A stretch of DNA of 64,000 bases from a virus. Of the stretch, positions 1 to 64,000 are shown one piece after another. Within the stretch, counting starts at the first letter, position 1. The number at the start of each line of letters is the position of its first letter. The stretch covers positions 1 through 64,000 of the IMG/VR virus record IMGVR_UViG_3300045051_000978. The stretch is one strand, 5' to 3'. Below the pieces are notes generated by a model. It saw only the letters and a list, made by a program, of their open reading frames with translations. It ran no database searches and was not told the origin of the DNA. A program made the translations under genes and the position numbers.

Positions 1-189
1 GGCGGAGAGCGGCACGACCATTTGGTGTTCGACCATCCAGTCCCAGTATTCCCAGGTCATGGTGCCGTGCGTCGTCTCCAGGGTCTTCGAGGTGGCGTCC
101 ACCGAGTGGACCGTCAGCTCATGCTCCTCGTACATGTAGCTCGGAGCCAGGAAGCGATAGCACACCTTGAGACCGGGTCGTGGCGTCAC
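1..189 (-). CDS. hypothetical protein, 3' end outside window
   Basis: Open frame from GTG at 189 (MTPRPGLKVCYRFLAPSYMYEEHELTV...) running off the window edge. Confidence 0.5.
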   Translation of the reverse strand, partial: MTPRPGLKVCYRFLAPSYMYEEHELTVHSVDATSKTLETTHGTMTWEYWDWMVEHQMVVPLSA

Positions 190-207
190 GATTCTACTTA
201 CCGAAAC

Positions 208-283
208 TGGTGTCCCCGGCAGGATTTCAACCTGCGACCATCCGCTTAGGACGCGGCTGCTCTTGGCGCTGAGCTACGAGGAC
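208..283 (-). tRNA. tRNA-Arg(CCT)
   Basis: Cloverleaf, anticodon loop GTCCTAA, T-loop TTGAAAT, encoded CCA. Confidence 0.9.
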
Positions 284-513
284 AAAACTTCAGGCGGCAC
301 ATCGGCACGCTTCTTCACCGGCCACGCCCTCATGCGCTCGGCATGTTCCCTGGCCAGGTGAATCGCCGTGTCGTCGCTGTTGAGGCTGATCCAGTATTCG
401 AGCACCGCCACCGCGGTGGCATCTTGCGCCCGAAGAAGGAACACTGGTTCGTCTGCCGGAATCTTGCCTTCGGGGTCCTGGATACGCTGGTAGTCTTTTC
501 GTGCGTGAAGCAT
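274..513 (-). CDS. small phage hypothetical protein (DEPVFLLRAQD motif)
   Basis: 79 aa ORF with protein-like composition, GTTCT motif upstream; stop codon falls inside the 5' end of tRNA-Arg(CCT). Confidence 0.75.
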   Translation of the reverse strand: MLHARKDYQRIQDPEGKIPADEPVFLLRAQDATAVAVLEYWISLNSDDTAIHLAREHAERMRAWPVKKRADVPPEVLSS

Positions 514-533
514 GGCACGTGCAAGAACGAAAC

Positions 534-610
534 TGGTGCTCCCGGCAGGAGTTGCACCTGCGACCTGCTGATTCGGAATCAGGCGCTCTGGCTAACTGAG
601 CTACGGGAGC
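534..610 (-). tRNA. tRNA-Arg(CCG)
   Basis: Anticodon loop TTCCGAA, T-loop TGCAACT, CCA. Confidence 0.9.
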
Positions 611-612
611 AG

Positions 613-688
613 TCCGTAGGCAAGGAATGAGCGACGGTGTTTGACTGTCCATTACGGGCAAGATAACCATCACACTGCGGCCTACAGA
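613..688 (-). ncRNA. minimal Y RNA-like RNA
   Basis: Terminal stem TCTGTAGGC/GCCTACGGA, CGCA after the 5' strand, GGTTATC motif and CTT bulge before the 3' strand; same scaffold as 2596-2726 and 3282-3415. Confidence 0.65.
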
Positions 689-691
689 AAG

Positions 692-769
692 TGGCAGCCC
701 CGGACGGTGTCGATCCGTCTTCTTCAGCTTGAGAAGCTGACATCCTAGCCAAGCGTAGACGACGGGGCC
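692..769 (-). tRNA. tRNA-Glu(CTC)
   Basis: TCAGC-TTCTCAA-GCTGA anticodon arm, T-loop ATCGACA, CCA. Confidence 0.9.
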
Positions 770-770
770 A

Positions 771-1520
771 CTAAACCACAGGAGTGCCGTAGTCGATCTC
801 GTACCCGTGGATGATTCCGTTTACATTCGCAGAAGCTGTCTGCGAGAAGTAGACGGTTCCATTGGTCACGACATGCGGCAGTCCGAAATTGATCGGGAAG
901 AACTTTGAGTCGCTTGCAGAAATCTTGATGGAGCCCTTGAACAGGTTGACGTTCACACCGACGGGTCCGTCAGAAATGGTGACGGTGCTCGTCGCGTCAG
1001 CCGTAAAGTGGATGTCCGTCACTACCGGCACCTTGCCTGGCACGGCTGCCCAGATTGGCGAATTGTATACGGAACCACTGAACTCGATGTTCCTGGTAAC
1101 GACAGGAAATCCAATCGAGTGTGGCGCGTAGCCGTGCTCGATGCCTTCAAGCGTGCTGACCTGGGACGACAGTCTGCCCGTTACGCTGCCTGTGCCTGTC
1201 CCTGCGATGATCGTCACGAACCGCAGCTTCGAGAGCGTGGCAACGGAGCCGACGAAATCTTCAGCTACATGCACGTGCTGCGCGTAGCCGTCACCGCCGA
1301 TTTCGCGCAGCGTGATTGGCGTGAACACGCCATCAAAGCAACCCTGAAACTGAATGCACGCCCCGGCAGGCGGCACGATGTGAAAGCCGATGCTGTTGTA
1401 CCCCTGGCACGAAAGCTCGTAGTACGAGCCAAGAGCACCGTTCAGAACCCCCGTAAACGAAGCACCATCCGACGTTTTGCCGTCTGCGGCCTGCGGGTTG
1501 GGTACGAGGGTCCGGATCAT
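771..1520 (-). CDS. hypothetical protein, beta-rich, possibly virion-associated
   Basis: 249 aa ORF filling the gap between tRNAs; TACTTA motif 4 nt upstream of ATG. Confidence 0.75.
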   Translation of the reverse strand: MIRTLVPNPQAADGKTSDGASFTGVLNGALGSYYELSCQGYNSIGFHIVPPAGACIQFQGCFDGVFTPITLREIGGDGYAQHVHVAEDFVGSVATLSKLRFVTIIAGTGTGSVTGRLSSQVSTLEGIEHGYAPHSIGFPVVTRNIEFSGSVYNSPIWAAVPGKVPVVTDIHFTADATSTVTISDGPVGVNVNLFKGSIKISASDSKFFPINFGLPHVVTNGTVYFSQTASANVNGIIHGYEIDYGTPVV

Positions 1521-1544
1521 GCCCTAAGTAGCAACTGAAAACTG

Positions 1545-1607
1545 CCGAGCAAGTTGAGCGCTGACGGTGGTAACCTTGGAAAGATAACCGTCAACAATTC
1601 GGCTCGG
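1545..1607 (-). ncRNA. minimal Y RNA-like RNA
   Basis: CCGAGC-CGAA-TTGTTGACGG-TTATC...ACCGTCAGCG-CTCAACTT-GCTCGG; shares CGAA, GGTTATC and CTCAACTTG with 2596-2726. Confidence 0.7.
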
Positions 1608-1613
1608 ACAAAG

Positions 1614-1691
1614 TGGCAGTGCCGACGGGTCTTGCACCCGTTAGGACCGGCTTGAAAAACCGGGTACGCGAGCTGCTTTGTATTCGGCACC
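1614..1691 (-). tRNA. tRNA-Glu(TTC)
   Basis: Anticodon loop TTTTCAA, T-loop TGCAAGA, CCA. Confidence 0.85.
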
Positions 1692-1699
1692 GTTGAAAA

Positions 1700-1776
1700 T
1701 GGTGCCAACGGCTGGGATCGCACCAGCGACACCTCGATTTTCAGTCGAGTGCTCTACTGATCTGAGCTACGTTGGC
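1700..1776 (-). tRNA. tRNA-Phe(GAA)
   Basis: CTCGA-CTGAAAA-TCGAG, T-loop TGCGATC, CCA. Confidence 0.92.
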
Positions 1777-1780
1777 AGAG

Positions 1781-1856
1781 TGGTGGTCACGGCAGGATTC
1801 GCACCTGCGACCTATCGGTTATCAACCGATTGCTCTGACGGCTGAGCTACGTGACC
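1781..1856 (-). tRNA. tRNA-Ile(GAT)
   Basis: ATCGG-TTGATAA-CCGAT, T-loop TGCGAAT, CCA. Confidence 0.92.
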
Positions 1857-1866
1857 GAAAATCGGT

Positions 1867-1895
1867 AAACAAAAAGCGCTGCCGTGGCAGCGCTT
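1867..1895 (-). terminator. intrinsic terminator-like hairpin
   Basis: AAGCGCTGCC-AC-GGCAGCGCTT followed by TTTGTTT, just downstream of CDS 1902-2018. Confidence 0.6.
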
Positions 1896-1901
1896 CGCAA
1901 T

Positions 1902-2018
1902 TCACTTTTTCAGTTCAGGTTTGCCGGGCGTAATCTCGACGCTGACGGCTTCGTCTTTCGGCCGCGGCCGAAGCAGGCGTAGCAACCACGCCAGGAACCT
2001 GGACAACCAACCGAACAT
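1902..2018 (-). CDS. 38-aa peptide with amphipathic N-terminus (MFGWLSRFLAWLLRLLRPRPK...)
   Basis: ATG overlaps the stop of 2018-2341 (TGATG coupling); below the ORF track cutoff. Confidence 0.55.
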   Translation of the reverse strand: MFGWLSRFLAWLLRLLRPRPKDEAVSVEITPGKPELKK

Positions 2019-2341
2019 CACTTCAGTTCGGGCACCCCGGCAACCACGAGGGCGGAGACCGCCTCGGCCGGGCGCACCTCGATGTCGAGGGTGCCGGTGA
2101 TCGGACGCACGCCTTCACCCAGGTCGGCATCCGCCTCGCACACCACCTGCGCGACACCAAGCGCCCCGGAGGCAAGCGCGGTGGCGGACAGCCCATCTTC
2201 GCTCGGCACGACCGTGATGACGGTCTCGTCCGAGCTGCTCCAGGCAGGCGTGCCATCAACCCGTGCCGGATTACCGGCGGCGGTCTTGAAGGCAACGTTG
2301 AGCTGGACCTTCTGCTCATCGGTAAGGATCAGTGCTGGCAT
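2018..2341 (-). CDS. Ig-like domain protein
   Basis: PAWSSSDETVITV pattern typical of Big_2-like Ig domains; start moved to ATG 2341 downstream of TAGTTA. Confidence 0.7.
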   Translation of the reverse strand: MPALILTDEQKVQLNVAFKTAAGNPARVDGTPAWSSSDETVITVVPSEDGLSATALASGALGVAQVVCEADADLGEGVRPITGTLDIEVRPAEAVSALVVAGVPELK

Positions 2342-2365
2342 AGCGTCGTAACTACGCCCAAGTGA

Positions 2366-2457
2366 TGGCGGCTCCGGCAGGATTTCAACCTGCATCCGTT
2401 TTTAGGCGGCACTCCGATTTCGAGTCGGGGGCACTGGGCGATTGATGCGACGGAGCC
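2366..2457 (-). tRNA. tRNA-Ser(CGA)
   Basis: Anticodon loop CTCGAAA, long variable arm, G73, T-loop TTGAAAT, CCA. Confidence 0.88.
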
Positions 2458-2463
2458 AAAGTG

Positions 2464-2588
2464 TCGAGCAGGGATTTCACCGGATGATCAATCCGTTTTC
2501 GGCTTTCGCCTACTTATTCCGCGCTATGCCGGCTGGCGCGAGTATCCAGGGGAATCGAACCCCCTCGCGGCGCGTCTATCCTGCCCGA
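2464..2588 (-). ncRNA. unassigned structured RNA containing a canonical T-arm
   Basis: Ends pair (TCGGGCAGG/CCTGCTCGA); internal GGGGG-TTCGATT-CCCCT and GGC-GAAA-GCC hairpins. Confidence 0.5.
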
Positions 2589-2595
2589 AAGGAAT

Positions 2596-2726
2596 GACGA
2601 TCAAGTTGAGCTGAGGATGTTTTAGGTGCTCTACCACTGAGCTACCCTGGCGTGTTGTGCCAGGGGTTGGACTCGAACCAACGACCACCCGCTATGTAGG
2701 CGATAACCCTCTGCATTCGGACCGTC
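2596..2726 (-). ncRNA. YrlA-type bacterial Y RNA (permuted tRNA-like domain)
   Basis: GACGGTC-CGAA...GGGTTATC, then T-arm (GTTGG-TTCGAGT-CCAAC), loop-closed acceptor stem (CCCTGGC-ACAACAC-GCCAGGG), D-arm (TAGCTCAGTGGTAGAGC), ending CTT-GATCGTC. Confidence 0.85.
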
Positions 2727-2730
2727 AAAA

Positions 2731-2837
2731 TGGCTGCCGGAGCTTCGTCTCAGAAGCACCACCCTTGCGGATGGATCGACGTGAGGACCAGCTGGGCAGT
2801 AACCGGTGTGCCTTCGCCATTTCCACCGTATCCGGCT
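2731..2837 (-). ncRNA. unassigned CCA-ended tRNA-like RNA
   Basis: GCCGGA/TCCGGC terminal stem followed by AGCCA; T-arm-like GCTTC-TGAGAC-GAAGC; no recognisable anticodon arm. Confidence 0.5.
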
Positions 2838-2846
2838 GTTCGAGAA

Positions 2847-2936
2847 TGGCGGATGGTGCAGGCTTCGCTCCTGCGCGGGTTTTACCCCGACTTCGCGCTT
2901 CCAACGCGATACCTTACTGGACTCGGTCAACCATCC
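2847..2936 (-). tRNA. tRNA-Ser(GGA)
   Basis: TCGCG-TTGGAAG-CGCGA, long variable arm, T-loop AGCGAAG, CCA. Confidence 0.88.
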
Positions 2937-2938
2937 AT

Positions 2939-3034
2939 TCCACCGTGATTTCCATGCTTACGTCGTCGCAGTGACTCAGAGCCTCCTTGCGGTACAGCTC
3001 TCGCACCCTAAGGGCGCTTTTGGCACACGGTGGA
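2939..3034 (-). ncRNA. unassigned structured RNA
   Basis: 9-bp terminal stem TCCACCGTG/CACGGTGGA fills the gap between two tRNAs; internal hairpins including a GCAA tetraloop. Confidence 0.45.
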
Positions 3035-3045
3035 TTTCTGCGAAA

Positions 3046-3135
3046 TGGCGGCTGGTGCAGGATTCCCACCTGCGTTCGTGTAAACGAAACCTCCGGGTTC
3101 AAGCCGGGTGCCTTAGGGTGCTCGGCCAACCAGCC
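3046..3135 (-). tRNA. tRNA-Ser(TGA)
   Basis: Anticodon loop CTTGAAC, long variable arm, T-loop TGGGAAT, CCA. Confidence 0.88.
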
Positions 3136-3139
3136 AAGA

Positions 3140-3274
3140 TCAGGCCAGGAACAGCTCTCTTTCTGAGGACCGCAGTCCCCAGCGATGTCCGCACCGGCAG
3201 TCCCTGTGCTGCGTTATGCCGGTAACCACGAACCTCCGGTGTTCCAGTAGGCGACGAGCCGCCTTTTGGCCTGA
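3140..3274 (-). ncRNA. unassigned structured RNA
   Basis: Terminal stem TCAGGCCA/TGGCCTGA with several internal stems (ACCGGCA/TGCCGGT, GGGGAC/GTCCTC). Confidence 0.45.
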
Positions 3275-3281
3275 AAAATAT

Positions 3282-3415
3282 GACGGTCAAGGGAGTAGAC
3301 AAGGATGTTTTAGCGCTCTACCACTGAGCTACGCTGGCGTATGGAGCCAACGGTGGGACTCGAACCCACGACCGCCTCATTAACATTGAGATAACCCTCA
3401 TCAGTTCGGACCGTC
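3282..3415 (-). ncRNA. YrlA-type bacterial Y RNA (permuted tRNA-like domain)
   Basis: GACGGTC-CGAA-CTGATGAGGG-TTATCTCAAT, T-arm GTGGG-TTCGAGT-CCCAC, loop-closed acceptor stem CGTTGGC-TCCATAC-GCCAGCG, D-arm, ending CCCTT-GACCGTC. Confidence 0.87.
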
Positions 3416-3421
3416 AAAAAT

Positions 3422-3514
3422 TGGCGGCGGATCGAAGCAACAGGTTTGGACCCTGATGTTTTGTATACGGGGCGGGTTCGTACAGCTGCCATAGCCCCTT
3501 CACTCCGACCCGCC
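3422..3514 (-). ncRNA. unassigned CCA-ended RNA with long terminal stem
   Basis: 13-bp stem GGCGGGTCGGAGT/GCTTCGATCCGCC followed by GCCA. Confidence 0.55.
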
Positions 3515-3529
3515 ATGCGGTTTTCAAAA

Positions 3530-3606
3530 TGGCGTCCTCGGCAGGAGTTGCACCTGCGGCCTCCACCTTCGCACGGTGGCGCTCTGGCTGACTGAGCTAC
3601 GAGGAC
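3530..3606 (-). tRNA. tRNA-Arg(GCG)
   Basis: CCACC-GTGCGAA-GGTGG, T-loop TGCAACT, CCA. Confidence 0.9.
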
Positions 3607-3610
3607 AAAT

Positions 3611-3686
3611 TGGTGCTCCCGGCAGGACTTCAACCTGCAACCGACGGGTTAGAACTCCGCCGCTCTGGCAATTGAGCTACGGGAGC
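3611..3686 (-). tRNA. tRNA-Arg(TCT)
   Basis: Anticodon loop GTTCTAA, T-loop TTGAAGT, CCA. Confidence 0.87.
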
Positions 3687-3697
3687 GTAGCTAAAGT

Positions 3698-4507
3698 ATG
3701 GACAGCTGGCTCCAAGCCTTCGGTGCGACAGGTCTGCTATTTCACGCGGCAGCGCTCTACGTCTGGATAACGCTACGCAAAAACGTAGACAAAAGCGTGT
3801 GGTGGTCTGTCACCATCGGCTACATCGCCCTTTTATCGCATCGCGCAAACGAGCTTGCCGGGTGGTCAAACGTTTACGCCCAGACAAGCGCAGTGGTGAT
3901 CGCGTACATCGCGCTCTACGCTGTCCTGCGCGCAAAACGGCACATCGCCCTGACCAAAGCATTCAGTCAGCTGATTGCGAAAATGGCGGAAGTTGAGCAG
4001 CCCAAGCGTCAAATGGCGCAGGCCCTTGCAGAACGCCTTATCGAACTGAAAGCCCAGGTAGACGTGCTGCAAACAGCACCGCCGGCAGAACCCCCCTTTC
4101 GCGATAGGCTAGCCACTCGACTGGCCAACCACTTCATCGAAGCCAGGGAACGGCTGCATACCATGGGCGCTCAGATGCAGCTCTACAAGGATGTTGCGGA
4201 CGCGTCGCCCGTGCCGATGGTGATTACCGATTTCAACGGCAAGCTCACGTACGCCAACCCAGCCTACCTGCGCTTCGTCGGCGCTTGCCTCAAAGACGTA
4301 CTGGGCGAAGGCTGGAGAAGCCGAGTTGATCCGGCTGTCATCGAAGAGGTGGCATCCGCCTGGCAGGCCGCAATACAACAAGAAAGCACGCACGCTCAAG
4401 GCGCAGTATCGTTCCTGGTAGACGGCGTGCCCATCAAATGCGTTTACAGCATGACACGCATCACTGAGGGCTACTGCGGATTCATACTGCCGACCAACGG
4501 TCGGTGA
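3698..4507 (+). CDS. membrane-anchored PAS domain protein
   Basis: Three hydrophobic N-terminal segments, coiled-coil linker, PAS pattern DASPVPMVITDFNGKLTYANPAY...LGEGW. Confidence 0.8.
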   Translation: MDSWLQAFGATGLLFHAAALYVWITLRKNVDKSVWWSVTIGYIALLSHRANELAGWSNVYAQTSAVVIAYIALYAVLRAKRHIALTKAFSQLIAKMAEVEQPKRQMAQALAERLIELKAQVDVLQTAPPAEPPFRDRLATRLANHFIEARERLHTMGAQMQLYKDVADASPVPMVITDFNGKLTYANPAYLRFVGACLKDVLGEGWRSRVDPAVIEEVASAWQAAIQQESTHAQGAVSFLVDGVPIKCVYSMTRITEGYCGFILPTNGR

Positions 4508-4510
4508 AAA

Positions 4511-4585
4511 TGGCTGCCAAGGTAGGACTCGCACCTACAACCACCTGATTAACAGTCAGGCGCACCACTATTGTGCTACTTGGCA
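4511..4585 (-). tRNA. tRNA-Asn(GTT)
   Basis: CCTGA-CTGTTAA-TCAGG, T-loop TGCGAGT, CCA. Confidence 0.92.
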
Positions 4586-4592
4586 ACGAAAT

Positions 4593-4679
4593 CGGTGCAC
4601 GCTACGGGAATCGAACCCGCCGCCGCTGACAAACACGGATCAACCCGTGTCCAACGTTCGCGCCAGCTTGCAGAATGCA
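4593..4679 (-). ncRNA. tRNA-like RNA with canonical T-arm, no anticodon arm, no CCA
   Basis: Imperfect acceptor-like stem, GCGGG-TTCGATT-CCCGT T-arm, long internal hairpin; ends CCG. Confidence 0.45.
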
Positions 4680-4685
4680 GAAGAT

Positions 4686-4761
4686 TGGTCGAGCTGGTGG
4701 GATTCGCACCCACGGCCTCCTCGCCCCGAACGAGGCGCGCTGACTGCTGCGCTACAGCTCG
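4686..4761 (-). tRNA. tRNA-Pro(CGG)
   Basis: CCTCG-TTCGGGG-CGAGG, C1-G72, T-loop TGCGAAT, CCA. Confidence 0.92.
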
Positions 4762-4765
4762 AAAA

Positions 4766-4840
4766 TGGTCGGGACGGTGAGCTTTGCACTCACGACCTCC
4801 TGCTCCCAAGGCAGGCGCGCTACTCCTGCGCTACGTCCCG
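4766..4840 (-). tRNA. tRNA-Pro(TGG)
   Basis: CCTGC-CTTGGGA-GCAGG, T-loop TGCAAAG, CCA. Confidence 0.92.
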
Positions 4841-5335
4841 TCTGAAATCTGAAGACACGTTCGTGCCGTCGCTGTTGAACGTCACCTCCGCCGGCATGCG
4901 TTTGACGACGATGTTTTTGAGCAGGTGCTCATGCACAGGGCACGAAACAGGCTCCGTGCAGATCGGAACAAACCAACCGACAAAACCGTCTACAGAAACG
5001 TAACCAACGTCCATGAAGCCCTGAAGGATTCCGCCGGTTGGCTGCACGTGTTCCACCGCCAGGTGCTTCACGCCGATCCGATGGCGCACCACGTGGTCCC
5101 ATACCGATTCAACCTTCAGGCGCGAGCTTGGCGTCAGTGTGCTCAGCCATCCGCGGCCGACGACCTGGTCAATCGGCTGCATGATCAGCTTCTGGTAGTT
5201 CAAGTTGATGTGAACCCAGTCGCCCGACTTGTCGGCCACGAACATCGGCACAGGACAGGACTCGACGATGGCCGTGCGAATCGTTTCGCGACTCGTAATC
5301 AGCGTGGTTGCAAGAGCCTCGGCGAGCGTACTCAT
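4820..5335 (-). CDS. stand-alone PAS domain protein
   Basis: ESCPVPMFVADKSGDWVHINLNY...VGRGW PAS pattern; TAGTTA upstream; stop lies inside tRNA-Pro(TGG). Confidence 0.8.
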   Translation of the reverse strand: MSTLAEALATTLITSRETIRTAIVESCPVPMFVADKSGDWVHINLNYQKLIMQPIDQVVGRGWLSTLTPSSRLKVESVWDHVVRHRIGVKHLAVEHVQPTGGILQGFMDVGYVSVDGFVGWFVPICTEPVSCPVHEHLLKNIVVKRMPAEVTFNSDGTNVSSDFRRDVAQE

Positions 5336-5354
5336 CCCAGATAACTAGCTGAAA

Positions 5355-5431
5355 TGGTCGGGATGGCGGGCTTCGCACCCGCGACCTCCAGTCCCCCAGA
5401 CTGGCGCGCTACCTTTCTACGCTACATCCCG
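5355..5431 (-). tRNA. tRNA-Pro(GGG)
   Basis: CCAGT-CTGGGGG-ACTGG, T-loop TGCGAAG, CCA. Confidence 0.92.
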
Positions 5432-5453
5432 TCAAAAAGCTGTTCTCTCCCGC

Positions 5454-5717
5454 ATGGAACGCAACTGGAGAGAGGAAATCGCTGAGCGCAACGCGGAAGC
5501 ACTGTTCATCGGCGATCCCGAAGACCGTAAGTTCGACGAAGCCATTGTCGGCATCGGCTCACGCTGTGGCCAGCCTGACCTTCTTGTCTACAGCTACGAG
5601 AAGATCATCGACGTACTCGTCAAGGACGGCATGGAGCGTGAGGAGGCCACGGAGTACGCCGACTTCAACATCGTCGGTGCCTGGGTGGGCGAGCACACGC
5701 CGATCATCCTCACCTGA
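5454..5717 (+). CDS. phage hypothetical protein (FDEAIVG...EY.DFNI.GAWVGE.TP type)
   Basis: 87 aa acidic ORF of a type recalled from phage genomes; GTTCT upstream. Confidence 0.8.
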   Translation: MERNWREEIAERNAEALFIGDPEDRKFDEAIVGIGSRCGQPDLLVYSYEKIIDVLVKDGMEREEATEYADFNIVGAWVGEHTPIILT

Positions 5718-5723
5718 AAAGGA

Positions 5724-5821
5724 TTGCCGATCAGGAACGAGCACCCCGTGTGGCATTGGCCCCTTTACTTCCGTCGGGGTGACGTGGGGGCCTTCAGGCA
5801 CACCGCTCGTTCTGGCGGCAA
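5724..5821 (-). ncRNA. unassigned rod-like hairpin RNA
   Basis: Nested stems TTGCCG/CGGCAA, AACGAGC/GCTCGTT, GTGTG/CACAC, GGCCCC/GGGGCC with internal loops. Confidence 0.5.
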
Positions 5822-5823
5822 AA

Positions 5824-5942
5824 TGGCGGGGAAGGCTGGACTTCAACCAGCTTCCTGACACCGTCCGGTGCCCGACTCGTCTGTGAAGGTGTCCGGCGGA
5901 CATGTGCTCGCCGTTTGCTCTTCACGCTTCGTCTTCATCCCC
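5824..5942 (-). ncRNA. CCA-ended RNA with tRNA-like acceptor and T arms, 119 nt
   Basis: GGGGATG/CTTCCCC followed by GCCA, T-arm GCTGG-TTGAAGT-CCAGC, no standard D or anticodon arm. Confidence 0.6.
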
Positions 5943-5946
5943 AGAG

Positions 5947-6024
5947 TGGCGGTGCGTACGGGCTTCGCTCCCGTGGCCTTCCGGTAGACAGCCGGGCGCT
6001 CTGACTGGACTGAGCTAACGCACC
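5947..6024 (-). tRNA. tRNA-Asp(GTC)
   Basis: Anticodon loop CTGTCTA, G73, T-loop AGCGAAG, CCA. Confidence 0.9.
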
Positions 6025-6058
6025 AAAGTAACAGGCGACCGTGTTCAGCGGTCGCCAG

Positions 6059-6163
6059 TGAAGTCCCCAGGATTCCATCACGTTCCTGCCTTAGATGATG
6101 GCGTCTGAACAACGCCAGTGGGATTCCGAGTACCCACATTCCGATCCGTTCACCTGGGCTTCA
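6059..6163 (-). ncRNA. unassigned structured RNA
   Basis: Terminal pairing TGAAG-CCCAGG/CCTGGG-GA-CTTCA with several internal hairpins. Confidence 0.4.
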
Positions 6164-6166
6164 GAA

Positions 6167-6244
6167 TGGCGGACTGCGCCTGACCTCGCGTCTCCCATGC
6201 CCGGAGGCAAGGATCGCGGAGATTGCGCGAAACAGGCGCAGTCC
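6167..6244 (-). ncRNA. CCA-ended minihelix-like RNA
   Basis: Perfect 12-bp stem GGACTGCGCCTG/CAGGCGCAGTCC followed by GCCA. Confidence 0.6.
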
Positions 6245-6253
6245 AGAAAGCGT

Positions 6254-6724
6254 TTACCACGTGGCGTCGGTATCGCGCACGCGTCGAAGAAACAGAAACT
6301 CAATTGGCTCACCGCGCCGAATCGCGGCAACAGAGCGATGGTAACCGTCGCCGTGGTTCATCTCGTCCGAAGCCCATTCCCTGAACGAAGCTCCACTTCC
6401 AACGATGTACGGCCACCTCTCCTGACCTGCATCCCACAGGCTCGCAATGTGCCGAATACGCTTTTCGTCAGAAGCGTGCAGCGGCTTCTCAGAGCCAAGC
6501 TTCCAGCCGATACCGTACCACGCCTTGCGCATCTTCTCGGCTGGATACGCTTGCAATCTGTAAACGTATTTTCGGACGTGCTCATCGTACTCGTCCTCCT
6601 CGACGCCACCATCCACGATCATGTACTGCCAGAGTGCGTCTTTGGCACGTTTTGGCAGGCTGTCGTACGAAATCCAGCGCCCTTCGCAAAGAAGGGCCTC
6701 AACGATGCGCTGAGCTGACAGCAT
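6254..6724 (-). CDS. hypothetical protein with N-terminal xxLLxE peptide, possibly ParB-like (GDGYHR)
   Basis: 156 aa ORF starting MLSAQRIVEALLCE; DGYHR resembles the ParB/Srx motif. Confidence 0.7.
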   Translation of the reverse strand: MLSAQRIVEALLCEGRWISYDSLPKRAKDALWQYMIVDGGVEEDEYDEHVRKYVYRLQAYPAEKMRKAWYGIGWKLGSEKPLHASDEKRIRHIASLWDAGQERWPYIVGSGASFREWASDEMNHGDGYHRSVAAIRRGEPIEFLFLRRVRDTDATW

Positions 6725-6739
6725 GCTTTACGTACAGAA

Positions 6740-6815
6740 TGGCTGCCGCGGTGGGCCACGATCCCACAACCTTCGGAGTCAGAGTCCGACGCTCTGCCAA
6801 TTGAGCTACGCGGCG
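6740..6815 (-). tRNA. tRNA-Gln(CTG)
   Basis: TCGGA-CTCTGAC-TCCGA, mismatched 1:72 pair, T-loop ATCGTGG, CCA. Confidence 0.9.
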
Positions 6816-6829
6816 TCTACGAAATACTC

Positions 6830-6938
6830 CAGCGGGAGTTTGTCCTGCGGTCGTCTCGGATGTGCATGTACCGGTCATCCTCGTCGCCGTGGCTCAGGAC
6901 TGTTGCATCCACGCGTTGCAATGCGCGCAGCCCCGCTG
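6830..6938 (-). ncRNA. unassigned structured RNA
   Basis: CAGCGGGG/TCCCGCTG terminal stem, inner stems GTCCTG/CAGGAC and GGATG/CATCC. Confidence 0.45.
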
Positions 6939-6942
6939 AAAT

Positions 6943-7078
6943 TGGTGGACCTGCGGAGGAGTCGAACCTCCAGGCAGCGTGACCGGTCTGGCACTCGCGC
7001 CGCCTCCATCCCTGGGATTCACCCGCGGCCCGGATTGATTACCGGCAAAGTTCCCACACCGCAGGATCGGGCAAGCCC
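6943..7078 (-). ncRNA. CCA-ended RNA with alanine identity elements, 136 nt
   Basis: GGGCTTGC/GCAGGTCC stem (G3:U70), A73, CCA, canonical T-arm GGAGG-TTCGACT-CCTCC; no standard anticodon arm. Confidence 0.65.
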
Positions 7079-7082
7079 AAAA

Positions 7083-7173
7083 TGGTGGTAGCGGCTGGAG
7101 TTGCACCAGCGGTGTTTACCTCAGGGGTGACGGATTTACAGTCCGTGTCGTTCGCTGCTACGGGTACGCTACC
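7083..7173 (-). tRNA. tRNA-Tyr(GTA)
   Basis: ACGGA-CTGTAAA-TCCGT, long variable arm, T-loop TGCAACT, CCA. Confidence 0.9.
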
Positions 7174-7751
7174 AAGAAATCGTTTGCGAGCTTACGCACG
7201 CGCTCCAGGCACTTCTCGTAGTGCGCATTGGCCCAGACGTGCATGAACGTCGGCTTTTGACCACCGAGCAGCGACCGCGGATTGGCGATCACGTGCTCTG
7301 GAAAAAGGGCTCGTCTCTTCACGACAGCCGGAAGAGCCAAAAGGCTGGCCATGAAATCTTGCTCCTGCAACCGGTGATCCAGCCAGTTCGGCATGCTGTC
7401 GTGGACCGTAGACAGAAGCCAGTTTGACCATCTGCCGGCCTTGTACAGGACTGCGCCGCTACAGATGCCGTTGTAGTCCTGCGACGCCGTGAACTCAACC
7501 GACTCGTCGTATACAATCGGATCGCACTTCACAGGTACGATGTCGATGTCCATCCACATGACGTAGTCGAACGCCTGGAGCTTCGAGCGCACCAGCGCGT
7601 AGCGGCTTTTGTATGGATGAACGCCCTGGGGTGAAGACTGTAGTTCGTACTCCCACCCATTCCGAGCGCACCAGCGCTGGACAGCAGGTGAGGCGGCTTC
7701 CGCGTACGGTCTGTACCTGGCGTCAACCGCCTGGAAAATAAGCCGACCCAT
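7158..7751 (-). CDS. GT-A fold glycosyltransferase (GT34-like)
   Basis: FDYVMWMDID DxD motif, DYNGICSGAVL and EQD motifs. Confidence 0.75.
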   Translation of the reverse strand: MGRLIFQAVDARYRPYAEAASPAVQRWCARNGWEYELQSSPQGVHPYKSRYALVRSKLQAFDYVMWMDIDIVPVKCDPIVYDESVEFTASQDYNGICSGAVLYKAGRWSNWLLSTVHDSMPNWLDHRLQEQDFMASLLALPAVVKRRALFPEHVIANPRSLLGGQKPTFMHVWANAHYEKCLERVRKLANDFLVAYP

Positions 7752-8203
7752 CAGTACCTCGAAAACCCTCGGCGGCTGAAAGCGCGGTCGTAGCTTTTGA
7801 CATCTTCGAGGGACCGACGCTGAAGCGATCCGATCCAGTAGCGAATTTCGTCCGCTCCACGCTCAAGCGCGCCTGCGTGCACGAAAATGGCCTTGCGCCG
7901 TCGCCACAGCTTCCACCCGTCGCCTTCCTGGCGTGCCAGGCGTGCCTTCACCGTCACGTAACCTTTGTCTACGGAATTGATCAGTGTCAGCCGAACGTGC
8001 GTGTAAACGCGACCGTTCGCGTTGAGTGCGGTGATGGGCTCGTGAAGTGGGATGTTCAGCACCGCGACGTTGTCGCTGAGCGCCGTCATCCCAAGCTCTG
8101 TTGCGATCTCTCTGATCGGCGAAGGCTGGTCCAGAAAATCGCGAATGGCGTCCAGGTCGGAGTCATCGTCGTCCACGCCGTTCTCGCCGTTCTCGATCAG
8201 CAT
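7751..8203 (-). CDS. hypothetical protein
   Basis: Start moved to ATG 8203 (MLIENG) because the longer ORF runs through tRNA-Trp; stop overlaps the next ATG. Confidence 0.65.
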   Translation of the reverse strand: MLIENGENGVDDDDSDLDAIRDFLDQPSPIREIATELGMTALSDNVAVLNIPLHEPITALNANGRVYTHVRLTLINSVDKGYVTVKARLARQEGDGWKLWRRRKAIFVHAGALERGADEIRYWIGSLQRRSLEDVKSYDRAFSRRGFSRY

Positions 8204-8215
8204 CCTGGCGGAAAG

Positions 8216-8288
8216 TGGCACGGAGAGAGGGTGCTGCCCCCTCCAGGACTGGTTTTGGAGACCGGTCTGCACAGCTGGTGCCCTCCGT
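8216..8288 (-). tRNA. tRNA-Trp(CCA)
   Basis: Anticodon loop CTCCAAA, G73, aberrant T-loop GGCAGCA, CCA. Confidence 0.8.
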
Positions 8289-8289
8289 A

Positions 8290-8529
8290 TCAAAGCTCTG
8301 GAAACATGCCTCGTTGCTTGCCGCGGCTGTAGTAGCGCGGGTCCTCGGCGAGGTGGTCGAGTGCGATCTCCTCGGCGACCTTCGGGTCGTTCGTGTGCTC
8401 CATCTCGACCTCGATCCCCATCTTCAGCTCCTCGGGATCGACGCCGCTGGTGTCGTGCAGCTCGCCTTGACGACTTCCACCTGGGATGTGGTCTTCAAGG
8501 AGTCTGTTTACGATCAAGCGCGCATTCAC
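8290..8529 (-). CDS. DUF5661-like phage protein with N-terminal LLE peptide
   Basis: ELKMGIEVEMEHT...IALDHLAEDPRYY motif; TAGTTA 4 nt upstream of GTG. Confidence 0.8.
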   Translation of the reverse strand: MNARLIVNRLLEDHIPGGSRQGELHDTSGVDPEELKMGIEVEMEHTNDPKVAEEIALDHLAEDPRYYSRGKQRGMFPEL

Positions 8530-8542
8530 GCCCTAACTAGAG

Positions 8543-8618
8543 TGGTGGAGCGGGGGAGAGTTGCACTCCCGACCTTCGCAATGCCATTGCGACGTTCTGC
8601 TATCTGAACTACCGCCCC
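8543..8618 (-). tRNA. tRNA-Ala(GGC)
   Basis: G3:U70, TCGCA-ATGGCAT-TGCGA, T-loop TGCAACT, CCA. Confidence 0.92.
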
Positions 8619-8623
8619 GAAAG

Positions 8624-8880
8624 TGGGGGCTGTCGGGGTTTTCACCCTTTGTCGGCAACAGCCGGGTGCCGGCGCAGTTGATTTCACGCTTTGTCGTCCC
8701 GTGCTTCAGCGCCAGGGATCGAACCTGGCCTACCGAGTAACCCCGGCGTTCACCGTAAACTACGCGAAGCACGTCTACTGCGAAAGCAAGCGGCACCCCT
8801 TTTACGCTGACGGACAGATTCGTGATTTCGAGGTCGCACGACCGACCCGCTGCCGTCCCACGGACAAGCCAAGTGCCGCT
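8624..8880 (-). ncRNA. unassigned multi-domain RNA region with an embedded tRNA-like domain and a CCA end
   Basis: Closed domain 8789-8880 (AGCGGCACTT/GGGTGCCGCT); cloverleaf 8700-8773 with 4-nt anticodon-position loop and TTCGATC T-loop; terminal GGCTGTTG/CGACAGCC followed by CCCA. Confidence 0.5.
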
Positions 8881-8883
8881 AAA

Positions 8884-8959
8884 TGGTGGAAGTGACAGGA
8901 CTCGCACCTGCAACCTGATGCTTGCAAAGCACCTGCTCTACTAATTGAGCTACACCCCC
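8884..8959 (-). tRNA. tRNA-Ala(TGC)
   Basis: G3:U70, anticodon loop TTTGCAA, T-loop TGCGAGT, CCA. Confidence 0.92.
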
Positions 8960-8970
8960 GTGAAAACTGT

Positions 8971-9204
8971 TTACCAAACGACCGGATTGGAAGTTCGGTT
9001 ACCGATCTGCTCGCCGTTCGCAAGGTACGACTGCTCGCCAGAACTGTAAACGAATTTCAACTCATGACCGGTATCGTTCCGGAGGCTGGCTCCTGGAGCC
9101 ACCGTGAGAGGTTCGCCGATGGTCAATGTCTGGCCCTCCAGCTTGAGGCTCGGGTACCGGCCCAGGCGCGAAACGCGCACACTTCCTTTCAACGTCATGC
9201 TCAT
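8971..9204 (-). CDS. hypothetical protein
   Basis: 77 aa from ATG 9204 (MSMTLKGSVRV), GTTCT upstream; the longer ORF overlaps tRNA-Gly. Confidence 0.6.
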   Translation of the reverse strand: MSMTLKGSVRVSRLGRYPSLKLEGQTLTIGEPLTVAPGASLRNDTGHELKFVYSSGEQSYLANGEQIGNRTSNPVVW

Positions 9205-9218
9205 GCTTGGTTCAGAAC

Positions 9219-9294
9219 TGGAGCACCCGACCGGCTTTGCTCCGGCGACATCCACGTTGGCAACGTGGTGCTCTACTGGCTGAGCTACGGGTGC
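9219..9294 (-). tRNA. tRNA-Gly(GCC)
   Basis: CCACG-TTGCCAA-CGTGG, U73, T-loop AGCAAAG, CCA. Confidence 0.92.
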
Positions 9295-9299
9295 AGAAA

Positions 9300-9405
9300 T
9301 GGGTTGCAGACGCAACGTTGAGAGGTAAGCTCCGGGGCGCTCGCTTCGGTGGAGAGTTGGCACTCGATCAACACCTGGGCAAGCGCCCCGGAACCATTCC
9401 TACAA
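9300..9405 (-). ncRNA. unassigned long hairpin RNA ending in CCA
   Basis: GTTCCGGGGCGCTTGC/GCGAGCGCCCCGGAGC stem, terminal TTGTAG/CTGCAA followed by CCCA. Confidence 0.5.
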
Positions 9406-9538
9406 AGAACAGAACACCCAGTTGCATGGCCTTTTGCCGTGCACCCGCTGGTTTACTGATCTCCAGGGCTCCGTAACCCCTTCGACCTTCTCGGCGGTCT
9501 TCGCGACCTTATCGCAGTCGCTCGCGGCCTTACGGCTT

Positions 9539-9576
9539 AAAATGAAAAACCCGCTATCCGTTTCCGGGTAGCGGGC
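9539..9576 (-). terminator. attenuator terminator upstream of the RNA array
   Basis: CCCGCTACCCG-GAAA-CGGATAGCGGG followed by TTTTTCATTTT. Confidence 0.8.
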
Positions 9577-9601
9577 TAAAAAGTCCTGATGACCCTCCAG
9601 C

Positions 9602-9730
9602 TTATCCGCTACCCTCCACTGGTTCCTCCGAACGAATTCCAAACGAGTCACACGGCAGGGAGGAACCACTAAGGGCGTAATGCCCTTTCGCGTTCAACCA
9701 CATCGTGGCGTTTGTCTGTTGGAGTCTCAT
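9602..9730 (-). CDS. putative leader peptide, 42 aa (MRLQQTNATMWLNAKGHYALSGSSLPCDSFGIRSEEPVEGSG)
   Basis: ORF between promoter and terminator; its last codons (GGGTAGCGG, 9614-9606) are complementary to the terminator 5' arm (CCGCTACCC, 9574-9566). Confidence 0.6.
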   Translation of the reverse strand: MRLQQTNATMWLNAKGHYALSGSSLPCDSFGIRSEEPVEGSG

Positions 9731-9776
9731 TTTCGGGTCAGTCGGCGCACCACCCGGCGCGCCGTCAGTGCGGATG

Positions 9777-9810
9777 AATCTATCGATCTGAGTTGTTTAC
9801 AGCAACAACT
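9777..9810 (-). promoter_or_regulatory. sigma70-like promoter with overlapping inverted repeat
   Basis: TTGCTG-17 nt-TAGATT; perfect inverted repeat AGTTGTT-N6-AACAACT at 9791-9810 covers the -35. Confidence 0.6.
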
Positions 9811-9886
9811 ATTTTCGGCTCCGTTTACAGATTTTCGTAAGACCTCTGGTAGGCAACAGGTTACAGACGAAAAATTCCTGGTGGAT

Positions 9887-10228
9887 TCACGGAACCGCTA
9901 CGCCCTCAACCGGCGGCGTGATGAACAGCGGAGGCAGTGTCGTCTTCACGTGGTTGCGCACGCCGGGCAGGATCAACCTCTTGACCTGCTGATGGATAGG
10001 GCTGGAGCCTGTGCGCCACGCACCGCGGTAGCCGATGGCGATGCCCTCGCCGCGTTGCGCCTTGGACACGCGATACTGCACCTGCGCCTCGGTGAGGCCC
10101 GTGTGCTCCGCGATGGCCTTGGTGGTCATCCCGAGCATCGCCAGGGACACCACCGCAACGTCCTGCGCGACACGACCGTCGAAGGTGATCTTGTGCCGCG
10201 TCTTGAATTTCTTGGTGTTCGTGTTCAT
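9887..10228 (-). CDS. HTH DNA-binding protein
   Basis: GMTTKAIAEHTGLTEAQVQYRV helix-turn-helix; ATG 10228 overlaps the upstream stop. Confidence 0.65.
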   Translation of the reverse strand: MNTNTKKFKTRHKITFDGRVAQDVAVVSLAMLGMTTKAIAEHTGLTEAQVQYRVSKAQRGEGIAIGYRGAWRTGSSPIHQQVKRLILPGVRNHVKTTLPPLFITPPVEGVAVP

Positions 10229-10569
10229 CGCGGGCTCATGTGCGAAGCCACCTTGAGAGCCGTGGTCAGGACGGCGAGGTTCAGACCACACCGCGGGCAG
10301 AAACACGGCGCGTCGCCGCCCTGGGCCTCGACAATCGTCGGTCGCTGCGAGTCGCGGTACGCCTTGGTGCGCCGATCCACGCGAGGCGTGTCCAGCACCG
10401 TGAGCGCGGTCGATCCATTCTGCCGCAGCGCTGCGCCGCGTGGGCCGAGAGCCGTCGGAATCAGACCGGAGTGTTTACGACCTACGTGCATGCGCAAAGC
10501 CGCCTGAGCTTGCATCGCGCTGGGCTTGGTGAACTTCCGGCCGCAGTCCTTACATTCGAGTGTTGTCAT
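10225..10569 (-). CDS. zinc-finger protein (C2H2-like plus CPRC)
   Basis: CKDCGRKF...LRMHVGRKH and FCPRCG; translationally coupled to the ligase gene. Confidence 0.7.
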   Translation of the reverse strand: MTTLECKDCGRKFTKPSAMQAQAALRMHVGRKHSGLIPTALGPRGAALRQNGSTALTVLDTPRVDRRTKAYRDSQRPTIVEAQGGDAPCFCPRCGLNLAVLTTALKVASHMSPR

Positions 10570-12584
10570 GCTTCTTCCTCTTCGCTTTGGTCGAGCCCTG
10601 CGGCAACAGGAACGCTCGTTCCCATCAGACCGTAGAGCTTCTCTTCGTCGATCACCTCAACGCCGTGCTTCTTGGCTGCGTTGGCTTTGGTAGCTCCGGC
10701 ATCAGCACCCATGATCAAATAGTGCACCTTTGCGCTGACGCTGGACTTGACGGTCCCGCCAGCCGCTTCGATGCGACGAATGACCTGATCACGTGTGCCG
10801 GATTGCAATGAACCGGTGATGACGAAAACTTTGCCCGTAAGCGGACCGGCGGACGCGGTCTCCGCTTCGAGCTTGTACCCCAAAGCGACCAAGCGCTCCA
10901 CCTCTTCGGCGTTGGCTTCCAGGTACGAAACGAAGCTCGCAGTCTTGACGCGCCCAAGCACGCGCTGCATGGCCGACTGACCGAATTCGTTCGGCCGAAG
11001 CGCTTCGATCATCGCGTCCAGGTTGGGCCACTGCGTCGCCACGTCCTGGCACGTGCTCTTGCCCCAGCCCTCGATGCACAGCGCGTTGAGCTTGCGCCAG
11101 AGGGGCGCGCTTTTGGCCGCGGCAATGCCCTCGCTGACCTTCTTGCGCTGTGCCGGCTTGAGAAACGAAAAATCCGACGCTGCGAACAAGTCGGACAGCC
11201 GTCGGATTCCGTTTTCAACGAAGAGCTTGGCAACGACATCGCCACACCCGTCGATGTCGAGAGCGCCTTTGCCTGTGGCGTAGATCAATCGCGCTTCCAC
11301 CTGCTCGGCGCAGTCGGGATTGGCGCAGTACAGGTCCACGAAACCGGCCGGCTGCTCCAGGGGACCCTTGCAGCACGGGCACACCAGCGGGATTCTGTAG
11401 ACGCCTTCCAACGCCTTCTTGGCGAGGCCCATCACTTTCGGAATGATCTCGGCCGATTTCTCCACCAGGACCGAGTCCCCAATGTTGATCCCAAGGCGAA
11501 CGATTTCGTCCTGGTTGCAGAGCGATGCGCGCCGAACGGTCGTTCCGCCCAGGAGCACAGGTTCCAGCTCCGCCACGGGCGTGATACGCCCTGTGCGACC
11601 CACCTGGAGCGTCACGTCCAGAAGCTTGGTGGCCTTGCGCTCCGGCGGGTACTTGTAGGCGACTGCCCACTTGGGAGCCCGCGTTCCCTCGCCAAGCTCG
11701 CGCTGGCGGGCGAGGCTGTTGATCTTGAAGACGAGGCCGTCGGTCGCAACGCATAGGCTTTTTCGTCGAAAATCGGCGTCTGCGATTTCGCGCTCAAGCT
11801 GCGCTGGATTGCGAACCGTGACCACACGCGCAACCGCGTCGCTTTCGCGCACGACAGGAATCGTGTAAACGGTTTGGAACCCGAGTTCCTGAAAGAGCGC
11901 GATCAGCGCGTCGTGCGTGTCGATGCCCTCGATCTGGTTGGGCGTGCCGTGGGCCACGAACGAAAGCCGGCGCTTGGCGACCTCGGCCGGGTCCTTCAGT
12001 TTGAGCGTGCCGGCCGCGGCGTTGCGGGCGTTGGCAAAGGGCTCGTCACCGGCCTCCACAGCTTCCGCGTTCAGCTCCTCGAACACGGTGCTTTGCATGT
12101 ACACCTCGCCCGTCACCTCGATGTTCCGCGGGTCTCCCATCAGGCGCAGCGGGATGGTCTCGATGGTCCTCGCGTTGACCGTCACGTCATCGCCATGCTC
12201 GCCGTCGCCTCGCGTGACGGCCTTGACGAGCTTGCTGTCCACGTAGATCAGCTTCAGGGACAGCCCGTCGATCTTGGGCTCCAGGACGAGTTCGCGTTCG
12301 TCCTGCACGCCGCGCAGCACTTCGTCAGCTGTAAACGCGTTGTCCAACGAGAGCATCCGGCGTGCATGCTTGACCTTGCTGAACGAGACAACCGGAGCAC
12401 CGATGCGCTGGGTAGGGCTGCTGGGGTCGTGATGCTCGGGATGCTTCTGTTCCAGGTCTCGAAGCTCCCGGAAGAGCCTGTCGTATTCCTCGTCGGTCAC
12501 CGTCGGCGCAGCGAGGACGTGGTACTCGTGGTTGTATTGCGTGAGCAGCTCGCGCAGCTGCTCGATACGGTCAACAGGACTCAT
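10566..12584 (-). CDS. ligA: NAD-dependent DNA ligase
   Basis: EPKIDG adenylation motif, TRGDG, FANARNAAAG, QVGRTG, Cys4 zinc finger, C-terminal BRCT domain. Confidence 0.97.
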   Translation of the reverse strand: MSPVDRIEQLRELLTQYNHEYHVLAAPTVTDEEYDRLFRELRDLEQKHPEHHDPSSPTQRIGAPVVSFSKVKHARRMLSLDNAFTADEVLRGVQDERELVLEPKIDGLSLKLIYVDSKLVKAVTRGDGEHGDDVTVNARTIETIPLRLMGDPRNIEVTGEVYMQSTVFEELNAEAVEAGDEPFANARNAAAGTLKLKDPAEVAKRRLSFVAHGTPNQIEGIDTHDALIALFQELGFQTVYTIPVVRESDAVARVVTVRNPAQLEREIADADFRRKSLCVATDGLVFKINSLARQRELGEGTRAPKWAVAYKYPPERKATKLLDVTLQVGRTGRITPVAELEPVLLGGTTVRRASLCNQDEIVRLGINIGDSVLVEKSAEIIPKVMGLAKKALEGVYRIPLVCPCCKGPLEQPAGFVDLYCANPDCAEQVEARLIYATGKGALDIDGCGDVVAKLFVENGIRRLSDLFAASDFSFLKPAQRKKVSEGIAAAKSAPLWRKLNALCIEGWGKSTCQDVATQWPNLDAMIEALRPNEFGQSAMQRVLGRVKTASFVSYLEANAEEVERLVALGYKLEAETASAGPLTGKVFVITGSLQSGTRDQVIRRIEAAGGTVKSSVSAKVHYLIMGADAGATKANAAKKHGVEVIDEEKLYGLMGTSVPVAAGLDQSEEEEA

Positions 12585-12599
12585 GTTCTATTAGGGAAG

Positions 12600-13025
12600 A
12601 TGAATGAAATCGCCAATTTCGTCAGCAGCCTTGCACTGCTGGCTGCCGTCGCAATCGTGATCGTCGCCTGCGCGACGCTTTGCGATCCCTTCGTAAACGT
12701 CTTGAAGGCTCTTGAACGATTCCTGACGGCCAGCACGGACAAATTGTTTACAATTTCTGCGCCACAAGTCCAGCCTGAAAAAACGGCTGAACCTGAGAGG
12801 CCGAAAACCGTGCTGCCAGAAGAGGCGAAAGCCAAGCCAGAAGAGCCTCGGCCGAACGCCTATTGCATCGAGTGCGGAACGCCTATTCGGCGCGACCCGA
12901 TAAGCTCCATCGTTCTGCCAGGCACCTCGTACCTGACCTTTGAATGCGCCGAGTGTGGGGAGATGAGCCTGAAGCCGCAGCGCTCAACCGAGGAGGTTGG
13001 CAACGACGCGCAGAGCCCCACGTGA
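12600..13025 (+). CDS. membrane-anchored zinc-ribbon protein
   Basis: N-terminal TM helix, CIECG and CAECG; ATG 12600 downstream of GTTCT. Confidence 0.65.
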   Translation: MNEIANFVSSLALLAAVAIVIVACATLCDPFVNVLKALERFLTASTDKLFTISAPQVQPEKTAEPERPKTVLPEEAKAKPEEPRPNAYCIECGTPIRRDPISSIVLPGTSYLTFECAECGEMSLKPQRSTEEVGNDAQSPT

Positions 13026-14135
13026 GGACTCTTCCGTCTGCTGATCAGCCTTGATGTCGGCGACGAGCTGCTTGATCTGTCGCACCACTGCTGGGTCGCC
13101 GTCCGCGATGCCCTGCATGATGCTCTGCACCTGGCTGGCCGGCATTCTGACGATCTGATCGTAGACGTAGGGCATCAGGTTCTGGTCGTCGCCAAGAAGC
13201 TGAAGGAAACGCCGGTACAGCGGGGCTCCGATGTTGATGTCCCAGGTTTCTCCACCCAGCGTATCCGCCTGACCCTGCGCGTACTTGCGCGTCTCCGGAT
13301 CGTCCTCGTCCGAATAGCTGAGGAACTCCATCAGGCCCTTGGTCAGCTCCTGAATCAGGACCGGGAACGCCACTGCCTCTGCGTGGATTTCGGTGACGCC
13401 GTCGTCGCCAGCACGCAGCTGAACACGCCCGCCAGCCCCGCCACCCATCTGCTGCATCTGTGCCTGCATCTCCTCGGGGACCGCCCAGTACATGAACTCC
13501 CCGAACGACATCATCATGCCGAACGACTGCAACAGACGCGGATCGATCTGGTTGATCCTGTCGGCCACCTGGTGGTAGGCGTAGTTCTTGTTGATCGCCG
13601 CACCCTGGATCATCGCGTTGATGAACCGGCGCTTCTGCTTCTCGGCGTCGAGTTCGGCCGCGATTTGAGGCACGTTCAGCTGCTGAGCTGCTGCGGGTGG
13701 CGGCGCGGCCGGCGCGTGGCGCATGCCGGCGGTGCGCACCTGCATCACCAGCTTGGCGATGATGCGCAGATCGCCTGCTTCCACCGCCTGACGAGCCGTG
13801 GAGAACTCCGGCAACGACAGCACGACCTCAACTGCGGCCTGCTCCAGCTCGTCCTTGTGCTGCGCCTGAACCTGCATCGAGTGCTGCATCGCCCGCATGA
13901 AGAGCTGCTGCACCGAACCAGGATTCTGCTGAATCTGCTGCGGCGTCAGACCAGAATAGCGCGCCAGCTTGGCGATGACGGCGCGGTACTGCTCAGCACC
14001 CAATCGCTCGACGCTCTGGTTCGAGAGTCGATACGGATGGCCACCCTGCTCGATTTTTCGGCGGCGTCCACGGTCGATGAAATCCGGGTCCCCACCCAGG
14101 TCCATCGCCATCTCGAACAGGGAGCGGGCGTTCAT
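12984..14135 (-). CDS. hypothetical helical protein, possibly internal virion protein
   Basis: Start MNARSLFE at 14135 overlaps the stop of the upstream ORF. Confidence 0.8.
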   Translation of the reverse strand: MNARSLFEMAMDLGGDPDFIDRGRRRKIEQGGHPYRLSNQSVERLGAEQYRAVIAKLARYSGLTPQQIQQNPGSVQQLFMRAMQHSMQVQAQHKDELEQAAVEVVLSLPEFSTARQAVEAGDLRIIAKLVMQVRTAGMRHAPAAPPPAAAQQLNVPQIAAELDAEKQKRRFINAMIQGAAINKNYAYHQVADRINQIDPRLLQSFGMMMSFGEFMYWAVPEEMQAQMQQMGGGAGGRVQLRAGDDGVTEIHAEAVAFPVLIQELTKGLMEFLSYSDEDDPETRKYAQGQADTLGGETWDINIGAPLYRRFLQLLGDDQNLMPYVYDQIVRMPASQVQSIMQGIADGDPAVVRQIKQLVADIKADQQTEESSRGALRVVANLLG

Positions 14136-14371
14136 GCGAAGAGATCGCGAGCGCGTGGCGAGCGACGTGCCGATTCGACGGCGCATGCCTTGGGAGCCGG
14201 CTCCTCGCCAGGCGTTACGCCGCGACGACGCCAGGGATTCTCGTACTTGCGCGGCTTCGGCTCGGCCGGAGCCTCCTTGGGCTTGGTGACGGGCTTCGTA
14301 GCGGGCTTGGTTGGGGCCGGAGCCGCCGGAGCAGCCTCAATCAAGGTTTCGATGATCTGACGCGCCTTCAT
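14132..14371 (-). CDS. Pro/Ala/Lys-rich protein with N-terminal LIE peptide
   Basis: MKARQIIETLIEA; TAGTTA 7 nt upstream. Confidence 0.7.
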   Translation of the reverse strand: MKARQIIETLIEAAPAAPAPTKPATKPVTKPKEAPAEPKPRKYENPWRRRGVTPGEEPAPKACAVESARRSPRARDLFA

Positions 14372-14381
14372 GCTGCGGTAA

Positions 14382-17300
14382 CTACGCCGCCAGGAGAGCG
14401 TCCCAATCGATCTTGTCGTGCGGTATCACGGGAATCTTGACCGAGTCGTAGTAGGTCAAACCGACTTCGCAGTCACCCACGATGGGCACCGTCAACCAGG
14501 ACAGATCGTACGCGTCGCCAAACAGGCCCTTCATGACCTCAGGGAAGTTGTTCAGCACGTCGTGAACGATGGCGTGCACCCTGGGCAGTTCCGAGCGCAC
14601 CGCGTCAATCAGCAGCGAGTCGTGCACCGTCGATACCAGCACGGACTCCAGCCCCTCAGCCCGCATCAACAGCTCGATGGCGCGCAGTGCCGTCAGCATC
14701 ATGTCCGAAGCCGTACTCTGGATGACGTGGTTGCAGCCAGCGCGCAGCGCTTTGGCCGCAGCTTCCCGGTCGTCGCCGAAAACTTCCTCAAGGATGCGCA
14801 CGCGGCCGAAGACCGAAACGGCCACACCCGTCTCCGTGATGAAGCGCTTGTAGTAGCTCAGGAATTTGCGCAGAGACGGGTAAGCATCGAAGAAGGCTTC
14901 GATGATTTTCTCGCACTCCTCCTGGCTCATGTACACTTCGTTGTTCGCCAGGATCGTTTGCAGACCGAGCGCTCCGCCGCCGTAGCCTGTCAAAAAGTTT
15001 ACAGTTTTGCCAATGCGCCGTTTCAGCTCCAGTTCCTTGCGCTCGGCCGTGCGCCCCTCCTTGTCCAGCTTCTCGAAGTATTCCTTGGAAAAGTTCTCGT
15101 ACGGCAGTTTGTAGATTCGACTGGTGGTGAGCGTGTGCAGGTCGGTTTTGTCGTAGTACGCCTTGATCATCGTCGGATCACCGCAGGCGCACGCCATCAG
15201 CCGAAGCTCGATCTGAGAAAGGTCGGCCTGGTACATGCACCCGCGTTCGCCAAACCGCGAGACGAACAGCTGCTTGACCAGGCCCTTGTTGGGCAGCTGC
15301 TGAAGATTCGGATCGCGTGAGCTGAGCCGACCCGTTCGCGTACCCGTCAACAAAAACTGCGCATGCACGCAGCTGTCCCAGCAAAGGTGCGCATCCTTTT
15401 CGCGCTCCTTTTTGTCGATGTCACCCTCGAAGATGTTCCGTAGAGGCCGAATGTAGGTCGAGTAGAGCTTGAAAACCTGACGGTACTTCTGAAGCGGCCG
15501 GACCTCCGGATGATCGACAGCCAGCTTGTTGAGCGTGAACTTGTCCAGCGCCGCGTACTTCAGCTTGTCCTCTTCCGTCATCTCGCCGGCAGCGATACGC
15601 TTTTCCCATTCCTCTGGCAGTTCACCGAACAGCTTACGTCCGGACTTGGTCAGGCGCTGCACTGGCAGGTTGAGCAAGCCGAACAGGATGTAGCGAAGAT
15701 GGGCTTTGTTTTCGAGGTCAAGATGCCAGTCTGGGTCTTGGGCAAGTTCAGCCTCGCACCAGTTCTTGATCGCCTCGTTGACCTCGCTGACTTTCTTGCG
15801 TGCGTCACGAACCTCACGTGGAAAGGTTTGCTCAAACTCAGTCAGCACGCCCCGGTCCACGTACATGCCGCGAGCCATGACGCACATCAGCGTCCGCGCT
15901 GCCGGCGACATGACGTTTTCGTAAACCCACTTGCGCGATGGCGTCTCAAACATCCTGAAGTGGCCGGGACGATCCGGGTCAGCCAGTGGAATTTTGTAAA
16001 CCTTGACGCTCCCCAGACGCTCATCCAAAACTTCACGTGCCTGGTAGCACGTCTCAACATCGCCCATGATGTACGGGACAACGTGCGTTGGATAAAACTC
16101 CTCCTCGATGTTCAGGTAATGCGGGTTCGGCTCTTCCGGATGCTCGACCTTGCTCGACTTCCGCGCCTTCTTCTTTTTCTTGCCGTCAGGCTCTTCTGTT
16201 TCCTCCGCGGCTGGCGGTGTTTCCTCCGCTTTTACCGGCGTCTCTTCCGATGGAGCACGTTCGACCAAGTCCTCGTCTAGTTTGACTGCCTTACGCGACC
16301 CTGGATGCAGCTGCCACTCGCGCCGGGCAATCAACATGGTCATGTCTTCCTCGTACCCAGCCATGTCCTTGGCGTACAGGTAAGCGAGCATCTCCAGTCC
16401 GAGCGTGCCTCTGGTCTGGCGCAGCGTGTAAGCCATGTGCCAGGTATCCCAGAGAAAAGCGTTCGCCAGGGCAACCAGGTGTGCATCCCAAGCCCTATTG
16501 AATTCTGTAGACGTTTTGCGAAGCGTGTCCAGGTCAGCGTTAGTCTTGTAGCCGTAGACCGCGAACTCGGGACGCTTGACGTTGAAAAGCGTATACAAAA
16601 AGTCAAACGTCGCATTATGCGCAACCAGCTTCGAGCACGACAGCGCATCCAGCACCAAGGGCGAAAGCCAGTCGATGTGATCGACGATCTTGTTGTCGTA
16701 GTGGCTTGACCTGAAGTTCCATGGAAATCCAAGCGACCTGGGCTCGCCTGACGATGGATTGGTCCAGCGAAACATCATCGCCACGATGGCCGCATCGACA
16801 GCCAGAGGCTTCAGGCCGGTCGTTTCCGTGTCGAAGCAGACCACCATGCCGGGGTTGTTGATGATCTCACGCAAGCCGGCAGCAACCTCGTCCGGATTGT
16901 TCGTGTACCGATACCACGGGCGCAGGTACGTGTTGGGCTCAATACCTTCCCGTGCCGCAATCAGTGCCTCCTTGATGGCCTTGCGCCAGCGCGTCGTGAC
17001 GTTCGGATTCTGCTTCTGGCGGATGAGCCGGGGCGTCTGAATCGGAATGATCGGTATGCGAAACTGCGTCGGCGCTGGCCCAAACAACGGGTGCCCGACG
17101 ATCATCTCTTGATCGTCGGCCGGATTCGGCCGCGGCGACATGAACTGCTCGTCCATCAGCCAGTCGTCAGGCCACCCGCGGTACGTCAGTACCTTACCCT
17201 GCCAATCTTCGGCGTTGCTTTTGTGGCAGAGGGCTCCGAGCGCCACGGTGCCCACCGCCAGGATCAGCTGAGGCGGGTTGAACATCAGCTCCTCGACAAT

Positions 17301-17828
17301 GTGAAATCGGCACCAGTTCGCTTTGACCTTGAGGTTGGCCTTGCGCGTGCGATCAGCGCACCGAACAACAGGAACCCACCTGATCTGGTCCATGGAGACG
17401 CCCGTTTCGCTCTCCAGGTCCTCGATCATCCTGCGCATGTAGCCGTTGTTGCCGGCGCTGGCCAGAGTCGGCTGGTCGTCTTCGATGCTCGTGACGCCTT
17501 CGTAAACAATTGTGACGAGCGGATTTTTCGGACCTTCGTACGGTCGGAACGCGGCTTTGCACCCGTTGAGGTACATCGCGCATTGTTTACAAATCGGCGA
17601 ATCCGGCCCAGGCTTCAGCTCGTTGGGCGGAATCGGAGAATGCGGGTCGAAAACCAGCTCGCGCCGATCACCGTTCTGAGTAATACCGTGCCAGTATTCG
17701 AGGACATCCCGGTAGCGCTTGGAGATCAGCGTCTTCGTCATTTCACGCCCGGCCGGATCGAGGTAGACGACCTGGTCTTTCTTCGCCGTTCTCAGACGAC
17801 GCACGGGCTTGTCGGTTATGTCTCCCAC
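14382..17828 (-). CDS. polA: family A DNA polymerase with N-terminal UDG-like domain and 3'-5' exonuclease
   Basis: FDTETTG and HNATFD exonuclease motifs; TGRLSSRDPNLQQ, ADLSQIELR, KTVNFLTGYG, TVHDS polymerase motifs; N-terminal CxxC...C and LILAVGTVAL resemble the family-4 UDG fold. GTG 17828 follows GTTCT. Confidence 0.95.
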   Translation of the reverse strand: MGDITDKPVRRLRTAKKDQVVYLDPAGREMTKTLISKRYRDVLEYWHGITQNGDRRELVFDPHSPIPPNELKPGPDSPICKQCAMYLNGCKAAFRPYEGPKNPLVTIVYEGVTSIEDDQPTLASAGNNGYMRRMIEDLESETGVSMDQIRWVPVVRCADRTRKANLKVKANWCRFHIVEELMFNPPQLILAVGTVALGALCHKSNAEDWQGKVLTYRGWPDDWLMDEQFMSPRPNPADDQEMIVGHPLFGPAPTQFRIPIIPIQTPRLIRQKQNPNVTTRWRKAIKEALIAAREGIEPNTYLRPWYRYTNNPDEVAAGLREIINNPGMVVCFDTETTGLKPLAVDAAIVAMMFRWTNPSSGEPRSLGFPWNFRSSHYDNKIVDHIDWLSPLVLDALSCSKLVAHNATFDFLYTLFNVKRPEFAVYGYKTNADLDTLRKTSTEFNRAWDAHLVALANAFLWDTWHMAYTLRQTRGTLGLEMLAYLYAKDMAGYEEDMTMLIARREWQLHPGSRKAVKLDEDLVERAPSEETPVKAEETPPAAEETEEPDGKKKKKARKSSKVEHPEEPNPHYLNIEEEFYPTHVVPYIMGDVETCYQAREVLDERLGSVKVYKIPLADPDRPGHFRMFETPSRKWVYENVMSPAARTLMCVMARGMYVDRGVLTEFEQTFPREVRDARKKVSEVNEAIKNWCEAELAQDPDWHLDLENKAHLRYILFGLLNLPVQRLTKSGRKLFGELPEEWEKRIAAGEMTEEDKLKYAALDKFTLNKLAVDHPEVRPLQKYRQVFKLYSTYIRPLRNIFEGDIDKKEREKDAHLCWDSCVHAQFLLTGTRTGRLSSRDPNLQQLPNKGLVKQLFVSRFGERGCMYQADLSQIELRLMACACGDPTMIKAYYDKTDLHTLTTSRIYKLPYENFSKEYFEKLDKEGRTAERKELELKRRIGKTVNFLTGYGGGALGLQTILANNEVYMSQEECEKIIEAFFDAYPSLRKFLSYYKRFITETGVAVSVFGRVRILEEVFGDDREAAAKALRAGCNHVIQSTASDMMLTALRAIELLMRAEGLESVLVSTVHDSLLIDAVRSELPRVHAIVHDVLNNFPEVMKGLFGDAYDLSWLTVPIVGDCEVGLTYYDSVKIPVIPHDKIDWDALLAA

Positions 17829-17844
17829 GCCCTGTAGAACAGCA

Positions 17845-18924
17845 ATGGAACGCACACCTTTCAAAGCACCCCTGCCGTGCTACGGATTCGAGCTGAACCT
17901 GAGTGACCCGCGCTGTCGTGCATGCGAGCACCAGACTGGGTGCTCAAAGAGCATGGGTCGCCGTAGCCGTCAAATTCCACTGCGCAAGGCCGTCTTCAAC
18001 TTGATGCCTGAAAAGCTCGACGACACGAGCGCTGTATACGAAACGGAAGACCCTGAATACTCGTCCATGCACCGCGTTTACACGTTGTGCTACATGACGA
18101 TCTTCAACAAGTCGCCGAAAAACGCGCATCGCGTCCTGGAGTATCGGGACGAGATCGCCAGCGAAGCGCGCCAGGCCAAATGCTCGATCCGAATGTACAT
18201 GCTGGCAGCGATGCTTGGCTACGAGCGTGAAAGGGAACGAGCAGCGGAAGGTGCAGCCGCGACGGGTCACGTGGACCGCGAGTACAGCGTTGAAATGCAC
18301 CCTAAATTTCTTGTAAACAAAAGAGCAGCGCAGTACGTCGAAATCTACGGCGATCTTTGTCGGCAGCAGTTTGGCACCTTCAACGCCTCAGAGCTGAACA
18401 TGCTGATGCGTGGTCAGCGTGGCGTTATTACCGAACTGCACACCAAGATTCTGTACAGTGAGGTCATCGCCGGCAAATTCATCGTGGCAATGAAAGCCAA
18501 TCGAGCCGGTCAAGTAGAGGAGGAACTCTACCGACGGTTTGAGACCGCACTCGACCCGCACTGGCTCGCCGTTGAACCGTCGTACGTGGAGCAGATCATA
18601 AGTCCGTTCATCCGCGAGCGCTTTGGAACGAAGACTGAGCAGAACCACAGACACAACGTCATCTCCGTGCTGAAGCTGCTGAAGGAAAAACCGACTGCGG
18701 GTAGCGCCGTCCATTTCGCACGCAGCGCCGTCATGCCGCAGGCCGTGGAACGCGTTCTAGCTACCCACAGGTACAACCCGGACGATTTCGAGATCGAGGC
18801 ATCAACCGTCACAAACGCCTTTGCGTTCTGGAAAGACCTTGGGCGCGCCATACAGCAGATGTACTGCTTGTCCGTATACAGATCGCAAATCGAAGAAAAT
18901 CCTGAGGAACCGTATTTCGCGTAG
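17845..18924 (+). CDS. hypothetical protein with Cys-rich N-terminus
   Basis: 359 aa ORF directly upstream of the helicase. Confidence 0.8.
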   Translation: MERTPFKAPLPCYGFELNLSDPRCRACEHQTGCSKSMGRRSRQIPLRKAVFNLMPEKLDDTSAVYETEDPEYSSMHRVYTLCYMTIFNKSPKNAHRVLEYRDEIASEARQAKCSIRMYMLAAMLGYERERERAAEGAAATGHVDREYSVEMHPKFLVNKRAAQYVEIYGDLCRQQFGTFNASELNMLMRGQRGVITELHTKILYSEVIAGKFIVAMKANRAGQVEEELYRRFETALDPHWLAVEPSYVEQIISPFIRERFGTKTEQNHRHNVISVLKLLKEKPTAGSAVHFARSAVMPQAVERVLATHRYNPDDFEIEASTVTNAFAFWKDLGRAIQQMYCLSVYRSQIEENPEEPYFA

Positions 18925-18932
18925 GGACCTGC

Positions 18933-20324
18933 ATGCCAACCACGACGTACAACTTCTCGGATGACTTCCAGGATCAGATCATCGCGTGCATCATTCGGCA
19001 CCCCGACCAGTTCGACATCTTCAGTGATCTCATCAAGCCGGAGTATTTCAACGGCACGCTTGCCTATGAAACAGTCGCTCGCATCCGCGAGTTTTTCCTG
19101 AAGTACAACAAGTTTCCCGGATTTTCGACGCTCGCCAACTACGCCCACCAGAAGCTCGAAAAAGCTGACCCCGACAAAGCGACCCAGATTTTTGAATACA
19201 TCGACGGACTGACTGCCCTAGACGTTTCCGAGAAGGAAGCGATCTACGACATGGTCGTTCCTTTCGCTCGGGAACGCGCTCTGCTTCACCTCGCGCTGAA
19301 CATCCAGAAGGCGCAGCGCGAAGGCAAGGACGTGAAGGGTGGCCTGATGGCGATGTTCGAGCAGGCGATGAGCGTCGGTGTAAACATCAGAGACACTGGC
19401 GTCATATTGCAGCGCGACTACGCCGAGATCATCGACAGGCACAATTCAGAAAGTCGTGGCATCGAAACAGGCTTCCAGCCTCTCAATGATCTCTGGAGAA
19501 CAGGTTGGGCACCTGGATGGCTGATCGTACCGCTCGCGCCGCCGAAGCGGTACAAGACCACGTTCGCCATCAACCTGGCGATGAACATGGTCCACGACAA
19601 CATCGGCGCGGACGTGATCTACTACGCCTGCGAAATCGATCAGGACCTCGCTGCGCTGCGCGCTATGTGCTGCATCACAGGGCACACGTTCAACGACCTG
19701 ATTGAAGCCAAGGCGCATTTCAAGCAGACGACCGGCGAAGTGATCCAGGGGTATGGCGGGCGTCTGCTGATCAAAAGCTATCCCTCGCGAGCAGTCACGA
19801 TAACTGACCTGCGCATGCACGCACGCAATGCGTCGCGTCAACTGGGGCTAAAGCCCAAGGCCATTTTCATCGACTACGCAGACACTGTCAGGTCCGACCT
19901 AAATCCGAGAGACCATGCCGAATACAAGCTACAGGCTGACGTTTACACGCAGGCGCGCAAGCTCGGACACGACCTGAACTGCGCGGTGATCATGCCCGAC
20001 CGGTGCAAGGTTGAATTCGTAGACAAGCCGGTTCCGAGCATGAAGGCGTTTCAGGGGTCATTTGAAAAGGCGGGCATCGTCGATATTGGGATAGGCATCT
20101 GCCAGACGGACAAGGAACGACAGGATGGCACGGTGCGCTACTTCGTGTTTCTCAACCGGCACGGACCCGAAGGCATGCTGTACAGAGGCAAAGTTGACGC
20201 CGAAAAGTACCGCATGACCATCGACGAAAATATCCCGTACGATCCCGAGGAAGCAGACCGCCTGGAGGCGGAGCGTTTGGCTGCGCGTAGGCCAAGACGG
20301 CGTGGAGACAATTTCAACGAGTGA
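18933..20324 (+). CDS. DnaB-like replicative helicase
   Basis: GIETGF, variant Walker A APPKRYKT, YYACE, IFIDYAD, RHGPEG. Confidence 0.88.
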   Translation: MPTTTYNFSDDFQDQIIACIIRHPDQFDIFSDLIKPEYFNGTLAYETVARIREFFLKYNKFPGFSTLANYAHQKLEKADPDKATQIFEYIDGLTALDVSEKEAIYDMVVPFARERALLHLALNIQKAQREGKDVKGGLMAMFEQAMSVGVNIRDTGVILQRDYAEIIDRHNSESRGIETGFQPLNDLWRTGWAPGWLIVPLAPPKRYKTTFAINLAMNMVHDNIGADVIYYACEIDQDLAALRAMCCITGHTFNDLIEAKAHFKQTTGEVIQGYGGRLLIKSYPSRAVTITDLRMHARNASRQLGLKPKAIFIDYADTVRSDLNPRDHAEYKLQADVYTQARKLGHDLNCAVIMPDRCKVEFVDKPVPSMKAFQGSFEKAGIVDIGIGICQTDKERQDGTVRYFVFLNRHGPEGMLYRGKVDAEKYRMTIDENIPYDPEEADRLEAERLAARRPRRRGDNFNE

Positions 20325-20338
20325 CGGTTCTTACGGGT

Positions 20339-20983
20339 ATGAACGAAGTCAGAATGCTTCGCCTGCTGCCGGAATTGCTGCACACCTTCGGAAACCCAAT
20401 CCGAGTCGTCGAACTTGGCGCGAACGACGGAGCGCACACGGTTCAGATCATCAACTTGCTCAACGCCTCAGGTCGGCCGTGGGAGTACCTGGCGGTGGAG
20501 CCGGACCCGCGGCTACCCATCCCGCAACTGCCGGCTCAAGCGAAGTTCTTGACGTGTGCCGTTGGCGCAACGAACGGCAAAGCGCAGCTGTACCTGTCGG
20601 CCGGAAAAGACGACCACGGCATGGCGTACAGCGGTTCGTCGTCACTTCGACCTCCAACAGACCTTCTTCGCAAGTCGTGGCCGAAGATGCGTTTTGATGA
20701 CTTCATCGAGGTCAACGTATACACGCTCGACACACTCTGCCACACGATGGGTTTTCCCTACATCGACTTCATCTGGTGCGACATCCAGGGCTGCGAAGGA
20801 GACCTCGTGGCGGGTGGACGAAACATGCTGCCGTATACAAAATGGTTTTTCACGGAGTACAGCGCAGGCGAGCTGTACGCCGGACAGGCCCTCCTTGGTG
20901 ACCTGGTACAGGCCATGCCCTACATGACAATCCACACTGATTTTGGCGGTGACGTGCTGTTCAAAAACAGGGCTGTAGCATGA
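20339..20983 (+). CDS. FkbM family methyltransferase
   Basis: VELGANDG, AVEPDP, TLD, IWCDIQGCE, LYAGQ motifs. Confidence 0.88.
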   Translation: MNEVRMLRLLPELLHTFGNPIRVVELGANDGAHTVQIINLLNASGRPWEYLAVEPDPRLPIPQLPAQAKFLTCAVGATNGKAQLYLSAGKDDHGMAYSGSSSLRPPTDLLRKSWPKMRFDDFIEVNVYTLDTLCHTMGFPYIDFIWCDIQGCEGDLVAGGRNMLPYTKWFFTEYSAGELYAGQALLGDLVQAMPYMTIHTDFGGDVLFKNRAVA

Positions 20984-21654
20984 AGCGCTGCGTTCTCAAC
21001 GTCGCGGTTGGAGGCTGGTACCCAAAAGGCCAGGAGCGCCTGGTCAGCAGTCTGAAGCAGCACGGTTTCAACGGGGAGATTCTCATCTGGCCGCACTGCT
21101 ACCCGCCTGGGTCGCCGGATCATAACACCCTGCCGTACGGGTTCAAATCGTACGCCATGCAGTACGCCATTGAGCAAGGCTACGAGACGCTCCTGTGGCT
21201 CGACGCCTCGTGCTGGGCAGTCAAATCACTCGAACCGTTGTTCCAGCACATCGAAGAAGTGGGGCACGTGTTTTCGTACGAGGGTTGGATGGCTGGGCAG
21301 TGGCTGAAAGACGAAGCCCTGGCAACGCTAGGCGTCACTCGCGACGAAGCCATGCAGATCGAACTGCTTGGTGGCATGTTCATGGGCGTCTGCCTGAAGC
21401 ACGAACGCTCTCGCAAATGGCTGGAGTCCTTCATCCGCATCTGCCAGGACGGGCACACCCTCAAGGGCGAACTCCGCAACGTCGGAGGGTGCGTCTCAAG
21501 CGATCCGCGGTGCCTTGGCCACGTCGCTGACCAAGCCGTCGCTGCGGTCCTGGCACACCAGCTCGGCATGCCTCTGACCTACCCTCCAGTTTGGCGCGAC
21601 TGGTACAAATCAAACCCCGACGAGCGCACCGTCATTGTGGCACAAGGAATGTAA
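20980..21654 (+). CDS. putative GT-A glycosyltransferase
   Basis: PYGFK, LLWLDAS (DxD-like) and HVADQ; coupled to methyltransferase genes. Confidence 0.65.
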   Translation: MKRCVLNVAVGGWYPKGQERLVSSLKQHGFNGEILIWPHCYPPGSPDHNTLPYGFKSYAMQYAIEQGYETLLWLDASCWAVKSLEPLFQHIEEVGHVFSYEGWMAGQWLKDEALATLGVTRDEAMQIELLGGMFMGVCLKHERSRKWLESFIRICQDGHTLKGELRNVGGCVSSDPRCLGHVADQAVAAVLAHQLGMPLTYPPVWRDWYKSNPDERTVIVAQGM

Positions 21655-21656
21655 AC

Positions 21657-22259
21657 ATGGGAATCCTGAACGAAAACCTGATAGCTCTGCGCCGGCACGC
21701 TCCTCCGCCGCGCAGCATGCTCGAACTTGGCAACCAGTACCTGTGCGCGGGCTCCAAGCCCTACCCGGACTTTCCTGACCACCTCATTGGGATGGACCCA
21801 AGCCGGCCGATTGTCGCCAAGCCCTACTTCGAGAGCCTTGGCTACGAGCACGTGTCCGTCGATCTCAACGGCAAGGACGGAGCCCTGGTGCGCGATTTGT
21901 CGAAGCCGTTCAGCCTGGACCGCGAATTTGACGTGGTGACGGACTTTGGCACTTCTGAACACGTTGAGTGCCTCTGGGCCTGCCTGGAAAACGTGCACCG
22001 GCACACCAGGGTCGGCGGACTGATCTTCTGTGCCAACCCTGCGCCGGGCAATTGGCCTGGGCATGGGCATTGGTATCGCAGCGCTGATTTCTGTCGTGCT
22101 TTTGCCTCGGCGGTCGGTTACGAAATTCTCGAACTAGCTCCCGTCGCCTGTGCCGGTAACACGCACGACGGGTGGCTCACGTCGGTCGTCTTCCGAAAGA
22201 CCCGGCCGGAGTTCATGGACACATTCGCCTTTTACCGCCTACCCCTGGACAAGCAATGA
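21657..22259 (+). CDS. class I SAM-dependent methyltransferase
   Basis: MLELGNQ, SVDLNG, FDVVTDFGTSEHV, VGGLI. Confidence 0.8.
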   Translation: MGILNENLIALRRHAPPPRSMLELGNQYLCAGSKPYPDFPDHLIGMDPSRPIVAKPYFESLGYEHVSVDLNGKDGALVRDLSKPFSLDREFDVVTDFGTSEHVECLWACLENVHRHTRVGGLIFCANPAPGNWPGHGHWYRSADFCRAFASAVGYEILELAPVACAGNTHDGWLTSVVFRKTRPEFMDTFAFYRLPLDKQ

Positions 22260-22807
22260 ACTTCGTTGACGGAACATTCACCGGGCTCCACTGGGACGAA
22301 ATTCAACTTCTCCAGGCTCACCTGACCGGGCTCACGGGCCAAGCCGTCGAGATCGGCTGCTGCGATGGTTGCAGCACCGCGCACATCCTGGAGATGTCCA
22401 ACCTGGTGCTCACGTCCGTTGACCCGTTCGTTCCCGATTCCATGGTGCCGACGCTGATCGGAAGCCCGGAACGTTTCGCGGCCAACACCGCGCAGTTTGG
22501 TCCGCGCTCTGTGCTGCTCAGGACCACGTCGGCCGAAGCGTTGAAGACCTGGTCAACACCGCTCGACTTCCTGTTCATCGACGGCGACCACAACTACGAC
22601 GCCGTTCTGTTCGATCTCCAATCCTGGAAGCGGTGGCTGAAACCTGGAGCGCTGATGGCGATGCACGACTCGCGCATGTCGCGTCCTGGAGGTGCCACGT
22701 TCCACCCAGGACCGAGTGCGGTCGCCGACGCTTTTGTTTACGCAAACACCACCGAATGGGAAATCGTCGGTGAAGCGTTTTCGATGACCCTGGCGCGGAA
22801 GCGCTAG
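22256..22807 (+). CDS. Methyltransf_24-like methyltransferase
   Basis: VEIGCCDGCST, LFIDGDHNY, LKPGALMAMHD. Confidence 0.85.
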   Translation: MNFVDGTFTGLHWDEIQLLQAHLTGLTGQAVEIGCCDGCSTAHILEMSNLVLTSVDPFVPDSMVPTLIGSPERFAANTAQFGPRSVLLRTTSAEALKTWSTPLDFLFIDGDHNYDAVLFDLQSWKRWLKPGALMAMHDSRMSRPGGATFHPGPSAVADAFVYANTTEWEIVGEAFSMTLARKR

Positions 22808-25164
22808 TCGGCCTGGTTGTTGATGATGATGTTGGCGAAGCGAAGCAACTCGTAGTCGCCAGCGGTCACGCGATTCGCTGTGCTTGCCGGAGAGTCGAGC
22901 GCTACCCGTGTGATCGTGTCCACCCCAGGAACGGACTGAACAACGTCCTCGACGCTACTGCTCGACGCTACGATGCCGGAAACGCGGCGGGCGTAGATGG
23001 CCTGCCCGACTGCCAGCTGCTCACTCCAGGCGCGCAGGTACGAGCGAATCTCCCGGCGCTTGGTCAGCGAATTGTCCCCGAGGTATCCGACGTAGACGTT
23101 GATGGCGCGGTCCTGCGAATAGCCGGTGACGCTGTTGAGCTTCATCGTCAGATCGCCGGCAACACCGCTGACGTAGAGCGTGAGCTGTCCCGTTAGCAGG
23201 TTCAGCACCGAGTGGTAATCAGGCAAACCGTCTCCGTCCGAATCCGTCTCGTCTGTGCTCAGGTTGCTGCCGATCACCCGGGCAAGGCCGGAACGGTAGT
23301 ATGGCAGGATCGTCAGCTCTGTTGCTCCGAGGAAGAGGCGCAGCGACCACACGGACAGCGGGTACACCGGCAGCTGCGCAGTATAGACGCCAAGCGTTCC
23401 GCTTGCCGCCGTACCAGCGCTCAGCTTGTCGATTTCGTAAACAAAAGAATCATCTGGTAGCGTGAACAGCTCGGTGTCGTTTGACGCCGTCAGGTCCGCG
23501 ATGGGCGTCGCCATGTTCACGGTATCGACGCCATAGACTTCATCCAGGGTGCGAACCAGGTTCGAGTACAGCACAGGGTCACCTGGCCGAAGCGCGCTGA
23601 CGAATGACGAAACCGCGTCCGTAACCAGGCTCGCCGTATCGGTGACATCGAAACCGCTGAACGCTTTGAAACGCAAGCTGAGCGGAATGGGCCGATTGGT
23701 TCCGTCGTAGACCTCGACGAAGTCGGTGGCCATGGCCCTTTCCTGCATGTAATCCTTGAGCGCCTGCTTCTGCGTCGCGGACAGGTTGACCAGTCCACCG
23801 CCAGGTCCCGTCGTCCAGGCGTAGACGTTGACGATGTTGCCCTCCAGGAGCGCGTTGTCGCGACGCACCGAGGCCCGAGCGTACGCCACCGATCCGTACT
23901 GCGCGCTGTTGAACGCCTGGGCGAACGTCTGGTAGTCTCCCTCGGTCACGCAGCGATCACCCGTGCGCGTGTAGTAGGGGATCAGCGTGCGCGCCTGCTC
24001 CAGGGTCTCAGCATCCTGTCCGCCCGACCCGGTTGCCGTCGAATTCGTCACGGCCACGCTGACTGGGCTGCTTGTGTCCGCTGTGATGCCGATGATGGAA
24101 GTCGCGATCTGATTGAGCGTGATGTTTCCAGCAGAACCGCCTCCGACCCGGTAACTGATGTCGATGGACGCATCCGCCGGAACAGCAGCGCCGAATTGAT
24201 CGTCGCCAAAGCGCACAGTCGTCCGACCGTTGGTGAATGTTTGAACAACAAACACCTTGTCAGTTGGCGATTTGTATACGGAATACGCAGCCTCTTGCCA
24301 GCGTTCTCCGTTCACAGTGACATCGACGGAGTTGTCGATGACCGGGGTACGCGACAGCTGCACGATGTAGCCGGCGACGTTGCTCTCCGCGGACGGCACC
24401 GTGAATTTCTCGGTGATCGTCTGCCCTTGAACGAGCAGGATGCGCCGGTCAAACACCTCGGCAGCGGCATCTTCTGTCGTGCTTTCGTACGCTCGGTCCA
24501 GGATCAGACGTGTGTTCGCACCAACGGAACCTGGAGCTGTCTCGATGGCAATGATCTGGTAGGTCGTGGTGCTGCCCTCTCGGTTGAGGCTCTGTCCGAT
24601 CTGAACCAGCGACCCGAGATCAACCGTCGTGTCGAGCACGTCCACGTAGTCCGCACTGGCGGTGAAGCGCAGCAGCGAGTTCACGACCTGACGACCGGTG
24701 GCTGTCACCGAAAACGTAGCCACGGAGGTCTTGGGCGTCAGCTCGCCGGCCTCGATGACGTAGTCGCGCACGACCTCGAAAGTCTGATTCTGGCTGTCCG
24801 AACTGCGAATCTGCGTGCCCTTGCTGATCGTCACGTCCGTCGTGAGCGTCGAAGAGAGGGTCGCTTCGCACGAAACCACCGCAGGAATCGGGTTGTGCAG
24901 CCTGTAGCCAACCAGCTGACCAACGCGAACAGCTGATTCGCGCAGCGTCATGGTCCCGATAAAATTCTCACCGCCGATACGGTTCACCAGGAACGCCATG
25001 GTGCTCGTAGCCCATGCGACGATGTCTACCAGGACGATGCCGAAGCTGTTGGCCAGAAAATCGTTCCAGGCCCGCGGCCACCGTGCGCGCACGCGCTGGA
25101 GCAATGCGTCCTTGTGGGACTGAAAATCCGTCTTGATGTACCGCAGGGTTGTTTCAGAGGCCAT
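22804..25164 (-). CDS. baseplate wedge protein (T4 gp6 / baseplate J-like)
   Basis: WNDF, VRFGDDQFG, YRVGGGSAGN, GGQDAETLEQAR, DRCVTEGDY motifs. Confidence 0.9.
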   Translation of the reverse strand: MASETTLRYIKTDFQSHKDALLQRVRARWPRAWNDFLANSFGIVLVDIVAWATSTMAFLVNRIGGENFIGTMTLRESAVRVGQLVGYRLHNPIPAVVSCEATLSSTLTTDVTISKGTQIRSSDSQNQTFEVVRDYVIEAGELTPKTSVATFSVTATGRQVVNSLLRFTASADYVDVLDTTVDLGSLVQIGQSLNREGSTTTYQIIAIETAPGSVGANTRLILDRAYESTTEDAAAEVFDRRILLVQGQTITEKFTVPSAESNVAGYIVQLSRTPVIDNSVDVTVNGERWQEAAYSVYKSPTDKVFVVQTFTNGRTTVRFGDDQFGAAVPADASIDISYRVGGGSAGNITLNQIATSIIGITADTSSPVSVAVTNSTATGSGGQDAETLEQARTLIPYYTRTGDRCVTEGDYQTFAQAFNSAQYGSVAYARASVRRDNALLEGNIVNVYAWTTGPGGGLVNLSATQKQALKDYMQERAMATDFVEVYDGTNRPIPLSLRFKAFSGFDVTDTASLVTDAVSSFVSALRPGDPVLYSNLVRTLDEVYGVDTVNMATPIADLTASNDTELFTLPDDSFVYEIDKLSAGTAASGTLGVYTAQLPVYPLSVWSLRLFLGATELTILPYYRSGLARVIGSNLSTDETDSDGDGLPDYHSVLNLLTGQLTLYVSGVAGDLTMKLNSVTGYSQDRAINVYVGYLGDNSLTKRREIRSYLRAWSEQLAVGQAIYARRVSGIVASSSSVEDVVQSVPGVDTITRVALDSPASTANRVTAGDYELLRFANIIINNQAD

Positions 25165-25167
25165 AGG

Positions 25168-25470
25168 TCAAAAAACGTAACGAGCGTGCCGGCGCAGAAT
25201 CTTGTACGCCTTGTCCCCCGCGACTGTGGGCTGCTGCTCAAGCGTGCGCCGAATCACCGCCTGCGCAATGCCGTCCGGCGAGATGCCGGTCAACAACTGC
25301 AATGCCCCGTTGTCCAAAAGCCGACGGTACAGCCTGCGCGACTGGTCAACGACGTACGCAGCTCCCTCGTCGAACGGCCTGCTCGGATCAGTCTCGTCAG
25401 CCCAGTCTTCGATGGGCATGTCGTCGCCGTCTTCAAGAAGAGCGCGAACGATTTCATGCGATGAATGCAC
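25168..25470 (-). CDS. hypothetical protein with N-terminal LLE peptide
   Basis: MHSSHEIVRALLED; TAATTA 4 nt upstream. Confidence 0.7.
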   Translation of the reverse strand: MHSSHEIVRALLEDGDDMPIEDWADETDPSRPFDEGAAYVVDQSRRLYRRLLDNGALQLLTGISPDGIAQAVIRRTLEQQPTVAGDKAYKILRRHARYVF

Positions 25471-25497
25471 GCCCTAATTACCCGTTCTGTACTCCAC

Positions 25498-27117
25498 ATG
25501 GAAAGCGTTCAAACACCGCCTATCGAGGAATTTTTTCCGCTTGAACGCATTCGCGACAAGCAGCAGAAGGCTCTGCACTTCATCGACGAGCGTGTTGCCG
25601 GAGGTTACCGCGACATCGTCATCGAAGCTCCCACCGGCCTCGGAAAAAGCGCCCTGGGCGTTGCGTGCTGCATCTGGGCGGGTTCCACAGACCTGGAAGG
25701 CCAGATGGGCGGATACTACCTGGTGACGCAGAAACTGCTCCAGGATCAGCTGGAACACGACTTCAGGCGTTTTGTAGACGTATACAAAACGCTCGGCGCA
25801 TCGCTCAAGTCAGCTTCCGAGTATGTGTGTCCAGCACACGGAAACTGCCAGGTCGCTGGCCAGAAGTCCAAGAAGCAGCCCTGCGCGCAGCGCAAACTGA
25901 ACACCTGCCCGTACAAAATAGCGTACGGGCGTTTTGTCGGTCAGCCCGTTTCGGTCACCAACTACCCTTACTTTTTCACCGAGCGCAGCTACCTCAAACG
26001 TCTCGAAAAGCGCCAGGTCCTGGTGATGGACGAATGCCACAGCATCGAGCGGCAGGTCCTTGGTTTCATTGACATCGTCGTCAGCAACAAAATCCTCGCG
26101 GAGTGGGCTCCGATGCTCCAGCCGCTGCCGGTGATGCCTGATGCAGACCAGTTCATGCGCTGGGCCAAAAACAGCTACGCGCCGAGGCTGAAGGAGCGCC
26201 TGGACTTTCTGCGTGACCAGGCCGCGGAGTCAGACGAGCAGAAAGTGCACAAGGAACTGCGTGAGCTGGAAATGTACGCCGGCCGTCTGTTGATGGCGTT
26301 GCAGAGCATGGAAGAGGACCCAGGCAACTGGGTGTACTGGACGGAGCAGACGGAGGACGGGGCTATGTGCACGGCCAAGCCCATCGATGCGTCTCCGTAC
26401 ACGCCGCCGATCCTGATGGATAACGCCTCGCTGCGCATCTACATGTCAGCGTACGTAGGCCCGAAAAACATCTTCTGCCGGACCATCGGACTTGATCCTG
26501 AGAAGACGGCCTTTGCTTCTCTCCGCAGCAGCTTTCCCATTGAAAACCGGCCCATTCACATACTGCCTGTCGGTTCAATGGGCAGGCGGTCGCAGGACGA
26601 AACCATGCCGGTTCTGCTCAGGAAAATTGAGAAAATCATGGACGTGCATTCGTCCGAGCGCGGGCTAATCCACGTGCACAGCTACAAGATCGGAAAGGCT
26701 GTTTACGATTTTCTAAGAGGCACCAAGCACGCGTCGCGCATCCTGTTCGCTGAAAACTCAGGACAGCGAGCCACGCTGATGATGCGCCACGCGAAAGGCA
26801 CGCTTCCGACGGTGCTCATCAGTCCGTCCATGACGGAAGGCTTCAGCTTCGACGACGATCTGGCACGCTGGCAGATCATCGCCAAAATGCCGTACGCGTC
26901 ACTCGGCGATCCTCAGGTCGTGGCCAAGAAAAACCGCGACGCTGAGTGGTACGTGCTGCAAACCGTCTCGACGTTCCTTCAGGCAGCCGGACGCATCGTC
27001 CGCAGCGAAACCGACTTCGGAGCAACCTACGTTCTGGATAGCGACTTTGGAATGCTGTACGAGCGCTATCCTCACTTTTTCCCGAAGTGGTTGTCCGACG
27101 CATTTCAATGGCACTGA
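25498..27117 (+). CDS. DinG/XPD-like SF2 helicase
   Basis: EAPTGLGKS, DECH, Cys cluster, QAAGRIVRSETDFG. Confidence 0.92.
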   Translation: MESVQTPPIEEFFPLERIRDKQQKALHFIDERVAGGYRDIVIEAPTGLGKSALGVACCIWAGSTDLEGQMGGYYLVTQKLLQDQLEHDFRRFVDVYKTLGASLKSASEYVCPAHGNCQVAGQKSKKQPCAQRKLNTCPYKIAYGRFVGQPVSVTNYPYFFTERSYLKRLEKRQVLVMDECHSIERQVLGFIDIVVSNKILAEWAPMLQPLPVMPDADQFMRWAKNSYAPRLKERLDFLRDQAAESDEQKVHKELRELEMYAGRLLMALQSMEEDPGNWVYWTEQTEDGAMCTAKPIDASPYTPPILMDNASLRIYMSAYVGPKNIFCRTIGLDPEKTAFASLRSSFPIENRPIHILPVGSMGRRSQDETMPVLLRKIEKIMDVHSSERGLIHVHSYKIGKAVYDFLRGTKHASRILFAENSGQRATLMMRHAKGTLPTVLISPSMTEGFSFDDDLARWQIIAKMPYASLGDPQVVAKKNRDAEWYVLQTVSTFLQAAGRIVRSETDFGATYVLDSDFGMLYERYPHFFPKWLSDAFQWH

Positions 27118-27132
27118 AACCGTAAACAAATT

Positions 27133-27615
27133 ATGTACTCTGACCAATTCCACGTCATCGAATTCATGCGTGCAGCCCAGCAGCCTGTCCCTGACGAGCC
27201 TGGGATGCCTGACCTGAACACACGCAATCTGCGCATCCGGCTGATCGCGCAAGAGCTGCGCGAACTCGCGCACGCCTACGGAATGCGCCTGGTCATGGAC
27301 ACTGCGCTGCCGGAGGATGCAATGGCAATCGAGGCGGACCCAAACCTCACTCCCAGCCTCAGAGACGCCTACGACGCCACCCTGGACATTCAGTACGTCA
27401 CGGTCGGAAACGGCGTCGCGATGGGCCTGGACCTCCAACCCGGCTGGGAAGAGGTGCAGAAGAGCAACATGAGCAAGTTCATCGACGGCTACAAAGCGCC
27501 CTCCGGCAAGTGGATCAAGGGGCCGTCCTACCACCCTGCGAGGCTTCAGCCCATCATCGACGCCCAGATCGAAGCGGCGCGGGCGCGCAAACGGCAAGCT
27601 CAACTCGGGCTGTAG
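27133..27615 (+). CDS. MazG-like nucleotide pyrophosphohydrolase
   Basis: RLIAQELREL, DATLDIQYV, EVQKSNMSK, GKWIKGP. Confidence 0.8.
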   Translation: MYSDQFHVIEFMRAAQQPVPDEPGMPDLNTRNLRIRLIAQELRELAHAYGMRLVMDTALPEDAMAIEADPNLTPSLRDAYDATLDIQYVTVGNGVAMGLDLQPGWEEVQKSNMSKFIDGYKAPSGKWIKGPSYHPARLQPIIDAQIEAARARKRQAQLGL

Positions 27616-27630
27616 TTAGGCGCAGAGTCT

Positions 27631-28386
27631 ATGCGCCGCGACTTCCTACAGCAGCTGTTCGGTGATCCGTCCGTCGAGGAAAGGCTGATGCAGCCTGCCC
27701 ACATCGATGAGCTGATCAGCCGCATTTTCGAGGAAGCAGATCAGCAGGAAGCCGGTCTGCTCAAAGCCAACAAGAAACCGCTTGCGGATGCGCTGAAGAG
27801 CGTCGGCGTAAACGCTGCGGTCGAGGCATTTCCTCAGTGGTGCGAAATCCGGTTCGACAACGAGGCGGATTACCGCGCCGCCTGTGCGTCGATTTTCACG
27901 CCAGACGCCATGCACGACCTGGCGCAAGCCGGCTGGGTCGCGGCCAAGAGCGGTGACGAGGGCATGGCCAACGAAGCCCCCGACTTCAAGATCGGTTTCT
28001 TCGAGGTCAGCGTAGCCGGCGAAGATGCTTCCGACACCGAAAAGGCTCCTGACCTGGAAAAGGTGATCAAGGACGGCCGGTCAGCCGCGACCAAGGAACA
28101 GGATCGGGATGACGACGAGCTGAATCCGGTCGAGAATCCGGATGACGAGATGGGCGGCAAAGCCGAAGGCGTCGGCAAACCGAAAGATGGCGCTGATCCC
28201 AAGGGCAAGCCGAAGGGCAGCTACGAGAGCGCCGCAGCCATCGCAAGCGACCTCCTGGAAACGACGATGGCCTCAGCCATCCCTGCCCCTGTCGAAGCTC
28301 CTCTCGGGACAGCGCGCAGAGACACCCGCAATCGCAAGCGCATGGACGCGCTTCGCCGCCGGCATTCAGGCAAGTCCAAGCCATGA
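27631..28386 (+). CDS. acidic hypothetical protein, possibly head-associated
   Basis: 251 aa ORF after TAGTTA; first of a translationally coupled operon. Confidence 0.8.
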   Translation: MRRDFLQQLFGDPSVEERLMQPAHIDELISRIFEEADQQEAGLLKANKKPLADALKSVGVNAAVEAFPQWCEIRFDNEADYRAACASIFTPDAMHDLAQAGWVAAKSGDEGMANEAPDFKIGFFEVSVAGEDASDTEKAPDLEKVIKDGRSAATKEQDRDDDELNPVENPDDEMGGKAEGVGKPKDGADPKGKPKGSYESAAAIASDLLETTMASAIPAPVEAPLGTARRDTRNRKRMDALRRRHSGKSKP

Positions 28387-28739
28387 ATCCGCACACCGTG
28401 GTAAAACGGCTTCTGGAAGCCGACGAGCTGGATGCCGACGAAGTATTCGGCTCGGCTCTCGACGCTCTCGATGCCGAGAAGGCGAATCTGAAGCGTCTGG
28501 GCGTCATCAACGCCCAGACTGCTGACGATTTTGACCGATTTTACCACCGCAAGCTGCGCTACAAGACGGACCCGTCGCGTCCGCTCGAATGCCGGCGCAA
28601 CGGGCGCACGAAACGGTGGAAGACGCGTCCCGATCAGTTCAGCATTCCGGTGAAGTACGGCATGTACGACGCCTTCCGCATCGACAACAGCAACGCGCAC
28701 GAATGGTCCACGGTACCCAACCCGGAGCCTGCGGCATGA
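28383..28739 (+). CDS. hypothetical protein with N-terminal LLE peptide
   Basis: MNPHTVVKRLLEA; RRNGRTKRWKTRP...IPVKYG. Confidence 0.8.
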   Translation: MNPHTVVKRLLEADELDADEVFGSALDALDAEKANLKRLGVINAQTADDFDRFYHRKLRYKTDPSRPLECRRNGRTKRWKTRPDQFSIPVKYGMYDAFRIDNSNAHEWSTVPNPEPAA

Positions 28740-29404
28740 GATACCACGATTACGAAAGTCTGGGCACCGTTTCGTTTACACATCGCGAACCTCCGCTCCT
28801 TGAAGCGTTCCGAGGTTCGGACATCGTTGACTGGTACGGGCGCATCGAGCAGTCGATCATCAACCTGCTGCGGGACGCCGAGAAGTCCAACAACAGCACG
28901 TACGAGGCGCGGCTGAAGGCGTTCCTCGAAACCTGGCAGGAGCACCCCATCGACGGCAGCCTCAACCGCGAGACCATCGAAATCCTGCTGGCTGCGGCCA
29001 AGCAATGGGCTCGGGAATCCTGGGACCTGCAATCCTACTTCCTGTCGCTCCAGACTCGTCTGCGTCAGCTGATCGCGTCCGAGGAAGAGCTGCCACGCGA
29101 CATCGACATGGGGCAGAACGACGCCGCGCTCGGAGGCGGCGGTGGAGGCGGCGGAGGTGGAATGCCGCCGATGAGCCCATCGTTTGGTCCTCAGGACGGC
29201 GGACCCGAAGAACCCGGTGCCGAAGGCGGCGGCGGTGGCCCTGGCGATCTCGGCGCAGGTGGACCGGGCGGACCGGGCGACCTCGGTGGACCCGAGGGCG
29301 ACCTGCCTGACGAGCTTGGCGCTGAATCTCCTGAAGGCTTGGGCGGCGAAGCCCCAGGACCCGAGGGCGAGGAACCTGAGGAAACCGAAGAACCCATCCC
29401 ATGA
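28736..29404 (+). CDS. hypothetical protein with Gly/Pro/Glu-rich tail
   Basis: ATG 28736 overlaps the previous stop. Confidence 0.75.
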   Translation: MRYHDYESLGTVSFTHREPPLLEAFRGSDIVDWYGRIEQSIINLLRDAEKSNNSTYEARLKAFLETWQEHPIDGSLNRETIEILLAAAKQWARESWDLQSYFLSLQTRLRQLIASEEELPRDIDMGQNDAALGGGGGGGGGGMPPMSPSFGPQDGGPEEPGAEGGGGGPGDLGAGGPGGPGDLGGPEGDLPDELGAESPEGLGGEAPGPEGEEPEETEEPIP

Positions 29405-29973
29405 GTACCCAGAAGATCGCACAATTTGTCCTGGAGCGGAGTCGCCGTGCCGTGCCGCTCATTCAAACCGGCGAAGCACTCCAAGCCATCGGCTCAGACG
29501 GCCTCAAGGAGGCGCTCGACAAGCGCTGGCTGGTCACCGATCACGACAGCTACTGGCTGCGCACCACGCTCGACCATACCCGGCTCCAGGAGGTCCACGC
29601 TGCCGCGGCGACGCCGGACGCTGAGGCGCAGGTCCACGAATCGCAGACAGCTCGGATCGTGCTCGAACATGCGAACCGTCCAGTCTTCGAGATCAGTGCT
29701 CCCGGCACCGGCAAGCCTGGACCGGCTCTGACCAGCGCACCGGCCGCACCGCCCACGCCAACGAGTCCGCCGGCATCTCAGCAGCCAATGGGTTCCGGCG
29801 CGCCTGCCAAGACCCTGGGCATCGGTTCGGATGTGACCGTGGCTGAGAACGGCCGATCCTACACCGGCAAGGTCAGCGGACGAACCCCTGAGGGTCGTTA
29901 CCGCCTGAATTTCGGAGGTGAACGCCCAGCATCCGTGCGCGACTATGCACCCGATGAAATGCAGGTTCAGTGA
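29401..29973 (+). CDS. hypothetical protein
   Basis: MSTQKIAQFVLE start, coupled ORF. Confidence 0.75.
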   Translation: MSTQKIAQFVLERSRRAVPLIQTGEALQAIGSDGLKEALDKRWLVTDHDSYWLRTTLDHTRLQEVHAAAATPDAEAQVHESQTARIVLEHANRPVFEISAPGTGKPGPALTSAPAAPPTPTSPPASQQPMGSGAPAKTLGIGSDVTVAENGRSYTGKVSGRTPEGRYRLNFGGERPASVRDYAPDEMQVQ

Positions 29974-30538
29974 GGCGGTTGACCTGGCGCGCAAGCTTCT
30001 CGAAGACGATCCGCCGCCGGGCGAACCTCTCCCAGCAGACGACTTCGATCCCGAGGAAATGGTCACCTCGGCCGAGCAGGGCTTGAACCTTGGAGCAGGC
30101 TCCACGCCGAACTTCGCCAAGTGGCTTGAGAAGGCCCAGAGTGGCCGCGGCGGAAGGCGCAAGCTCGAAAACAACACCTACGCCATCCTCCACAACCGGC
30201 CCACTGACGCCGGAACGTACGAGCCCGCCTTCGTGGCTGTCCGCCTGCACGCCACCGACATTCTCCGCTTCTACCCGGACAACAGTGTGGTCGTAAACAG
30301 CGGTGGCTGGCAGACCAGGACGACGCTCGACCGGCTGAACAAGTTCCTTCCAGGAAACTGGCGCATCTACACCCAGAAGGGCACCTGGTACTGGTCGCTC
30401 GGGTACGGCTACGGCAGGGACAGTGACGTTATTCAGCCGTACACAGATGGCGACAAGATCAACAGCGAAGGCGAACTGGAAGCGCAGCAGCACGGTATTC
30501 ATGTCCGCAGGCGCAAGCGCGCCAATCCGGCCGCATGA
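29954..30538 (+). CDS. hypothetical protein with LARKLLE peptide
   Basis: LHATDI, NSGGWQTRTTLDRLN motif. Confidence 0.75.
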   Translation: MKCRFSEAVDLARKLLEDDPPPGEPLPADDFDPEEMVTSAEQGLNLGAGSTPNFAKWLEKAQSGRGGRRKLENNTYAILHNRPTDAGTYEPAFVAVRLHATDILRFYPDNSVVVNSGGWQTRTTLDRLNKFLPGNWRIYTQKGTWYWSLGYGYGRDSDVIQPYTDGDKINSEGELEAQQHGIHVRRRKRANPAA

Positions 30539-31371
30539 ACACGATTGGTGCAGAACTGCTCTACGAAAAGCACGCGTCCGTTGATGGCGTGTACGCCGAT
30601 CTTTCCGCAGGCGTGCCCGAGTATTACGCGAAGTGCCCCGAGTGCGGCAACGTACACGGCATGTTCAGCTCGGTTCAGGACGCCGTAAACAACAAGGTCT
30701 GTGGAGGGTGCCGATTCGACCGCGTCCAACGCACAAAAGCCGACCTGGAAAAGCTCGGGCGTCCCACCCGAAAACCGGTGCGTGAGGATGAGGAACTGCC
30801 CTCCGAGGAACTGCCCATCGGTGACGAGATGGACAACGAGGAGCTGGCTGACCATCTCCGCGTTACCTGGGTAGAGGAAGCCGCATCTGAGCTGGCCACT
30901 GACCAGGGCGCGACGCCCGACGATGTCGTCATCACCGACAGCGACTACGACGAAGACTCTGCCGATGACATGACCACCTGCGAGGTCGAAGTTGGTGGAC
31001 GCGAGTGGAAGCTCTACAAGGACGAAGACGAAATCGAGGCCGAAATTCTCAAATCGGTCGCTGAACAGATCGTTGACGATCCAACGATGTTCGCTGATTG
31101 GCTGATCCGAAATCACATCGATACGGACAGGCTTCGCCGCGTGATCAACAGCGGCATGGACGAAAACGAAACTATCGAAGACCCGTGGGACTGGCTCGAA
31201 GATGTTTACGGAAAAAAGGATGCCCTCAAGTACGCCTGCGAACTCGTGAGTATTGACAGCCAAGGTGCGGCTGAAGAGTGTCTTCGGTACGATGGCTGGC
31301 GGCACTTTCATCCCCGTGGAGAGGACATTGTCGAGCTGTCCAAGAACGTCATCGCCGTACCTCAGTTCTGA
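30535..31371 (+). CDS. acidic zinc-ribbon protein
   Basis: CPECG and CGGC, very acidic C-terminal part. Confidence 0.8.
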   Translation: MNTIGAELLYEKHASVDGVYADLSAGVPEYYAKCPECGNVHGMFSSVQDAVNNKVCGGCRFDRVQRTKADLEKLGRPTRKPVREDEELPSEELPIGDEMDNEELADHLRVTWVEEAASELATDQGATPDDVVITDSDYDEDSADDMTTCEVEVGGREWKLYKDEDEIEAEILKSVAEQIVDDPTMFADWLIRNHIDTDRLRRVINSGMDENETIEDPWDWLEDVYGKKDALKYACELVSIDSQGAAEECLRYDGWRHFHPRGEDIVELSKNVIAVPQF

Positions 31372-31374
31372 AGC

Positions 31375-32103
31375 GTGAAAAGCTACCGTCAACTCGTGCG
31401 TGAAGCCGGCCGGGTACTGAAAGACCACGAGCTTGGCGGCAAACCCAAGGTCTTGGCGCTCTGGAACAGCGTCGAGTGGCAGGAGATGCCTCAGCCCAAC
31501 GGTCCTCGGGATGCGGAGCTGAGCGTGGACGCCAGCTCGCCGGTCATCCGGCTGTACCCTGGACTGCTTCAGACGGACAAAGCCGTTGAGTCCATCCTGC
31601 GCGAGTTCGGCCTACTCATCCTGGCCAGCGGCGGCAAGCGCAGCAGCGAGGTCTGGGACAAGAAGTACGATCTGCCAACCCCTGAACAGATCAAAACCGC
31701 AGCTGGCAAGCTCACCGATCACGAGCTGCGTAAGACCTGCAAGACGTACTCGCAGCTGAAGGACAGCTACCCGGAACGCGGCTCTGCCGTTGACCGCCTG
31801 GTCTTCATTCACATCGCGAACGCGCTTCTGGCCAACAACATTCCGCTGGCAGATTCGGTCGGCGTGGACATCACCAAGTGGGGGCCTACCGTCGAGTACG
31901 CCGCGCAGAAGCGCTACCACAGTCTGACACCTTTGGTGAGCGCCTACTGCCCGCCTGAAGTCGTGCGCTGCTTCGGCTGTGCCTTCGCCGAGCTGATTGT
32001 AAACAATCTGCGCTGCTGCCGTGAAAGCACAGTTGCTGCGGGTCTTCGTCGTATCGTTGCCAACGTCGTCAGTCGCCTTGAGGCATACCCTGCTCTTGGG
32101 TGA
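31375..32103 (+). CDS. hypothetical protein
   Basis: Starts MKSYRQLVREA, resembling a T4 capsid-targeting sequence. Confidence 0.78.
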   Translation: MKSYRQLVREAGRVLKDHELGGKPKVLALWNSVEWQEMPQPNGPRDAELSVDASSPVIRLYPGLLQTDKAVESILREFGLLILASGGKRSSEVWDKKYDLPTPEQIKTAAGKLTDHELRKTCKTYSQLKDSYPERGSAVDRLVFIHIANALLANNIPLADSVGVDITKWGPTVEYAAQKRYHSLTPLVSAYCPPEVVRCFGCAFAELIVNNLRCCRESTVAAGLRRIVANVVSRLEAYPALG

Positions 32104-33583
32104 TGTCGATGGCCGACACGTCCCGCACGATCTGGTCCTTCCCGACCTTCTTGGAGAACTCGTGGAACTCTTCCACGGCACTCTGAATTGAAGCGAGCGT
32201 CGCTTCGATCTGCGCTGCTGGACGCTTGCGTTTGGACGGCACCAGCGGATGCGCAATCCCACGCTGCTGGACACCTCCCTGAGGTTGCGCCTGGGCTGCA
32301 TCCGGCGCAGCAGGTTCTGGGGCTGCTGGTTGTTCAGCAGGCGGCTGTTCAGCAAAGGACTTCAGTGCTTCGATGAACTCCTCGTAGGATATTTCCTGGC
32401 CCGATTCGAGGTGAACGCGCAGCGTGTCGTACTTCACGACCAACGCCACGAAATTGTACCGCGCACGGCGAAGCCCTGTGCCTCGACCGTGCATGAAACT
32501 GCCAAGAGGCGTGTGGATGGTCATGTAGCCGACCATGCCGCCGTCGGTTGCTCTCTGCCACGCAGTCGAACGCGCCTGCTTCACGTCGCTCATGAACGTG
32601 TCCTTGTTGGCCCATGGCCACGCGTCCACTCCATACCGCACCGCGGCAGCGTAGGTCAGCGGCACGATCAGCGTGACGTTGTCGTCGTCGTAGACCGTCG
32701 TCTTCTCTTTCCAGCGCCCCACACGCACGTCGGAACGAGCAGAGCGGGCCTGCCAGAAGTGCTTCACGCGACGCACAACGTCCTGCATCACGCCAACGTC
32801 GCGGATGTCGTCAGGCGTCAGCGGTACCGGCTCGACAGCGTCCTCACCTGGATCAAGGTGGCGATACTTGTCGGAAATGACTTCGTTCATTTCGACGGCT
32901 TTCCTGTATACAGAGAAGAAAGCCGTGGTGGTCTTTTCAACCATGTCGTACCGACCGACGGCTGCGACATGCCCTGGAAAGTCGTAGGAGTAACCGAACG
33001 GGGACCCTTTGGCGTGCGTCGTAAGGCGCGCAATCATGTCCTCTTCGGCATTCGAGGCCAGCCTCAGCGCGTCTGCACGCCGCGGTTCAAGTTTCGCCTC
33101 AACCTCACGGTTGATTTCTTCAGCAGCGCCAGGAGGCCAACGTCGCGAATCTGAGGGCAGACCGCGGTCTTTGACGGCCTTCTTGAGATAGCCGTCCATG
33201 AGACCGCGCTCAAGGGCAGCAGCAATCGCTGGCGCACGCTTGCGAGCCTCCTCACCGCCGCCAGCCTCAAAGAAAATCCAGTCGGTCCAGATGTGATTCG
33301 GCGTGGGGTCGAGTGCCATCAAGCGCTGCGCAGCGCGAAGGCTGATCTTGGAATCAGCGTAGCGCTCCTCGTCACGGGCGTTCGTAAACGAAAAATCAGA
33401 GCGGGACGGCGTGGGCGTCTTGTACGCGACGATCACCGGTTTACCGTCACGGACAAGGCCGTATTTTTCGAGCACGTCACGCTGCACCTGATCCAAGGTA
33501 GCAAGCCAACGGTGCCATGCAGGAGTAAGCGCTTCCTGCTGCCGCTTCATCTGCTCGGCCTTGGAATTTGCGGGAACTGGCAT
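32069..33583 (-). CDS. hypothetical protein, possibly internal virion protein
   Basis: Start moved to ATG 33583 (MPVPANSK) after TACTTA; DPTPNHIWTDWI and VPLTYAAAVRYG motifs. Confidence 0.8.
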   Translation of the reverse strand: MPVPANSKAEQMKRQQEALTPAWHRWLATLDQVQRDVLEKYGLVRDGKPVIVAYKTPTPSRSDFSFTNARDEERYADSKISLRAAQRLMALDPTPNHIWTDWIFFEAGGGEEARKRAPAIAAALERGLMDGYLKKAVKDRGLPSDSRRWPPGAAEEINREVEAKLEPRRADALRLASNAEEDMIARLTTHAKGSPFGYSYDFPGHVAAVGRYDMVEKTTTAFFSVYRKAVEMNEVISDKYRHLDPGEDAVEPVPLTPDDIRDVGVMQDVVRRVKHFWQARSARSDVRVGRWKEKTTVYDDDNVTLIVPLTYAAAVRYGVDAWPWANKDTFMSDVKQARSTAWQRATDGGMVGYMTIHTPLGSFMHGRGTGLRRARYNFVALVVKYDTLRVHLESGQEISYEEFIEALKSFAEQPPAEQPAAPEPAAPDAAQAQPQGGVQQRGIAHPLVPSKRKRPAAQIEATLASIQSAVEEFHEFSKKVGKDQIVRDVSAIDITQEQGMPQGD

Positions 33584-33620
33584 AACCAGCCTAAGTACCG
33601 ATTGTTTTCTGTTCTCTCGG

Positions 33621-34163
33621 ATGAGCATGCCGCGCTGGACATCCGAACAGTGGAACCAACACCCCAAGCGAGATTCGCTTATCGCCGGGACAGCCTCGAC
33701 GCCGCCCTCGACGCCGAACGCAGCGCCTGAACCAAAAACTGCGCCCGAAAATCCTCCAGCAGAGAACGCCGAACGCAAAGTGAAAATTCACTCGTTCGTC
33801 GTCCCCACGGAGCCCATGGGCAAACCGCGGATGACACGCAGCGACTCCTGGCGAAAGCGACCGGTCGTCCTGCGCTATCGAGCCTTCTGCGACACGGTAC
33901 GCGAACACGCTGGGCAGGTACCCGACAACGTTTTCAGCGTCGCCGTCATCAGCTACATCCCAATGCCCGCATCCTGGAGCAACCGAAAGCGAGACGCGCT
34001 GCGGGGGACGATGATGCGCCAAAAGCCAGACTGCGACAACGTCCTCAAGGGTGTCATGGACGCTCTGTTTGAAGACGACTCAAGCGTCGCCATCGGCACA
34101 TCGGTCAAAGTCTGGTGCGACGAAGCCGACACCCAACTCAGCATTCACCTGATCCACCTATGA
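33621..34163 (+). CDS. RusA-like Holliday junction resolvase
   Basis: PMGKPRMT, KPDCDNVLKGVMDAL, EDDS. Confidence 0.88.
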   Translation: MSMPRWTSEQWNQHPKRDSLIAGTASTPPSTPNAAPEPKTAPENPPAENAERKVKIHSFVVPTEPMGKPRMTRSDSWRKRPVVLRYRAFCDTVREHAGQVPDNVFSVAVISYIPMPASWSNRKRDALRGTMMRQKPDCDNVLKGVMDALFEDDSSVAIGTSVKVWCDEADTQLSIHLIHL

Positions 34164-34507
34164 GTATGTTTACACAGTCCTACGTCGAAGAAGCTCACCG
34201 CATCGCGCTGGAAGCGTCGCTGCGCGGTCGGGCAGGGTTGACGCCTCCCCTGCTTCTCAAGCTCTACAAGCACGCGCACGACGCCGCGCTCACCGGACCG
34301 TCGAAGGAAAACGGATTCTTCCACTCCAGAATCCAGACCGAAGCCTACGTCATCGGAACGTGTACGGACGCGAAGACCGGCTTCTACGTGCAGCTGGTGA
34401 AGCGCAGCAATGAGCCGCACATGCTTCTGACCATCGGGCAGAAGTTCGCCATGGAAAACGTCGATGCTGTACGCGGCAACATCAACACCCAGTTCTGGCA
34501 GGCATGA
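34160..34507 (+). CDS. hypothetical protein
   Basis: Coupled at both ends by ATGA overlaps. Confidence 0.7.
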   Translation: MSMFTQSYVEEAHRIALEASLRGRAGLTPPLLLKLYKHAHDAALTGPSKENGFFHSRIQTEAYVIGTCTDAKTGFYVQLVKRSNEPHMLLTIGQKFAMENVDAVRGNINTQFWQA

Positions 34508-35304
34508 GCACGCATACGCGAACCTACGACGGGCGAGTTGAGGCGGTCATCGTCTGCCTGAACTACGCGGACTTCCTTGCCGAAACTCTGCCGCGCAACC
34601 TGTCTCACATCGACAGGTTGGTCGTTGTCACCGGCTTCGAGGATCACGCCACACGTGAAGTGTGCCGGCGATGGTCTGTTGAGTGCGTCGTCAGCGATGT
34701 GTTTACGGAAAAAGGGGAGACGTTCAACAAAGGCGCAGGGATCAACTTCGGCCTGGGCGCGATCCGACAGAAGGGCTGGATCATTCAGATGGACGCCGAT
34801 GTGGTTCTGCCGAACAACTTCCGGAACATGCTCGACAAGTCCGCTCTGGACCGAGGCTGCCTGTACGGGTGCGAGCGTGTGAACGTCGTCGGTTACGACC
34901 GCTGGGCCAAGCTGAAGGAGGAATGGTTTACCGATCCGCAGTTCGCCTACCGGTACCTTGTCAGCAGTTCGCCCGATCTCCCCATCGGCGCGAACGTCGT
35001 ACACAAACAGTACGGCTACGTGCCCATTGGATTCTTCCAGCTCTGGCACTCCGCCTACATGCACGAATACGAGCTGCGCTACCCTGAAACGGAGGGCACG
35101 GCCGAGAACATGGACGTGCAGTGGGCGCTCCGCTGGCCCCGCGCCAAACGGCGCATGCTTCCAACCTTCCGCGTCTTCCACCTGGAGAGCGAAGGCGCAC
35201 ACATGGGCGCAAACTGGAATGGGCGCAAGACCAAACCGTTTACACCAAACGGCCAGCCTATGCCAGTGCCGCAGCGACCGGCTGGCTACGGGTACTGCTC
35301 TTAG
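34504..35304 (+). CDS. GT-A fold glycosyltransferase
   Basis: FNKGAGIN, WIIQMDADV DxD motif, GFFQLW. Confidence 0.8.
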   Translation: MSTHTRTYDGRVEAVIVCLNYADFLAETLPRNLSHIDRLVVVTGFEDHATREVCRRWSVECVVSDVFTEKGETFNKGAGINFGLGAIRQKGWIIQMDADVVLPNNFRNMLDKSALDRGCLYGCERVNVVGYDRWAKLKEEWFTDPQFAYRYLVSSSPDLPIGANVVHKQYGYVPIGFFQLWHSAYMHEYELRYPETEGTAENMDVQWALRWPRAKRRMLPTFRVFHLESEGAHMGANWNGRKTKPFTPNGQPMPVPQRPAGYGYCS

Positions 35305-36949
35305 CGCAGTCGCTGTCCTTCGGAAGGAACTGGTTGACGTAGTTGACCAGCTCAACAGTCACCGGTTGGTTTTTCTGGCGCGCTGCAAGGCGCGCCAATT
35401 TGATCAGCGCCTTCACGCGCCGGCCACTGATCCCCTCGAACATGCTCGTCAGCGTGTCGATCTGGTCCTCGTCGAATTCCAGCAGGTAGTGATCCGAAAG
35501 AACGCGCCAGATGCGGCGCAGCGCTTCCTTCGTCGGGTAGGTGTACTCGATGTAGGCGGTAGCCCTGGAAAGAATGGCGTCGTCGATGATGGTGGCACGA
35601 TTCGAGGTCATGAAGAGCACGCCTCGATACGCTTCCAGGACGCGCAGGAAAACGCCCACAATGGCGTTTTGGTGAATGTCGTTCCCGCGTTCGTGGATGT
35701 ATACGTCCGCCTCGTCGATCAAGAGAATGGCGTTCCAACGCGTTGCGCGCTGCAACACCTTGCGCAGCTCCTTTTCAAGAGCCTCCTCGTCGGTGCCAAG
35801 CTGTGAACACTGCACCTCGTAGAGCGGGCGCTTGATCTGTTCGCTGAAGACTTGCGCCGTGAGCGTCTTACCCGTTCCAGGCGGACCAACGCAGATGACG
35901 ACAACGCCGCCCGTCTTGCCCTTGACGATGTCCTCCATCAACTGGCTGGACCCCGCAACCAGCATGCCGACCAGCGTCTTTCGGTCCTCGGGCAGCACCA
36001 GCTTGTCGATCACAGTCTCGTCGTAAACGTATTCGACGAGGTAGCTCACGTGCACCTGAAAATGCTGGTGAGCCTGGAGATCGAACACCGTGACATACGG
36101 GTGCAACGGCACCTCGGCAACTTCCTCGTCATCTGAATCCGGATCAGGAGTTTGACTCTCCGTCTTCCAAAACGAAGTCGAAGCGATGCTCGGACGCGAC
36201 CTGGACGACTTTTCCTCTCCGTTTTCTCCGCCTTCGTCCACGACAACCCGCGCCGGCTGACCCTCGCGCTCAAGGCTGACCCACTCGCGCCCGTAGCCCC
36301 ACGACGAAGCGGCCATGCCGTACCCATGAAACTGGTGGCCGATTTTTGCAGCCACCTCACGGTAACGGTCGATGGTGCCCTCGTACTCCTCAACCATGGA
36401 AGGCGTTTCCAAGTAGTAGCCTCTGGAGTTGAGCAGCTCGATGATGGTCTTGCGCTGGAAAATGTCGTCGCTGTAGAAGGTCAACATTTTGTCCGTGTTG
36501 CCGCCTCGCGTGGCGTACACCATTTTGATCGTGGCGTGCGCAGGCCCGCGGTCACGACTGCCCGGCGTGTAGTTGGCATCCACCACGTAAAGCGGCAGGG
36601 CTGCGCCGTCCTCCTCGTTCGCGTAAAACAGCCACTTGTGCGGCAGTGCCCCGACGCAGTGCTTCACAGCCACAGGCACCTGTTCAAGCTTGGTGATCGG
36701 CGCGCCGCCTGGCTTCGCTTTGAGCTTCAACCAGGAGTTGATCTTGTTGATCACTCCACGCGTTTTTTCATTTTGCAGGGTGCCCAGGTAGGCCAGGACG
36801 GCGCGAATCTCGATGTCCGTGAACTTGCCCAGCTCAATGTCGGCCATGGCGTCGTCGCCACGATACCGAAACGTCTCGATGAACTCGTCACGCAACGCCT
36901 TCTGCGTCACGAGTGCTCTGATCCAGGAACCCTTGAGATTTACGCGCAT
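35258..36949 (-). CDS. AAA+ ATPase
   Basis: GPPGTGKT, LLIDEADV, FLRVLE, MTSNR, DDAILSR. Confidence 0.92.
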   Translation of the reverse strand: MRVNLKGSWIRALVTQKALRDEFIETFRYRGDDAMADIELGKFTDIEIRAVLAYLGTLQNEKTRGVINKINSWLKLKAKPGGAPITKLEQVPVAVKHCVGALPHKWLFYANEEDGAALPLYVVDANYTPGSRDRGPAHATIKMVYATRGGNTDKMLTFYSDDIFQRKTIIELLNSRGYYLETPSMVEEYEGTIDRYREVAAKIGHQFHGYGMAASSWGYGREWVSLEREGQPARVVVDEGGENGEEKSSRSRPSIASTSFWKTESQTPDPDSDDEEVAEVPLHPYVTVFDLQAHQHFQVHVSYLVEYVYDETVIDKLVLPEDRKTLVGMLVAGSSQLMEDIVKGKTGGVVVICVGPPGTGKTLTAQVFSEQIKRPLYEVQCSQLGTDEEALEKELRKVLQRATRWNAILLIDEADVYIHERGNDIHQNAIVGVFLRVLEAYRGVLFMTSNRATIIDDAILSRATAYIEYTYPTKEALRRIWRVLSDHYLLEFDEDQIDTLTSMFEGISGRRVKALIKLARLAARQKNQPVTVELVNYVNQFLPKDSDCAKSSTRSQPVAAALA

Positions 36950-36957
36950 AGAAGAGG

Positions 36958-37031
36958 TGGTGCCTGCGGCAGGAATCGAACCCGCTTGTCCCGGTTTAGA
37001 GTCGGTAGGCCAGCCAATGGCCCACGCAGGC
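36958..37031 (-). tRNA. amber suppressor tRNA (anticodon CTA)
   Basis: GCCTGCG/CGCAGGC acceptor stem, anticodon loop CTCTAAA, canonical TTCGATT T-loop, CCA. Confidence 0.85.
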
Positions 37032-37039
37032 TTTCAAAA

Positions 37040-37068
37040 TGTTTACACTTTTTCGCGAAACGGGTCAA
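37040..37068 (-). promoter_or_regulatory. sigma70-like promoter for the suppressor tRNA and AAA ATPase
   Basis: TTGACC-17 nt-TAAACA immediately upstream of the tRNA. Confidence 0.5.
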
Positions 37069-37270
37069 GCGTTTCGGTTCTAAGAACTGATGAACGTGCC
37101 AGAAGTGCATACCCTTCAGTTCAGCGCCAGCACGCTTTCCCAGAGGCTCAGCATGTCCTGGGTTTTCGCCAAAGCGGCGCTGATGGTTTTGTTTACGGGC
37201 ACGTCGCGCTTGCCGTTCCGCAAGAAAATAGAACCTTGACTGCGGTAGTGAAATCGTTTACAGGTCCGCC

Positions 37271-37444
37271 ATGGCAAAAAAGTATACACGCCACTCGGGA
37301 GCTGATGCTCGGAGCGTCATCCTGACTTTCCGCATCAGTAAATCAGACCTTCGTGCCCTTCGCAGCGTCAGGGTTCCACGTCGCGAAACGGACAACACTG
37401 CTGCCCGTCGCATCGTCCTGGCCCACCTTGGACTGGCCGCATGA
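37271..37444 (+). CDS. 57-aa ribbon-helix-helix-like protein
   Basis: VILTFRISKSDLRALR pattern; TTGACT upstream; ATGA-coupled to 37441. Confidence 0.55.
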   Translation: MAKKYTRHSGADARSVILTFRISKSDLRALRSVRVPRRETDNTAARRIVLAHLGLAA

Positions 37445-37710
37445 AAGCGCCTCCTCAATTCAACCAGCGGGAGATCAACGATCTGAAGGACGTGATCATT
37501 CTGCACCTCGTGGAAATGGCCGAGGCCAACTACGAGGGAGACCTGCACGCGAAGCTGGTAACGGGTAAACCGCTCGACCAGGGCGAATGCGGGCACTACG
37601 TCGATCTCATGCGAAGGCAGAACTTGCCTGACCGCTTTCGCCCCCTACTCGATAAGCTGGAACGCCTTGCTCGCGAAAGTACGCCGCATCCTGCTTCGTC
37701 CGCGCCTTGA
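37441..37710 (+). CDS. hypothetical protein
   Basis: 89 aa coupled ORF; its 3' end overlaps the convergent gene. Confidence 0.55.
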   Translation: MKAPPQFNQREINDLKDVIILHLVEMAEANYEGDLHAKLVTGKPLDQGECGHYVDLMRRQNLPDRFRPLLDKLERLARESTPHPASSAP

Positions 37711-38107
37711 CCTTGTAGGTTCGGAACACCTGATCGAGTGCTTTGCCGTCAATCGGCTTGGCCAGAATACCCACGACGCCGATCTCGGCAGCCTGCTGAG
37801 CGGCGTTGCTTTGCGTATACCCGGTGACGATGACCACAGGGACGTTGGGCCACTTGGCCTTGATAGCGCGCAGCACGTCCACGCCACTGATCCCGGGCAG
37901 GCACAGGTTGAGGAAAATCAGGTCGAACGGTCCAAGCTGGTCGATGCACGCCAAGGCATCTTCGCCCGTCTTCGCCCACTTCAGCTCGCACTCGTATTGG
38001 TGCTCAAGCCAGTATACAATTCCTGCGCCTACCGCTTCGTCGTCCTCCACTAGTAGCAGCTTTGGCGGACGAATCAGCGTTTCGAGCAGCGCAGTGACGG
38101 AACTCAC
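37607..38107 (-). CDS. response-regulator receiver domain (pseudo-receiver)
   Basis: LLLVEDD, FDLIFLNLCLPGISG (Asn at the phospho-Asp site), IVTG, LAKP. Confidence 0.88.
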   Translation of the reverse strand: MSSVTALLETLIRPPKLLLVEDDEAVGAGIVYWLEHQYECELKWAKTGEDALACIDQLGPFDLIFLNLCLPGISGVDVLRAIKAKWPNVPVVIVTGYTQSNAAQQAAEIGVVGILAKPIDGKALDQVFRTYKVKARTKQDAAYFREQGVPAYRVGGESGQASSAFA

Positions 38108-38502
38108 GGCTTCATCCAGTCGATCACGGTTTTGAGCACGACGGGTATCACAATCGTCGCCAGCCAAAACAAAATACCGGTCTTCCCGACGACAGCCGAC
38201 TTCCAGTCGCGCAAAGCCTGAACCTGTCCGCTGATCTCGCTGACCGCCTTGTCGTGGTTATCGATTTTCGGATCGATCTTGCCCTTCCACTCTTCGGCAT
38301 TCGACTGCCGGCGTGCCAAATCCACGACCATGCGATTCTGGTGCGCCAAGGACTGGAACATCCACTCGTACTGGTTCTCCAGGCGGCTGAGCGTCTCGAT
38401 CATGTGCCGCTCACCGTCGCTCAGCTTCCCAAGCAGATGCACCGGGATCGTCGATTTGAACTCCCGGCTGACCAATGGCTCGTATAGTCCAGGATCGGTC
38501 AT
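38104..38502 (-). CDS. coiled-coil protein with C-terminal TM helix
   Basis: C-terminal GILFWLATIVIPVVL; TATTTA upstream of ATG 38502. Confidence 0.7.
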   Translation of the reverse strand: MTDPGLYEPLVSREFKSTIPVHLLGKLSDGERHMIETLSRLENQYEWMFQSLAHQNRMVVDLARRQSNAEEWKGKIDPKIDNHDKAVSEISGQVQALRDWKSAVVGKTGILFWLATIVIPVVLKTVIDWMKP

Positions 38503-38585
38503 TGTCCTAAATAGCGTGGTCACACCGTTGTAGGCACGAGAAATATAAGCGTGACGCCACGCCTAAAATTGTATACAGTTCTCGT

Positions 38586-39674
38586 GTGAAGCCAAACGAG
38601 ATCGTTGAGATCATCGCCCGAGACTTCCCGGACACCTGGAAGCTCTGCCACCCAAGGCGAATTCTGCCACCCACTGGCTTCGTCAATCCAAAGCTGTACA
38701 GCGCCGCGATTTGGAGCCACGTGCGCCTCTGGTCAGACAACCAACTCGTGGCACAGCCGCACTTCACAACAGCAACCAGCTCCATGGCTTTGATCGCATC
38801 GGGCGTTCCGACGTACTTCGTCGATCCTGAGTTTTCGAGAGCAGTTGCACGCACACGTATCCCTGAAGGGCTAAGGCTGTCCGACCTGCGTTGGCCGCTC
38901 GCGTCGATGCTGCTGTGTCTGCACCCGTCCTTCGCGAAGGAATTTTTCGGCTACGACGTGCCCTTCATCAGTTTGAGTCGGTTGCCCGCTGGTAACTACC
39001 CCGACTGCTTGACCAAGATTCCGTGGGGTAGATTTTTCGGGCACGGCCAAGGGTTGACGTACACCAGCGACCGCATGAACATCGTCGGGTACTTCATCAT
39101 TTCAGACCCGTCCTTTCCGACAGAGTATTCTGGCACGTATCCGCTACACGCCGACCTGAATAGCGTCAAGGACGCGCCGTTCAGCGATGCCACACCGTCA
39201 GAGTGTGCTCAACTTGGCATCGCCGTCCCAACGGGAGGCACGACAGAGGAAGAAGATCGCACGCACAGCGAGCGCCTTCTATCGTTCGCAGTCAAGATGC
39301 TGCTGGTGCTGAGCGCAGCGCCCAGAACAGTGCGCTCTGGCGGGCTCGCAAGACCCATCAAGCTGAAGAAAGGACGCGTGGTGCAGGAGGAGCTGTGGCA
39401 CCCGAACGTCATCGGTTTCGGCTACAGGATCAGCAACAAGAGCGCGCCCAACCACGGCACGCACGCAGCACCTGGATTTCATATTCGATGGGGTCACTTC
39501 ACGCACCAAGTCAAGGGATCACGAGGTCCTGACTTTGTGTCTACAAGTCAGCTGCCGAAGAAAGCCGACGGTCAGATTGATTGGTCCCGGGTTGACGAGG
39601 ACACGCGGCTGCGCTTCTGGCAGAATCATGAAATCCGCTGGATTGAGCCTGTTGCCGTGAACACGCCGGCATAA
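38586..39674 (+). CDS. phage hypothetical protein
   Basis: 362 aa; HIRWGHF and RWIEPVAVN motifs. Confidence 0.8.
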   Translation: MKPNEIVEIIARDFPDTWKLCHPRRILPPTGFVNPKLYSAAIWSHVRLWSDNQLVAQPHFTTATSSMALIASGVPTYFVDPEFSRAVARTRIPEGLRLSDLRWPLASMLLCLHPSFAKEFFGYDVPFISLSRLPAGNYPDCLTKIPWGRFFGHGQGLTYTSDRMNIVGYFIISDPSFPTEYSGTYPLHADLNSVKDAPFSDATPSECAQLGIAVPTGGTTEEEDRTHSERLLSFAVKMLLVLSAAPRTVRSGGLARPIKLKKGRVVQEELWHPNVIGFGYRISNKSAPNHGTHAAPGFHIRWGHFTHQVKGSRGPDFVSTSQLPKKADGQIDWSRVDEDTRLRFWQNHEIRWIEPVAVNTPA

Positions 39675-39680
39675 TTGAGG

Positions 39681-39709
39681 TTGACGCAAGCGACGAATTC
39701 GTATACACT
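39681..39709 (+). promoter_or_regulatory. sigma70-like promoter
   Basis: TTGACG-17 nt-TACACT, 6 nt before ATG 39716 (probably leaderless). Confidence 0.65.
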
Positions 39710-39715
39710 TTGTCC

Positions 39716-40114
39716 ATGCTTGAAATCGGCAAGACAAGGCAGGTGCGCGTCAGGCGTCGTGTAAACAAGAAGCTCGTTTACACCGACGAGACCAAGATCG
39801 TGGCCCGAGAAATCTGGGCTCAGACGAAGGATGAACTGGGCGGACACTTCGGACCCGACCGTCACCGCCGGCTCGTCGTTGGCCTCGTTGCCGGCGATGT
39901 GCTGGTCCTGTACCCGAAGGGAACGCGTCAGCAGGTCACCGTGCAGCTCAAAGACGTGTACGGCTGGGCCGTGCGCTCGAAGGCGCTGCGCACGCAGTTG
40001 GAGAAGGCCCGTGAGCGTAAGGCCAAACTGGCAGAGCAGCGCGAGGCGCGCAGGCGCGATGCTGCCGAACGAAGACTGCGCGATCAGGCCAGAAAGGACC
40101 GCAATGCGCAATAG
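39716..40114 (+). CDS. basic hypothetical protein
   Basis: ORF directly behind the sigma70-like promoter. Confidence 0.7.
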   Translation: MLEIGKTRQVRVRRRVNKKLVYTDETKIVAREIWAQTKDELGGHFGPDRHRRLVVGLVAGDVLVLYPKGTRQQVTVQLKDVYGWAVRSKALRTQLEKARERKAKLAEQREARRRDAAERRLRDQARKDRNAQ

Positions 40115-40448
40115 CCTCTTGATCGCACTGGCAGCCGTGGCTTGCTCGTGCACGACCGTCTACGAAGCCCAGGGACCGTGTCAGCCCTCGCGCTCGAACA
40201 TGGCCGACCACACCGTCCTCAACAACACGCGCCTCAAGCTCGACGTGATCCAGGACGGCAAGACGGTTTACGCAGGTCTGAATCCGGGACAGTCCATCGG
40301 CGTGCGCCCGCGGCTCTGGAACGGTGTCTCCTGCGTGTCGGTCACCGGCTACACCGCCGAAGGCGATTACGTCGGCGCAGCCAACTGGGCGTTCATGTGG
40401 AACGTGCCTGAAACCTGGATCGTCTCCAGTCTCCAGCCTGCGCGCTAG
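40104..40448 (+). CDS. putative lipoprotein
   Basis: MRNSLLIALAAVACSC lipobox-like signal peptide. Confidence 0.65.
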   Translation: MRNSLLIALAAVACSCTTVYEAQGPCQPSRSNMADHTVLNNTRLKLDVIQDGKTVYAGLNPGQSIGVRPRLWNGVSCVSVTGYTAEGDYVGAANWAFMWNVPETWIVSSLQPAR

Positions 40449-40885
40449 CCGAGCATCCGCCGAACGATCTCACCTGCCGCCGTCTCAACCTGCGTCGCCT
40501 GCTGGCGCACCATGTTGAGACGTTTTTCTTTTTCAGGACCGTCTGCCATCGCCTGCGCCTGCTCCCAGGCGGCGAGAACGCCGTCAGGCGTCAGCACCTG
40601 CTCATCCGCGAAGTCGCGCCCCCACGGGTTTGCGATCTCAGTGCTCCGCGCTTCCTCGGCCGTCTCGGCGATCAAACGTCGGTCGTCATCACGCATCCGC
40701 TCGAAGTATGCGGTGGCGCGCCGAGCCGCAAAGGGCTCGCTGACCAGGGCCACACCGCGCCACTCTCGGCCAGCGAAGCTCTCGCGCAGCACACCGCGCT
40801 CCAGCACGCTGAAGTGGGTGCCGCCCTCGTTGCGGATTTCAACGCCGGGGTACCTCGGGTCGGTGTAGATTCGTGGCTCGCTCAT
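40445..40885 (-). CDS. hypothetical protein
   Basis: 146 aa; TACTTA upstream; C-terminal EIVRRML. Confidence 0.7.
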   Translation of the reverse strand: MSEPRIYTDPRYPGVEIRNEGGTHFSVLERGVLRESFAGREWRGVALVSEPFAARRATAYFERMRDDDRRLIAETAEEARSTEIANPWGRDFADEQVLTPDGVLAAWEQAQAMADGPEKEKRLNMVRQQATQVETAAGEIVRRMLG

Positions 40886-40959
40886 GCCTTCTGGGTTTAA
40901 GTACCTCGCGGTAATTAGGGTATGCGGGCTCCGCCGGCAATCCAGCCAAATCCAGCACC

Positions 40960-42129
40960 GTGAGCAACGTCTGTGTCTACGCCTATTCCGATGCAGCCGG
41001 CGTCCGAAAATACGTCGATAACACGGATTTCAACTTCACGGGCACTTGGTCCGCGTACGGCAGCTACGTCAGCGACCGCGACGTGGTTGTCTACAGCGAC
41101 ACCAAGTACATGTCCATCCGGACGAATGTCGGAGCCAATCCGATAGCACCGGTCACCAGGACACAGCCCGCAAAGTGGTCCCCGCTGGTGCTCCTCTACG
41201 AGTACCAGTGCAGCGGCGGTTCTGGCACAACGTCCCCTGGAGAGGATGCTGTCGCCCGGCAGATTGCCAGCGACGCCTACGCGCTCGCGCAAATCGGCAC
41301 CAACACTGGAACTGCCGCCTACGACCTGGCTGCAAGCGCTTACGCTCTCGCCCAAATCGGGACCAACACGGGCACCGCGGCCTACGACCTGGCAGCGGCG
41401 GCGTATGCCCTCGCGCTCTCCGGCACCGGTTCGTACATCCACGACGCTCCAGACACGGTCAAGGACTACCACATCGACTGGGGCAGCGGAACCAACCAGG
41501 TCGATGCGAGCGACGTGCCATACGCCAGCAGTGTCTACAGCACGGTGGCGGCTGCACTCGATTACCTGCTCTACGTGCCGGTGAGCATCAGCTCGTTCAC
41601 GAACAACGTTGGCACGGTGGAGATCGGCAGTTCCGTCGGCTCAGTGCAGATCGACTGGGCACTCAACAAGACGATTCAGACCCAGGTCGTGTCTCCCATC
41701 GGATCGCTGGCTGCTGCGCTTCGGACGTACACAGAAACCGGGCCGTTCACGTCTACTCGGACGTACGGTCTCACCGTCAGCGACGGCACTACGAACGCCA
41801 ACGCATCCACCTCCGTGAATTTCCGTCAGAAGCGCTACTGGGGCGTTTCGGCCAACACTTCGTTGACGGACCCGCAGATTCTGGCGCTGAGCAGCGAATT
41901 CGCGACGAGCCGAGCCCAGACACGCTCATTTACGCCGTCGGCGCAGTACATCTACTTCGCGTATCCGACCTCGTTTGGATCAGCGACGTTCACGGTCAAC
42001 GGACTGCTCAACACCGCCTGGACTCTGGTTCAGCGCACGTTTGTAAACGCTTCAGGATACAGCGAGCAGTACAACATCTACAGGTCGGACAACCTGCTGA
42101 CCGGGAGCTTCAGCGTGACCATCAGCTGA
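40960..42129 (+). CDS. tail fibre-like virion protein with QIGTNTGTAAY repeats
   Basis: Ser/Thr-rich; N-terminus and repeats shared with 51280-53127. Confidence 0.8.
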   Translation: MSNVCVYAYSDAAGVRKYVDNTDFNFTGTWSAYGSYVSDRDVVVYSDTKYMSIRTNVGANPIAPVTRTQPAKWSPLVLLYEYQCSGGSGTTSPGEDAVARQIASDAYALAQIGTNTGTAAYDLAASAYALAQIGTNTGTAAYDLAAAAYALALSGTGSYIHDAPDTVKDYHIDWGSGTNQVDASDVPYASSVYSTVAAALDYLLYVPVSISSFTNNVGTVEIGSSVGSVQIDWALNKTIQTQVVSPIGSLAAALRTYTETGPFTSTRTYGLTVSDGTTNANASTSVNFRQKRYWGVSANTSLTDPQILALSSEFATSRAQTRSFTPSAQYIYFAYPTSFGSATFTVNGLLNTAWTLVQRTFVNASGYSEQYNIYRSDNLLTGSFSVTIS

Positions 42130-42132
42130 TCT

Positions 42133-42762
42133 ATGGCCACAATCCCAGGCACAATCGTTTCTGCCAAGGTCACCACAGGTGACACAGCCAACACGTATCC
42201 GGTAGCCGACCAGAGCGAAATCAGGGGCGGCAACCACTCCGTTGAAACGCTCACGGATCGGGACAACATCCCGGCCGAGCGGCGCATGGAGGGCATGACC
42301 TGCTGGGTCGGCTCCGAAGGCAAGGAGTACCGACTCGTCAACGGCACGAACAATGGCGATTGGCTGGAAGTCGTCGATGGTGGGGGTGCCAGCGGCACCT
42401 ACGTACTCAAAACCGGCGACACCATGAGCGGCCGGCTCGAAGCGCCGGCCTTTCGTGTCCAGGAAGAGGTCGTTGTTTTCGGCACTTCCGTCGTGGCCAA
42501 CTTCGACGGCAAGGCGTTTCAAACGGGAACGCTTACCAGCAACGGCACGTTCTCGACGACCAACCGGGGGCTCGGCAAGCAGGTAGCTCTACGTATTTTT
42601 TCAGACGGCACCGACCATGAGCTGGTCACGACGAGCGGCATTCGCTCGCTCAAAAACCCGCCGCCATTCTTCCTCCAGGCCGGCAAGATCGCCATCGCCT
42701 CCTTCGCCAGCTTTGGTGCGTCCGAAAACGACACGGTCATGGTCTTTGTCGAGGAGGGCTGA
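42133..42762 (+). CDS. tail-associated protein
   Basis: RDNIPAERRMEGM and YVLKTGDTMSG fibre motifs. Confidence 0.8.
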   Translation: MATIPGTIVSAKVTTGDTANTYPVADQSEIRGGNHSVETLTDRDNIPAERRMEGMTCWVGSEGKEYRLVNGTNNGDWLEVVDGGGASGTYVLKTGDTMSGRLEAPAFRVQEEVVVFGTSVVANFDGKAFQTGTLTSNGTFSTTNRGLGKQVALRIFSDGTDHELVTTSGIRSLKNPPPFFLQAGKIAIASFASFGASENDTVMVFVEEG

Positions 42763-42821
42763 ACCAACAAGAATCAACCACGCCGTAGTTAAACGAAACG
42801 GCACAACGAGCCCAAGATCAC

Positions 42822-44384
42822 ATGCCAACCACGATCACTTTTCCACGCAAGTTTCACGCCACAGTCAAGGGCTACTACCGCGCCAGCGTCGTCGATGCCA
42901 AGGGTGGTATCGTTTCGTCTACGGATTGGCATCCAAACCTGATCCTGGACAGCGGTCTGGACAAAATCGCGAGCATGCCGTGGGCTCAGGTCTTCCAGTT
43001 CTGCCTCGCCGGCAACAAAACTGGACCGACGGCTCCAGCCATCTCTGACACCAAGCTGGAGCAGCCGTACGCCCTCAACAGCTTCTGGCTGACCGGCTCC
43101 GAAAACTGCGGTCACTCCATCGCTGGCAACGTGCTCAAGCTGTACCGCACGTTCGACTTCTACCGGTTTCCGACCACGGTCATCATCACGGAACTCGGCT
43201 TCAAGGAGTCGCCTGCCGCAACGTCCCTCTTCAGCCGCGTGGTGCTTCCCAAGGCACAGCAGGTTGGCCCCGGACAGTTCCTACGCGTCAACTACGAGCT
43301 GAACATCACGCTGAATCCTGGCGCGGCGCAGTCGCCCAGCCCGGTGCCAACCATCGGCGGCTGGACAACAGGTGCCAGCGACAGCGAGTCGCTTCAGTTG
43401 TACGGCCTCTGCGGCATCTCAACCTCGACTTCGTTGGCCACGGCTATCGACGTGGGTGGGTTCTGCAACGAGCCGTTCGCGCCCGGCACGCGCAGCTTCG
43501 GTCCTGGCTACGGATTCGTGAACCGATGGCAGAACGGCGCAGACGTGGACTATATCGGTGCTTCCGGAAGCATGTCCACCAGGGTCGGACCGCTCTTCGA
43601 CTACGTTGGCGTCTACCAGAATCCGCACCAATTCCTCCAGTCGCGCATTCAGCTCAGCAACTCGGAAAGCGGTGGATCAAACAAAGGCAGCCTCACCAGC
43701 GCGGCCGGCGTCTTCAAAAATTACTACGACAAGGCGTTCCTGAACGCCATGGCGGCTGCCCACGGGTACTCGCTATCGTTTGGTAGCTCGGGCAACAACG
43801 GAGAAGTCACAAGCGTCAGCAACTCCAGCTACACCGACAAGACGGCTCCGTCTTCCGTAGACAATCGAGCGCACATCTGGGACCCGGTGGCGAAATACTA
43901 TCAGAGCCAGGACCTCCACGCGTGCAACGACTTCTTTTTCGATCCAGCGCTCAACGACGCCAGCAAGAGCTACGTCGCATTTCCTGGCAGCGTTGAACAG
44001 CCGGCGATCAACGCACCATTCTGGCAGGACTGGGTCGTCGCCGGGGCCAGCTGCTTCTTGTCCACAAACGCCACGGCACCAACGACCCTCGGTAGCACCG
44101 TTGACCGGGCGACCGCGGCCACGCAGTACGAACTGCCGCTCAGGTTGGATGTCTACACCCCTGGCAGCTTCACGCGCACCAAGTACGCGGTGTTCGACAC
44201 GTTCATTGCCAACGCAGGCTGGCGGTCCATCGGAATCGGCCCCACAAGCGCTGAGATCACTCCGAGCCTGATGAACGACGCAGCCACCAGCAACGGCTAC
44301 GTGTACGTCTTCAACGGCACGAACACCAAGGCCAACACCCACCAGCTGCGCATCGCGTTCGTTTACACGTGGGCACGCGCTTGA
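42822..44384 (+). CDS. virion structural protein (tail/baseplate-like)
   Basis: NLILDSGLD, ITELG, LFSRVV motifs typical of tail-fibre N-terminal domains. Confidence 0.75.
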   Translation: MPTTITFPRKFHATVKGYYRASVVDAKGGIVSSTDWHPNLILDSGLDKIASMPWAQVFQFCLAGNKTGPTAPAISDTKLEQPYALNSFWLTGSENCGHSIAGNVLKLYRTFDFYRFPTTVIITELGFKESPAATSLFSRVVLPKAQQVGPGQFLRVNYELNITLNPGAAQSPSPVPTIGGWTTGASDSESLQLYGLCGISTSTSLATAIDVGGFCNEPFAPGTRSFGPGYGFVNRWQNGADVDYIGASGSMSTRVGPLFDYVGVYQNPHQFLQSRIQLSNSESGGSNKGSLTSAAGVFKNYYDKAFLNAMAAAHGYSLSFGSSGNNGEVTSVSNSSYTDKTAPSSVDNRAHIWDPVAKYYQSQDLHACNDFFFDPALNDASKSYVAFPGSVEQPAINAPFWQDWVVAGASCFLSTNATAPTTLGSTVDRATAATQYELPLRLDVYTPGSFTRTKYAVFDTFIANAGWRSIGIGPTSAEITPSLMNDAATSNGYVYVFNGTNTKANTHQLRIAFVYTWARA

Positions 44385-44387
44385 TCC

Positions 44388-45281
44388 ATGGCCCAGCAGA
44401 TCATCAACACCGGTACAGTCGCCAACGACGGCACAGGCGACTACGTTCGCACAGCCTGGACCAAGGCCAACGCGAACTTCACCGAGCTGTACGCCTCGGT
44501 AGCCAGCCAAGGCGTTGAGATCGACGTTCTCCAGGCCGTCTTCGTCGGCACAAATCGCACCTACTACGTGTCCACCAGTGGGTCGGACGCGTTCGACGGC
44601 CTGACCATCGGCACGCCGCTGCGCACAGTCCAGGCGGCGGTCAACAAGGTCAAAGGAATCATCACAGCCCCGTCAGTCGCGACTACCATTCAGCTGGCTG
44701 ACGGAACCTACGCGGAGTCCGTGCTCGTCAGCGGACCGTTTATCGGAAGTGCCAGCGTTACGATTCAAGGCAACGCAGCCAATCCTCCGGCCACGGTGAT
44801 CAGTGGAAGTTCTTGGGGAGTTCAGGCAGCCAATCAGGGGGTGATCAATCTCCAGTCCCTTCGCCTTGCCGCTTCCGGAGGCCCGTGCGCCTTTTCCAAC
44901 GCGAGCTATGTCCTGGCTACGAACGTGGACTTTGTGGCGGGCGCTTCATGCGTGCGTGCGCAAAATGGTGGTAGCGTGCGGATTCAGACCACGGGCACGT
45001 TTTCAGGCGGCGGCTCCGCGGCCCTGTACGCCGTAAACGGCGGCGTAATCGACATGTCCTCCTGCGCTGTCACCGTCCGAAACGCGCCAACCTACTCGAC
45101 AGGATTCGCCTATGCCGAGGCAGGAGTCGTTGCAGCCTCAGGCTGTACGTTTTCCGGATCGTCAACAGGCACACGGTACTCTTCGATCCTGAACGGCGTA
45201 ATCAATACGGGTGGCGGCGGGGCCAACTTCTTCCCCGGAACTTTCGGAGGATCAACAGCAACTGGCGGTCAATACGCGTAA
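44388..45281 (+). CDS. tail spike-like paralog 1
   Basis: ANDGTGD..R.A..K.N.NFTELY anchor, then YVSTSGSD..DG and QLADGTY beta-helix start. Confidence 0.8.
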   Translation: MAQQIINTGTVANDGTGDYVRTAWTKANANFTELYASVASQGVEIDVLQAVFVGTNRTYYVSTSGSDAFDGLTIGTPLRTVQAAVNKVKGIITAPSVATTIQLADGTYAESVLVSGPFIGSASVTIQGNAANPPATVISGSSWGVQAANQGVINLQSLRLAASGGPCAFSNASYVLATNVDFVAGASCVRAQNGGSVRIQTTGTFSGGGSAALYAVNGGVIDMSSCAVTVRNAPTYSTGFAYAEAGVVAASGCTFSGSSTGTRYSSILNGVINTGGGGANFFPGTFGGSTATGGQYA

Positions 45282-45296
45282 CCACGAGCGTCGAGT

Positions 45297-46802
45297 GTGC
45301 GTTTTACTCTACACGATCTGCCGTTTCTCGCGTCGCTCGGAGCAACCGGAACTGTCGTCATCATCGACGCCGGCACCGAGTTCGGCAGCCACTATGTAGG
45401 CGTATTTGACGGCACGTACTTCGACGTTCCGGACGACCAGGCGTCGTACTTCCTGGCCCTGACTACGGGGACCCTGTTCGACTACACCGTAGACAATTCG
45501 TCGCTCCAGGTCTACGTCAGCGGCGGTACCCAAACGTCGATCACCGCCGAGGCCGCGTTCGGGTTCATCCAGGTCGCCTCAGGAACGTACAGCCTGGCAA
45601 CACCGGATAGCGCTGTCACCGAAACCTCCGTCACCAACGGCTCCTATTACACGCCCACTCTGGACCTGGCGACAACAGGTCTGCACGTGCAGAACGGCAC
45701 GTACACGTCCGCTTCGGTTGACAGCGCGACAGGCTCTTCATCGGTAAGCACTGGAACACTGGCAACACCAAGCACCGACAGCGCTTCTTCATCAGCTCTC
45801 CTCGGATCAGGCACGATTTCAACGCCGACGCAGGACACAGCGGACCACACGGCAAGCATTTCAGACGGAAGCTACGCACCTGGCGCGCCTGACCTCAGCC
45901 AGACAGCCTTGGCCGTATCCGCGGGCACGCACGTGCCCTACAACGTTGATTTCGCATCCGGCATCGAAGGAATTTCAAACGGCGACTACCAGACAGCCAT
46001 CGTCGATGAATCCACGAACCAGCCTGGCGTTGCTTCAGGCACCCTGACCCTTCCTGAAATCGACAGCACCGACAGCACTGTAGCGGTTTCAAACGGGACA
46101 CTGATCGTTTACAGTCCTGATGCTTCAACTTCCAGCACGGCAGTCTTCGACGGCACCAACCAAGCCGCCAACACGGACAACATCGCCTGGTTCCTCGCTG
46201 TGTCCGATGGTTCGTATGCAAGCTACGCTGGCGACGCCAGCAGCGCTCTCGTCGCGCTCGGCACAGGCACGTACAGCGCGTATACGCTAGACACGTCAGC
46301 TGGCACGACCGCCCTTCTACCGACGACAGGAACCATCGATCACTGGCTCCGGCAGAACGAGTGGGAAGCACTCGACATTACTGTCGTCGATTTCGGCAGC
46401 TACACGTACCCCTACGCGCTGGAAGTCCAGCTGCTCTACCCGATCTCTGGAGCGCTCCGCAGTGACGCACGTCTGTATACGGCAGATCGTACGATTTTCA
46501 CATGGCCCTTGTTCATGGGCAACTCGCCGTTCTGGTACAACCCACGCAAGTGGACCTGCGACGACGAGGGAACGATCACGTGCGACCTTGATCGCTCGGC
46601 CAGCGACACAGCAGACCTGACCACGATCACGGCAGACGCGTCGCTGATGGCGATGGACTCCACCGAAGAGACCTTTGACTCAACCAGCCTGACACTGGAT
46701 ATTTCCAACACTACCGACCTCGGATCGGCGCGGTTCGACGATGGCACAAGCTCGCCGACCGTTGACGAAACCGTCTGGTCCTGGGCGCACGTTCCGGTAT
46801 GA
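45297..46802 (+). CDS. Thr/Ser/Asp-rich repetitive virion protein
   Basis: Degenerate repeats of about 21 aa (D.A.....VS.GTY). Confidence 0.75.
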   Translation: MRFTLHDLPFLASLGATGTVVIIDAGTEFGSHYVGVFDGTYFDVPDDQASYFLALTTGTLFDYTVDNSSLQVYVSGGTQTSITAEAAFGFIQVASGTYSLATPDSAVTETSVTNGSYYTPTLDLATTGLHVQNGTYTSASVDSATGSSSVSTGTLATPSTDSASSSALLGSGTISTPTQDTADHTASISDGSYAPGAPDLSQTALAVSAGTHVPYNVDFASGIEGISNGDYQTAIVDESTNQPGVASGTLTLPEIDSTDSTVAVSNGTLIVYSPDASTSSTAVFDGTNQAANTDNIAWFLAVSDGSYASYAGDASSALVALGTGTYSAYTLDTSAGTTALLPTTGTIDHWLRQNEWEALDITVVDFGSYTYPYALEVQLLYPISGALRSDARLYTADRTIFTWPLFMGNSPFWYNPRKWTCDDEGTITCDLDRSASDTADLTTITADASLMAMDSTEETFDSTSLTLDISNTTDLGSARFDDGTSSPTVDETVWSWAHVPV

Positions 46803-47704
46803 GCCAGCAGATTATCGACATCGGCAACGCCTCTGACGACAGGCGCGGCGATTCGCCACGTCTAGCCGGTCAAAAGATCAACGCCAACTTCAGCGAACTG
46901 TACCCCTACTTCAACCGGAACAGGGTCGTGACGGACGTGGTGCTGTACGTCAGCACGACCGGCAACGATTCAAACAACGGACTCACTCCGGGCACTCCGT
47001 TTCTGACCGTCCAGAAGGGCGTCGATGTCGCATTGGCGGACTACATCATCCCCGACGGCAAGCGCGTCACAGTTCAGTTGGCAGACGGAACGTACACGCT
47101 ATCCACGGCTGTCCGATTCCGCGGACCACGCTTTGGTAATGCCATCGTTTCGTCGCGCTCCCTGATCATCCAGGGAAACGTTGGCACGCCAGCCAACGTG
47201 ATCGTCCAGTGTTCGACGAACAACGTCTTCCTGATCTATAACGGCTTCATCGAACTCCAAGGCATGGAGCTTCGCTGCACTTCGGCTGGAGCTGCCTGCG
47301 TCTGGGCTGAAGGCTTTTCGCGTGTAAGCTTGGCCTCCATGCGTTTCGGAGCCTCAGCTGCGGCGGCTGCCCACATCAACCTCTTCTACAACTCGTACTG
47401 CTTCGCCACTTCGTATACAGTGTCAGGCAGCTGCGCACGCCACATCAATCTGAACCACGGCAGCATGTTCCGGATGAGTTCAGCCACCATCACGTTCTCC
47501 GGAGCACCAGCGTTTTCCACTACGCTCTTGCAAGGACTGCTTGGGTCGGTTTTTGACCTGAACGCTGTAACCTACTCGGGAGCCATCACCGGCACACAGT
47601 ACGCGCTTACGAATCTGAGCATCCTGTCTTCCACCAACACAGTACCTGGGACAGCTGGAAGCGTCTCTACGGGCTCAAGGGTCATCAGCACAAGCTACAG
47701 GTAG
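46799..47704 (+). CDS. tail spike-like paralog 2
   Basis: Same anchor and beta-helix motifs as 44388. Confidence 0.8.
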   Translation: MSQQIIDIGNASDDRRGDSPRLAGQKINANFSELYPYFNRNRVVTDVVLYVSTTGNDSNNGLTPGTPFLTVQKGVDVALADYIIPDGKRVTVQLADGTYTLSTAVRFRGPRFGNAIVSSRSLIIQGNVGTPANVIVQCSTNNVFLIYNGFIELQGMELRCTSAGAACVWAEGFSRVSLASMRFGASAAAAAHINLFYNSYCFATSYTVSGSCARHINLNHGSMFRMSSATITFSGAPAFSTTLLQGLLGSVFDLNAVTYSGAITGTQYALTNLSILSSTNTVPGTAGSVSTGSRVISTSYR

Positions 47705-47705
47705 T

Positions 47706-48611
47706 ATGGCGCAGCAAACCATAGATGTCGGCAGCGCAGCGAACACTGGAGGAGAGTCCTTCTACTCCGGCGCGACGAAGATCAATGCCAACCTCACGGA
47801 GCTGGAAAGTAAAATTCTTGCTCCAGCTGAAGACGATCTGATCATCTATGTTTCCCCTTCGGGCAGCGACTCAAACAGCGGGCTTACTCCGTTTGACCCG
47901 GTCCTCACACTCGTCCGTGCGACCAGGATAGTTCACGACACCTATTTCACCACGAACGGCCAGGTCATCACGATCAAGCTGGCGGATGGAACGTATACAG
48001 CATCAACGGAGTGCCTTCCTGTACACGGCAACGGCGTCGTTCGCATCCTCGGAAATTCTGTAAACCCTGCAAACGTCCTGCTCACGACAGGGTCGAGTTC
48101 GACGCTGCTGTTCGCAACGCCGTGCCGCTACCTCCTGGCGGGCTGTGAGGTGCGTTGCTCAACTGGTTCCGGCACGGCCTGCGTCGTCGCCCGCCAGATG
48201 GCCTACGTCCAGATCGGGACAGGGATGATTTTTGGCCCAACGTCGGCGTCTTCAGATCACATCAACGCGACCGACCAGGGAATCGTGTCTGCTGTCGGAA
48301 ACTACTCGATCAACGGAGGGTGTCGGTATCACTACCACGCCAACTACGACGGACTCATCAAGGCAAACGGCATCACCTGCACAGTGACCTCATCTGTCAG
48401 CATGACGCGGTTTGCAAGGGCCATTGTGGCTGGAACTATCGAGTCGTTCAGTAGCACGTACGTCAACAGGAACAACGTTTCCACCTCCGCCTTCAACGCG
48501 GACATCTACGAAAACAGCGTCATCAACTGCCAAGGCGGTACCACTGCCAACTATTTTCCTGGTAACGGAGGCCCGGACGCCAACGGAACCAGCAACGGCT
48601 ACTGCTACTGA
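47706..48611 (+). CDS. tail spike-like paralog 3
   Basis: Same motifs (KINANLTEL, YVSPSGSDSNSG, KLADGTY). Confidence 0.8.
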   Translation: MAQQTIDVGSAANTGGESFYSGATKINANLTELESKILAPAEDDLIIYVSPSGSDSNSGLTPFDPVLTLVRATRIVHDTYFTTNGQVITIKLADGTYTASTECLPVHGNGVVRILGNSVNPANVLLTTGSSSTLLFATPCRYLLAGCEVRCSTGSGTACVVARQMAYVQIGTGMIFGPTSASSDHINATDQGIVSAVGNYSINGGCRYHYHANYDGLIKANGITCTVTSSVSMTRFARAIVAGTIESFSSTYVNRNNVSTSAFNADIYENSVINCQGGTTANYFPGNGGPDANGTSNGYCY

Positions 48612-49483
48612 TGATCACCACACCGCTCAGCATCGGCAATCCGAACAGCTGCACAGGCGACACGCTGCGCTCGGCTGGTCAAAAGCTGAACGATTCGTTT
48701 ACAGCCCTGTATGCGCTGCCAGCCGTCGGCTATGCGACCGACTACACCCTCTACGTCTCACCAACCGGCGACGACGCGAACGACGGAAAGACGGCACTGA
48801 CGCCTTTTCTGACGATTCAGAAAGCAGCCGACATTTTTCATCAGCACCAAAACCTGCAACAGAGCACACCTACGATTCAGCTGGCTGACGGAACGTATAC
48901 GCTCAGCGATGCAGTCTATCTCGGCAGGGTGTACGCCAACGGATTCCCAACCATTGTCGGAAACACGAGTGCACCGGCCAACGTCATCATCACCGCGGCG
49001 AATTCAAACTGCTTCAACGTGACGACCGGCACGTTTTGGATCATGAGCGGCCTTGAGCTGCGCTGCACGCTGTCCGGTGGTGCGTGCATCAGCATTGCAG
49101 AGCACTCCCGCGTTCAATTCGGCGCAGCCATGCGTTTTGGAACGTCTACAGGTGCGAACCACGTGGAAATCAATGATCACGGGATGTTCACGAACACGGT
49201 CGCTACAGCCATCACTGGCGGTGCTGCGCGGCACATCTACGCCATGAACTGCGCCTCGGCTCGTGTGGCTGCGGCGTACACGTTGACAGGAACTCCGGCT
49301 TTCAGCACCGCTTTCGTTCAGGCGAAAAACAGGTCGAACCTGAACCTCACCGGCTCCAGCTTCACCGGATCAGGCACGGGGAAGCGCTACGACGTAACAG
49401 GAATTGCCGTCGTAGCTACTGCCGGGCTGACCTTGCCCGGCAACGTCGGGGGCACAACCTCAAACGGCGGCATTTACTCATAG
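48611..49483 (+). CDS. tail spike-like paralog 4
   Basis: Same motifs (TGDTLRSAGQKLN, YVSPTGDDANDG). Confidence 0.8.
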   Translation: MITTPLSIGNPNSCTGDTLRSAGQKLNDSFTALYALPAVGYATDYTLYVSPTGDDANDGKTALTPFLTIQKAADIFHQHQNLQQSTPTIQLADGTYTLSDAVYLGRVYANGFPTIVGNTSAPANVIITAANSNCFNVTTGTFWIMSGLELRCTLSGGACISIAEHSRVQFGAAMRFGTSTGANHVEINDHGMFTNTVATAITGGAARHIYAMNCASARVAAAYTLTGTPAFSTAFVQAKNRSNLNLTGSSFTGSGTGKRYDVTGIAVVATAGLTLPGNVGGTTSNGGIYS

Positions 49484-49486
49484 CTT

Positions 49487-50362
49487 ATGGCACTCCGCAC
49501 AATCAGCCTCGGCACGCAGGCCAACGACGGCACTGGCGATCCACTGCGTTCTGCGTTCAACAAAATCAACCAAAACTTCGCAGAGAGCTACCGCGAAGTT
49601 ATCGGCAGCGACCGCACCTACTACGTCGCAACTACCGGCAGCGATTCCAACGACGGTCTGACAATTTCAACGCCGTTGCTGAACATCCAGACCGCCGTCG
49701 ATCTCATTGCCAACACGCTCTTCATTCCGTCGAGCAGAACCGTCACCGTTCAACTCGCAGACGGAACGTATACAGTGAATACGTCCGTCGTTTTGCGCCC
49801 AACGGCCGGCGGAGGCACGTTCATCATCAGCGGCAACGCAGGCAACGCTGCATCTGTCATCTGCACCATTTCTGTAAACGGCGGAGTATACCTAGCGTCC
49901 GACATCGCAGGTCTCTGGAACATCCGTAATCTGACCTTGCAGAGTTCAGCCAGTGGCAGTGGTCTTGTCGCAGAGCGCGGAGCGTCCATCGCATTCCAAA
50001 ACCTGATCTTCGGATCAGGCATGTCCAGCCACCTGGTTCCGGCTACCAATTCGGCCATCCGGGCAACTGGCAACTACACGATCACGGGCAGTGCGACGCA
50101 GCACGTCAACTCTGTCGTCGGCGGCACGCTCGACGTGACAAATCGCACCATCACCCTCACGGGCACACCCGTCTTCACCTACTTCTGCAACTGCGGCTAC
50201 GCAGCGACCGCCAATTTTGCCGGCTGTACCTTCAGCGGATCGGCTACCGGCTCACGCTACCAGGTTTTTGCCAACGGCGTCATCATCACAGGCGGTGCCA
50301 GCGCAACGTTCCTGCCTGGAAACGCGGTGGGCACTACCCTGACCGGCGGCGTGTACGCCTAA
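49487..50362 (+). CDS. tail spike-like paralog 5
   Basis: Same motifs (ANDGTGDPLRSAFNKIN, YVATTGSDSNDG). Confidence 0.8.
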   Translation: MALRTISLGTQANDGTGDPLRSAFNKINQNFAESYREVIGSDRTYYVATTGSDSNDGLTISTPLLNIQTAVDLIANTLFIPSSRTVTVQLADGTYTVNTSVVLRPTAGGGTFIISGNAGNAASVICTISVNGGVYLASDIAGLWNIRNLTLQSSASGSGLVAERGASIAFQNLIFGSGMSSHLVPATNSAIRATGNYTITGSATQHVNSVVGGTLDVTNRTITLTGTPVFTYFCNCGYAATANFAGCTFSGSATGSRYQVFANGVIITGGASATFLPGNAVGTTLTGGVYA

Positions 50363-50386
50363 TGCCCAAAGGGGTAGTTAGCTGCG

Positions 50387-51283
50387 ATGGCGCAGCAAAC
50401 CCTGAATCTCGGCACCGGAGCCAACACCGGAGATGGCGACTCGCTTCGCGCTGCTGGCCAGAAGATCAACAGCAACTTCACCGAGCTGTACGCTCGGGCA
50501 AACATCCTGGCTCCTACAGGAAGCCTGACGCTTTATGTCGCCACGACAGGCAGCGACAGCAACGACGGTCTGACGGTCGGCACGCCATTCCTGACGGTCA
50601 ACAAGGGCCTCACAGAAGCCGCCAAGTACATCTCCTTCGGCATCGCGGTGACAGTTCAGGTTGCTGACGGAACGTACAGCACACCTCTGATCCGCATTCC
50701 CAGGCTTCTCACGACCGGGCAAGCGAGCGGTGCCTTGATCCTGCAAGGCAACCCGACGACGCCAGCCAACTGCGTCCTGAGCGCACAAGCCGCCATCGGC
50801 TCCCTGCTATTCGCTGACGGTCCGCTCAACGCGGCCATCACAGGCTTCCGCCTCGTCGGAAATGCCACGACGTATGCAATCGATGCCCGCAGCTACGCAC
50901 GCGTCGCTTTCTCGGCGATTGAGTTCAGCACCGGATTTACCATCCACATCCTTGCCGGCGAACCATCAACTGTCACGGCAGCAGGCAACTATTCCATATC
51001 CGGCGGAGCGGCTTCACACGTCTACGCGGCAAACAACGGCTACGTAAACCTGGCTGGGCGCACGGTCACAGTCAGCGGTTCGCCGGCATGGTCCAGCTCG
51101 TTTGTAGACATTAACCGAGGCGCGGTGCTGCAAGCGCAGAGCATGACGTTCTCCGGAACCGCGTCCACCGGCCAGCGCTACTTCATTTGGGCCAACGGAG
51201 TCGTTTACATTAACAGCGTCTCCACCACCTACTTTCCCGGCAGCCTTGCGGGCGTGATTCAAACCGGAGGTCAGTACCTGTGA
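50387..51283 (+). CDS. tail spike-like paralog 6
   Basis: Same motifs (GDSLRAAGQKINSNFTELY); TAGTTA upstream. Confidence 0.8.
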   Translation: MAQQTLNLGTGANTGDGDSLRAAGQKINSNFTELYARANILAPTGSLTLYVATTGSDSNDGLTVGTPFLTVNKGLTEAAKYISFGIAVTVQVADGTYSTPLIRIPRLLTTGQASGALILQGNPTTPANCVLSAQAAIGSLLFADGPLNAAITGFRLVGNATTYAIDARSYARVAFSAIEFSTGFTIHILAGEPSTVTAAGNYSISGGAASHVYAANNGYVNLAGRTVTVSGSPAWSSSFVDINRGAVLQAQSMTFSGTASTGQRYFIWANGVVYINSVSTTYFPGSLAGVIQTGGQYL

Positions 51284-53127
51284 CCATCGACGTTTCAAAA
51301 ACCTACGCCTACACCGACGCGAACCTCGTTCGCGTTTACGTCGAAGGCACGGAACTTCAGAATCGAGGCAGCTGGATGCCCATCGGCACGTACGCCATCG
51401 GCGACGTGGTCGATTACGGAGACGCGCTCTATTTTTGCATCGCCGGCAACACCGGCATCGCACCGACAGGCGCGCTCGACGACTACTGGAGCCCCCTGGT
51501 CGAAATCAACGAGAACACTCCGATCACGAGCGCCGGGAGCGACGCGTACGCCCGTGAGGTGGCTCTCGCCGCGTACGGCACAGCGCAAATGGCCCTCCAG
51601 GTCGGGTCATCTGCCTACGATCTCGCGCTGCAAGCGCTGGAAGCGGCTTCGTCTGGAACGACCAGCGTCACCTACCTGGTCGCTGAAAACGCCTACTACC
51701 TGGCCGGCGACGCGTACGCGCTCGCTGAAAGCGGCACAACTCAAGCACAGGCGGCACAGGGAACGGCCAACAGCGCCTTCTCGGTAGCCAACGCGGCCTG
51801 GGTGCTCGCGCAGATCGGAACGAACACGGGGACCGCGGCGTACAACCTTGCCGGAAACGCTCTGAGCGCAGCAGGGGCAGCGCAGAGCACAGCCAACAGC
51901 GCAGCGTCGGCCGCAGCGTCGGCGCAGAGCACAGCCAACAGTGCCTACAGCCTGGCAGCAACAGGAACGACCGCGGCGGCAGGGGCACAAAGCGCTGCGA
52001 ACTCCGCGCAGTCTACAGCTCAAGCGGCTTACGCGCTCGCTGTAGACGGAACTGAATCTAGTGCCGCGGCGCAGAATAGAGCGGATGCAGCGTACTCGCT
52101 CGCTCAGATCGGAACGAACACTGGCACTGCGGCGTACAACCTCGCTGCGGCTGCTCTCGCGCTGGCTCAACAGGGAACGTCAGCAGGAGCAGCGTACTCG
52201 CTGGCTGAAGCAGCCTATGCGCTCGCTCAGATCGGCACCGATTCCAGCGCGTCAGCGTTCAGTGTCGCGCAAGCGGCGTATTCGCTCGCTCAGATCGGTA
52301 CAAACACGGGTACTGCGGCGTACGATCTCGCCGCAGCCGCGTATTCGCTCGCAGCTTCCGGTACAGGGGCCACAGAAGCGCTCAGTTTGGCGCAAGCAGC
52401 CTACGCGCTCGCGCAGATCGGAACGAACACGGGGACGGCAGCGTACCAGCTGGCCGATGCTGGCAGCAGCCTCGCATGGACAGCGTATCAGCTGGCGCTC
52501 CTCGGCACGACGCAAGGAGGCGGAGGCGGAGGTGATGGCGCTCTGTCGCAGGCGGCGTGGAATCTGGCACAGATCGGAACAAACACCGGGACGGCAGCGT
52601 ACAACCTGGCCGGACAAGCGTGGGCGCTGGCTCAGGCCGGCACCAACACAGGCACGTTCGCCTACAACCTGGCTGCCTACGGCACCGTGCTCGCAGGCCA
52701 GGCGTACACGCTCGCGGAAGAGGCTGTGCAGAACTTTGAGACCATCATGACGAACGGTCGCGTCGCGCTGGTGGTCCTTTGCTCAGCGTTTACACCTTCT
52801 TCGATTGGGCCTGATGCAGCGCAGGTCGTTGTACCGTACGAGTTCGACGGCAGCCAGGCCATCGACTGGACTGTCCGACGACTTCAGATGCGCGTGGCCG
52901 ATTTTGGCGGCTCGCCGTCTGTCCGACTGGAGCACTCAACGAGCGCAGGGGCGTTTGCGGCAAACGCGCTGACCACGCTGACGCTAGGATCGAACACGTA
53001 CGAAAACGGCACCTACGGCATCTTCGGAACCGTCACCAGCGGTGACAAGCTGCGCATGAATGTGCTGGACCTCGGAACTGCCCAAAACTGGTTCGTGTCG
53101 GTGCAGTTGTACCATCCATACACCTGA
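51280..53127 (+). CDS. Ala-rich coiled-coil fibre protein
   Basis: Five exact and two variant LAQIGTNTGTAAY repeats in an Ala-rich stalk. Confidence 0.82.
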   Translation: MTIDVSKTYAYTDANLVRVYVEGTELQNRGSWMPIGTYAIGDVVDYGDALYFCIAGNTGIAPTGALDDYWSPLVEINENTPITSAGSDAYAREVALAAYGTAQMALQVGSSAYDLALQALEAASSGTTSVTYLVAENAYYLAGDAYALAESGTTQAQAAQGTANSAFSVANAAWVLAQIGTNTGTAAYNLAGNALSAAGAAQSTANSAASAAASAQSTANSAYSLAATGTTAAAGAQSAANSAQSTAQAAYALAVDGTESSAAAQNRADAAYSLAQIGTNTGTAAYNLAAAALALAQQGTSAGAAYSLAEAAYALAQIGTDSSASAFSVAQAAYSLAQIGTNTGTAAYDLAAAAYSLAASGTGATEALSLAQAAYALAQIGTNTGTAAYQLADAGSSLAWTAYQLALLGTTQGGGGGGDGALSQAAWNLAQIGTNTGTAAYNLAGQAWALAQAGTNTGTFAYNLAAYGTVLAGQAYTLAEEAVQNFETIMTNGRVALVVLCSAFTPSSIGPDAAQVVVPYEFDGSQAIDWTVRRLQMRVADFGGSPSVRLEHSTSAGAFAANALTTLTLGSNTYENGTYGIFGTVTSGDKLRMNVLDLGTAQNWFVSVQLYHPYT

Positions 53128-53129
53128 TC

Positions 53130-54113
53130 ATGCCCTGGAAATACTACTCATCGTCTGACGCGAGCGCTCCGACTCTCAGTGGAACCGCCGGAGATGCCAT
53201 CACCGTTCTCGACGCCTGTCTGATCAACGGCTACGGAGCCAAAACAGGTCTCGGATGGACGAAAGATTTCAGCGGCACGAATTTGGCCGTATACAGAATG
53301 GCCGCTGGAAACACGAGGTACTACCTTCGCGTTGACGACAACGCTCCAGTCTCAGCGACAGAGGCACGCCTTCAGGGCTACGAGACGATGTCCGACGCGA
53401 ACACCGGCACAAACGTGTTCCCGACCTCTGGATACTGCCATCTGCGCAAGTCCTCCGCTGCCAGCGTCACGACACGCTCCTGGGTTCTGGCGGGCGATGA
53501 GCGAACGTTCATCATGGCTGTCGCGTACACAGGCAGCTACTTCCTCAACGGCATCTATTTTGGAGAAATCTACAGCTACGTGCCCAACGACGCGTACGGC
53601 GTAGCTCTGATTGGCAGAACTACGGCCAACAGCGCCAACACGTACGCCGTTGACGCCTTGCACAGACTGGCTACCAGCGCCAGTATTGTAAACGACGTGA
53701 ACGGCCACTTTCTGGCTCGCGATACCACGGGCCTCGTTGTTGGGCAAGGTTTTGAGAAGAGACCAGCAAACAGTGCTACCGGAACCGCAGGTCTGGTCGC
53801 GCTGACAGGTGACTACCTGTTTCCAAATCCAGCTGATGGATCGGTTGCCATGGTCCCGATTTACGTCAGCTCCCTAGAATCAGCACAAGGTGTGCTGCGT
53901 GGCAGGCTGCGTGGCATGTGGTGCCAGTTGCACAGTAATTTTGCCGATTACTTTGCTGCTGGCGACACCTGGTCCGGGACAGGTGATTTGACCGGTAAGA
54001 CGTTTGTTTACGCCGGAAAAACCGCTACCAACTCAAGCGACGGGTCTACCCCGCCTTCCTACTCCACAGGACATCTTATTTTCGAGTACAGCGGAACGGT
54101 AGCACACCACTGA
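53130..54113 (+). CDS. tail-associated protein, paralog A
   Basis: SSDASAPTLSGTAG..ITVLDACLINGYG N-terminus. Confidence 0.8.
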   Translation: MPWKYYSSSDASAPTLSGTAGDAITVLDACLINGYGAKTGLGWTKDFSGTNLAVYRMAAGNTRYYLRVDDNAPVSATEARLQGYETMSDANTGTNVFPTSGYCHLRKSSAASVTTRSWVLAGDERTFIMAVAYTGSYFLNGIYFGEIYSYVPNDAYGVALIGRTTANSANTYAVDALHRLATSASIVNDVNGHFLARDTTGLVVGQGFEKRPANSATGTAGLVALTGDYLFPNPADGSVAMVPIYVSSLESAQGVLRGRLRGMWCQLHSNFADYFAAGDTWSGTGDLTGKTFVYAGKTATNSSDGSTPPSYSTGHLIFEYSGTVAHH

Positions 54114-54115
54114 CC

Positions 54116-55051
54116 ATGGCCTGGACCTACTATTCATCGGCGGATGCAGGAGCGCCAACGCTCAACGGAACAGTTGGCGCACTCATCACAGTTTTAGACG
54201 CGATCCTGATCAACGGATACGGGGCCAAGCCCGCAGCCGGATGGACGAAGCCGTTTTCAGGAACCAACGCCGCGGCCTACAGGATCAACGGCTCGTTTAC
54301 GAATTATTATTTCAGGGTCGATGACAACGCACCTGGTGCAGCTGGAGCCCGCGAGGCCCGCGTGACCATGTACGAAACGATGTCGGACGTAAACACCGGC
54401 ACCAACGCTTCCACGAACCGCTACGTCAGAAAATCAGGCACGCTGGACGCAACTGCCCGCACATGGAAAGCCGTGGCGGACGAAGTAACCCTGATCTTCT
54501 TCTGCTCTTTCGACAATTCCGCCGACTACAACGGAACGTACATCGGGCAGTTTTACAGCTACATGCCCAATGACCAGCACGGGGTAACCATCATTGCGCG
54601 CACATCGGAAAATCAGTCCGCATACACGCCAAATATCGAACAAGTCCTGCGTCTTGCGACAACAGCAGAAGCCGGCACGACTGTCGCTAAGTCTGTAAAC
54701 GGCATTACGCCAAACGTAAACGGTTTCAAAACGTGCGGACTCTACAGAAACGACGATTCACAGAGGTCACGCGGTCCGTACACCCTCCCGAATGCAGCAG
54801 ACGGGTCACTGGTATTGACTCCACTGTACATCAGTAACGTCGAGGGCGCGGACAAAACGCTACGCGGCAGAGTGCGCGGCCTATGGATACCACTGCACAG
54901 CAATCTCGACAGCGTTTTTGCCATCAACGACACCTGGTCTGGCACGGGTGACCTCGCCGGAAAAAGCTTTGTTTACGCCGGCAGCGCTGCAAGCGTAGGT
55001 GCAGGCGGCTTCATTGTCCTCGAAACCTCAAACACAGTCCCCAAAAACTGA
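54116..55051 (+). CDS. tail-associated protein, paralog B
   Basis: Full-length paralog of 53130-54113 (LRGR.RG.W, DTWSGTGDL). Confidence 0.8.
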   Translation: MAWTYYSSADAGAPTLNGTVGALITVLDAILINGYGAKPAAGWTKPFSGTNAAAYRINGSFTNYYFRVDDNAPGAAGAREARVTMYETMSDVNTGTNASTNRYVRKSGTLDATARTWKAVADEVTLIFFCSFDNSADYNGTYIGQFYSYMPNDQHGVTIIARTSENQSAYTPNIEQVLRLATTAEAGTTVAKSVNGITPNVNGFKTCGLYRNDDSQRSRGPYTLPNAADGSLVLTPLYISNVEGADKTLRGRVRGLWIPLHSNLDSVFAINDTWSGTGDLAGKSFVYAGSAASVGAGGFIVLETSNTVPKN

Positions 55052-55554
55052 TGCCAGACCAAGGTTCCATAGGACAGTCCGCCGGTTCTGTTTACGATCC
55101 GCGAATCGACCTTGGAGTTCCAAACTATCCAAAGGTCTACACAGGCTTGCGCATTCTTGGGTGCTTTGAACCAAACAACGAGCGCCTGTATTACGGCGGA
55201 CGCTTGGACACGGACGGCAACCCGCTACCGCCGTGTCTAAACATCCTCAATGGAGGGCGTATGCGCTTCGTGTTTCCCGTGTCCATCGGAACTCGAAGCG
55301 TCACGGTGAAGGTGCGCGAGACTTCCGACTTTATCAGCGCAGGCCGACGCCCGAAGTTGCGCGTTCTAGCCGACGCGGCCATGGGCATACCGACGACGCT
55401 TGAGGCGCAGGCACCGGTCGGTAGCGGTTGGTTCACGCTCGGACCGCTGACGTTTACAGCTCCAGCCACAGGCGCAATCGTCGTCGAGCTTGAATCCTTC
55501 AACGACAACAACGAGCAAAGCAACTGTCGCTGGGATTCTGTTCAGATAACGTGA
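55051..55554 (+). CDS. hypothetical virion-associated protein
   Basis: Coupled ORF in the tail operon. Confidence 0.7.
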   Translation: MPDQGSIGQSAGSVYDPRIDLGVPNYPKVYTGLRILGCFEPNNERLYYGGRLDTDGNPLPPCLNILNGGRMRFVFPVSIGTRSVTVKVRETSDFISAGRRPKLRVLADAAMGIPTTLEAQAPVGSGWFTLGPLTFTAPATGAIVVELESFNDNNEQSNCRWDSVQIT

Positions 55555-56081
55555 ACAGCGGTGATTTTACAGTCTGGCATTTCGGAGCGCCGCTGATTCA
55601 AGCCGGAACCAGCAGCGGCGAATTTATCGTCTGGAGCGACGACGCTCCTCTTGTTCAGCGCGCCGAGCCACCCGATCCAAGCACTGGTTACGTATACAGC
55701 GGCGACTTTTCAATCTGGGACGGGGAAGTTCCGATTCTACAGGTCGGAGCGTACAGTGGGGATTTTGCCTCCTGGCTCGATTCGGTACCGGTCGTTGCGT
55801 TTGGCAGCCTGCCCCCTGGACCGCCGTTCAATCGCCGAAGAGTCTGGATCGCCACGTACAACTCAGTCACACGCGCAACAAGCTACGTGTTTGCCAGGTT
55901 CACGTTCGAGCCGGCAAGCCTGGCTGGATGGGCTGTCGGACCCATCGTCGAGATCGTAGACCAGTTCACCTTTGAAGACGGCAGTCTTGCAAGCTGGACA
56001 GCTGAAGAGTGGTACGCTCCATTTGCGCTTCAACAGTTCGACTTCGAGGATTCCGACCTTTCAACCTGGGTAACCGCTTAA
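55551..56081 (+). CDS. hypothetical protein with SG(D/E)F..W repeats
   Basis: Four SG(D/E)F..W repeats and three F.FE...L..W repeats. Confidence 0.7.
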   Translation: MNSGDFTVWHFGAPLIQAGTSSGEFIVWSDDAPLVQRAEPPDPSTGYVYSGDFSIWDGEVPILQVGAYSGDFASWLDSVPVVAFGSLPPGPPFNRRRVWIATYNSVTRATSYVFARFTFEPASLAGWAVGPIVEIVDQFTFEDGSLASWTAEEWYAPFALQQFDFEDSDLSTWVTA

Positions 56082-56085
56082 ACCT

Positions 56086-56820
56086 ATGGGAGTCTCCATC
56101 CAAACCGTAACGCTACCCCACGGCGCAGACAAAACTGCCCGCATCTCTGAGGGGTTTATGGCGCACACACTCAGCGTAGGCAGTACGTGGAACAAGTTGC
56201 GCGTCTGCTTTCGGCTTGGCCTCGTTGCTCCCGACGACAGCTCGATCACAGGAACACCACGATTGCTCCTCGGCTTGTGCAGTGGAACGACAAACATCCC
56301 TGGATCACTCAGCGTAACCAATTCACTCCTGTTCAGGTCCACCACTGCAACGTGGGCTGTAGGCGGCGGAACTCTTGGCGTACTAGGCCACTGCTCGTTC
56401 AGCAGCGCCGACTGGGCCTCGTACCACAGCGGCACTACTCAGACGAGCATCACTACTGCCAACGGAGGGTGGTTTACGCGCATCGCCCGAACAACTCACC
56501 CGTCTCTGCCGGGCAGTTCCGTGATCATTCTGGAGATCGAGAAAGGCGGAACCTGGACCGGGCGTGTTGTTGCGCCATTTCCGTCATCGATTGGCCCGAA
56601 CATCACACCTACGATGGCGATGAACGCGATGCAGGCGTACGACTTTTCGTTGGTGCCCGCGCTGCTTGACCCGGCGAACTACTTGCTCGTCAGCACGAGC
56701 CTTGGAGCCAACCCTGTGCAGGAATCAACGCGAGGATACCTGGACAGCGTGTGCATGGCCTGGAATCGCTTGACGCAGAACATGGAATTCTGCGAGGTGA
56801 TCATCGGCCGCTACTTCTGA
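56086..56820 (+). CDS. hypothetical virion-associated protein
   Basis: Last ORF of the plus-strand tail operon. Confidence 0.72.
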   Translation: MGVSIQTVTLPHGADKTARISEGFMAHTLSVGSTWNKLRVCFRLGLVAPDDSSITGTPRLLLGLCSGTTNIPGSLSVTNSLLFRSTTATWAVGGGTLGVLGHCSFSSADWASYHSGTTQTSITTANGGWFTRIARTTHPSLPGSSVIILEIEKGGTWTGRVVAPFPSSIGPNITPTMAMNAMQAYDFSLVPALLDPANYLLVSTSLGANPVQESTRGYLDSVCMAWNRLTQNMEFCEVIIGRYF

Positions 56821-57245
56821 TCGAGAAGACTGTCTACGATTTGCCTGGCTTCGAGACGATACGAAGCGCGCATCCCGGCGAGCCGACCACGTTCAGCATC
56901 CATCTCGCGCTCCCGGCGCTCCACGTGCTTGCCTGCGAGGCGCTGGACTGCACGCTGAAGCGTCTGCAAAGCCACAGGAGGCAGGCGATTCTTGTCGAGA
57001 CCGCCGCCGATGCGCTCGATCAAAGCGTCCAGAGCGCCGTCAGGACCCAGGTCGAGGATCGGCTCAAGGTTGGTCGTGCCTTTGCCGCGCTGCGCCAGCC
57101 AGTCGCTGAGCGCTTGCAGGACATTGTCCGCGGCGTCGCCACGGTCCAGGGCCTGTTTGAGGGCCAGGAACTGCGGCGACAGGATGCCCGTCGGGTTTGT
57201 TGGCCCGCTGAGGTCGCTGAACTGCGCTGTAAACGCTTTAGGCAT
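56811..57245 (-). CDS. hypothetical protein
   Basis: Start MPKAFTAQF; C-terminal EARQIVDSLLD. Confidence 0.7.
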   Translation of the reverse strand: MPKAFTAQFSDLSGPTNPTGILSPQFLALKQALDRGDAADNVLQALSDWLAQRGKGTTNLEPILDLGPDGALDALIERIGGGLDKNRLPPVALQTLQRAVQRLAGKHVERREREMDAERGRLAGMRASYRLEARQIVDSLLDQK

Positions 57246-57549
57246 GGGTCGAATCCTTCCTGGGAGGCGCTTCGCGATCAAGCATTTCACGCCAGCCAAT
57301 CCGCCCCTGTTTGATCGACTGGTGCAGACCGACAGCGCATCCGCCAATGATCACGCCGATCAGGTGGTTGCGAAAGTTCCATCCTTCGAGGATGCAGAAG
57401 CCGACAGAACCGAGACCGATGCAGATGTACGGCACGGTCCAGTTCGGAATCTTGGGCGTGGCGCGCAACGGCACGCACACCAACATCAGCGCCACAGAGA
57501 GAAGTAGCGCTCCTGGAGCAGACGTGAGAAACGACGTGTCGTCCATCAT
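57238..57549 (-). CDS. holin-like membrane protein
   Basis: Three TM segments, KIPNWTVPYICIGLG, AVGLHQ, basic C-terminus. Confidence 0.7.
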   Translation of the reverse strand: MMDDTSFLTSAPGALLLSVALMLVCVPLRATPKIPNWTVPYICIGLGSVGFCILEGWNFRNHLIGVIIGGCAVGLHQSIKQGRIGWREMLDREAPPRKDSTHA

Positions 57550-58013
57550 GAGATAAATACGCCCCACTTCTTCTTTGGACACGACTCATGCGCGACCTTG
57601 GCCTTGGCCAAACAGACGCATTTGCACAGCCGACATTGAAAGTGAACGTACTCTTCGCAGACCCGGCACTCACCGAGGCGTTTACCGTACTCGGCAGCGT
57701 TTACAGTTTTGAAACCCTCCTTGGCGAACTTGGCCATGGACGTAGCGAACGCCGCGAGCGCCTGGTTCCAGGTCAACGGCACGACATCATCCGTCTGCTG
57801 CGCGCCGCAGCACCCTTCACGTGGACCCGTCTCGGAAACCGGAGCAGCGTACGGCCTGTCCTCGTGGTAGCCTGCACCGCCCACCGGCTCGAATTTGCGA
57901 ATTGGGCAGCCCACCGGGCTCTGCAACGGGTGCCCCTTCAGGCATACGCCACGCCAATGCTCGCAGGCTTGGCAAACAGGCAGCCTCTGGTAGAAAACGT
58001 CCCGCGAAACCAT
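57546..58013 (-). CDS. Cys-rich protein with duplicated RLxxCxxC domain
   Basis: RLPVCQACE...CP and RLGECRVCE...CRLCKC...CPKKKW. Confidence 0.72.
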   Translation of the reverse strand: MVSRDVFYQRLPVCQACEHWRGVCLKGHPLQSPVGCPIRKFEPVGGAGYHEDRPYAAPVSETGPREGCCGAQQTDDVVPLTWNQALAAFATSMAKFAKEGFKTVNAAEYGKRLGECRVCEEYVHFQCRLCKCVCLAKAKVAHESCPKKKWGVFIS

Positions 58014-58032
58014 GCCGTAGTTACCGGTTAGA

Positions 58033-59763
58033 ATGAGCGCGCAGGCCCTTACTGATCTGCTTTTGGAGGCGAATATCCTCAATCCGAAGGACTATGAGCG
58101 CCGTGTAGACATTTTGGCAGCGGACATCAACGACGAACGCATGGCGGCGTGGTTCACGCGCACCGTGAAGTTCATGATCCAGAACATGGATCAGCTGACC
58201 ACCCGCAGCTACAGGCCGGAGCCCAAGCCGCGCTACAACATCACGGGAGTTCACGGCACTTCCAACCCGTTCGTCGAAGTCGATCCGGAAGACCTGCCCG
58301 TCGAGCGCGGAAGCAAAGACCTGCTGACGATGCTGACGCAGCGCTCCGGAAACATTACCAAGCCGACCTGGTTTTCCAAGGAGCCTCCCACCAGCAAAAC
58401 GGTCGAGGTGGGCTACCAAAATCCTCCCACTGAAGACGAGCAGCGCAGTTTGCAGACGCGCATGCAGGCATCGGGAAGGAATCAGCCGATCAGCCAGGCG
58501 GACTGGGATCGATGGCAGGCGCAGCGCGGCAGCTTCGAGCGCGAGCAGGCTGAGCGCTTTCGCAACGCTCCAAAGTACACGCCACCACCTCCGCCTGCCG
58601 AGAAGGCCAAGCGCGCCAAGAAAGCCAAGCGCGCCGTCGCTGAAGCACTGCTTGAGAACGATCCGTCGGCGCTCGTCGGCGGCAGCTTCAAAGCGCTGAA
58701 AACAGCCGTAGACAAAAAAGAAGAGCCTGACGTTGTCGAGCGGGCGCTCTACGCCTTCATGTCCGAAAACGGCATCGACGCTGAGGACGTGAACGTAGCG
58801 CTGAACAGCCACCACCCAGACGAAGCACTCGTTGAGCTGGTGCGCGGGCTGACAGATCGCCCACCGCAGATGGTTGTGCAAGCACTGCGTAGTGCGGGTG
58901 AACAGCTCACAGCCTACGCAACAAAGCTGCACCATGAGCCCTGGCGTAAGACGATGGCGCAGGAGTTCAAACCGTTTACAAAAGGTTCTGGCAGAGACCT
59001 ACCATTTTCTGAACCCGCAGAGACACCGGAGTGGATGGCCAAACAGCAGGCGAGCGGAAAATCGCCCGAGGCGCTGTTCTTTGACCCGCTTCGCATCAAC
59101 TCCCGCCCTTTCTGGAGCAACCTGGAAGCCCTCGTCAGCTACCTGAACTACATGGCGCTGGCCGCGGTAGAGCTGGTAGACTCCGACTCCGAGGAAGAGC
59201 GCGCAGACGCAGAGAAAGGCCAGCAGCTGCTCGCTACGCTCGACAAAGGCAAAGCGGCCGACATCGACCTGTTCCTCAACCTGCTGAGCGCAGCGAAGGA
59301 GTTCGAGGACAACATTCCCAACATCCTGCTTCGACACAGCGCGAAGGTCATCGCGCAGTACGATAACCTGAAGCTGTACCAGCTCACTTCAGCCGAAGCC
59401 GTTCACGATTTTTCCAATCGGCAAACGACCTTCAGGCATCCTCCAAACAAGCGCAATTCAGCCGGACAGCCCGTCGCCGACTGGTGCACGAAAGACCTCG
59501 GCAATGCGAAAAGTTACCTAGGCTACGCAGACGGCGTCATGTACCAGGTATGGAAGGACGATCAGCCATACGTTCAGATCGCTGCGGGCGCAGGCACGAA
59601 CCAGGTGAAGAACGCTCACAATGAGACGATCAACGACCAAATCTTCACTGAAATTCTGCCAGTCCTGACCGCGTTGCCTGACCACGTCCTGAAGAGAATG
59701 GAAACGCCGAACACGCTTGAACGCGTTCGGCGTTATCGAGCAGAGCAAGGCCAGCGACGCTAG
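58033..59763 (+). CDS. large hypothetical protein with N-terminal LLE peptide
   Basis: MSAQALTDLLLEA; TAGTTA upstream; WCTK motif near the C-terminus. Confidence 0.82.
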   Translation: MSAQALTDLLLEANILNPKDYERRVDILAADINDERMAAWFTRTVKFMIQNMDQLTTRSYRPEPKPRYNITGVHGTSNPFVEVDPEDLPVERGSKDLLTMLTQRSGNITKPTWFSKEPPTSKTVEVGYQNPPTEDEQRSLQTRMQASGRNQPISQADWDRWQAQRGSFEREQAERFRNAPKYTPPPPPAEKAKRAKKAKRAVAEALLENDPSALVGGSFKALKTAVDKKEEPDVVERALYAFMSENGIDAEDVNVALNSHHPDEALVELVRGLTDRPPQMVVQALRSAGEQLTAYATKLHHEPWRKTMAQEFKPFTKGSGRDLPFSEPAETPEWMAKQQASGKSPEALFFDPLRINSRPFWSNLEALVSYLNYMALAAVELVDSDSEEERADAEKGQQLLATLDKGKAADIDLFLNLLSAAKEFEDNIPNILLRHSAKVIAQYDNLKLYQLTSAEAVHDFSNRQTTFRHPPNKRNSAGQPVADWCTKDLGNAKSYLGYADGVMYQVWKDDQPYVQIAAGAGTNQVKNAHNETINDQIFTEILPVLTALPDHVLKRMETPNTLERVRRYRAEQGQRR

Positions 59764-60263
59764 CGTGTAGCGCGGGCTTCCTTGATGAGACGGTCGAGCG
59801 TCGTATCGGGGCCGCGGGTGCTGGCAGCAGGCGCTGAACCACCGAGTCCCAGCTTGAAGCCTTCGGCCGCTCCAGTGACGAAGGCTTCGGCGTACTCGAC
59901 CTGACGAAGATCGACCTGCTGGTTGAGGAACAAGTCGAGGAACGCGGGGGCCGCGGTCAGCACGATCTGCGCTTCATCCGAGGTCAGCTCATTCAACCCG
60001 TTGGCATTGGCGATTGTCACCACGGAAGCAATGTCCCACTGCTGTTCGGTGACCAGATCGTTCAGCCCGCTGCTGATCTTCGTGAGCGTCGTACGGCTGG
60101 TGGCGTCCTTGCGCAGCTGCAACTTGACCGCCGTGTACGCTGCAAGGCGAGTTACCTTTTGTACACGATCCGGCGTGACGACCGTGGTTTGACCGCCGTT
60201 CGGCGAGGTGCATGCCGCGAAAACGACGGTGACGAGTCCGATGAGGAATAGGCGTAGTCTCAT
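59760..60263 (-). CDS. putative lipoprotein
   Basis: MRLRLFLIGLVTVVFAAC lipobox-like signal; GTTCT upstream. Confidence 0.75.
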   Translation of the reverse strand: MRLRLFLIGLVTVVFAACTSPNGGQTTVVTPDRVQKVTRLAAYTAVKLQLRKDATSRTTLTKISSGLNDLVTEQQWDIASVVTIANANGLNELTSDEAQIVLTAAPAFLDLFLNQQVDLRQVEYAEAFVTGAAEGFKLGLGGSAPAASTRGPDTTLDRLIKEARATR

Positions 60264-60282
60264 ACGCCCAATAGAACCAGGT

Positions 60283-60531
60283 CTACTGCCAGCGTCCAGG
60301 ACGATCCCTAGCCATCGTGTCGATCCACTCCGAGATGTCTTCGGCGTGCACCGACGAATTCTGGCTGGTCAGCCAGGCGCGGATGCGTGGCAGTGCAGTG
60401 CCGTTTTTCTTCGCAGTCTCCCAATTGTTGCGCCAGTCGAAACGCCCAAGCTCCTGCTCCACAAAATCGGACGCGACATCCTCGATGTCGTCGTGCCGGT
60501 AGCGCTGCATCAGTTCTGGTGTCAGGTCCAT
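60283..60531 (-). CDS. hypothetical protein
   Basis: ORF from ATG 60531 (MDLTPELMQ). Confidence 0.6.
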   Translation of the reverse strand: MDLTPELMQRYRHDDIEDVASDFVEQELGRFDWRNNWETAKKNGTALPRIRAWLTSQNSSVHAEDISEWIDTMARDRPGRWQ

Positions 60532-60557
60532 TGGGTTCTCCGTTCTATTTACTGTCG

Positions 60558-61271
60558 ATGGCAAGCGTTTGCGACATAACGGATGCCCTGGCTGAAGCCC
60601 AATTTTACGTGCTCCAGCGCATCAACCGGAAGTTCGAGGCACTGCGCCGCTTGGGGCAGCTTCTCGAACAACTGGGCGATTTGAGCAGTCTCATCCCGCA
60701 GATAGCGAACCTGATACCGGTAATCGACATCGATCTCAGCCTGTATACAAATCTTCGCTCCAACTGCCCATTCCTGAACCTGCCTGCTGCCAGCGAAGCG
60801 AGTCTGGAGAATTTGCGGCAGCAAGTGATCACGGCGTATTCGACGCTGACGGGGAATCTACTGAATCACCCCTGGATGCGCATGGGGCAGCTCCAGGATC
60901 AGCTGAGCAAGTACCAGCAGCAGGTGAACGCTGCCTTCGCCGAGGGTGGGCAGTACATCCAGTGTTTACAGGCCGCGTGCCAGACGGCGCGTGCCACAGG
61001 CCAGTTTCTGACCCGCGTCAGCCAGACTCAGATCGACGCCGAGTTTGCCCGCTTCGGTCGAAATTTCGTTGACAACGCCGGCCAAGTGCTGAATGACGCA
61101 GCCGCAGCAAAGTACGGTCAGGTTGTTGCTACTGTGAACCAGATGCGCGAGCTGGGCGCTGATGTCGGCACCGACTACAGGACGGCCAAAGCCGCGGTAA
61201 CTGCACAAACAGCTTCAACCGCAGTTCAAACGACGGATTCACCCAACACAAGTATCGCCACAGTTCCATGA
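60558..61271 (+). CDS. hypothetical helical protein
   Basis: ATG 60558 after TATTTA; coupled to the next ORF. Confidence 0.75.
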   Translation: MASVCDITDALAEAQFYVLQRINRKFEALRRLGQLLEQLGDLSSLIPQIANLIPVIDIDLSLYTNLRSNCPFLNLPAASEASLENLRQQVITAYSTLTGNLLNHPWMRMGQLQDQLSKYQQQVNAAFAEGGQYIQCLQAACQTARATGQFLTRVSQTQIDAEFARFGRNFVDNAGQVLNDAAAAKYGQVVATVNQMRELGADVGTDYRTAKAAVTAQTASTAVQTTDSPNTSIATVP

Positions 61272-61465
61272 GCACCCCCACCAATCCCAACAATCCTGCC
61301 GACGGCAAGCACGTCGTGATCCAAAACGGCCAGCGGGTCACCGGACCTGTGTCGGCTGACGAAGCCCAGAAGGAAGCGGCGCGTCGCAACAAGCTCACCG
61401 AGCAGACCGGACAACAGGTGCCTGAGGGGCAGCGCGCTCGCGTCGCCCAGAACATCTTCGGCTGA
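61268..61465 (+). CDS. small hypothetical protein
   Basis: 65 aa coupled ORF. Confidence 0.7.
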   Translation: MSTPTNPNNPADGKHVVIQNGQRVTGPVSADEAQKEAARRNKLTEQTGQQVPEGQRARVAQNIFG

Positions 61466-62199
61466 TGCAGAAGCCCGGCCAGCGCCCCATCAAGGGAGCC
61501 CAGAAGTTTCCCGCCAAAACTGCGCCGGCTGCCAAAAAGCCCGAGCCGCAGGAAACTGAAGTTGTCCCTTCGCCGGCTGTCCCTCCTCCGCCAAAATCGC
61601 GACGCCTGGTACCGACGCTATCGCCGCTGCCGACTTCACCCATTGAAGTCGTCAACAATGTCATCTGTCGCGACATCGTCGAAGAACCAGCGAACGACGA
61701 CCTGGACAAGGAGATTCCGCCTGATCCAACCATCGGTCTCCTGGAGTCTGTCGTCACTGGCGTCATCGACGGCAGCAGTCTCGAAGCGGTCAAGGACGAG
61801 GTAACGCGGCTGCTGGGTTGTCCGAGGGAGAAGTCCGACGTGATCGGCGCGCTCTTGCGCACGCACGACTACTACCGTGTCGCGCAGTGGGTGCGGGTGC
61901 GACACGACAACGAACGGCGCATCTTCAAAGCCAGCCAGCGCGGCGATCTGACCACCGCGGAGTCGCTCGCCTTCCTGCGTCTGGCGTGCGCTGAGATTTC
62001 CACCATCACGGCCAGCACGAAGGCCGAAACACATCCCGACTCAGGATCGATGGTGGACAAACTGGACAACGCGCAAGCGGAGCGCGACAAGCTGGCAGCG
62101 GAGAAGTACAAAGGCACGACGCCTCACGGGCGCGAGATCGTGCGCAAGAAGTTGGAAGCGGAGAAGAAGAAGCTCCTGGCCGAACGTTCGACCAGGTAA
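61465..62199 (+). CDS. hypothetical protein, terminase small subunit candidate
   Basis: 244 aa helical ORF upstream of the terminase; function inferred from position only. Confidence 0.65.
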   Translation: MQKPGQRPIKGAQKFPAKTAPAAKKPEPQETEVVPSPAVPPPPKSRRLVPTLSPLPTSPIEVVNNVICRDIVEEPANDDLDKEIPPDPTIGLLESVVTGVIDGSSLEAVKDEVTRLLGCPREKSDVIGALLRTHDYYRVAQWVRVRHDNERRIFKASQRGDLTTAESLAFLRLACAEISTITASTKAETHPDSGSMVDKLDNAQAERDKLAAEKYKGTTPHGREIVRKKLEAEKKKLLAERSTR

Positions 62200-62305
62200 T
62201 CTGTTCTTTGCAGTGTGCACTGCAAAGACCCGGCGGTAGGCCATCCCGTTCTATCCGGCTGCGTAGGCTGCCGGGCGTAACCATCGGCGGCTCTTTGCAG
62301 TCACG

Positions 62306-62686
62306 ATGGGAAAACGCCAGAGAAAATGGGCGCGCCGTGCGTATGAAAAGCTTATTCTCCAGCTCGGTGGAAGATGCGTTGTCTGTGGCTCTCTCCATAG
62401 CCTGTCCATCGATCACAAAGACGGCAAAGACTGGAGGGCCTGCAAAGTCGAGTGGAGTCACCGCATCAGCATTTATCGACGCGAAGCTCGCGCAGGACTT
62501 CTCCAGGTCATGTGCGTCAAGTGCAACAGCAAGAAGGGCGCACCCGAACTCCCAGTTTTCAACGACGCAGACGACGGACAGTACAGTTTGTTTACACCCG
62601 ACAACGATGCTGTCGGCGATGCGGACGAAAGCCTGCTTCCGCAACAACCGTACGACTGGGCACCGACTGATGACGCGCCGTTTTGA
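62306..62686 (+). CDS. HNH endonuclease
   Basis: CVVCG, IDHKDG, LQVMCVKCNSKKG. Confidence 0.82.
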   Translation: MGKRQRKWARRAYEKLILQLGGRCVVCGSLHSLSIDHKDGKDWRACKVEWSHRISIYRREARAGLLQVMCVKCNSKKGAPELPVFNDADDGQYSLFTPDNDAVGDADESLLPQQPYDWAPTDDAPF

Positions 62687-62690
62687 GGTG

Positions 62691-62933
62691 ATGCCTGGCG
62701 CGTGCATTTCGGCAAACGAACTGAAGGTGCTTCACGCGGTTCGCGAGCTTCCGAACAAGTCCGCAGACTACATCAGTGCCGCGCTCGGCCTGAGTTCGCG
62801 CAGGCTCAGCGCCACCCTGCGCAGGCTCAAAAACGACGGATTTGTAAGGATCAGGTACGCACCTATGTGCGTATACACTTTAACCGCGAAGGGCTTTTCT
62901 GTCTGTGAGCACGCGCAAGCAAACCAAGACTGA
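62691..62933 (+). CDS. winged-helix DNA-binding protein
   Basis: SADYISAALGLSSRRLSATLRRLKNDGFV...YTLTAKG. Confidence 0.7.
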   Translation: MPGACISANELKVLHAVRELPNKSADYISAALGLSSRRLSATLRRLKNDGFVRIRYAPMCVYTLTAKGFSVCEHAQANQD

Positions 62934-64000
62934 GCGCGTCGATAGCGCAGCCGAAGACGTACTCCAGGGTGGGTCCAAGGACAGCGAGCTGAACGAGTAC
63001 GAGCGCAAGCTGTACGACGAACTCATCGAACGTTTACGGAATGGTGAATCCGACGTGATTGGGGATTTGTGGCGCTTGGACTACGTCAAACCGCCACCGG
63101 ACATTCGGAAATTCATCCTCGACGACTACTACGTAGGCGCAAGCCTCCGACCTATTCCGGGTGAAAACGAAGGCATCTGGCCTGCCTGGCTGGAAATCTT
63201 CACGAGGGACTTCGACCTAGACAGCTACATCCACAACCTGGTCATCACAGGATCACTCGGTATCGGCAAGACCTGGATGATGGTCACGGTGCTGCTGTAC
63301 CGCATTTGCATCGCGACGCACCTGAAGAACCCGCAGAACTTCTTCGGCATCAGCCGCGGGTCACGCATCATCTACAACTTCCTGTCCGTGACCAAGGAAG
63401 CGGTCCGCGACACGGCTTTCGGCGACGCCATGAACTTCATGGGCAGTTCGCCATACTTCCGCGAGGTGTGCGGCTTCGATCCAGACATGGACTACGCCGG
63501 GTTCCGCATCCCGATGCTGAACAGCCTACCTGGAGGCGGCACGTCGAACATCTACCTCACCGCCGGTTCCAAGGGTCAGCACATCCTTGGTCGTAACGTT
63601 GTCGGCGTGGGACTGGACGAAGGTAACTTCCGCCTGGAAAAAGACCCTGATCTGAAAGCGTACGTGCTCTATGACGCCGTGCGCACGCGTATCAGCAACC
63701 GCTTCCAGAAGCTGTCAACGTTTCTACCTGCCCTCTCTGTAATCGCGTCCTCGGCAGCAGACGAATCCAGTTTCACTGAAAAGGTCGTAGACGAAATAGA
63801 GAAGCAGAACGCGGCCCGCGATGCCGACAACGCAAAGCTGCCGCCTAGTCAGCACATACCCAAGACTCAGGTCGTTTACAGAAATGCCGTATACAAAATA
63901 AAACGGCACGCGCTTCAGGACATTGGCCCAAACCACCTCTGGTTCAAGGTCGCGTACGGGCTCAAGAACATGGAGCCCTACATCCTCACCGGCTGGTACC
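62905..64000 (+). CDS. terL: terminase large subunit, partial
   Basis: Open frame from GTG 62905 to the window end; Walker A VITGSLGIGKT and Walker B VVGVGLDE. Confidence 0.85.
   Translation, partial: MSTRKQTKTERVDSAAEDVLQGGSKDSELNEYERKLYDELIERLRNGESDVIGDLWRLDYVKPPPDIRKFILDDYYVGASLRPIPGENEGIWPAWLEIFTRDFDLDSYIHNLVITGSLGIGKTWMMVTVLLYRICIATHLKNPQNFFGISRGSRIIYNFLSVTKEAVRDTAFGDAMNFMGSSPYFREVCGFDPDMDYAGFRIPMLNSLPGGGTSNIYLTAGSKGQHILGRNVVGVGLDEGNFRLEKDPDLKAYVLYDAVRTRISNRFQKLSTFLPALSVIASSAADESSFTEKVVDEIEKQNAARDADNAKLPPSQHIPKTQVVYRNAVYKIKRHALQDIGPNHLWFKVAYGLKNMEPYILTGWY

What the first reader, a model, noticed from the sequence alone, without database searches (positions are those of the whole stretch)
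613..1607. Two minimal Y RNA-like genes without the tRNA domain
Seen: 613-688 and 1545-1607 keep the same scaffold (terminal stem, CG(A/C)A, second stem, GGTTATC, CTT bulge) but replace the tRNA-like module with a short hairpin. Stem sequences differ among the four copies while pairing is preserved. Inference: a modular Y RNA family in which one Ro-binding handle carries different effector domains.
Basis: partly seen in the sequence, partly recalled or inferred. Interest (0 to 1): 0.7.

Follow-up and report, generated by a model that had tools for sequence, protein, structure and literature searches.

The report
Two minimal phage Y RNAs
Two short hairpin RNA genes wedged between tRNA genes of an uncultured phage are very probably minimal Y RNAs, the small partner RNAs of the Ro60/Rsr RNA-quality-control protein; the kind is known, but these copies and their many relatives are unannotated.

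Summary
On the minus strand, 688..613 and 1607..1545 each fold into terminal stem, CG(A/C)A, second stem, GGUUAUCUU, short loop, A/C-rich bulge and CUU. The two longer YrlA-like RNAs at 2596-2726 and 3282-3415 share this scaffold. The shared motif occurs 4 times in the window against 0.01 expected.

A covariance model trained only on sequences from other sources finds exactly these four sites in 64 kb. Its 64 training relatives come from phage and bacterial contigs. They pair in 90.5% of cells against 62.3% when shuffled, and 15 of 16 pairs show compensatory change.

The relatives sit beside Ro60/Rsr (TROVE) genes. 16 of 20 viral records carry one, usually within 10-926 nt on the same strand. 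So these are Y RNAs of the hairpin type (YrlB/Yrn2/phiLo Yrl-like), here matured from a tRNA-array transcript.

This record (76% complete) has no Rsr gene. Binding and expression are untested.

Verdict: new members of a known kind. The family has no Rfam model and is unannotated in the six named phages examined.

The parts
613..688 (-). miniA: minimal Y RNA (terminal stem, CGCA, stem 2, GGUUAUCUU loop, AUUC bulge, CUU)
   Evidence: Fold. Model R3 (no window sequences in training) scores 615-686 at 36.7 bits, E 5.3e-7. The motif is found.
1545..1607 (-). miniB: minimal Y RNA (terminal stem, CGAA, stem 2, GGUUAUCUU loop, CUCAA bulge, CUU)
   Evidence: Fold z -3.61. R3 scores 1544-1608 at 56.9 bits, E 4e-12. 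There is a weak Rfam Deinococcus_Y_RNA match along the stem, 20.6 bits, E 0.73 in 1.1 kb.
2596..2726 (-). Long Y RNA with tRNA-like module (YrlA-like), same stem scaffold
   Evidence: Rfam YrlA 43.9 bits, below the 69-bit cut-off. R3 23.7 bits, E 0.001.
3282..3415 (-). Long Y RNA with tRNA-like module (YrlA-like), same stem scaffold
   Evidence: Rfam YrlA 36.9 bits. R3 36.6 bits, E 5.6e-7.
692..769 (-). tRNA-Glu(CUC) with encoded CCA, ending 3 nt before miniA
   Evidence: Rfam tRNA 40.7 bits. ARAGORN calls it only at relaxed threshold.
534..610 (-). tRNA-Arg(CCG), starting 2 nt after miniA; its RNase P site would set miniA's 3' end (inferred)
   Evidence: ARAGORN and Rfam. The spacing is read.
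1614..1691 (-). tRNA-like element (my hand reading: Glu, UUC) with CCA, ending 6 nt before miniB
   Evidence: The cloverleaf-like MFE has z -2.58. No tRNA finder calls it.
1873..1896 (-). Terminator-like hairpin upstream of the unit that holds tRNA-Ile, tRNA-Phe, the tRNA-like element and miniB
   Evidence: Consensus scan only. 9 sites were found against 10.4 expected, so this is weak.

Best explanation
miniA and miniB are genuine minimal Y RNAs. They belong to a conserved family of about 60-75-nt hairpins whose paired 5' and 3' ends carry the Ro60/Rsr-binding helix (5' GCCGAA-type motif, 3' CUU bulge plus G). The helix is followed by a 9-bp upper stem and a loop that begins UUAUCUU.

They are transcribed with the phage's minus-strand tRNA array and freed by the tRNA-processing enzymes that cut the flanking tRNAs. 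miniA lies 3 nt after a CCA end and 2 nt before the next tRNA.

They then bind an Rsr ring. That ring is either a phage Rsr encoded in the missing quarter of the genome or the host's. Lacking the tRNA-like module, they would act as gate or occupier RNAs rather than as the nuclease-tethering form. The two long copies nearby would provide that form.

Shown: the fold, the conservation, the covariation, and the linkage of the family to Rsr genes and tRNA arrays. Inferred: transcription, processing, Rsr binding, and the gate role.
For: (1) The scaffold is present and non-random.

(2) Model R3 was trained on 64 non-window sequences. It finds only four sites in the 64-kb window at E<=10: miniB 56.9 bits, miniA 36.7, and the two long copies 36.6 and 23.7. 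The result is the same with filters off over 1-10000.

(3) Covariation in the 64 relatives: 90.5% of 1009 cells pair against 62.3% shuffled (0 of 500 reach it) and at most 46.9% slid. 15 of 16 pairs have changes on both sides. 36 of the 64 do not match my search pattern. Of those 36, 24 are 80 nt or shorter and 29 keep UUAUC.

(4) Linkage to Rsr in viral records: 16 of 20 records with a confirmed copy have a TROVE gene. Among those at least 90% complete it is 10 of 11. In 13 of 24 loci the gene lies in the locus, on the same strand, 10-926 nt from the nearest copy. In one jumbo record the RNA begins about 5 nt after the stop codon.

(5) Linkage in bacteria: 7 of 12 model-positive loci hold TROVE, against 0 of 68 model-negative loci. 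In 5 whole genomes all 18 hits lie in one locus each. In 151 Actinomycetota genomes 2 have hits. Both are among the 7 with TROVE and the hits are adjacent to it. 0 of 144 without TROVE have a hit.

(6) Six of six named Ro-encoding phages have hits on the Ro strand, 23 hits in all. Some sit tightly between tRNA genes.

(7) In print: the GNCGAAN0-1G motif, and hairpin Y RNAs bound by Rsr in three bacteria (PMC4201824, passages). Hairpins with CGAA upstream of a phage Ro60 bind it in EMSA (PMC12135203, section 17).

(8) In a related contig of run X6, an RNA change U630>G turns miniA's only stem-2 mismatch into a U.G pair.
Against: No Rsr/TROVE gene is found in the whole 126,921-bp record. Pfam search finds none, the best tblastn with 12 Rsr queries is E 0.042, and my own profile reaches only E 0.12. 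No RtcB is found either. The record is estimated 76% complete.

Both copies deviate from the published motif. miniA has CGCA instead of CGAA. miniB has two bases, not 0-1, before the G.

my search patterns were derived from these two copies, so the seed set is partly circular. The alignments are fitted to the model, which favours pairing counts.

No promoter-like site was found. Nothing here shows that the RNAs accumulate or bind protein.
Confidence: 0.8

Rival explanations
1. Orphan decoys. The phage truly has no Rsr. Its four Y RNAs load onto the host's Rsr to redirect or silence host RNA surveillance and repair during infection.
For: The record has no TROVE gene. One record rated 100% complete (G014, 56 kb) has a single minimal copy and no TROVE.
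Against: The record is only 76% complete. In complete records G007, G010 and G017 the Y RNA genes lie 8 to about 300 kb from the TROVE gene, so a missing gene is the simpler reading. 10 of 11 near-complete records have TROVE. The host is unknown.
Confidence: 0.15
2. Rsr-independent structural elements of the tRNA array: processing punctuation, transcript stabilisers or terminators that merely resemble a Y RNA stem.
For: Both sit tightly between tRNA(-like) genes. In some relatives the terminal stem is followed by a U run (L071/L073).
Against: A processing hairpin would not need invariant CCGAA, GGUUAUC and CUUG, nor the 4-6-nt bulge. It would not track TROVE genes across phages and bacteria.
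Confidence: 0.04
3. Decayed YrlA genes that lost the tRNA-like module and are no longer functional.
For: Long and short forms lie in one array. miniA has a substituted CGAA and one stem mismatch.
Against: 52 of 64 relatives are 80 nt or shorter, and they share the architecture with compensatory changes. miniB scores higher than any long copy in the window. The mismatch in miniA becomes a pair in a natural variant.
Confidence: 0.03
4. Chance hairpins.
For: The fold z-scores alone are modest (-2.31 and -3.61).
Confidence: 0.01

Closest known systems
Hairpin-type bacterial Y RNAs: S. Typhimurium YrlB, M. smegmatis YrlB, D. radiodurans Yrn2 (PMC4201824, passages read)
   Same: They are second Y RNAs beside a tRNA-like one. 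[quoted passage not shown] S. Typhimurium YrlB carries the GNCGAAN0-1G motif. They were bound by Rsr in immunoprecipitation or crosslinking.
   Different: Those are chromosomal and within 2 kb of rsr. M. smegmatis YrlB is said to have a T-arm. I could not compare sequences, because figures and supplements were not available. The paper says YrlB searches found orthologs only in other S. enterica serovars.
Thermus phage phiLo Yrl1/Yrl2 (PMC12135203, abstract, passages and section 17 read)
   Same: They are phage-encoded hairpins found by the CGAA motif and a stem-bulge-stem shape. They bind the phage Ro60 in EMSA and form complexes with host PNPase.
   Different: They lie just upstream of the phage Ro60 gene. 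Here there is no Ro gene in the record and the RNAs are embedded in a tRNA array.
YrlA, Rfam RF02553
   Same: The stem carries the CGAA motif. The two long copies in the window match it at 43.9 and 36.9 bits.
   Different: The minis lack the T-arm/D-arm module and give no YrlA match at E<=10. The Rfam consensus printed has no UUAUC at the corresponding place.
Deinococcus Y RNA (Yrn1), Rfam RF01053
   Same: miniB aligns along the whole stem, including CCGAA and GGUUA.
   Different: The score is only 20.6 bits against an 80-bit cut-off. The 52-nt internal domain of the model is absent.
Metazoan Y RNA (RF00019) and nematode stem-bulge RNAs (RF01656)
   Same: Long copy 1 aligns without gaps to both consensus 5' halves: GGUCCGA..., then GGGUUAU(C), and 3' CUUGA. 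[quoted passage not shown]
   Different: The scores are below cut-off (22.0 and 20.9 bits against 38). The minis give no match. Those are eukaryotic genes with other loops. The same review calls bacterial Y RNAs not homologous with the vertebrate clades.

Membership tests
Y RNA in the broad sense (Ro60/Rsr partner RNA) | 5' and 3' termini pair into a long stem | tested here: met
   6-9-bp terminal stem plus a 9-position second stem in both.
Y RNA in the broad sense (Ro60/Rsr partner RNA) | 5'-strand motif GNCGAAN0-1G (PMC4201824) | tested here: inconclusive
   miniB reads GCCGAA, then UU, then G (two bases instead of 0-1). miniA reads GCCGCAG (one substitution). 16 of 17 seed relatives have GCCGAA, and miniA is the exception.
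Y RNA in the broad sense (Ro60/Rsr partner RNA) | Bulged helix with conserved 3' strand (CUUG here) | tested here: met
   Both have CUU unpaired and the G closing the terminal stem.
Y RNA in the broad sense (Ro60/Rsr partner RNA) | Encoded near the Ro60/Rsr gene | tested here: not met
   There is no TROVE gene in the 126,921-bp record, which is 76% complete. The feature is met for relatives. In three complete records the distance is 8 to about 300 kb.
Y RNA in the broad sense (Ro60/Rsr partner RNA) | Physical binding to Ro60/Rsr | not testable with these tools
   No RNA-protein assay or prediction tool is available here.
YrlA (Rfam RF02553) | tRNA-like module (T-arm, D-arm) and a score at or above 69 bits | tested here: not met
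   The minis give no YrlA match at E<=10. The apical part is only 20-28 nt.
Minimal Y RNA family as modelled here (R3) | Match to a covariance model trained without the window | tested here: met
   56.9 bits (E 4e-12) and 36.7 bits (E 5.3e-7). There are no other hits in 64 kb apart from the two long copies.

The most novel reading that the evidence does not exclude
The Y RNA core (CCGAA strand, CUU-bulged helix, 9-bp upper stem, UUAUC at the loop entry) is one ancient module shared by phages, bacteria and animals. Large phages spread it as cassettes through their tRNA arrays. On this reading the UUAUC motif, known from vertebrate Y RNAs and nematode sbRNAs, is tied to Ro60. Some phages, possibly this one, would carry only the RNAs and use them to take over the host's Rsr.
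Probability: 0.25. Interest if true: 0.75.

Novelty: new member of a known kind. Interest (0 to 1): 0.55.

Why it matters
Hairpin-type Y RNAs were found by immunoprecipitation in three bacteria. The 2014 paper says its characterization found RNAs that 'eluded bioinformatic discovery' (PMC4201824, passage).

The two window copies led to a covariance model that picks such RNAs out of phage and bacterial DNA with almost no background. All 18 hits in about 19 Mb lie at five single loci. 0 of 144 genomes without TROVE have a hit.

The model marks unannotated Y RNAs in named Mycobacterium, Streptomyces, Gordonia, Rhodococcus and Sinorhizobium phages, where experiments are possible.

It also shows that phage Y RNAs are commonly interleaved with tRNA genes. 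And it shows that they keep the UUAUC motif that the metazoan literature links to another function.

Tried and rejected
Near-identity search of 1-10000 against the phage collection found no match.

The ORF between the two units (771-1520, 249 aa) has no Pfam family and no relative in viral contigs.

Three DNA-polymerase relatives (L006-L008, 46-58% identity) have no usable YrlA match; the best is E 0.81. They have no R2 hit, so close kin gave no comparative data.

The host could not be inferred. The best polymerase hits in named phages are 25-29% identical over under half the query.

The first pattern gave 53 loci. Only 2 had the full scaffold by my stem test. A third locus, L049, turned out to hold Y RNAs by the model.

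Model R1 was built with a structure string that I mistyped by one column. I noticed this, never used R1, and replaced it with R2.

R2 does not reach the two long window copies, even with filters off. R3 does.

The open frame 1-189(-) at the contig end is not the start of an Rsr; it has no Pfam hit at E<=1.

Expression: no RNA holder was listed. The four runs laid are DNA contigs and say nothing on transcripts.

The 2020 Annual Review on bacterial Ro60 is not held. Supplemental Tables S1/S2 and Figs S3/S4 of PMC4201824 list the phage hits and the hairpin structures, and they may already show some of these RNAs.

Not in print, as far as two searches go. (UUAUC with Y RNA): 5 papers, none on bacteria or phages by title or abstract. 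(Y RNA, phage, Ro60/TROVE and related terms): nothing on Y RNAs inside tRNA arrays.

Full report
WHERE WE ARE. The window is the first 64 kb of a 126,921-bp IMG/VR virus record, linear and estimated 76% complete. PHROG matches to DNA polymerase, DnaB-like helicase, NAD-dependent ligase, baseplate wedge and tail fibre mark it as a large tailed phage. Positions 208-9294 hold a minus-strand tRNA array. ARAGORN tRNAs there and a 19th, a CUA suppressor, at 36958-37031. Rfam adds a tRNA at 695-769. No near relative exists among deposited phages.

THE OBSERVATION. There is a terminal stem of 9 and 6 bp, then CGCA or CGAA. A second stem of nine positions ends in GG, followed by UUAUCUU. A 20-28-nt apical stretch comes next, then the return strand. 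After that come a 4-5-nt A/C-rich bulge, CUU, and a G that closes the terminal stem.

Both fold as drawn, at -24.4 and -22.2 kcal/mol with z -2.31 and -3.61. The two 'other' copies are the long RNAs at 2596-2726 and 3282-3415. They match Rfam YrlA below its cut-off, at 43.9 and 36.9 bits against 69.

The shared 5' motif occurs four times in the window, only at these places, against 0.01 expected. Aligned to one structure, the four copies pair in 92.2% of 64 cells, against 73.7% in shuffles (0 of 500 reach it). 9 of 16 pairs change on both sides. My one amendment is that the apical part is a short loop rather than a conserved hairpin.

IS IT A FAMILY? Close kin of the phage were of no help, so I searched IMG/VR for patterns taken from the two copies.

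The strict pattern gave 53 loci, of which 2 had the full scaffold. A looser pattern gave 23 loci. 19 of these had a terminal stem of at least 4 bp and a paired second stem whose sequence differed from locus to locus. The other 4 look like chance hits.

From 17 sequences I built model R2. An earlier model with a mistyped structure, was discarded. Over 78 sources (804 kb) R2 found 49 sites at E<=1. All lay in loci of the true pattern hits or in L049. None lay in the remaining chance loci or in the polymerase relatives.

Many loci hold arrays of copies, up to 9 in L075, with apical inserts of 16-100 nt.

To remove circularity I collected 64 hits from 29 non-window loci and built R3 from them. In this set 90.5% of 1009 cells pair, against 62.3% shuffled (0 of 500 reach it) and at most 46.9% with partners slid. 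15 of 16 pairs carry compensatory changes.

52 of the 64 are 80 nt or shorter. 36 do not match my pattern, and 29 of those still have UUAUC.

R3 finds exactly four sites in the whole window at E<=10: miniB at 56.9 bits, miniA at 36.7, and the long copies at 36.6 and 23.7 (same with filters off).

Caveats: the seeds were found with motifs from the window. The alignments are fitted to the model. E-values from the short calibration are rough.

WHAT THE FAMILY GOES WITH. In the jumbo record G004 the minimal RNA starts about 5 nt after the stop codon of a TROVE-domain protein (Pfam 145.7 bits).

Of the 20 viral records with a confirmed copy, 16 encode TROVE: 15 of 17, G004, but not G005 or this record. 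Among records at least 90% complete it is 10 of 11.

By tblastn the gene lies inside 13 of the 24 loci examined. It is always on the strand of the RNAs, 10-926 nt from the nearest one. Several of these records are near-duplicates (L069/L074/L081/L083; L071/L073), so the counts are not all independent.

In bacterial genomes the same pattern matched 113 stretches, of which 80 were given as loci. R2 hit 12 of them. These are Deinococcus, Deinococcales, five Armatimonadota, an Iamiaceae actinomycete, Saccharibacteria and others. TROVE is in 7 of these 12 and in 0 of the 68 model-negative loci.

In five whole genomes, about 19 Mb, all 18 R3 hits fall in one locus per genome. In 151 Actinomycetota genomes TROVE is in 7, one of them the unpublished G075. 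R3 hits occur in 2, both TROVE-positive and adjacent to the gene, one of them independent of training. 0 of 144 TROVE-negative genomes have a hit.

354 deposited phages encode a Ro-like protein. I took six of them (Sinorhizobium Phosso, Gordonia Forza, Mycobacterium Stubby, Streptomyces Blueeyedbeauty and SaltySpitoon, Rhodococcus Trina). All six have R3 hits on the Ro strand, 23 in all. None is annotated as an ncRNA.

WHY THE tRNA ARRAY. miniA starts 3 nt after the CCA of tRNA-Glu(CUC) (692-769) and ends 2 nt before tRNA-Arg(CCG). miniB starts 6 nt after the CCA of a tRNA-like element at 1614-1691. That element folds as a cloverleaf, but no tool calls it. The Glu/UUC reading is mine.

The same packing is seen elsewhere:
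- L026: directly after tRNA-Ala and before tRNA-Glu.
- L077 and L065: right after tRNA-Ile and tRNA-Asn.
- Forza: between the tmRNA and tRNA-Arg, and between tRNA-Ile and tRNA-Met.

In the complete records G007, G010 and G017 the Y RNA genes lie in tRNA arrays 8 to about 300 kb from the TROVE gene. So this window's layout is normal for the family. It also means the Rsr gene may simply lie in the missing quarter of the genome.

The whole record has none and no RtcB. One record rated complete (G014) has a minimal copy and no TROVE, so an Rsr-less carrier cannot be excluded.

HOW IT LIKELY WORKS. Established knowledge: Ro60/Rsr rings bind the conserved bulged helix formed by Y RNA termini. The apical module either tethers a partner such as PNPase or gates access to the ring (PMC4201824 passages; PMC12135203 passages; the title of Sim and Wolin 2018, seen in a reference list).

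Inference for this locus: the tRNA array is transcribed as long precursors. RNase P and the 3'-end machinery release the Y RNAs together with the tRNAs. The two long copies offer a tRNA-like module and the two minimal ones offer only the handle and a pyrimidine-rich loop. Together they would give one Rsr pool several states.

I put 0.8 on 'genuine Rsr-partner Y RNAs'. The gate-versus-tether assignment is a guess. No RNA data exist for this phage (reported only as a blank).

A related contig set in run X6 covers the whole stretch. It carries an RNA change U630>G that turns miniA's single stem-2 mismatch into a U.G pair. Most of its other differences were not listed.

COMPARISON WITH WHAT IS KNOWN. 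The kind is known. YrlA-like RNAs were reported near Ro60 in 254 bacterial species and 22 phages. [quoted passage not shown] Thermus phage phiLo has two CGAA-bearing hairpins upstream of its Ro60 that bind it in EMSA (PMC12135203, section 17). A Listeria phage study suggests that abundant RNAs upstream of a putative Rsr may be Y RNAs (PMC12282133, passage).

The minis are not YrlA members. They have no tRNA module and no Rfam match. miniB aligns weakly to the Deinococcus Y RNA stem.

The stem of the long copy aligns gap-free to the Rfam consensus of metazoan Y RNA and of nematode stem-bulge RNA, including GGGUUAU(C). UUAUC is described as conserved and functionally important in those eukaryotic RNAs (PMC4726728, passage). 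I found no paper linking it to bacterial or phage Y RNAs. Whether this reflects common descent or convergence on a Ro60 surface is open.

VERDICT. The two elements are new members of a known kind. The useful by-product is a specific model for the hairpin class of Y RNAs, together with the finding that such RNAs are widespread and unannotated in phages and are commonly interleaved with tRNA genes.

Noticed in passing
window 208-9294 and 36958-37031, minus strand: The phage's tRNAs have odd elbows. Of 21 tRNA(-like) genes, 14 have G at T-loop position 55 (UGC x11, AGC x3), 3 have UUG, 2 AUC and 1 UGG. Only the CUA suppressor has the canonical UUC. Most D-loops lack GG, and all 21 encode CCA. The tRNA-like modules of the two long Y RNAs keep the canonical GGUUCGAGUCC and AGUGGUAGAGC.
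   Followed up: partly
window 36958-37031 (-): A suppressor tRNA with anticodon CUA, which ARAGORN labels tRNA-Pyl, lies far from the main array. It raises the question of TAG read-through in this phage.
   Followed up: no
window 2734-2846 (-) and 3420-3529 (-): Each long Y RNA is also preceded by an odd tRNA-like stretch that ends in GCCA plus a U run. Default tRNA finders miss both. Relaxed ARAGORN calls a tRNA-Arg(ccg) at 3429-3508.
   Followed up: partly
window 2458-2594 (-): Just downstream of long Y RNA 1 lies a T-arm-like hairpin (GGGGGUUCGAUUCCCC) inside a CGCGAG/CUCGCG helix, followed by CCA. It looks like a tRNA minihelix.
   Followed up: no
window 3698-4507 (+) and 4820-5335 (-): Two PAS-domain open frames sit inside the tRNA array.
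   Followed up: no
L203 2561-2904 (Mycobacterium phage Stubby); L206 2771-2901 (Rhodococcus phage Trina); L201 1488-1698 (Sinorhizobium phage Phosso): Deposited annotations place small 'hypothetical protein' CDSs (Stubby 215/216, Phosso 395) or a pseudo 'tRNA-OTHER' (Trina) over sites that model R3 reads as Y RNAs.
   Followed up: partly
L075 6567-6817 and 9482-10287: One 97-kb viral record has nine model hits, seven of them in an 800-nt tandem array ending 147 nt before its TROVE gene. It mixes 65-73-nt and 94-129-nt forms.
   Followed up: partly
L068 and L078 (same 490-kb record): Both minimal copies of this record have two adjacent U.U mismatches at the same place in stem 2. A mismatch at or near this position recurs in other members (my reading of the sequences), hinting at a conserved non-Watson-Crick spot.
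   Followed up: no

What the first reader, a model, noticed from the sequence alone, without database searches (positions are those of the whole stretch)
9539..9810. Leader-peptide attenuator gating the RNA array
Seen: TTGCTG-17-TAGATT promoter, 42-codon ORF (9730-9602), then a GC hairpin with a U tract. The last leader codons (GGGUAGCGG, 9614-9606) are perfectly complementary to the terminator 5' arm (CCGCUACCC, 9574-9566), so the two structures exclude each other. Known: this is trp/his-type attenuation geometry. Inference: a ribosome reaching the stop masks the antiterminator and allows termination. The leader has no run of one amino acid, so it would sense general translation failure rather than one starvation.
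Basis: partly seen in the sequence, partly recalled or inferred. Interest (0 to 1): 0.85.

Follow-up and report, generated by a model that had tools for sequence, protein, structure and literature searches.

The report
Conserved attenuator before phage tRNA array
A soil phage and five relatives carry, just ahead of their tRNA gene cluster, a conserved RNA switch (terminator versus antiterminator) with a short reading frame ending on the switch, which probably lets ribosome traffic decide whether the tRNA genes are transcribed.

Summary
On the minus strand there is a promoter-like site (-35 9805-9800, -10 9782-9777), a 42-codon ORF (9730-9602) and a GC hairpin with a U tract (9575-9539). The ORF's last codons (9614-9606) are perfectly complementary to the terminator's 5' arm (9574-9566). 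The "RNA array" is 18 tRNA genes (9294-208) in a 127-kb viral record.

Five other distinct sequences from relatives (ligase 55%, neighbouring HTH protein 31-36% identical) keep the same layout. The three arms have changed sequence but stay mutually complementary: 59 of 60 antiterminator cells pair, with 3 compensatory pairs. No Rfam family matches.

Evidence that the ORF is translated:
- It is the only stop-free frame in 6 of 6 sequences.
- It always ends in TAA next to arm 1.
- Its start codon is kept as TTG or ATG in the five relatives.
- It has 0 indels in 144 columns, against 8 in 164 flanking columns.

Against this, substitutions show no third-position bias, no RNA data exist, and the block is also constrained at the nucleotide level.

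Verdict: a real attenuator (about 0.85). Its role as a sensor of general translation failure is inference. It is a new variant of a known kind in a new setting.

The parts
9791..9810 (-). 20-bp palindrome AGTTGTT-N6-AACAACT overlapping the -35 box. Possible operator for the neighbouring GerE/LuxR-like HTH protein (inference).
   Evidence: Read from the sequence. Relatives have A/T-rich inverted repeats at the same place. HTH fold.
9800..9805 (-). -35-like hexamer TTGCTG
   Evidence: Relatives have TTGCAT or TTGCAA at the matching position. Unchanged in the close relative in run X5, whose two differences here fall in the spacer (9792, 9793).
9777..9782 (-). -10-like hexamer TAGATT, 17 nt after the -35. 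The transcript would start near 9770.
   Evidence: Not called by the consensus scan.
9743..9764 (-). 5' hairpin H1: CGGCGCGCC, loop GGGU, GGUGCGCCG
   Evidence: Folds. Conserved helix in RNAalifold, columns 15-37.
9602..9730 (-). Leader ORF of 42 codons plus TAA. The start codon lies in an unpaired A-rich stretch 12 nt after H1.
9672..9686 (-). Conserved hairpin AGGGC-AUUAC-GCCCU inside the ORF
   Evidence: columns 116-135. Relatives have AGGGU-loop-GCCCU with variable loops.
9621..9667 (-). Hairpin P3 (GGUUCCUCC ... GGAGGAACC) just before arm 1. Its 3' side holds the invariant AGGAACC.
   Evidence: Relatives have a shifted hairpin, CCUGUGU ... ACACAGG.
9606..9614 (-). Arm 1, the antiterminator 5' arm GGGUAGCGG. 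It lies in the last three sense codons and is preceded by an invariant GGAGG.
9575..9601 (-). Inner helix and loop of the antiterminator (GCUGGAGGGUC, AUCAG, GACUUUUUAGC). Specific to the window's lineage.
9566..9574 (-). Arm 2, CCGCUACCC, shared by the antiterminator and the terminator
9550..9575 (-). Intrinsic terminator hairpin: 11-position stem with one C.A mismatch and a GAAA loop. The stem alone scores -17.4 kcal/mol.
   Evidence: Covariation, columns 240-268.
9539..9549 (-). U tract UUUUUCAUUUU
   Evidence: Conserved in 6 of 6 sequences.
9329..9538 (-). Second conserved structured RNA domain of unknown identity: GNRA-capped hairpins, a long-range helix, and a 13-bp hairpin (9394-9382 with 9341-9329). 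This is what the attenuator gates first.
   Evidence: 54 predicted pairs, 11 with compensatory changes. No differences in the X5 relative across 9323-9791. No Rfam match.
9219..9294 (-). tRNA-Gly(GCC), the first gene of the tRNA array that runs down to position 208
9887..10228 (-). 113-aa HTH protein gene directly upstream. Its synteny with the element is conserved.

Best explanation
This is a promoter-proximal transcription attenuator whose outcome is most likely set by a ribosome translating a short leader ORF.

Proposed sequence of events:
1. Transcription starts near 9770, from a promoter that the adjacent GerE-like HTH protein may control.
2. The RNA forms a 5' hairpin, then exposes a start codon in an A-rich unpaired stretch.
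3. A ribosome translates 42 codons (48 in the relatives) to a TAA that directly follows arm 1.
4. If the ribosome keeps up with RNA polymerase, it covers arm 1 as arm 2 emerges. Arm 2 then pairs with arm 3, and the hairpin plus U tract ends the transcript near 9540.
5. If no ribosome is there, or it lags behind, arm 1 pairs with arm 2. In the window that helix extends to 20 pairs (-30.9 against -20.3 kcal/mol for the terminator state). The terminator cannot form, and polymerase runs on into the downstream structured RNA and the tRNA genes.

Shown here: the structures, their mutual exclusion, their conservation with compensatory changes, and a conserved frame-preserving ORF.

Inferred: that the promoter is used, that the ORF is translated, that ribosome position is the signal, and that the purpose is to raise phage tRNA supply when translation falters.
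For: 1. Anatomy confirmed.

2. Homologous elements occur in five other distinct sequences (L002 = L003 = L023, L024, L025, L026, L028). They share the order ligase, Zn-finger, HTH, element, tRNAs.

3. Antiterminator helix: 59 of 60 cells pair and 3 of 10 pairs carry changes on both sides. Sliding one arm by 1-3 columns gives only 30-55% pairing. 1 of 500 shuffles reaches the observed covariation score.

4. Terminator: it forms in 6 of 6 sequences (-16.3 to -20.1 kcal/mol for the stem alone), with compensatory pairs and a conserved U tract.

5. Folding: the nascent RNA forms the antiterminator before arm 3 exists, in 6 of 6. Masking through 10 nt beyond the UAA gives the terminator in 6 of 6.

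6. ORF signature:
- The leader frame has 0 stops in the 150 nt before the TAA in 6 of 6 sequences. The other two frames have 2-6 each.
- All five relatives have exactly 48 codons from a shared start column, TTG in four and ATG in L026.
- L026 carries a 13-nt insertion with an in-frame TGA and a GGAG just upstream of that start.
- Indels: 0 events in the 144 ORF columns (44 of them variable), against 8 events in the 164 columns from the -35 box to the U tract outside the ORF. Three of those 8 lie in the 26 columns right after the TAA.
- The window's ORF differs in length by 18 nt, a multiple of three.

7. Real genes of this phage also lack Shine-Dalgarno sites, so the leader's lack of one is not evidence against translation.

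8. A close relative in run X5 has 0 differences across 9323-9791. It has 6 in 9311-9322, 7 in 9792-9877 and 14 in 9896-10115, inside the HTH gene.
Against: - No direct evidence of transcription, 3' ends or translation.
- Variable columns in the relatives' ORF fall 10, 17 and 17 on codon positions 1, 2 and 3. There is no third-position excess.
- By chance alone, an open frame of at least 42 codons appears in 12-16% of dinucleotide shuffles per lineage. For two independent lineages that is only about 0.02.
- Only two deep lineages exist, the window and a fairly tight group of five. All three compensatory pairs therefore come from one split.
- No predicted protein resembles the peptide.
- Zero variation in the close relative implies nucleotide-level (RNA) constraint beyond what a generic leader peptide would need.
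- Leader codons are not enriched for those read by the array's tRNAs: 19 of 41 against 51.7% in phage genes, p = 0.53.
- In the five relatives the terminator is thermodynamically at least as stable as the antiterminator. Their default state is therefore less clear than in the window.
- The promoter is weak by consensus.
Confidence: 0.55

Rival explanations
1. The same terminator/antiterminator switch is flipped by something other than a ribosome. A protein, a small molecule, a tRNA or a 30S subunit would bind the conserved leader RNA (H1, the AGGGY hairpin, the invariant AGGAACC and GGAGG next to arm 1). The open reading frame would be incidental.
For: - Nucleotide-level conservation is strong: 0 differences across 9323-9791 in the X5 relative.
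- There is no third-position bias.
- Both lineages fold into strongly structured leaders: z -3.17 for the window and z -7.05 for L002.
- AGGAACC and GGAGG are invariant beside arm 1.
- Three GGAGG motifs lie within 9629-9594, in a genome with about 1.1 per kb per strand whose genes lack Shine-Dalgarno sites.
Against: - Helices upstream of the switch are only partly conserved between the two lineages. P3 is shifted, and 4 of the 9 outer pairs around the AGGGY hairpin break in the window. That is unlike a fixed aptamer.
- No Rfam family matches, T-box included.
- It does not explain the indel-free, stop-free frame, the TTG/ATG start or the TAA abutting arm 1.
- The neighbouring HTH looks like a DNA-binding GerE/LuxR domain, not an RNA binder.
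Confidence: 0.25
2. The promoter-to-terminator unit is a constitutive short transcript of about 230 nt: an sRNA, or a small-protein gene with its own terminator, like lambda PR'-6S-tR'. Downstream genes would be expressed from other promoters, or by a factor that makes polymerase termination-resistant. The arm 1/arm 2 pairing would serve folding or stability, not regulation.
For: - The unit has its own promoter-like site, a 5' hairpin and a strong terminator.
- A regulator gene sits immediately upstream, as Q does in lambda (that comparison is recalled, not from a call).
- In the relatives an A tract lets the terminator extend into a hairpin of about 19-21 pairs (-24.6 to -31.8 kcal/mol).
Against: - Arm 1 is kept complementary to arm 2 through 3 compensatory changes, although pairing it would destroy the terminator. 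That is the hallmark of conditional termination.
- In the window the antiterminator is about 10 kcal/mol more stable than the terminator state, so an unregulated RNA would rarely terminate.
- I saw no obvious promoter between the U tract and the first downstream gene when reading the sequences. No tool tested this.
Confidence: 0.15
3. The complementarity and the ORF are chance features of a GC-rich intergenic region.
For: Long open frames are common in this 58-63% GC DNA. The scan tool found terminator-like sites at the rate of shuffled sequence.
Against: - The whole layout is conserved in six distinct sequences, with compensatory changes.
- Fold z-scores are -3.2 to -7.1.
- The block is invariant in a close relative whose flanks differ by about 5%.
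Confidence: 0.03

Closest known systems
Leader-peptide attenuators of amino-acid operons (trpL, hisL, leuL, thrL, pheL; Rfam Trp_leader, His_leader, Leu_leader, Thr_leader)
   Same: A promoter-proximal short ORF, an antiterminator that competes with an intrinsic terminator, and a stop codon placed so that a terminating ribosome covers the antiterminator's 5' arm.
   Different: - No run of regulatory codons.
- No convincing 1:2 pause or anti-antiterminator hairpin. RNAalifold offers only 4-6 weak pairs.
- Untranslated RNA is predicted to read through rather than super-attenuate.
- The cargo is a structured RNA plus tRNA genes in a phage.
- No Rfam match. The best is Thr_leader at 24.6 bits on L028, against a gathering score of 55.
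Ribosome-mediated attenuation of antibiotic-responsive genes (vmlR PMC9226507, msrD PMC10314930, hflXr PMC6310831; search listing and start of abstracts seen only)
   Same: A short uORF with no amino-acid-specific codon run. Ribosome position or stalling decides whether a premature intrinsic terminator forms, so the element reports the state of translation in general.
   Different: - Those leaders use drug-dependent arrest on short peptides and control resistance factors in Firmicutes.
- Here the ORF is 42-48 codons and no arrest motif was identified.
- The output is tRNA genes of a soil phage.
T-box riboswitches
   Same: A terminator/antiterminator decision linked to the tRNA economy of the cell.
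   Different: - No Rfam T-box hit.
- No conserved UGGN bulge in the antiterminator. The UGGU seen in three relatives is lost in L026 and L028.
- T-boxes control aminoacyl-tRNA synthetase and amino-acid genes, not tRNA genes.
Lambda PR'-6S RNA-tR' with Q antitermination (recalled, not from a call)
   Same: The order regulator gene, promoter, roughly 200-nt short RNA, strong intrinsic terminator, then a long operon.
   Different: - Q acts on RNA polymerase at the promoter and needs no RNA alternative pairing. This element has a conserved antiterminator.
- The neighbouring protein is a 113-aa GerE/LuxR-like HTH, not a Q family member.

Membership tests
Leader-peptide (trp/his-type) transcription attenuator | Intrinsic terminator (GC hairpin plus U tract) between the promoter and the regulated genes | tested here: met
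   Present in 6 of 6 sequences. Stems score -16.3 to -20.1 kcal/mol and the U tract is conserved. Compensatory pairs appear.
Leader-peptide (trp/his-type) transcription attenuator | An antiterminator that shares one strand with the terminator | tested here: met
   59 of 60 cells pair and 3 pairs are compensatory. It forms first in the nascent RNA in 6 of 6 sequences.
Leader-peptide (trp/his-type) transcription attenuator | A short translated ORF whose stop places the ribosome on the antiterminator strand | tested here: inconclusive
   The ORF is present, and its stop lies 0-1 nt after arm 1 in 6 of 6 sequences. It is the only open frame and has 0 indels against 8 in the flanks. Translation itself is not shown, and there is no codon-position bias.
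Leader-peptide (trp/his-type) transcription attenuator | A run of codons for the regulating amino acid | tested here: not met
   The peptides show no such run. There is no enrichment for codons read by the array's tRNAs.
Leader-peptide (trp/his-type) transcription attenuator | A 1:2 pause or anti-antiterminator hairpin that gives termination when nothing is translated | tested here: inconclusive
   RNAalifold pairs an upstream GCCUGU with arm 1: 6 pairs in the relatives, 4 in the window, one compensatory. This is weak, and it competes with hairpin P3.
Leader-peptide (trp/his-type) transcription attenuator | Match to a curated Rfam leader model | tested here: not met
   No hit at gathering score. 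Thr_leader scores 24.6 bits against 55, and PyrG_leader 21.6 against 65.
T-box riboswitch | T-box sequence and bulge in the antiterminator, plus a specifier loop | tested here: not met
   No Rfam T-box match. No conserved UGGN in the antiterminator.
Ribosome-mediated (drug or stall sensing) attenuator | A uORF with a defined arrest site, and a stall that frees the antiterminator | not testable with these tools
   The geometry is compatible. Whether any arrest or stall occurs needs experiments.

The most novel reading that the evidence does not exclude
The phage carries a sensor of translation capacity. The sensor is a generic 42-48 codon leader whose only job is to be translated at normal speed.

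If ribosomes lag, the antiterminator wins and the phage switches on its own tRNA array and an unidentified structured RNA. Lag could come from host tRNA cleavage by anticodon nucleases, tRNA depletion late in infection, or amino-acid starvation.

That would be a homeostatic feedback loop from translation to viral tRNA supply. To my knowledge this kind of control has not been described for any tRNA operon. Four literature searches found none.
Probability: 0.3. Interest if true: 0.8.

Novelty: new variant of a known kind. Interest (0 to 1): 0.62.

Why it matters
Large phages often carry tRNA arrays, but how these are regulated is essentially unknown. A conserved attenuator ahead of such an array would give the first cis-regulatory handle on viral tRNA expression.

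If the ribosome is the effector, the phage would couple its tRNA supply to how well translation is going. That bears directly on the arms race with host defences that target tRNAs.

The element is compact, belongs to no Rfam family, and can be tested with standard reporter and in vitro transcription assays. The neighbouring structured RNA of about 210 nt (9538-9329) is a second, unexplained conserved RNA worth describing.

Tried and rejected
Rfam. At gathering scores on the window, only tRNAs matched. At E up to 10 on 9250-9950, and E up to 1 on L025, L026 and L028, nothing in the element reached a family threshold.

Similarity and relative searches:
- A phage GenBank blastn of 9200-10600 gave no match.
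- The window's HTH alone found no relative in viral contigs. The alignment A2 found only the two contigs already known.
- The DNA pattern from the downstream domain hit 16 stretches, 14 unrelated and 2 on the known contigs.
- The window-like HTH group (A9) found nothing in genome contigs or viral contigs.
- A structural pattern for the switch hit only the known contigs in viral contigs. In genome contigs it gave 8 hits, none with arm complementarity.
- A covariance model of the switch (R1) found one copy per genome and no second copy in 190,276 bases. That included the whole 126.9-kb record, L004, L027 and L029.

Expression. No RNA holder was listed among the 15 runs, so expression could not be examined. 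The contigs laid show variation only.

Peptide searches:
- No candidate for the 42-aa peptide.
- The 6-peptide profile gave 4 hits, all multi-stretch matches in unrelated long or repetitive proteins.
- Short ORFs are rarely called by gene finders, so these blanks say little.

Codon logic. There is no enrichment for codons read by the array's tRNAs.

Frame-wise peptide similarity. Frame 0 scored 18-30 against 2-17 for the other two frames. I treat this only as a hint, because stops penalise the other frames.

Stop-codon recoding. I checked this because of the CUA-anticodon tRNA. Coverage by open frames of at least 150 codons is already 0.59-1.00 per 10 kb under code 11, so the test is uninformative.

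T-box and Q-like readings were considered and rejected, for the reasons given under Closest known systems.

Tools and files I could not use:
The DNA of the window-like relatives P0008 and P0009 therefore could not be fetched.
- No supplementary files of papers were requested.
- For papers, I saw only search listings and the starts of abstracts.
Full report
**Setting.** The window is the first 64 kb of a linear 126,921-base viral record that CheckV rates 76% complete. The minus strand reads, in order:
- an NAD-dependent DNA ligase (12584-10566);
- a 114-aa Zn-finger-like ORF (10569-10225);
- a 113-aa helix-turn-helix protein (10228-9887);
- a 592-nt non-coding stretch (9886-9295) that holds the finding;
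- 18 tRNA genes interspersed with ORFs, running to position 208.

Rfam adds one more tRNA, at 769-695. The "RNA array" of the finding is therefore a phage tRNA array, cut off by the end of the contig.

**Check of the observation.**
- TTGCTG at 9805-9800, a 17-nt spacer, and TAGATT at 9782-9777.
- A 42-codon ORF from ATG 9730 to TAA 9604-9602.
- A terminator stem, 9575-9565 paired with 9560-9550, with one C.A mismatch and a GAAA loop.
- The U tract UUUUUCAUUUU at 9549-9539.
- GGGUAGCGG (9614-9606), the exact complement of CCGCUACCC (9574-9566).

Three qualifications apply.
- The promoter matches only 7 of 12 consensus positions. The scan tool called no promoter in 1-14000 and did not list this terminator.
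- The antiterminator is larger than described. After a 4-nt bulge it continues for 11 more pairs. It is the minimum-energy fold of 9620-9535 (-32.8 kcal/mol, z -4.26, 0 of 200 shuffles as stable).
- The whole 251-nt leader folds at -99 kcal/mol (z -3.17).

**Relatives.**
- The ligase found two IMG/VR contigs, identical to each other in this region (L002, L003), at 55% identity.
- A profile of the HTH protein found 13 family members.
- An alignment of eight of them found 7 metagenome loci.
- Five of those loci carry the element. One (L023) is identical to L002. L027 and L029 lack it downstream of the HTH gene.

This gives six distinct sequences: the window, L002, L024, L025, L026 and L028. They fall into two deep lineages, the window against the other five. 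HTH identity to the window is 31-36%. All have tRNA-Gln and tRNA-Gly and further tRNAs downstream. In the five relatives a 104-aa ORF sits between the element and the first tRNA. No further relatives turned up in viral, metagenome or GTDB genome collections. The element occurs once per genome.

**The switch is conserved with compensation.** The arm sequences are:
- window: GGGUAGCGG, CCGCUACCC, GGAUAGCGGG;
- relatives: GGUAAGCAGG, CCUGCUUACC, GUAAGCAGGGG;
- L028: one arm-2 position changed to U, which still pairs with arm 1 as G.U and with a changed arm 3 as U-A.

For the antiterminator, 59 of 60 cells form standard pairs and 3 of 10 pairs changed on both sides. Sliding one arm by 1-3 columns drops pairing to 30-55%. 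All three compensatory pairs stem from the single split between the two lineages.

RNAalifold on the full leaders recovers the terminator with compensatory pairs, and also the 5' hairpin H1 and the AGGGY-loop-GCCCU hairpin. It predicts 60 pairs in all, 14 of them with compensation.

Energies:
- Window: antiterminator -30.9 kcal/mol against -20.3 for the terminator state.
- Relatives: antiterminator -18.1 to -19.1 kcal/mol. Their terminator stem alone scores -16.3 to -20.1, and -24.6 to -31.8 once the A and U tracts pair.
- In 6 of 6 sequences the antiterminator is the best fold of the nascent RNA before arm 3 exists.
- In 6 of 6 sequences the terminator is the best fold once RNA through 10 nt beyond the UAA is masked.

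**Is the leader translated?**

For:
- In all six sequences the frame ending at the TAA beside arm 1 has no stop in the preceding 150 nt. The other two frames have 2-6 stops each.
- The five relatives all have exactly 48 codons from one start column, TTG in four and ATG in L026.
- L026 carries a 13-nt insertion immediately upstream of that start. The insertion brings an in-frame TGA and a GGAG 7 nt before the ATG.
- Among the five relatives the 144 ORF columns hold 44 variable columns but no indel event. The 164 other columns between the -35 box and the end of the U tract hold 8 events, three of them (1, 2 and 1 nt) in the 26 columns right after the TAA. At the flanking rate about 7 events would be expected inside the ORF.
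- The window's ORF is 6 codons shorter, a multiple of three, and a protein alignment spans both ends.
- Real genes of this phage lack Shine-Dalgarno sequences, so the leader's lack of one carries no weight. Its start lies in an unpaired A-rich stretch after H1.

Against:
- Variable columns fall 10, 17 and 17 on codon positions 1, 2 and 3.
- An open frame of at least 42 codons arises in 12-16% of dinucleotide shuffles per lineage.
- No predicted protein resembles the peptide.
- Leader codons are not enriched for those read by the array's tRNAs: 19 of 41 against 51.7% in 23 phage genes, p = 0.53.

The pattern tolerates substitutions but keeps the frame and shows no amino-acid constraint. That is what a leader would show if only the act of translation matters. 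It remains indirect evidence.

**Nucleotide-level constraint.** Contigs from one run (X5) belong to a close relative.
- Record 17 (9481-10300) shows 22 differences, and all 22 are listed. None lies in 9481-9791, 7 lie in 9792-9877, and 14 lie in 9896-10115 inside the HTH gene.
- Record 15 (9247-9510) differs only at 9311-9322 and, apparently, at 9278.

The 469-nt block 9323-9791 is therefore invariant while its flanks differ by about 5%. The two differences inside the promoter fall in the spacer (9792, 9793) and not in the hexamers. This argues for function. It also means the RNA sequence itself is constrained, unless a recent recombination or sweep explains the invariance.

**What lies between the attenuator and the tRNAs.** The stretch 9538-9329 is a second conserved structured domain. 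It has hairpins capped by GNRA loops, a hairpin with a conserved CGAUAA loop, a long-range CCRC/GYGG helix and a final 13-bp hairpin (about 19 bp in the relatives). RNAalifold predicts 54 pairs, 11 with compensatory changes, across the window and four relatives. L028 has unrelated sequence there apart from the final hairpin. No Rfam family matches. Its role is unknown. The long terminal hairpin could be an RNase III-type processing site (inference).

**The neighbour.** The HTH protein models (mean pLDDT 75.8) as a helical bundle. Its best structural neighbours are GerE, DegU, DosR and NarL DNA-binding domains, with Foldseek probability 0.96-1.00, weak E-values of 0.25-0.6, and target-normalised TM-scores of 0.57-0.71. 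A 20-bp palindrome (9810-9791) overlaps the -35 box, and the relatives have A/T-rich inverted repeats at the same place. The promoter is plausibly controlled by this protein (inference). Attenuation would then be a second layer of control.

**Mechanism and rivals.**
A ribosome that keeps pace and reaches the TAA masks arm 1 and allows termination. An absent or lagging ribosome allows the antiterminator and read-through into the structured RNA and the tRNA genes.
- Rival 1 (0.25): the same switch driven by a non-ribosomal effector that binds the conserved leader RNA. A cluster of three GGAGG motifs within 9629-9594, in a genome that does not use Shine-Dalgarno sites, is unexplained and could point to 30S or another binder.
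- Rival 2 (0.15): a constitutive short RNA with other means of downstream expression.
- Chance (about 0.03) is excluded.

The physiological reading, feedback from translation capacity to phage tRNA supply, is inference.

**Comparison with known systems.** The element works like a leader-peptide attenuator. It fails two defining features of the trp/his class: it has no regulatory codon run and no clear 1:2 hairpin. It matches no Rfam leader model.

In logic it is closer to the ribosome-mediated attenuators found upstream of antibiotic-responsive genes (listing and abstract starts only). Its setting differs: a phage, controlling tRNA genes.

Four full-text searches found no description of an attenuator ahead of a phage tRNA array. 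The searched library omits most subscription journals.

**Verdict.** The feature is a real, conserved, previously uncatalogued attenuator: a new variant of a known kind, of moderate to high interest.

Noticed in passing
window 9329-9538 (minus strand): A second conserved structured RNA domain lies between the terminator and tRNA-Gly. It has GNRA-capped hairpins, a CGAUAA loop, a long-range helix and a long terminal hairpin. RNAalifold predicts 54 pairs, 11 compensatory. There is no Rfam match, and L028 lacks most of it.
   Followed up: partly
window 36958-37031 (minus strand): A tRNA with anticodon CUA, which ARAGORN labels Pyl and which looks like an amber suppressor, lies far from the array. 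A crude comparison of ORF coverage under code 11 and with each stop read through was uninformative.
   Followed up: partly
window 695-769 (minus strand): Rfam calls a tRNA here (40.7 bits) that ARAGORN did not list.
   Followed up: no
window 9594-9629 (minus strand), and genome-wide: Three GGAGG motifs fall within 36 nt around arm 1, where the genome averages about 1.1 per kb per strand. The start regions of the 35 real genes listed showed no such motif just upstream. AGGAACC and GGAGG next to arm 1 are invariant in all six sequences. Unexplained.
   Followed up: partly
window 9887-10228 and 9791-9810 (minus strand): The 113-aa protein next to the element models as a GerE/LuxR-type HTH. A 20-bp palindrome overlaps the -35 box, so these are a possible regulator-operator pair.
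   Followed up: partly
window 4820-5335, 7158-7751 and 8290-8529 (minus strand): Protein genes are interspersed in the tRNA array: a PAS-domain ORF (E 2e-5), a weak glycosyltransferase family 34 match, and a DUF5661 protein.
   Followed up: no
L026 about 2930-2958: A 13-nt insertion just upstream of the leader start brings an in-frame TGA and a GGAG 7 nt before an ATG. That ATG replaces the TTG of the other four relatives.
   Followed up: yes
L002 9387-9701, and G000 101434-101643: The 104-aa ORF that follows the element in the relatives has no counterpart at that position in the window. It has a 41%-identical match elsewhere in the same phage record (tblastn E 3.5e-8) and hits PHROG 839, of unknown function.
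   Followed up: partly
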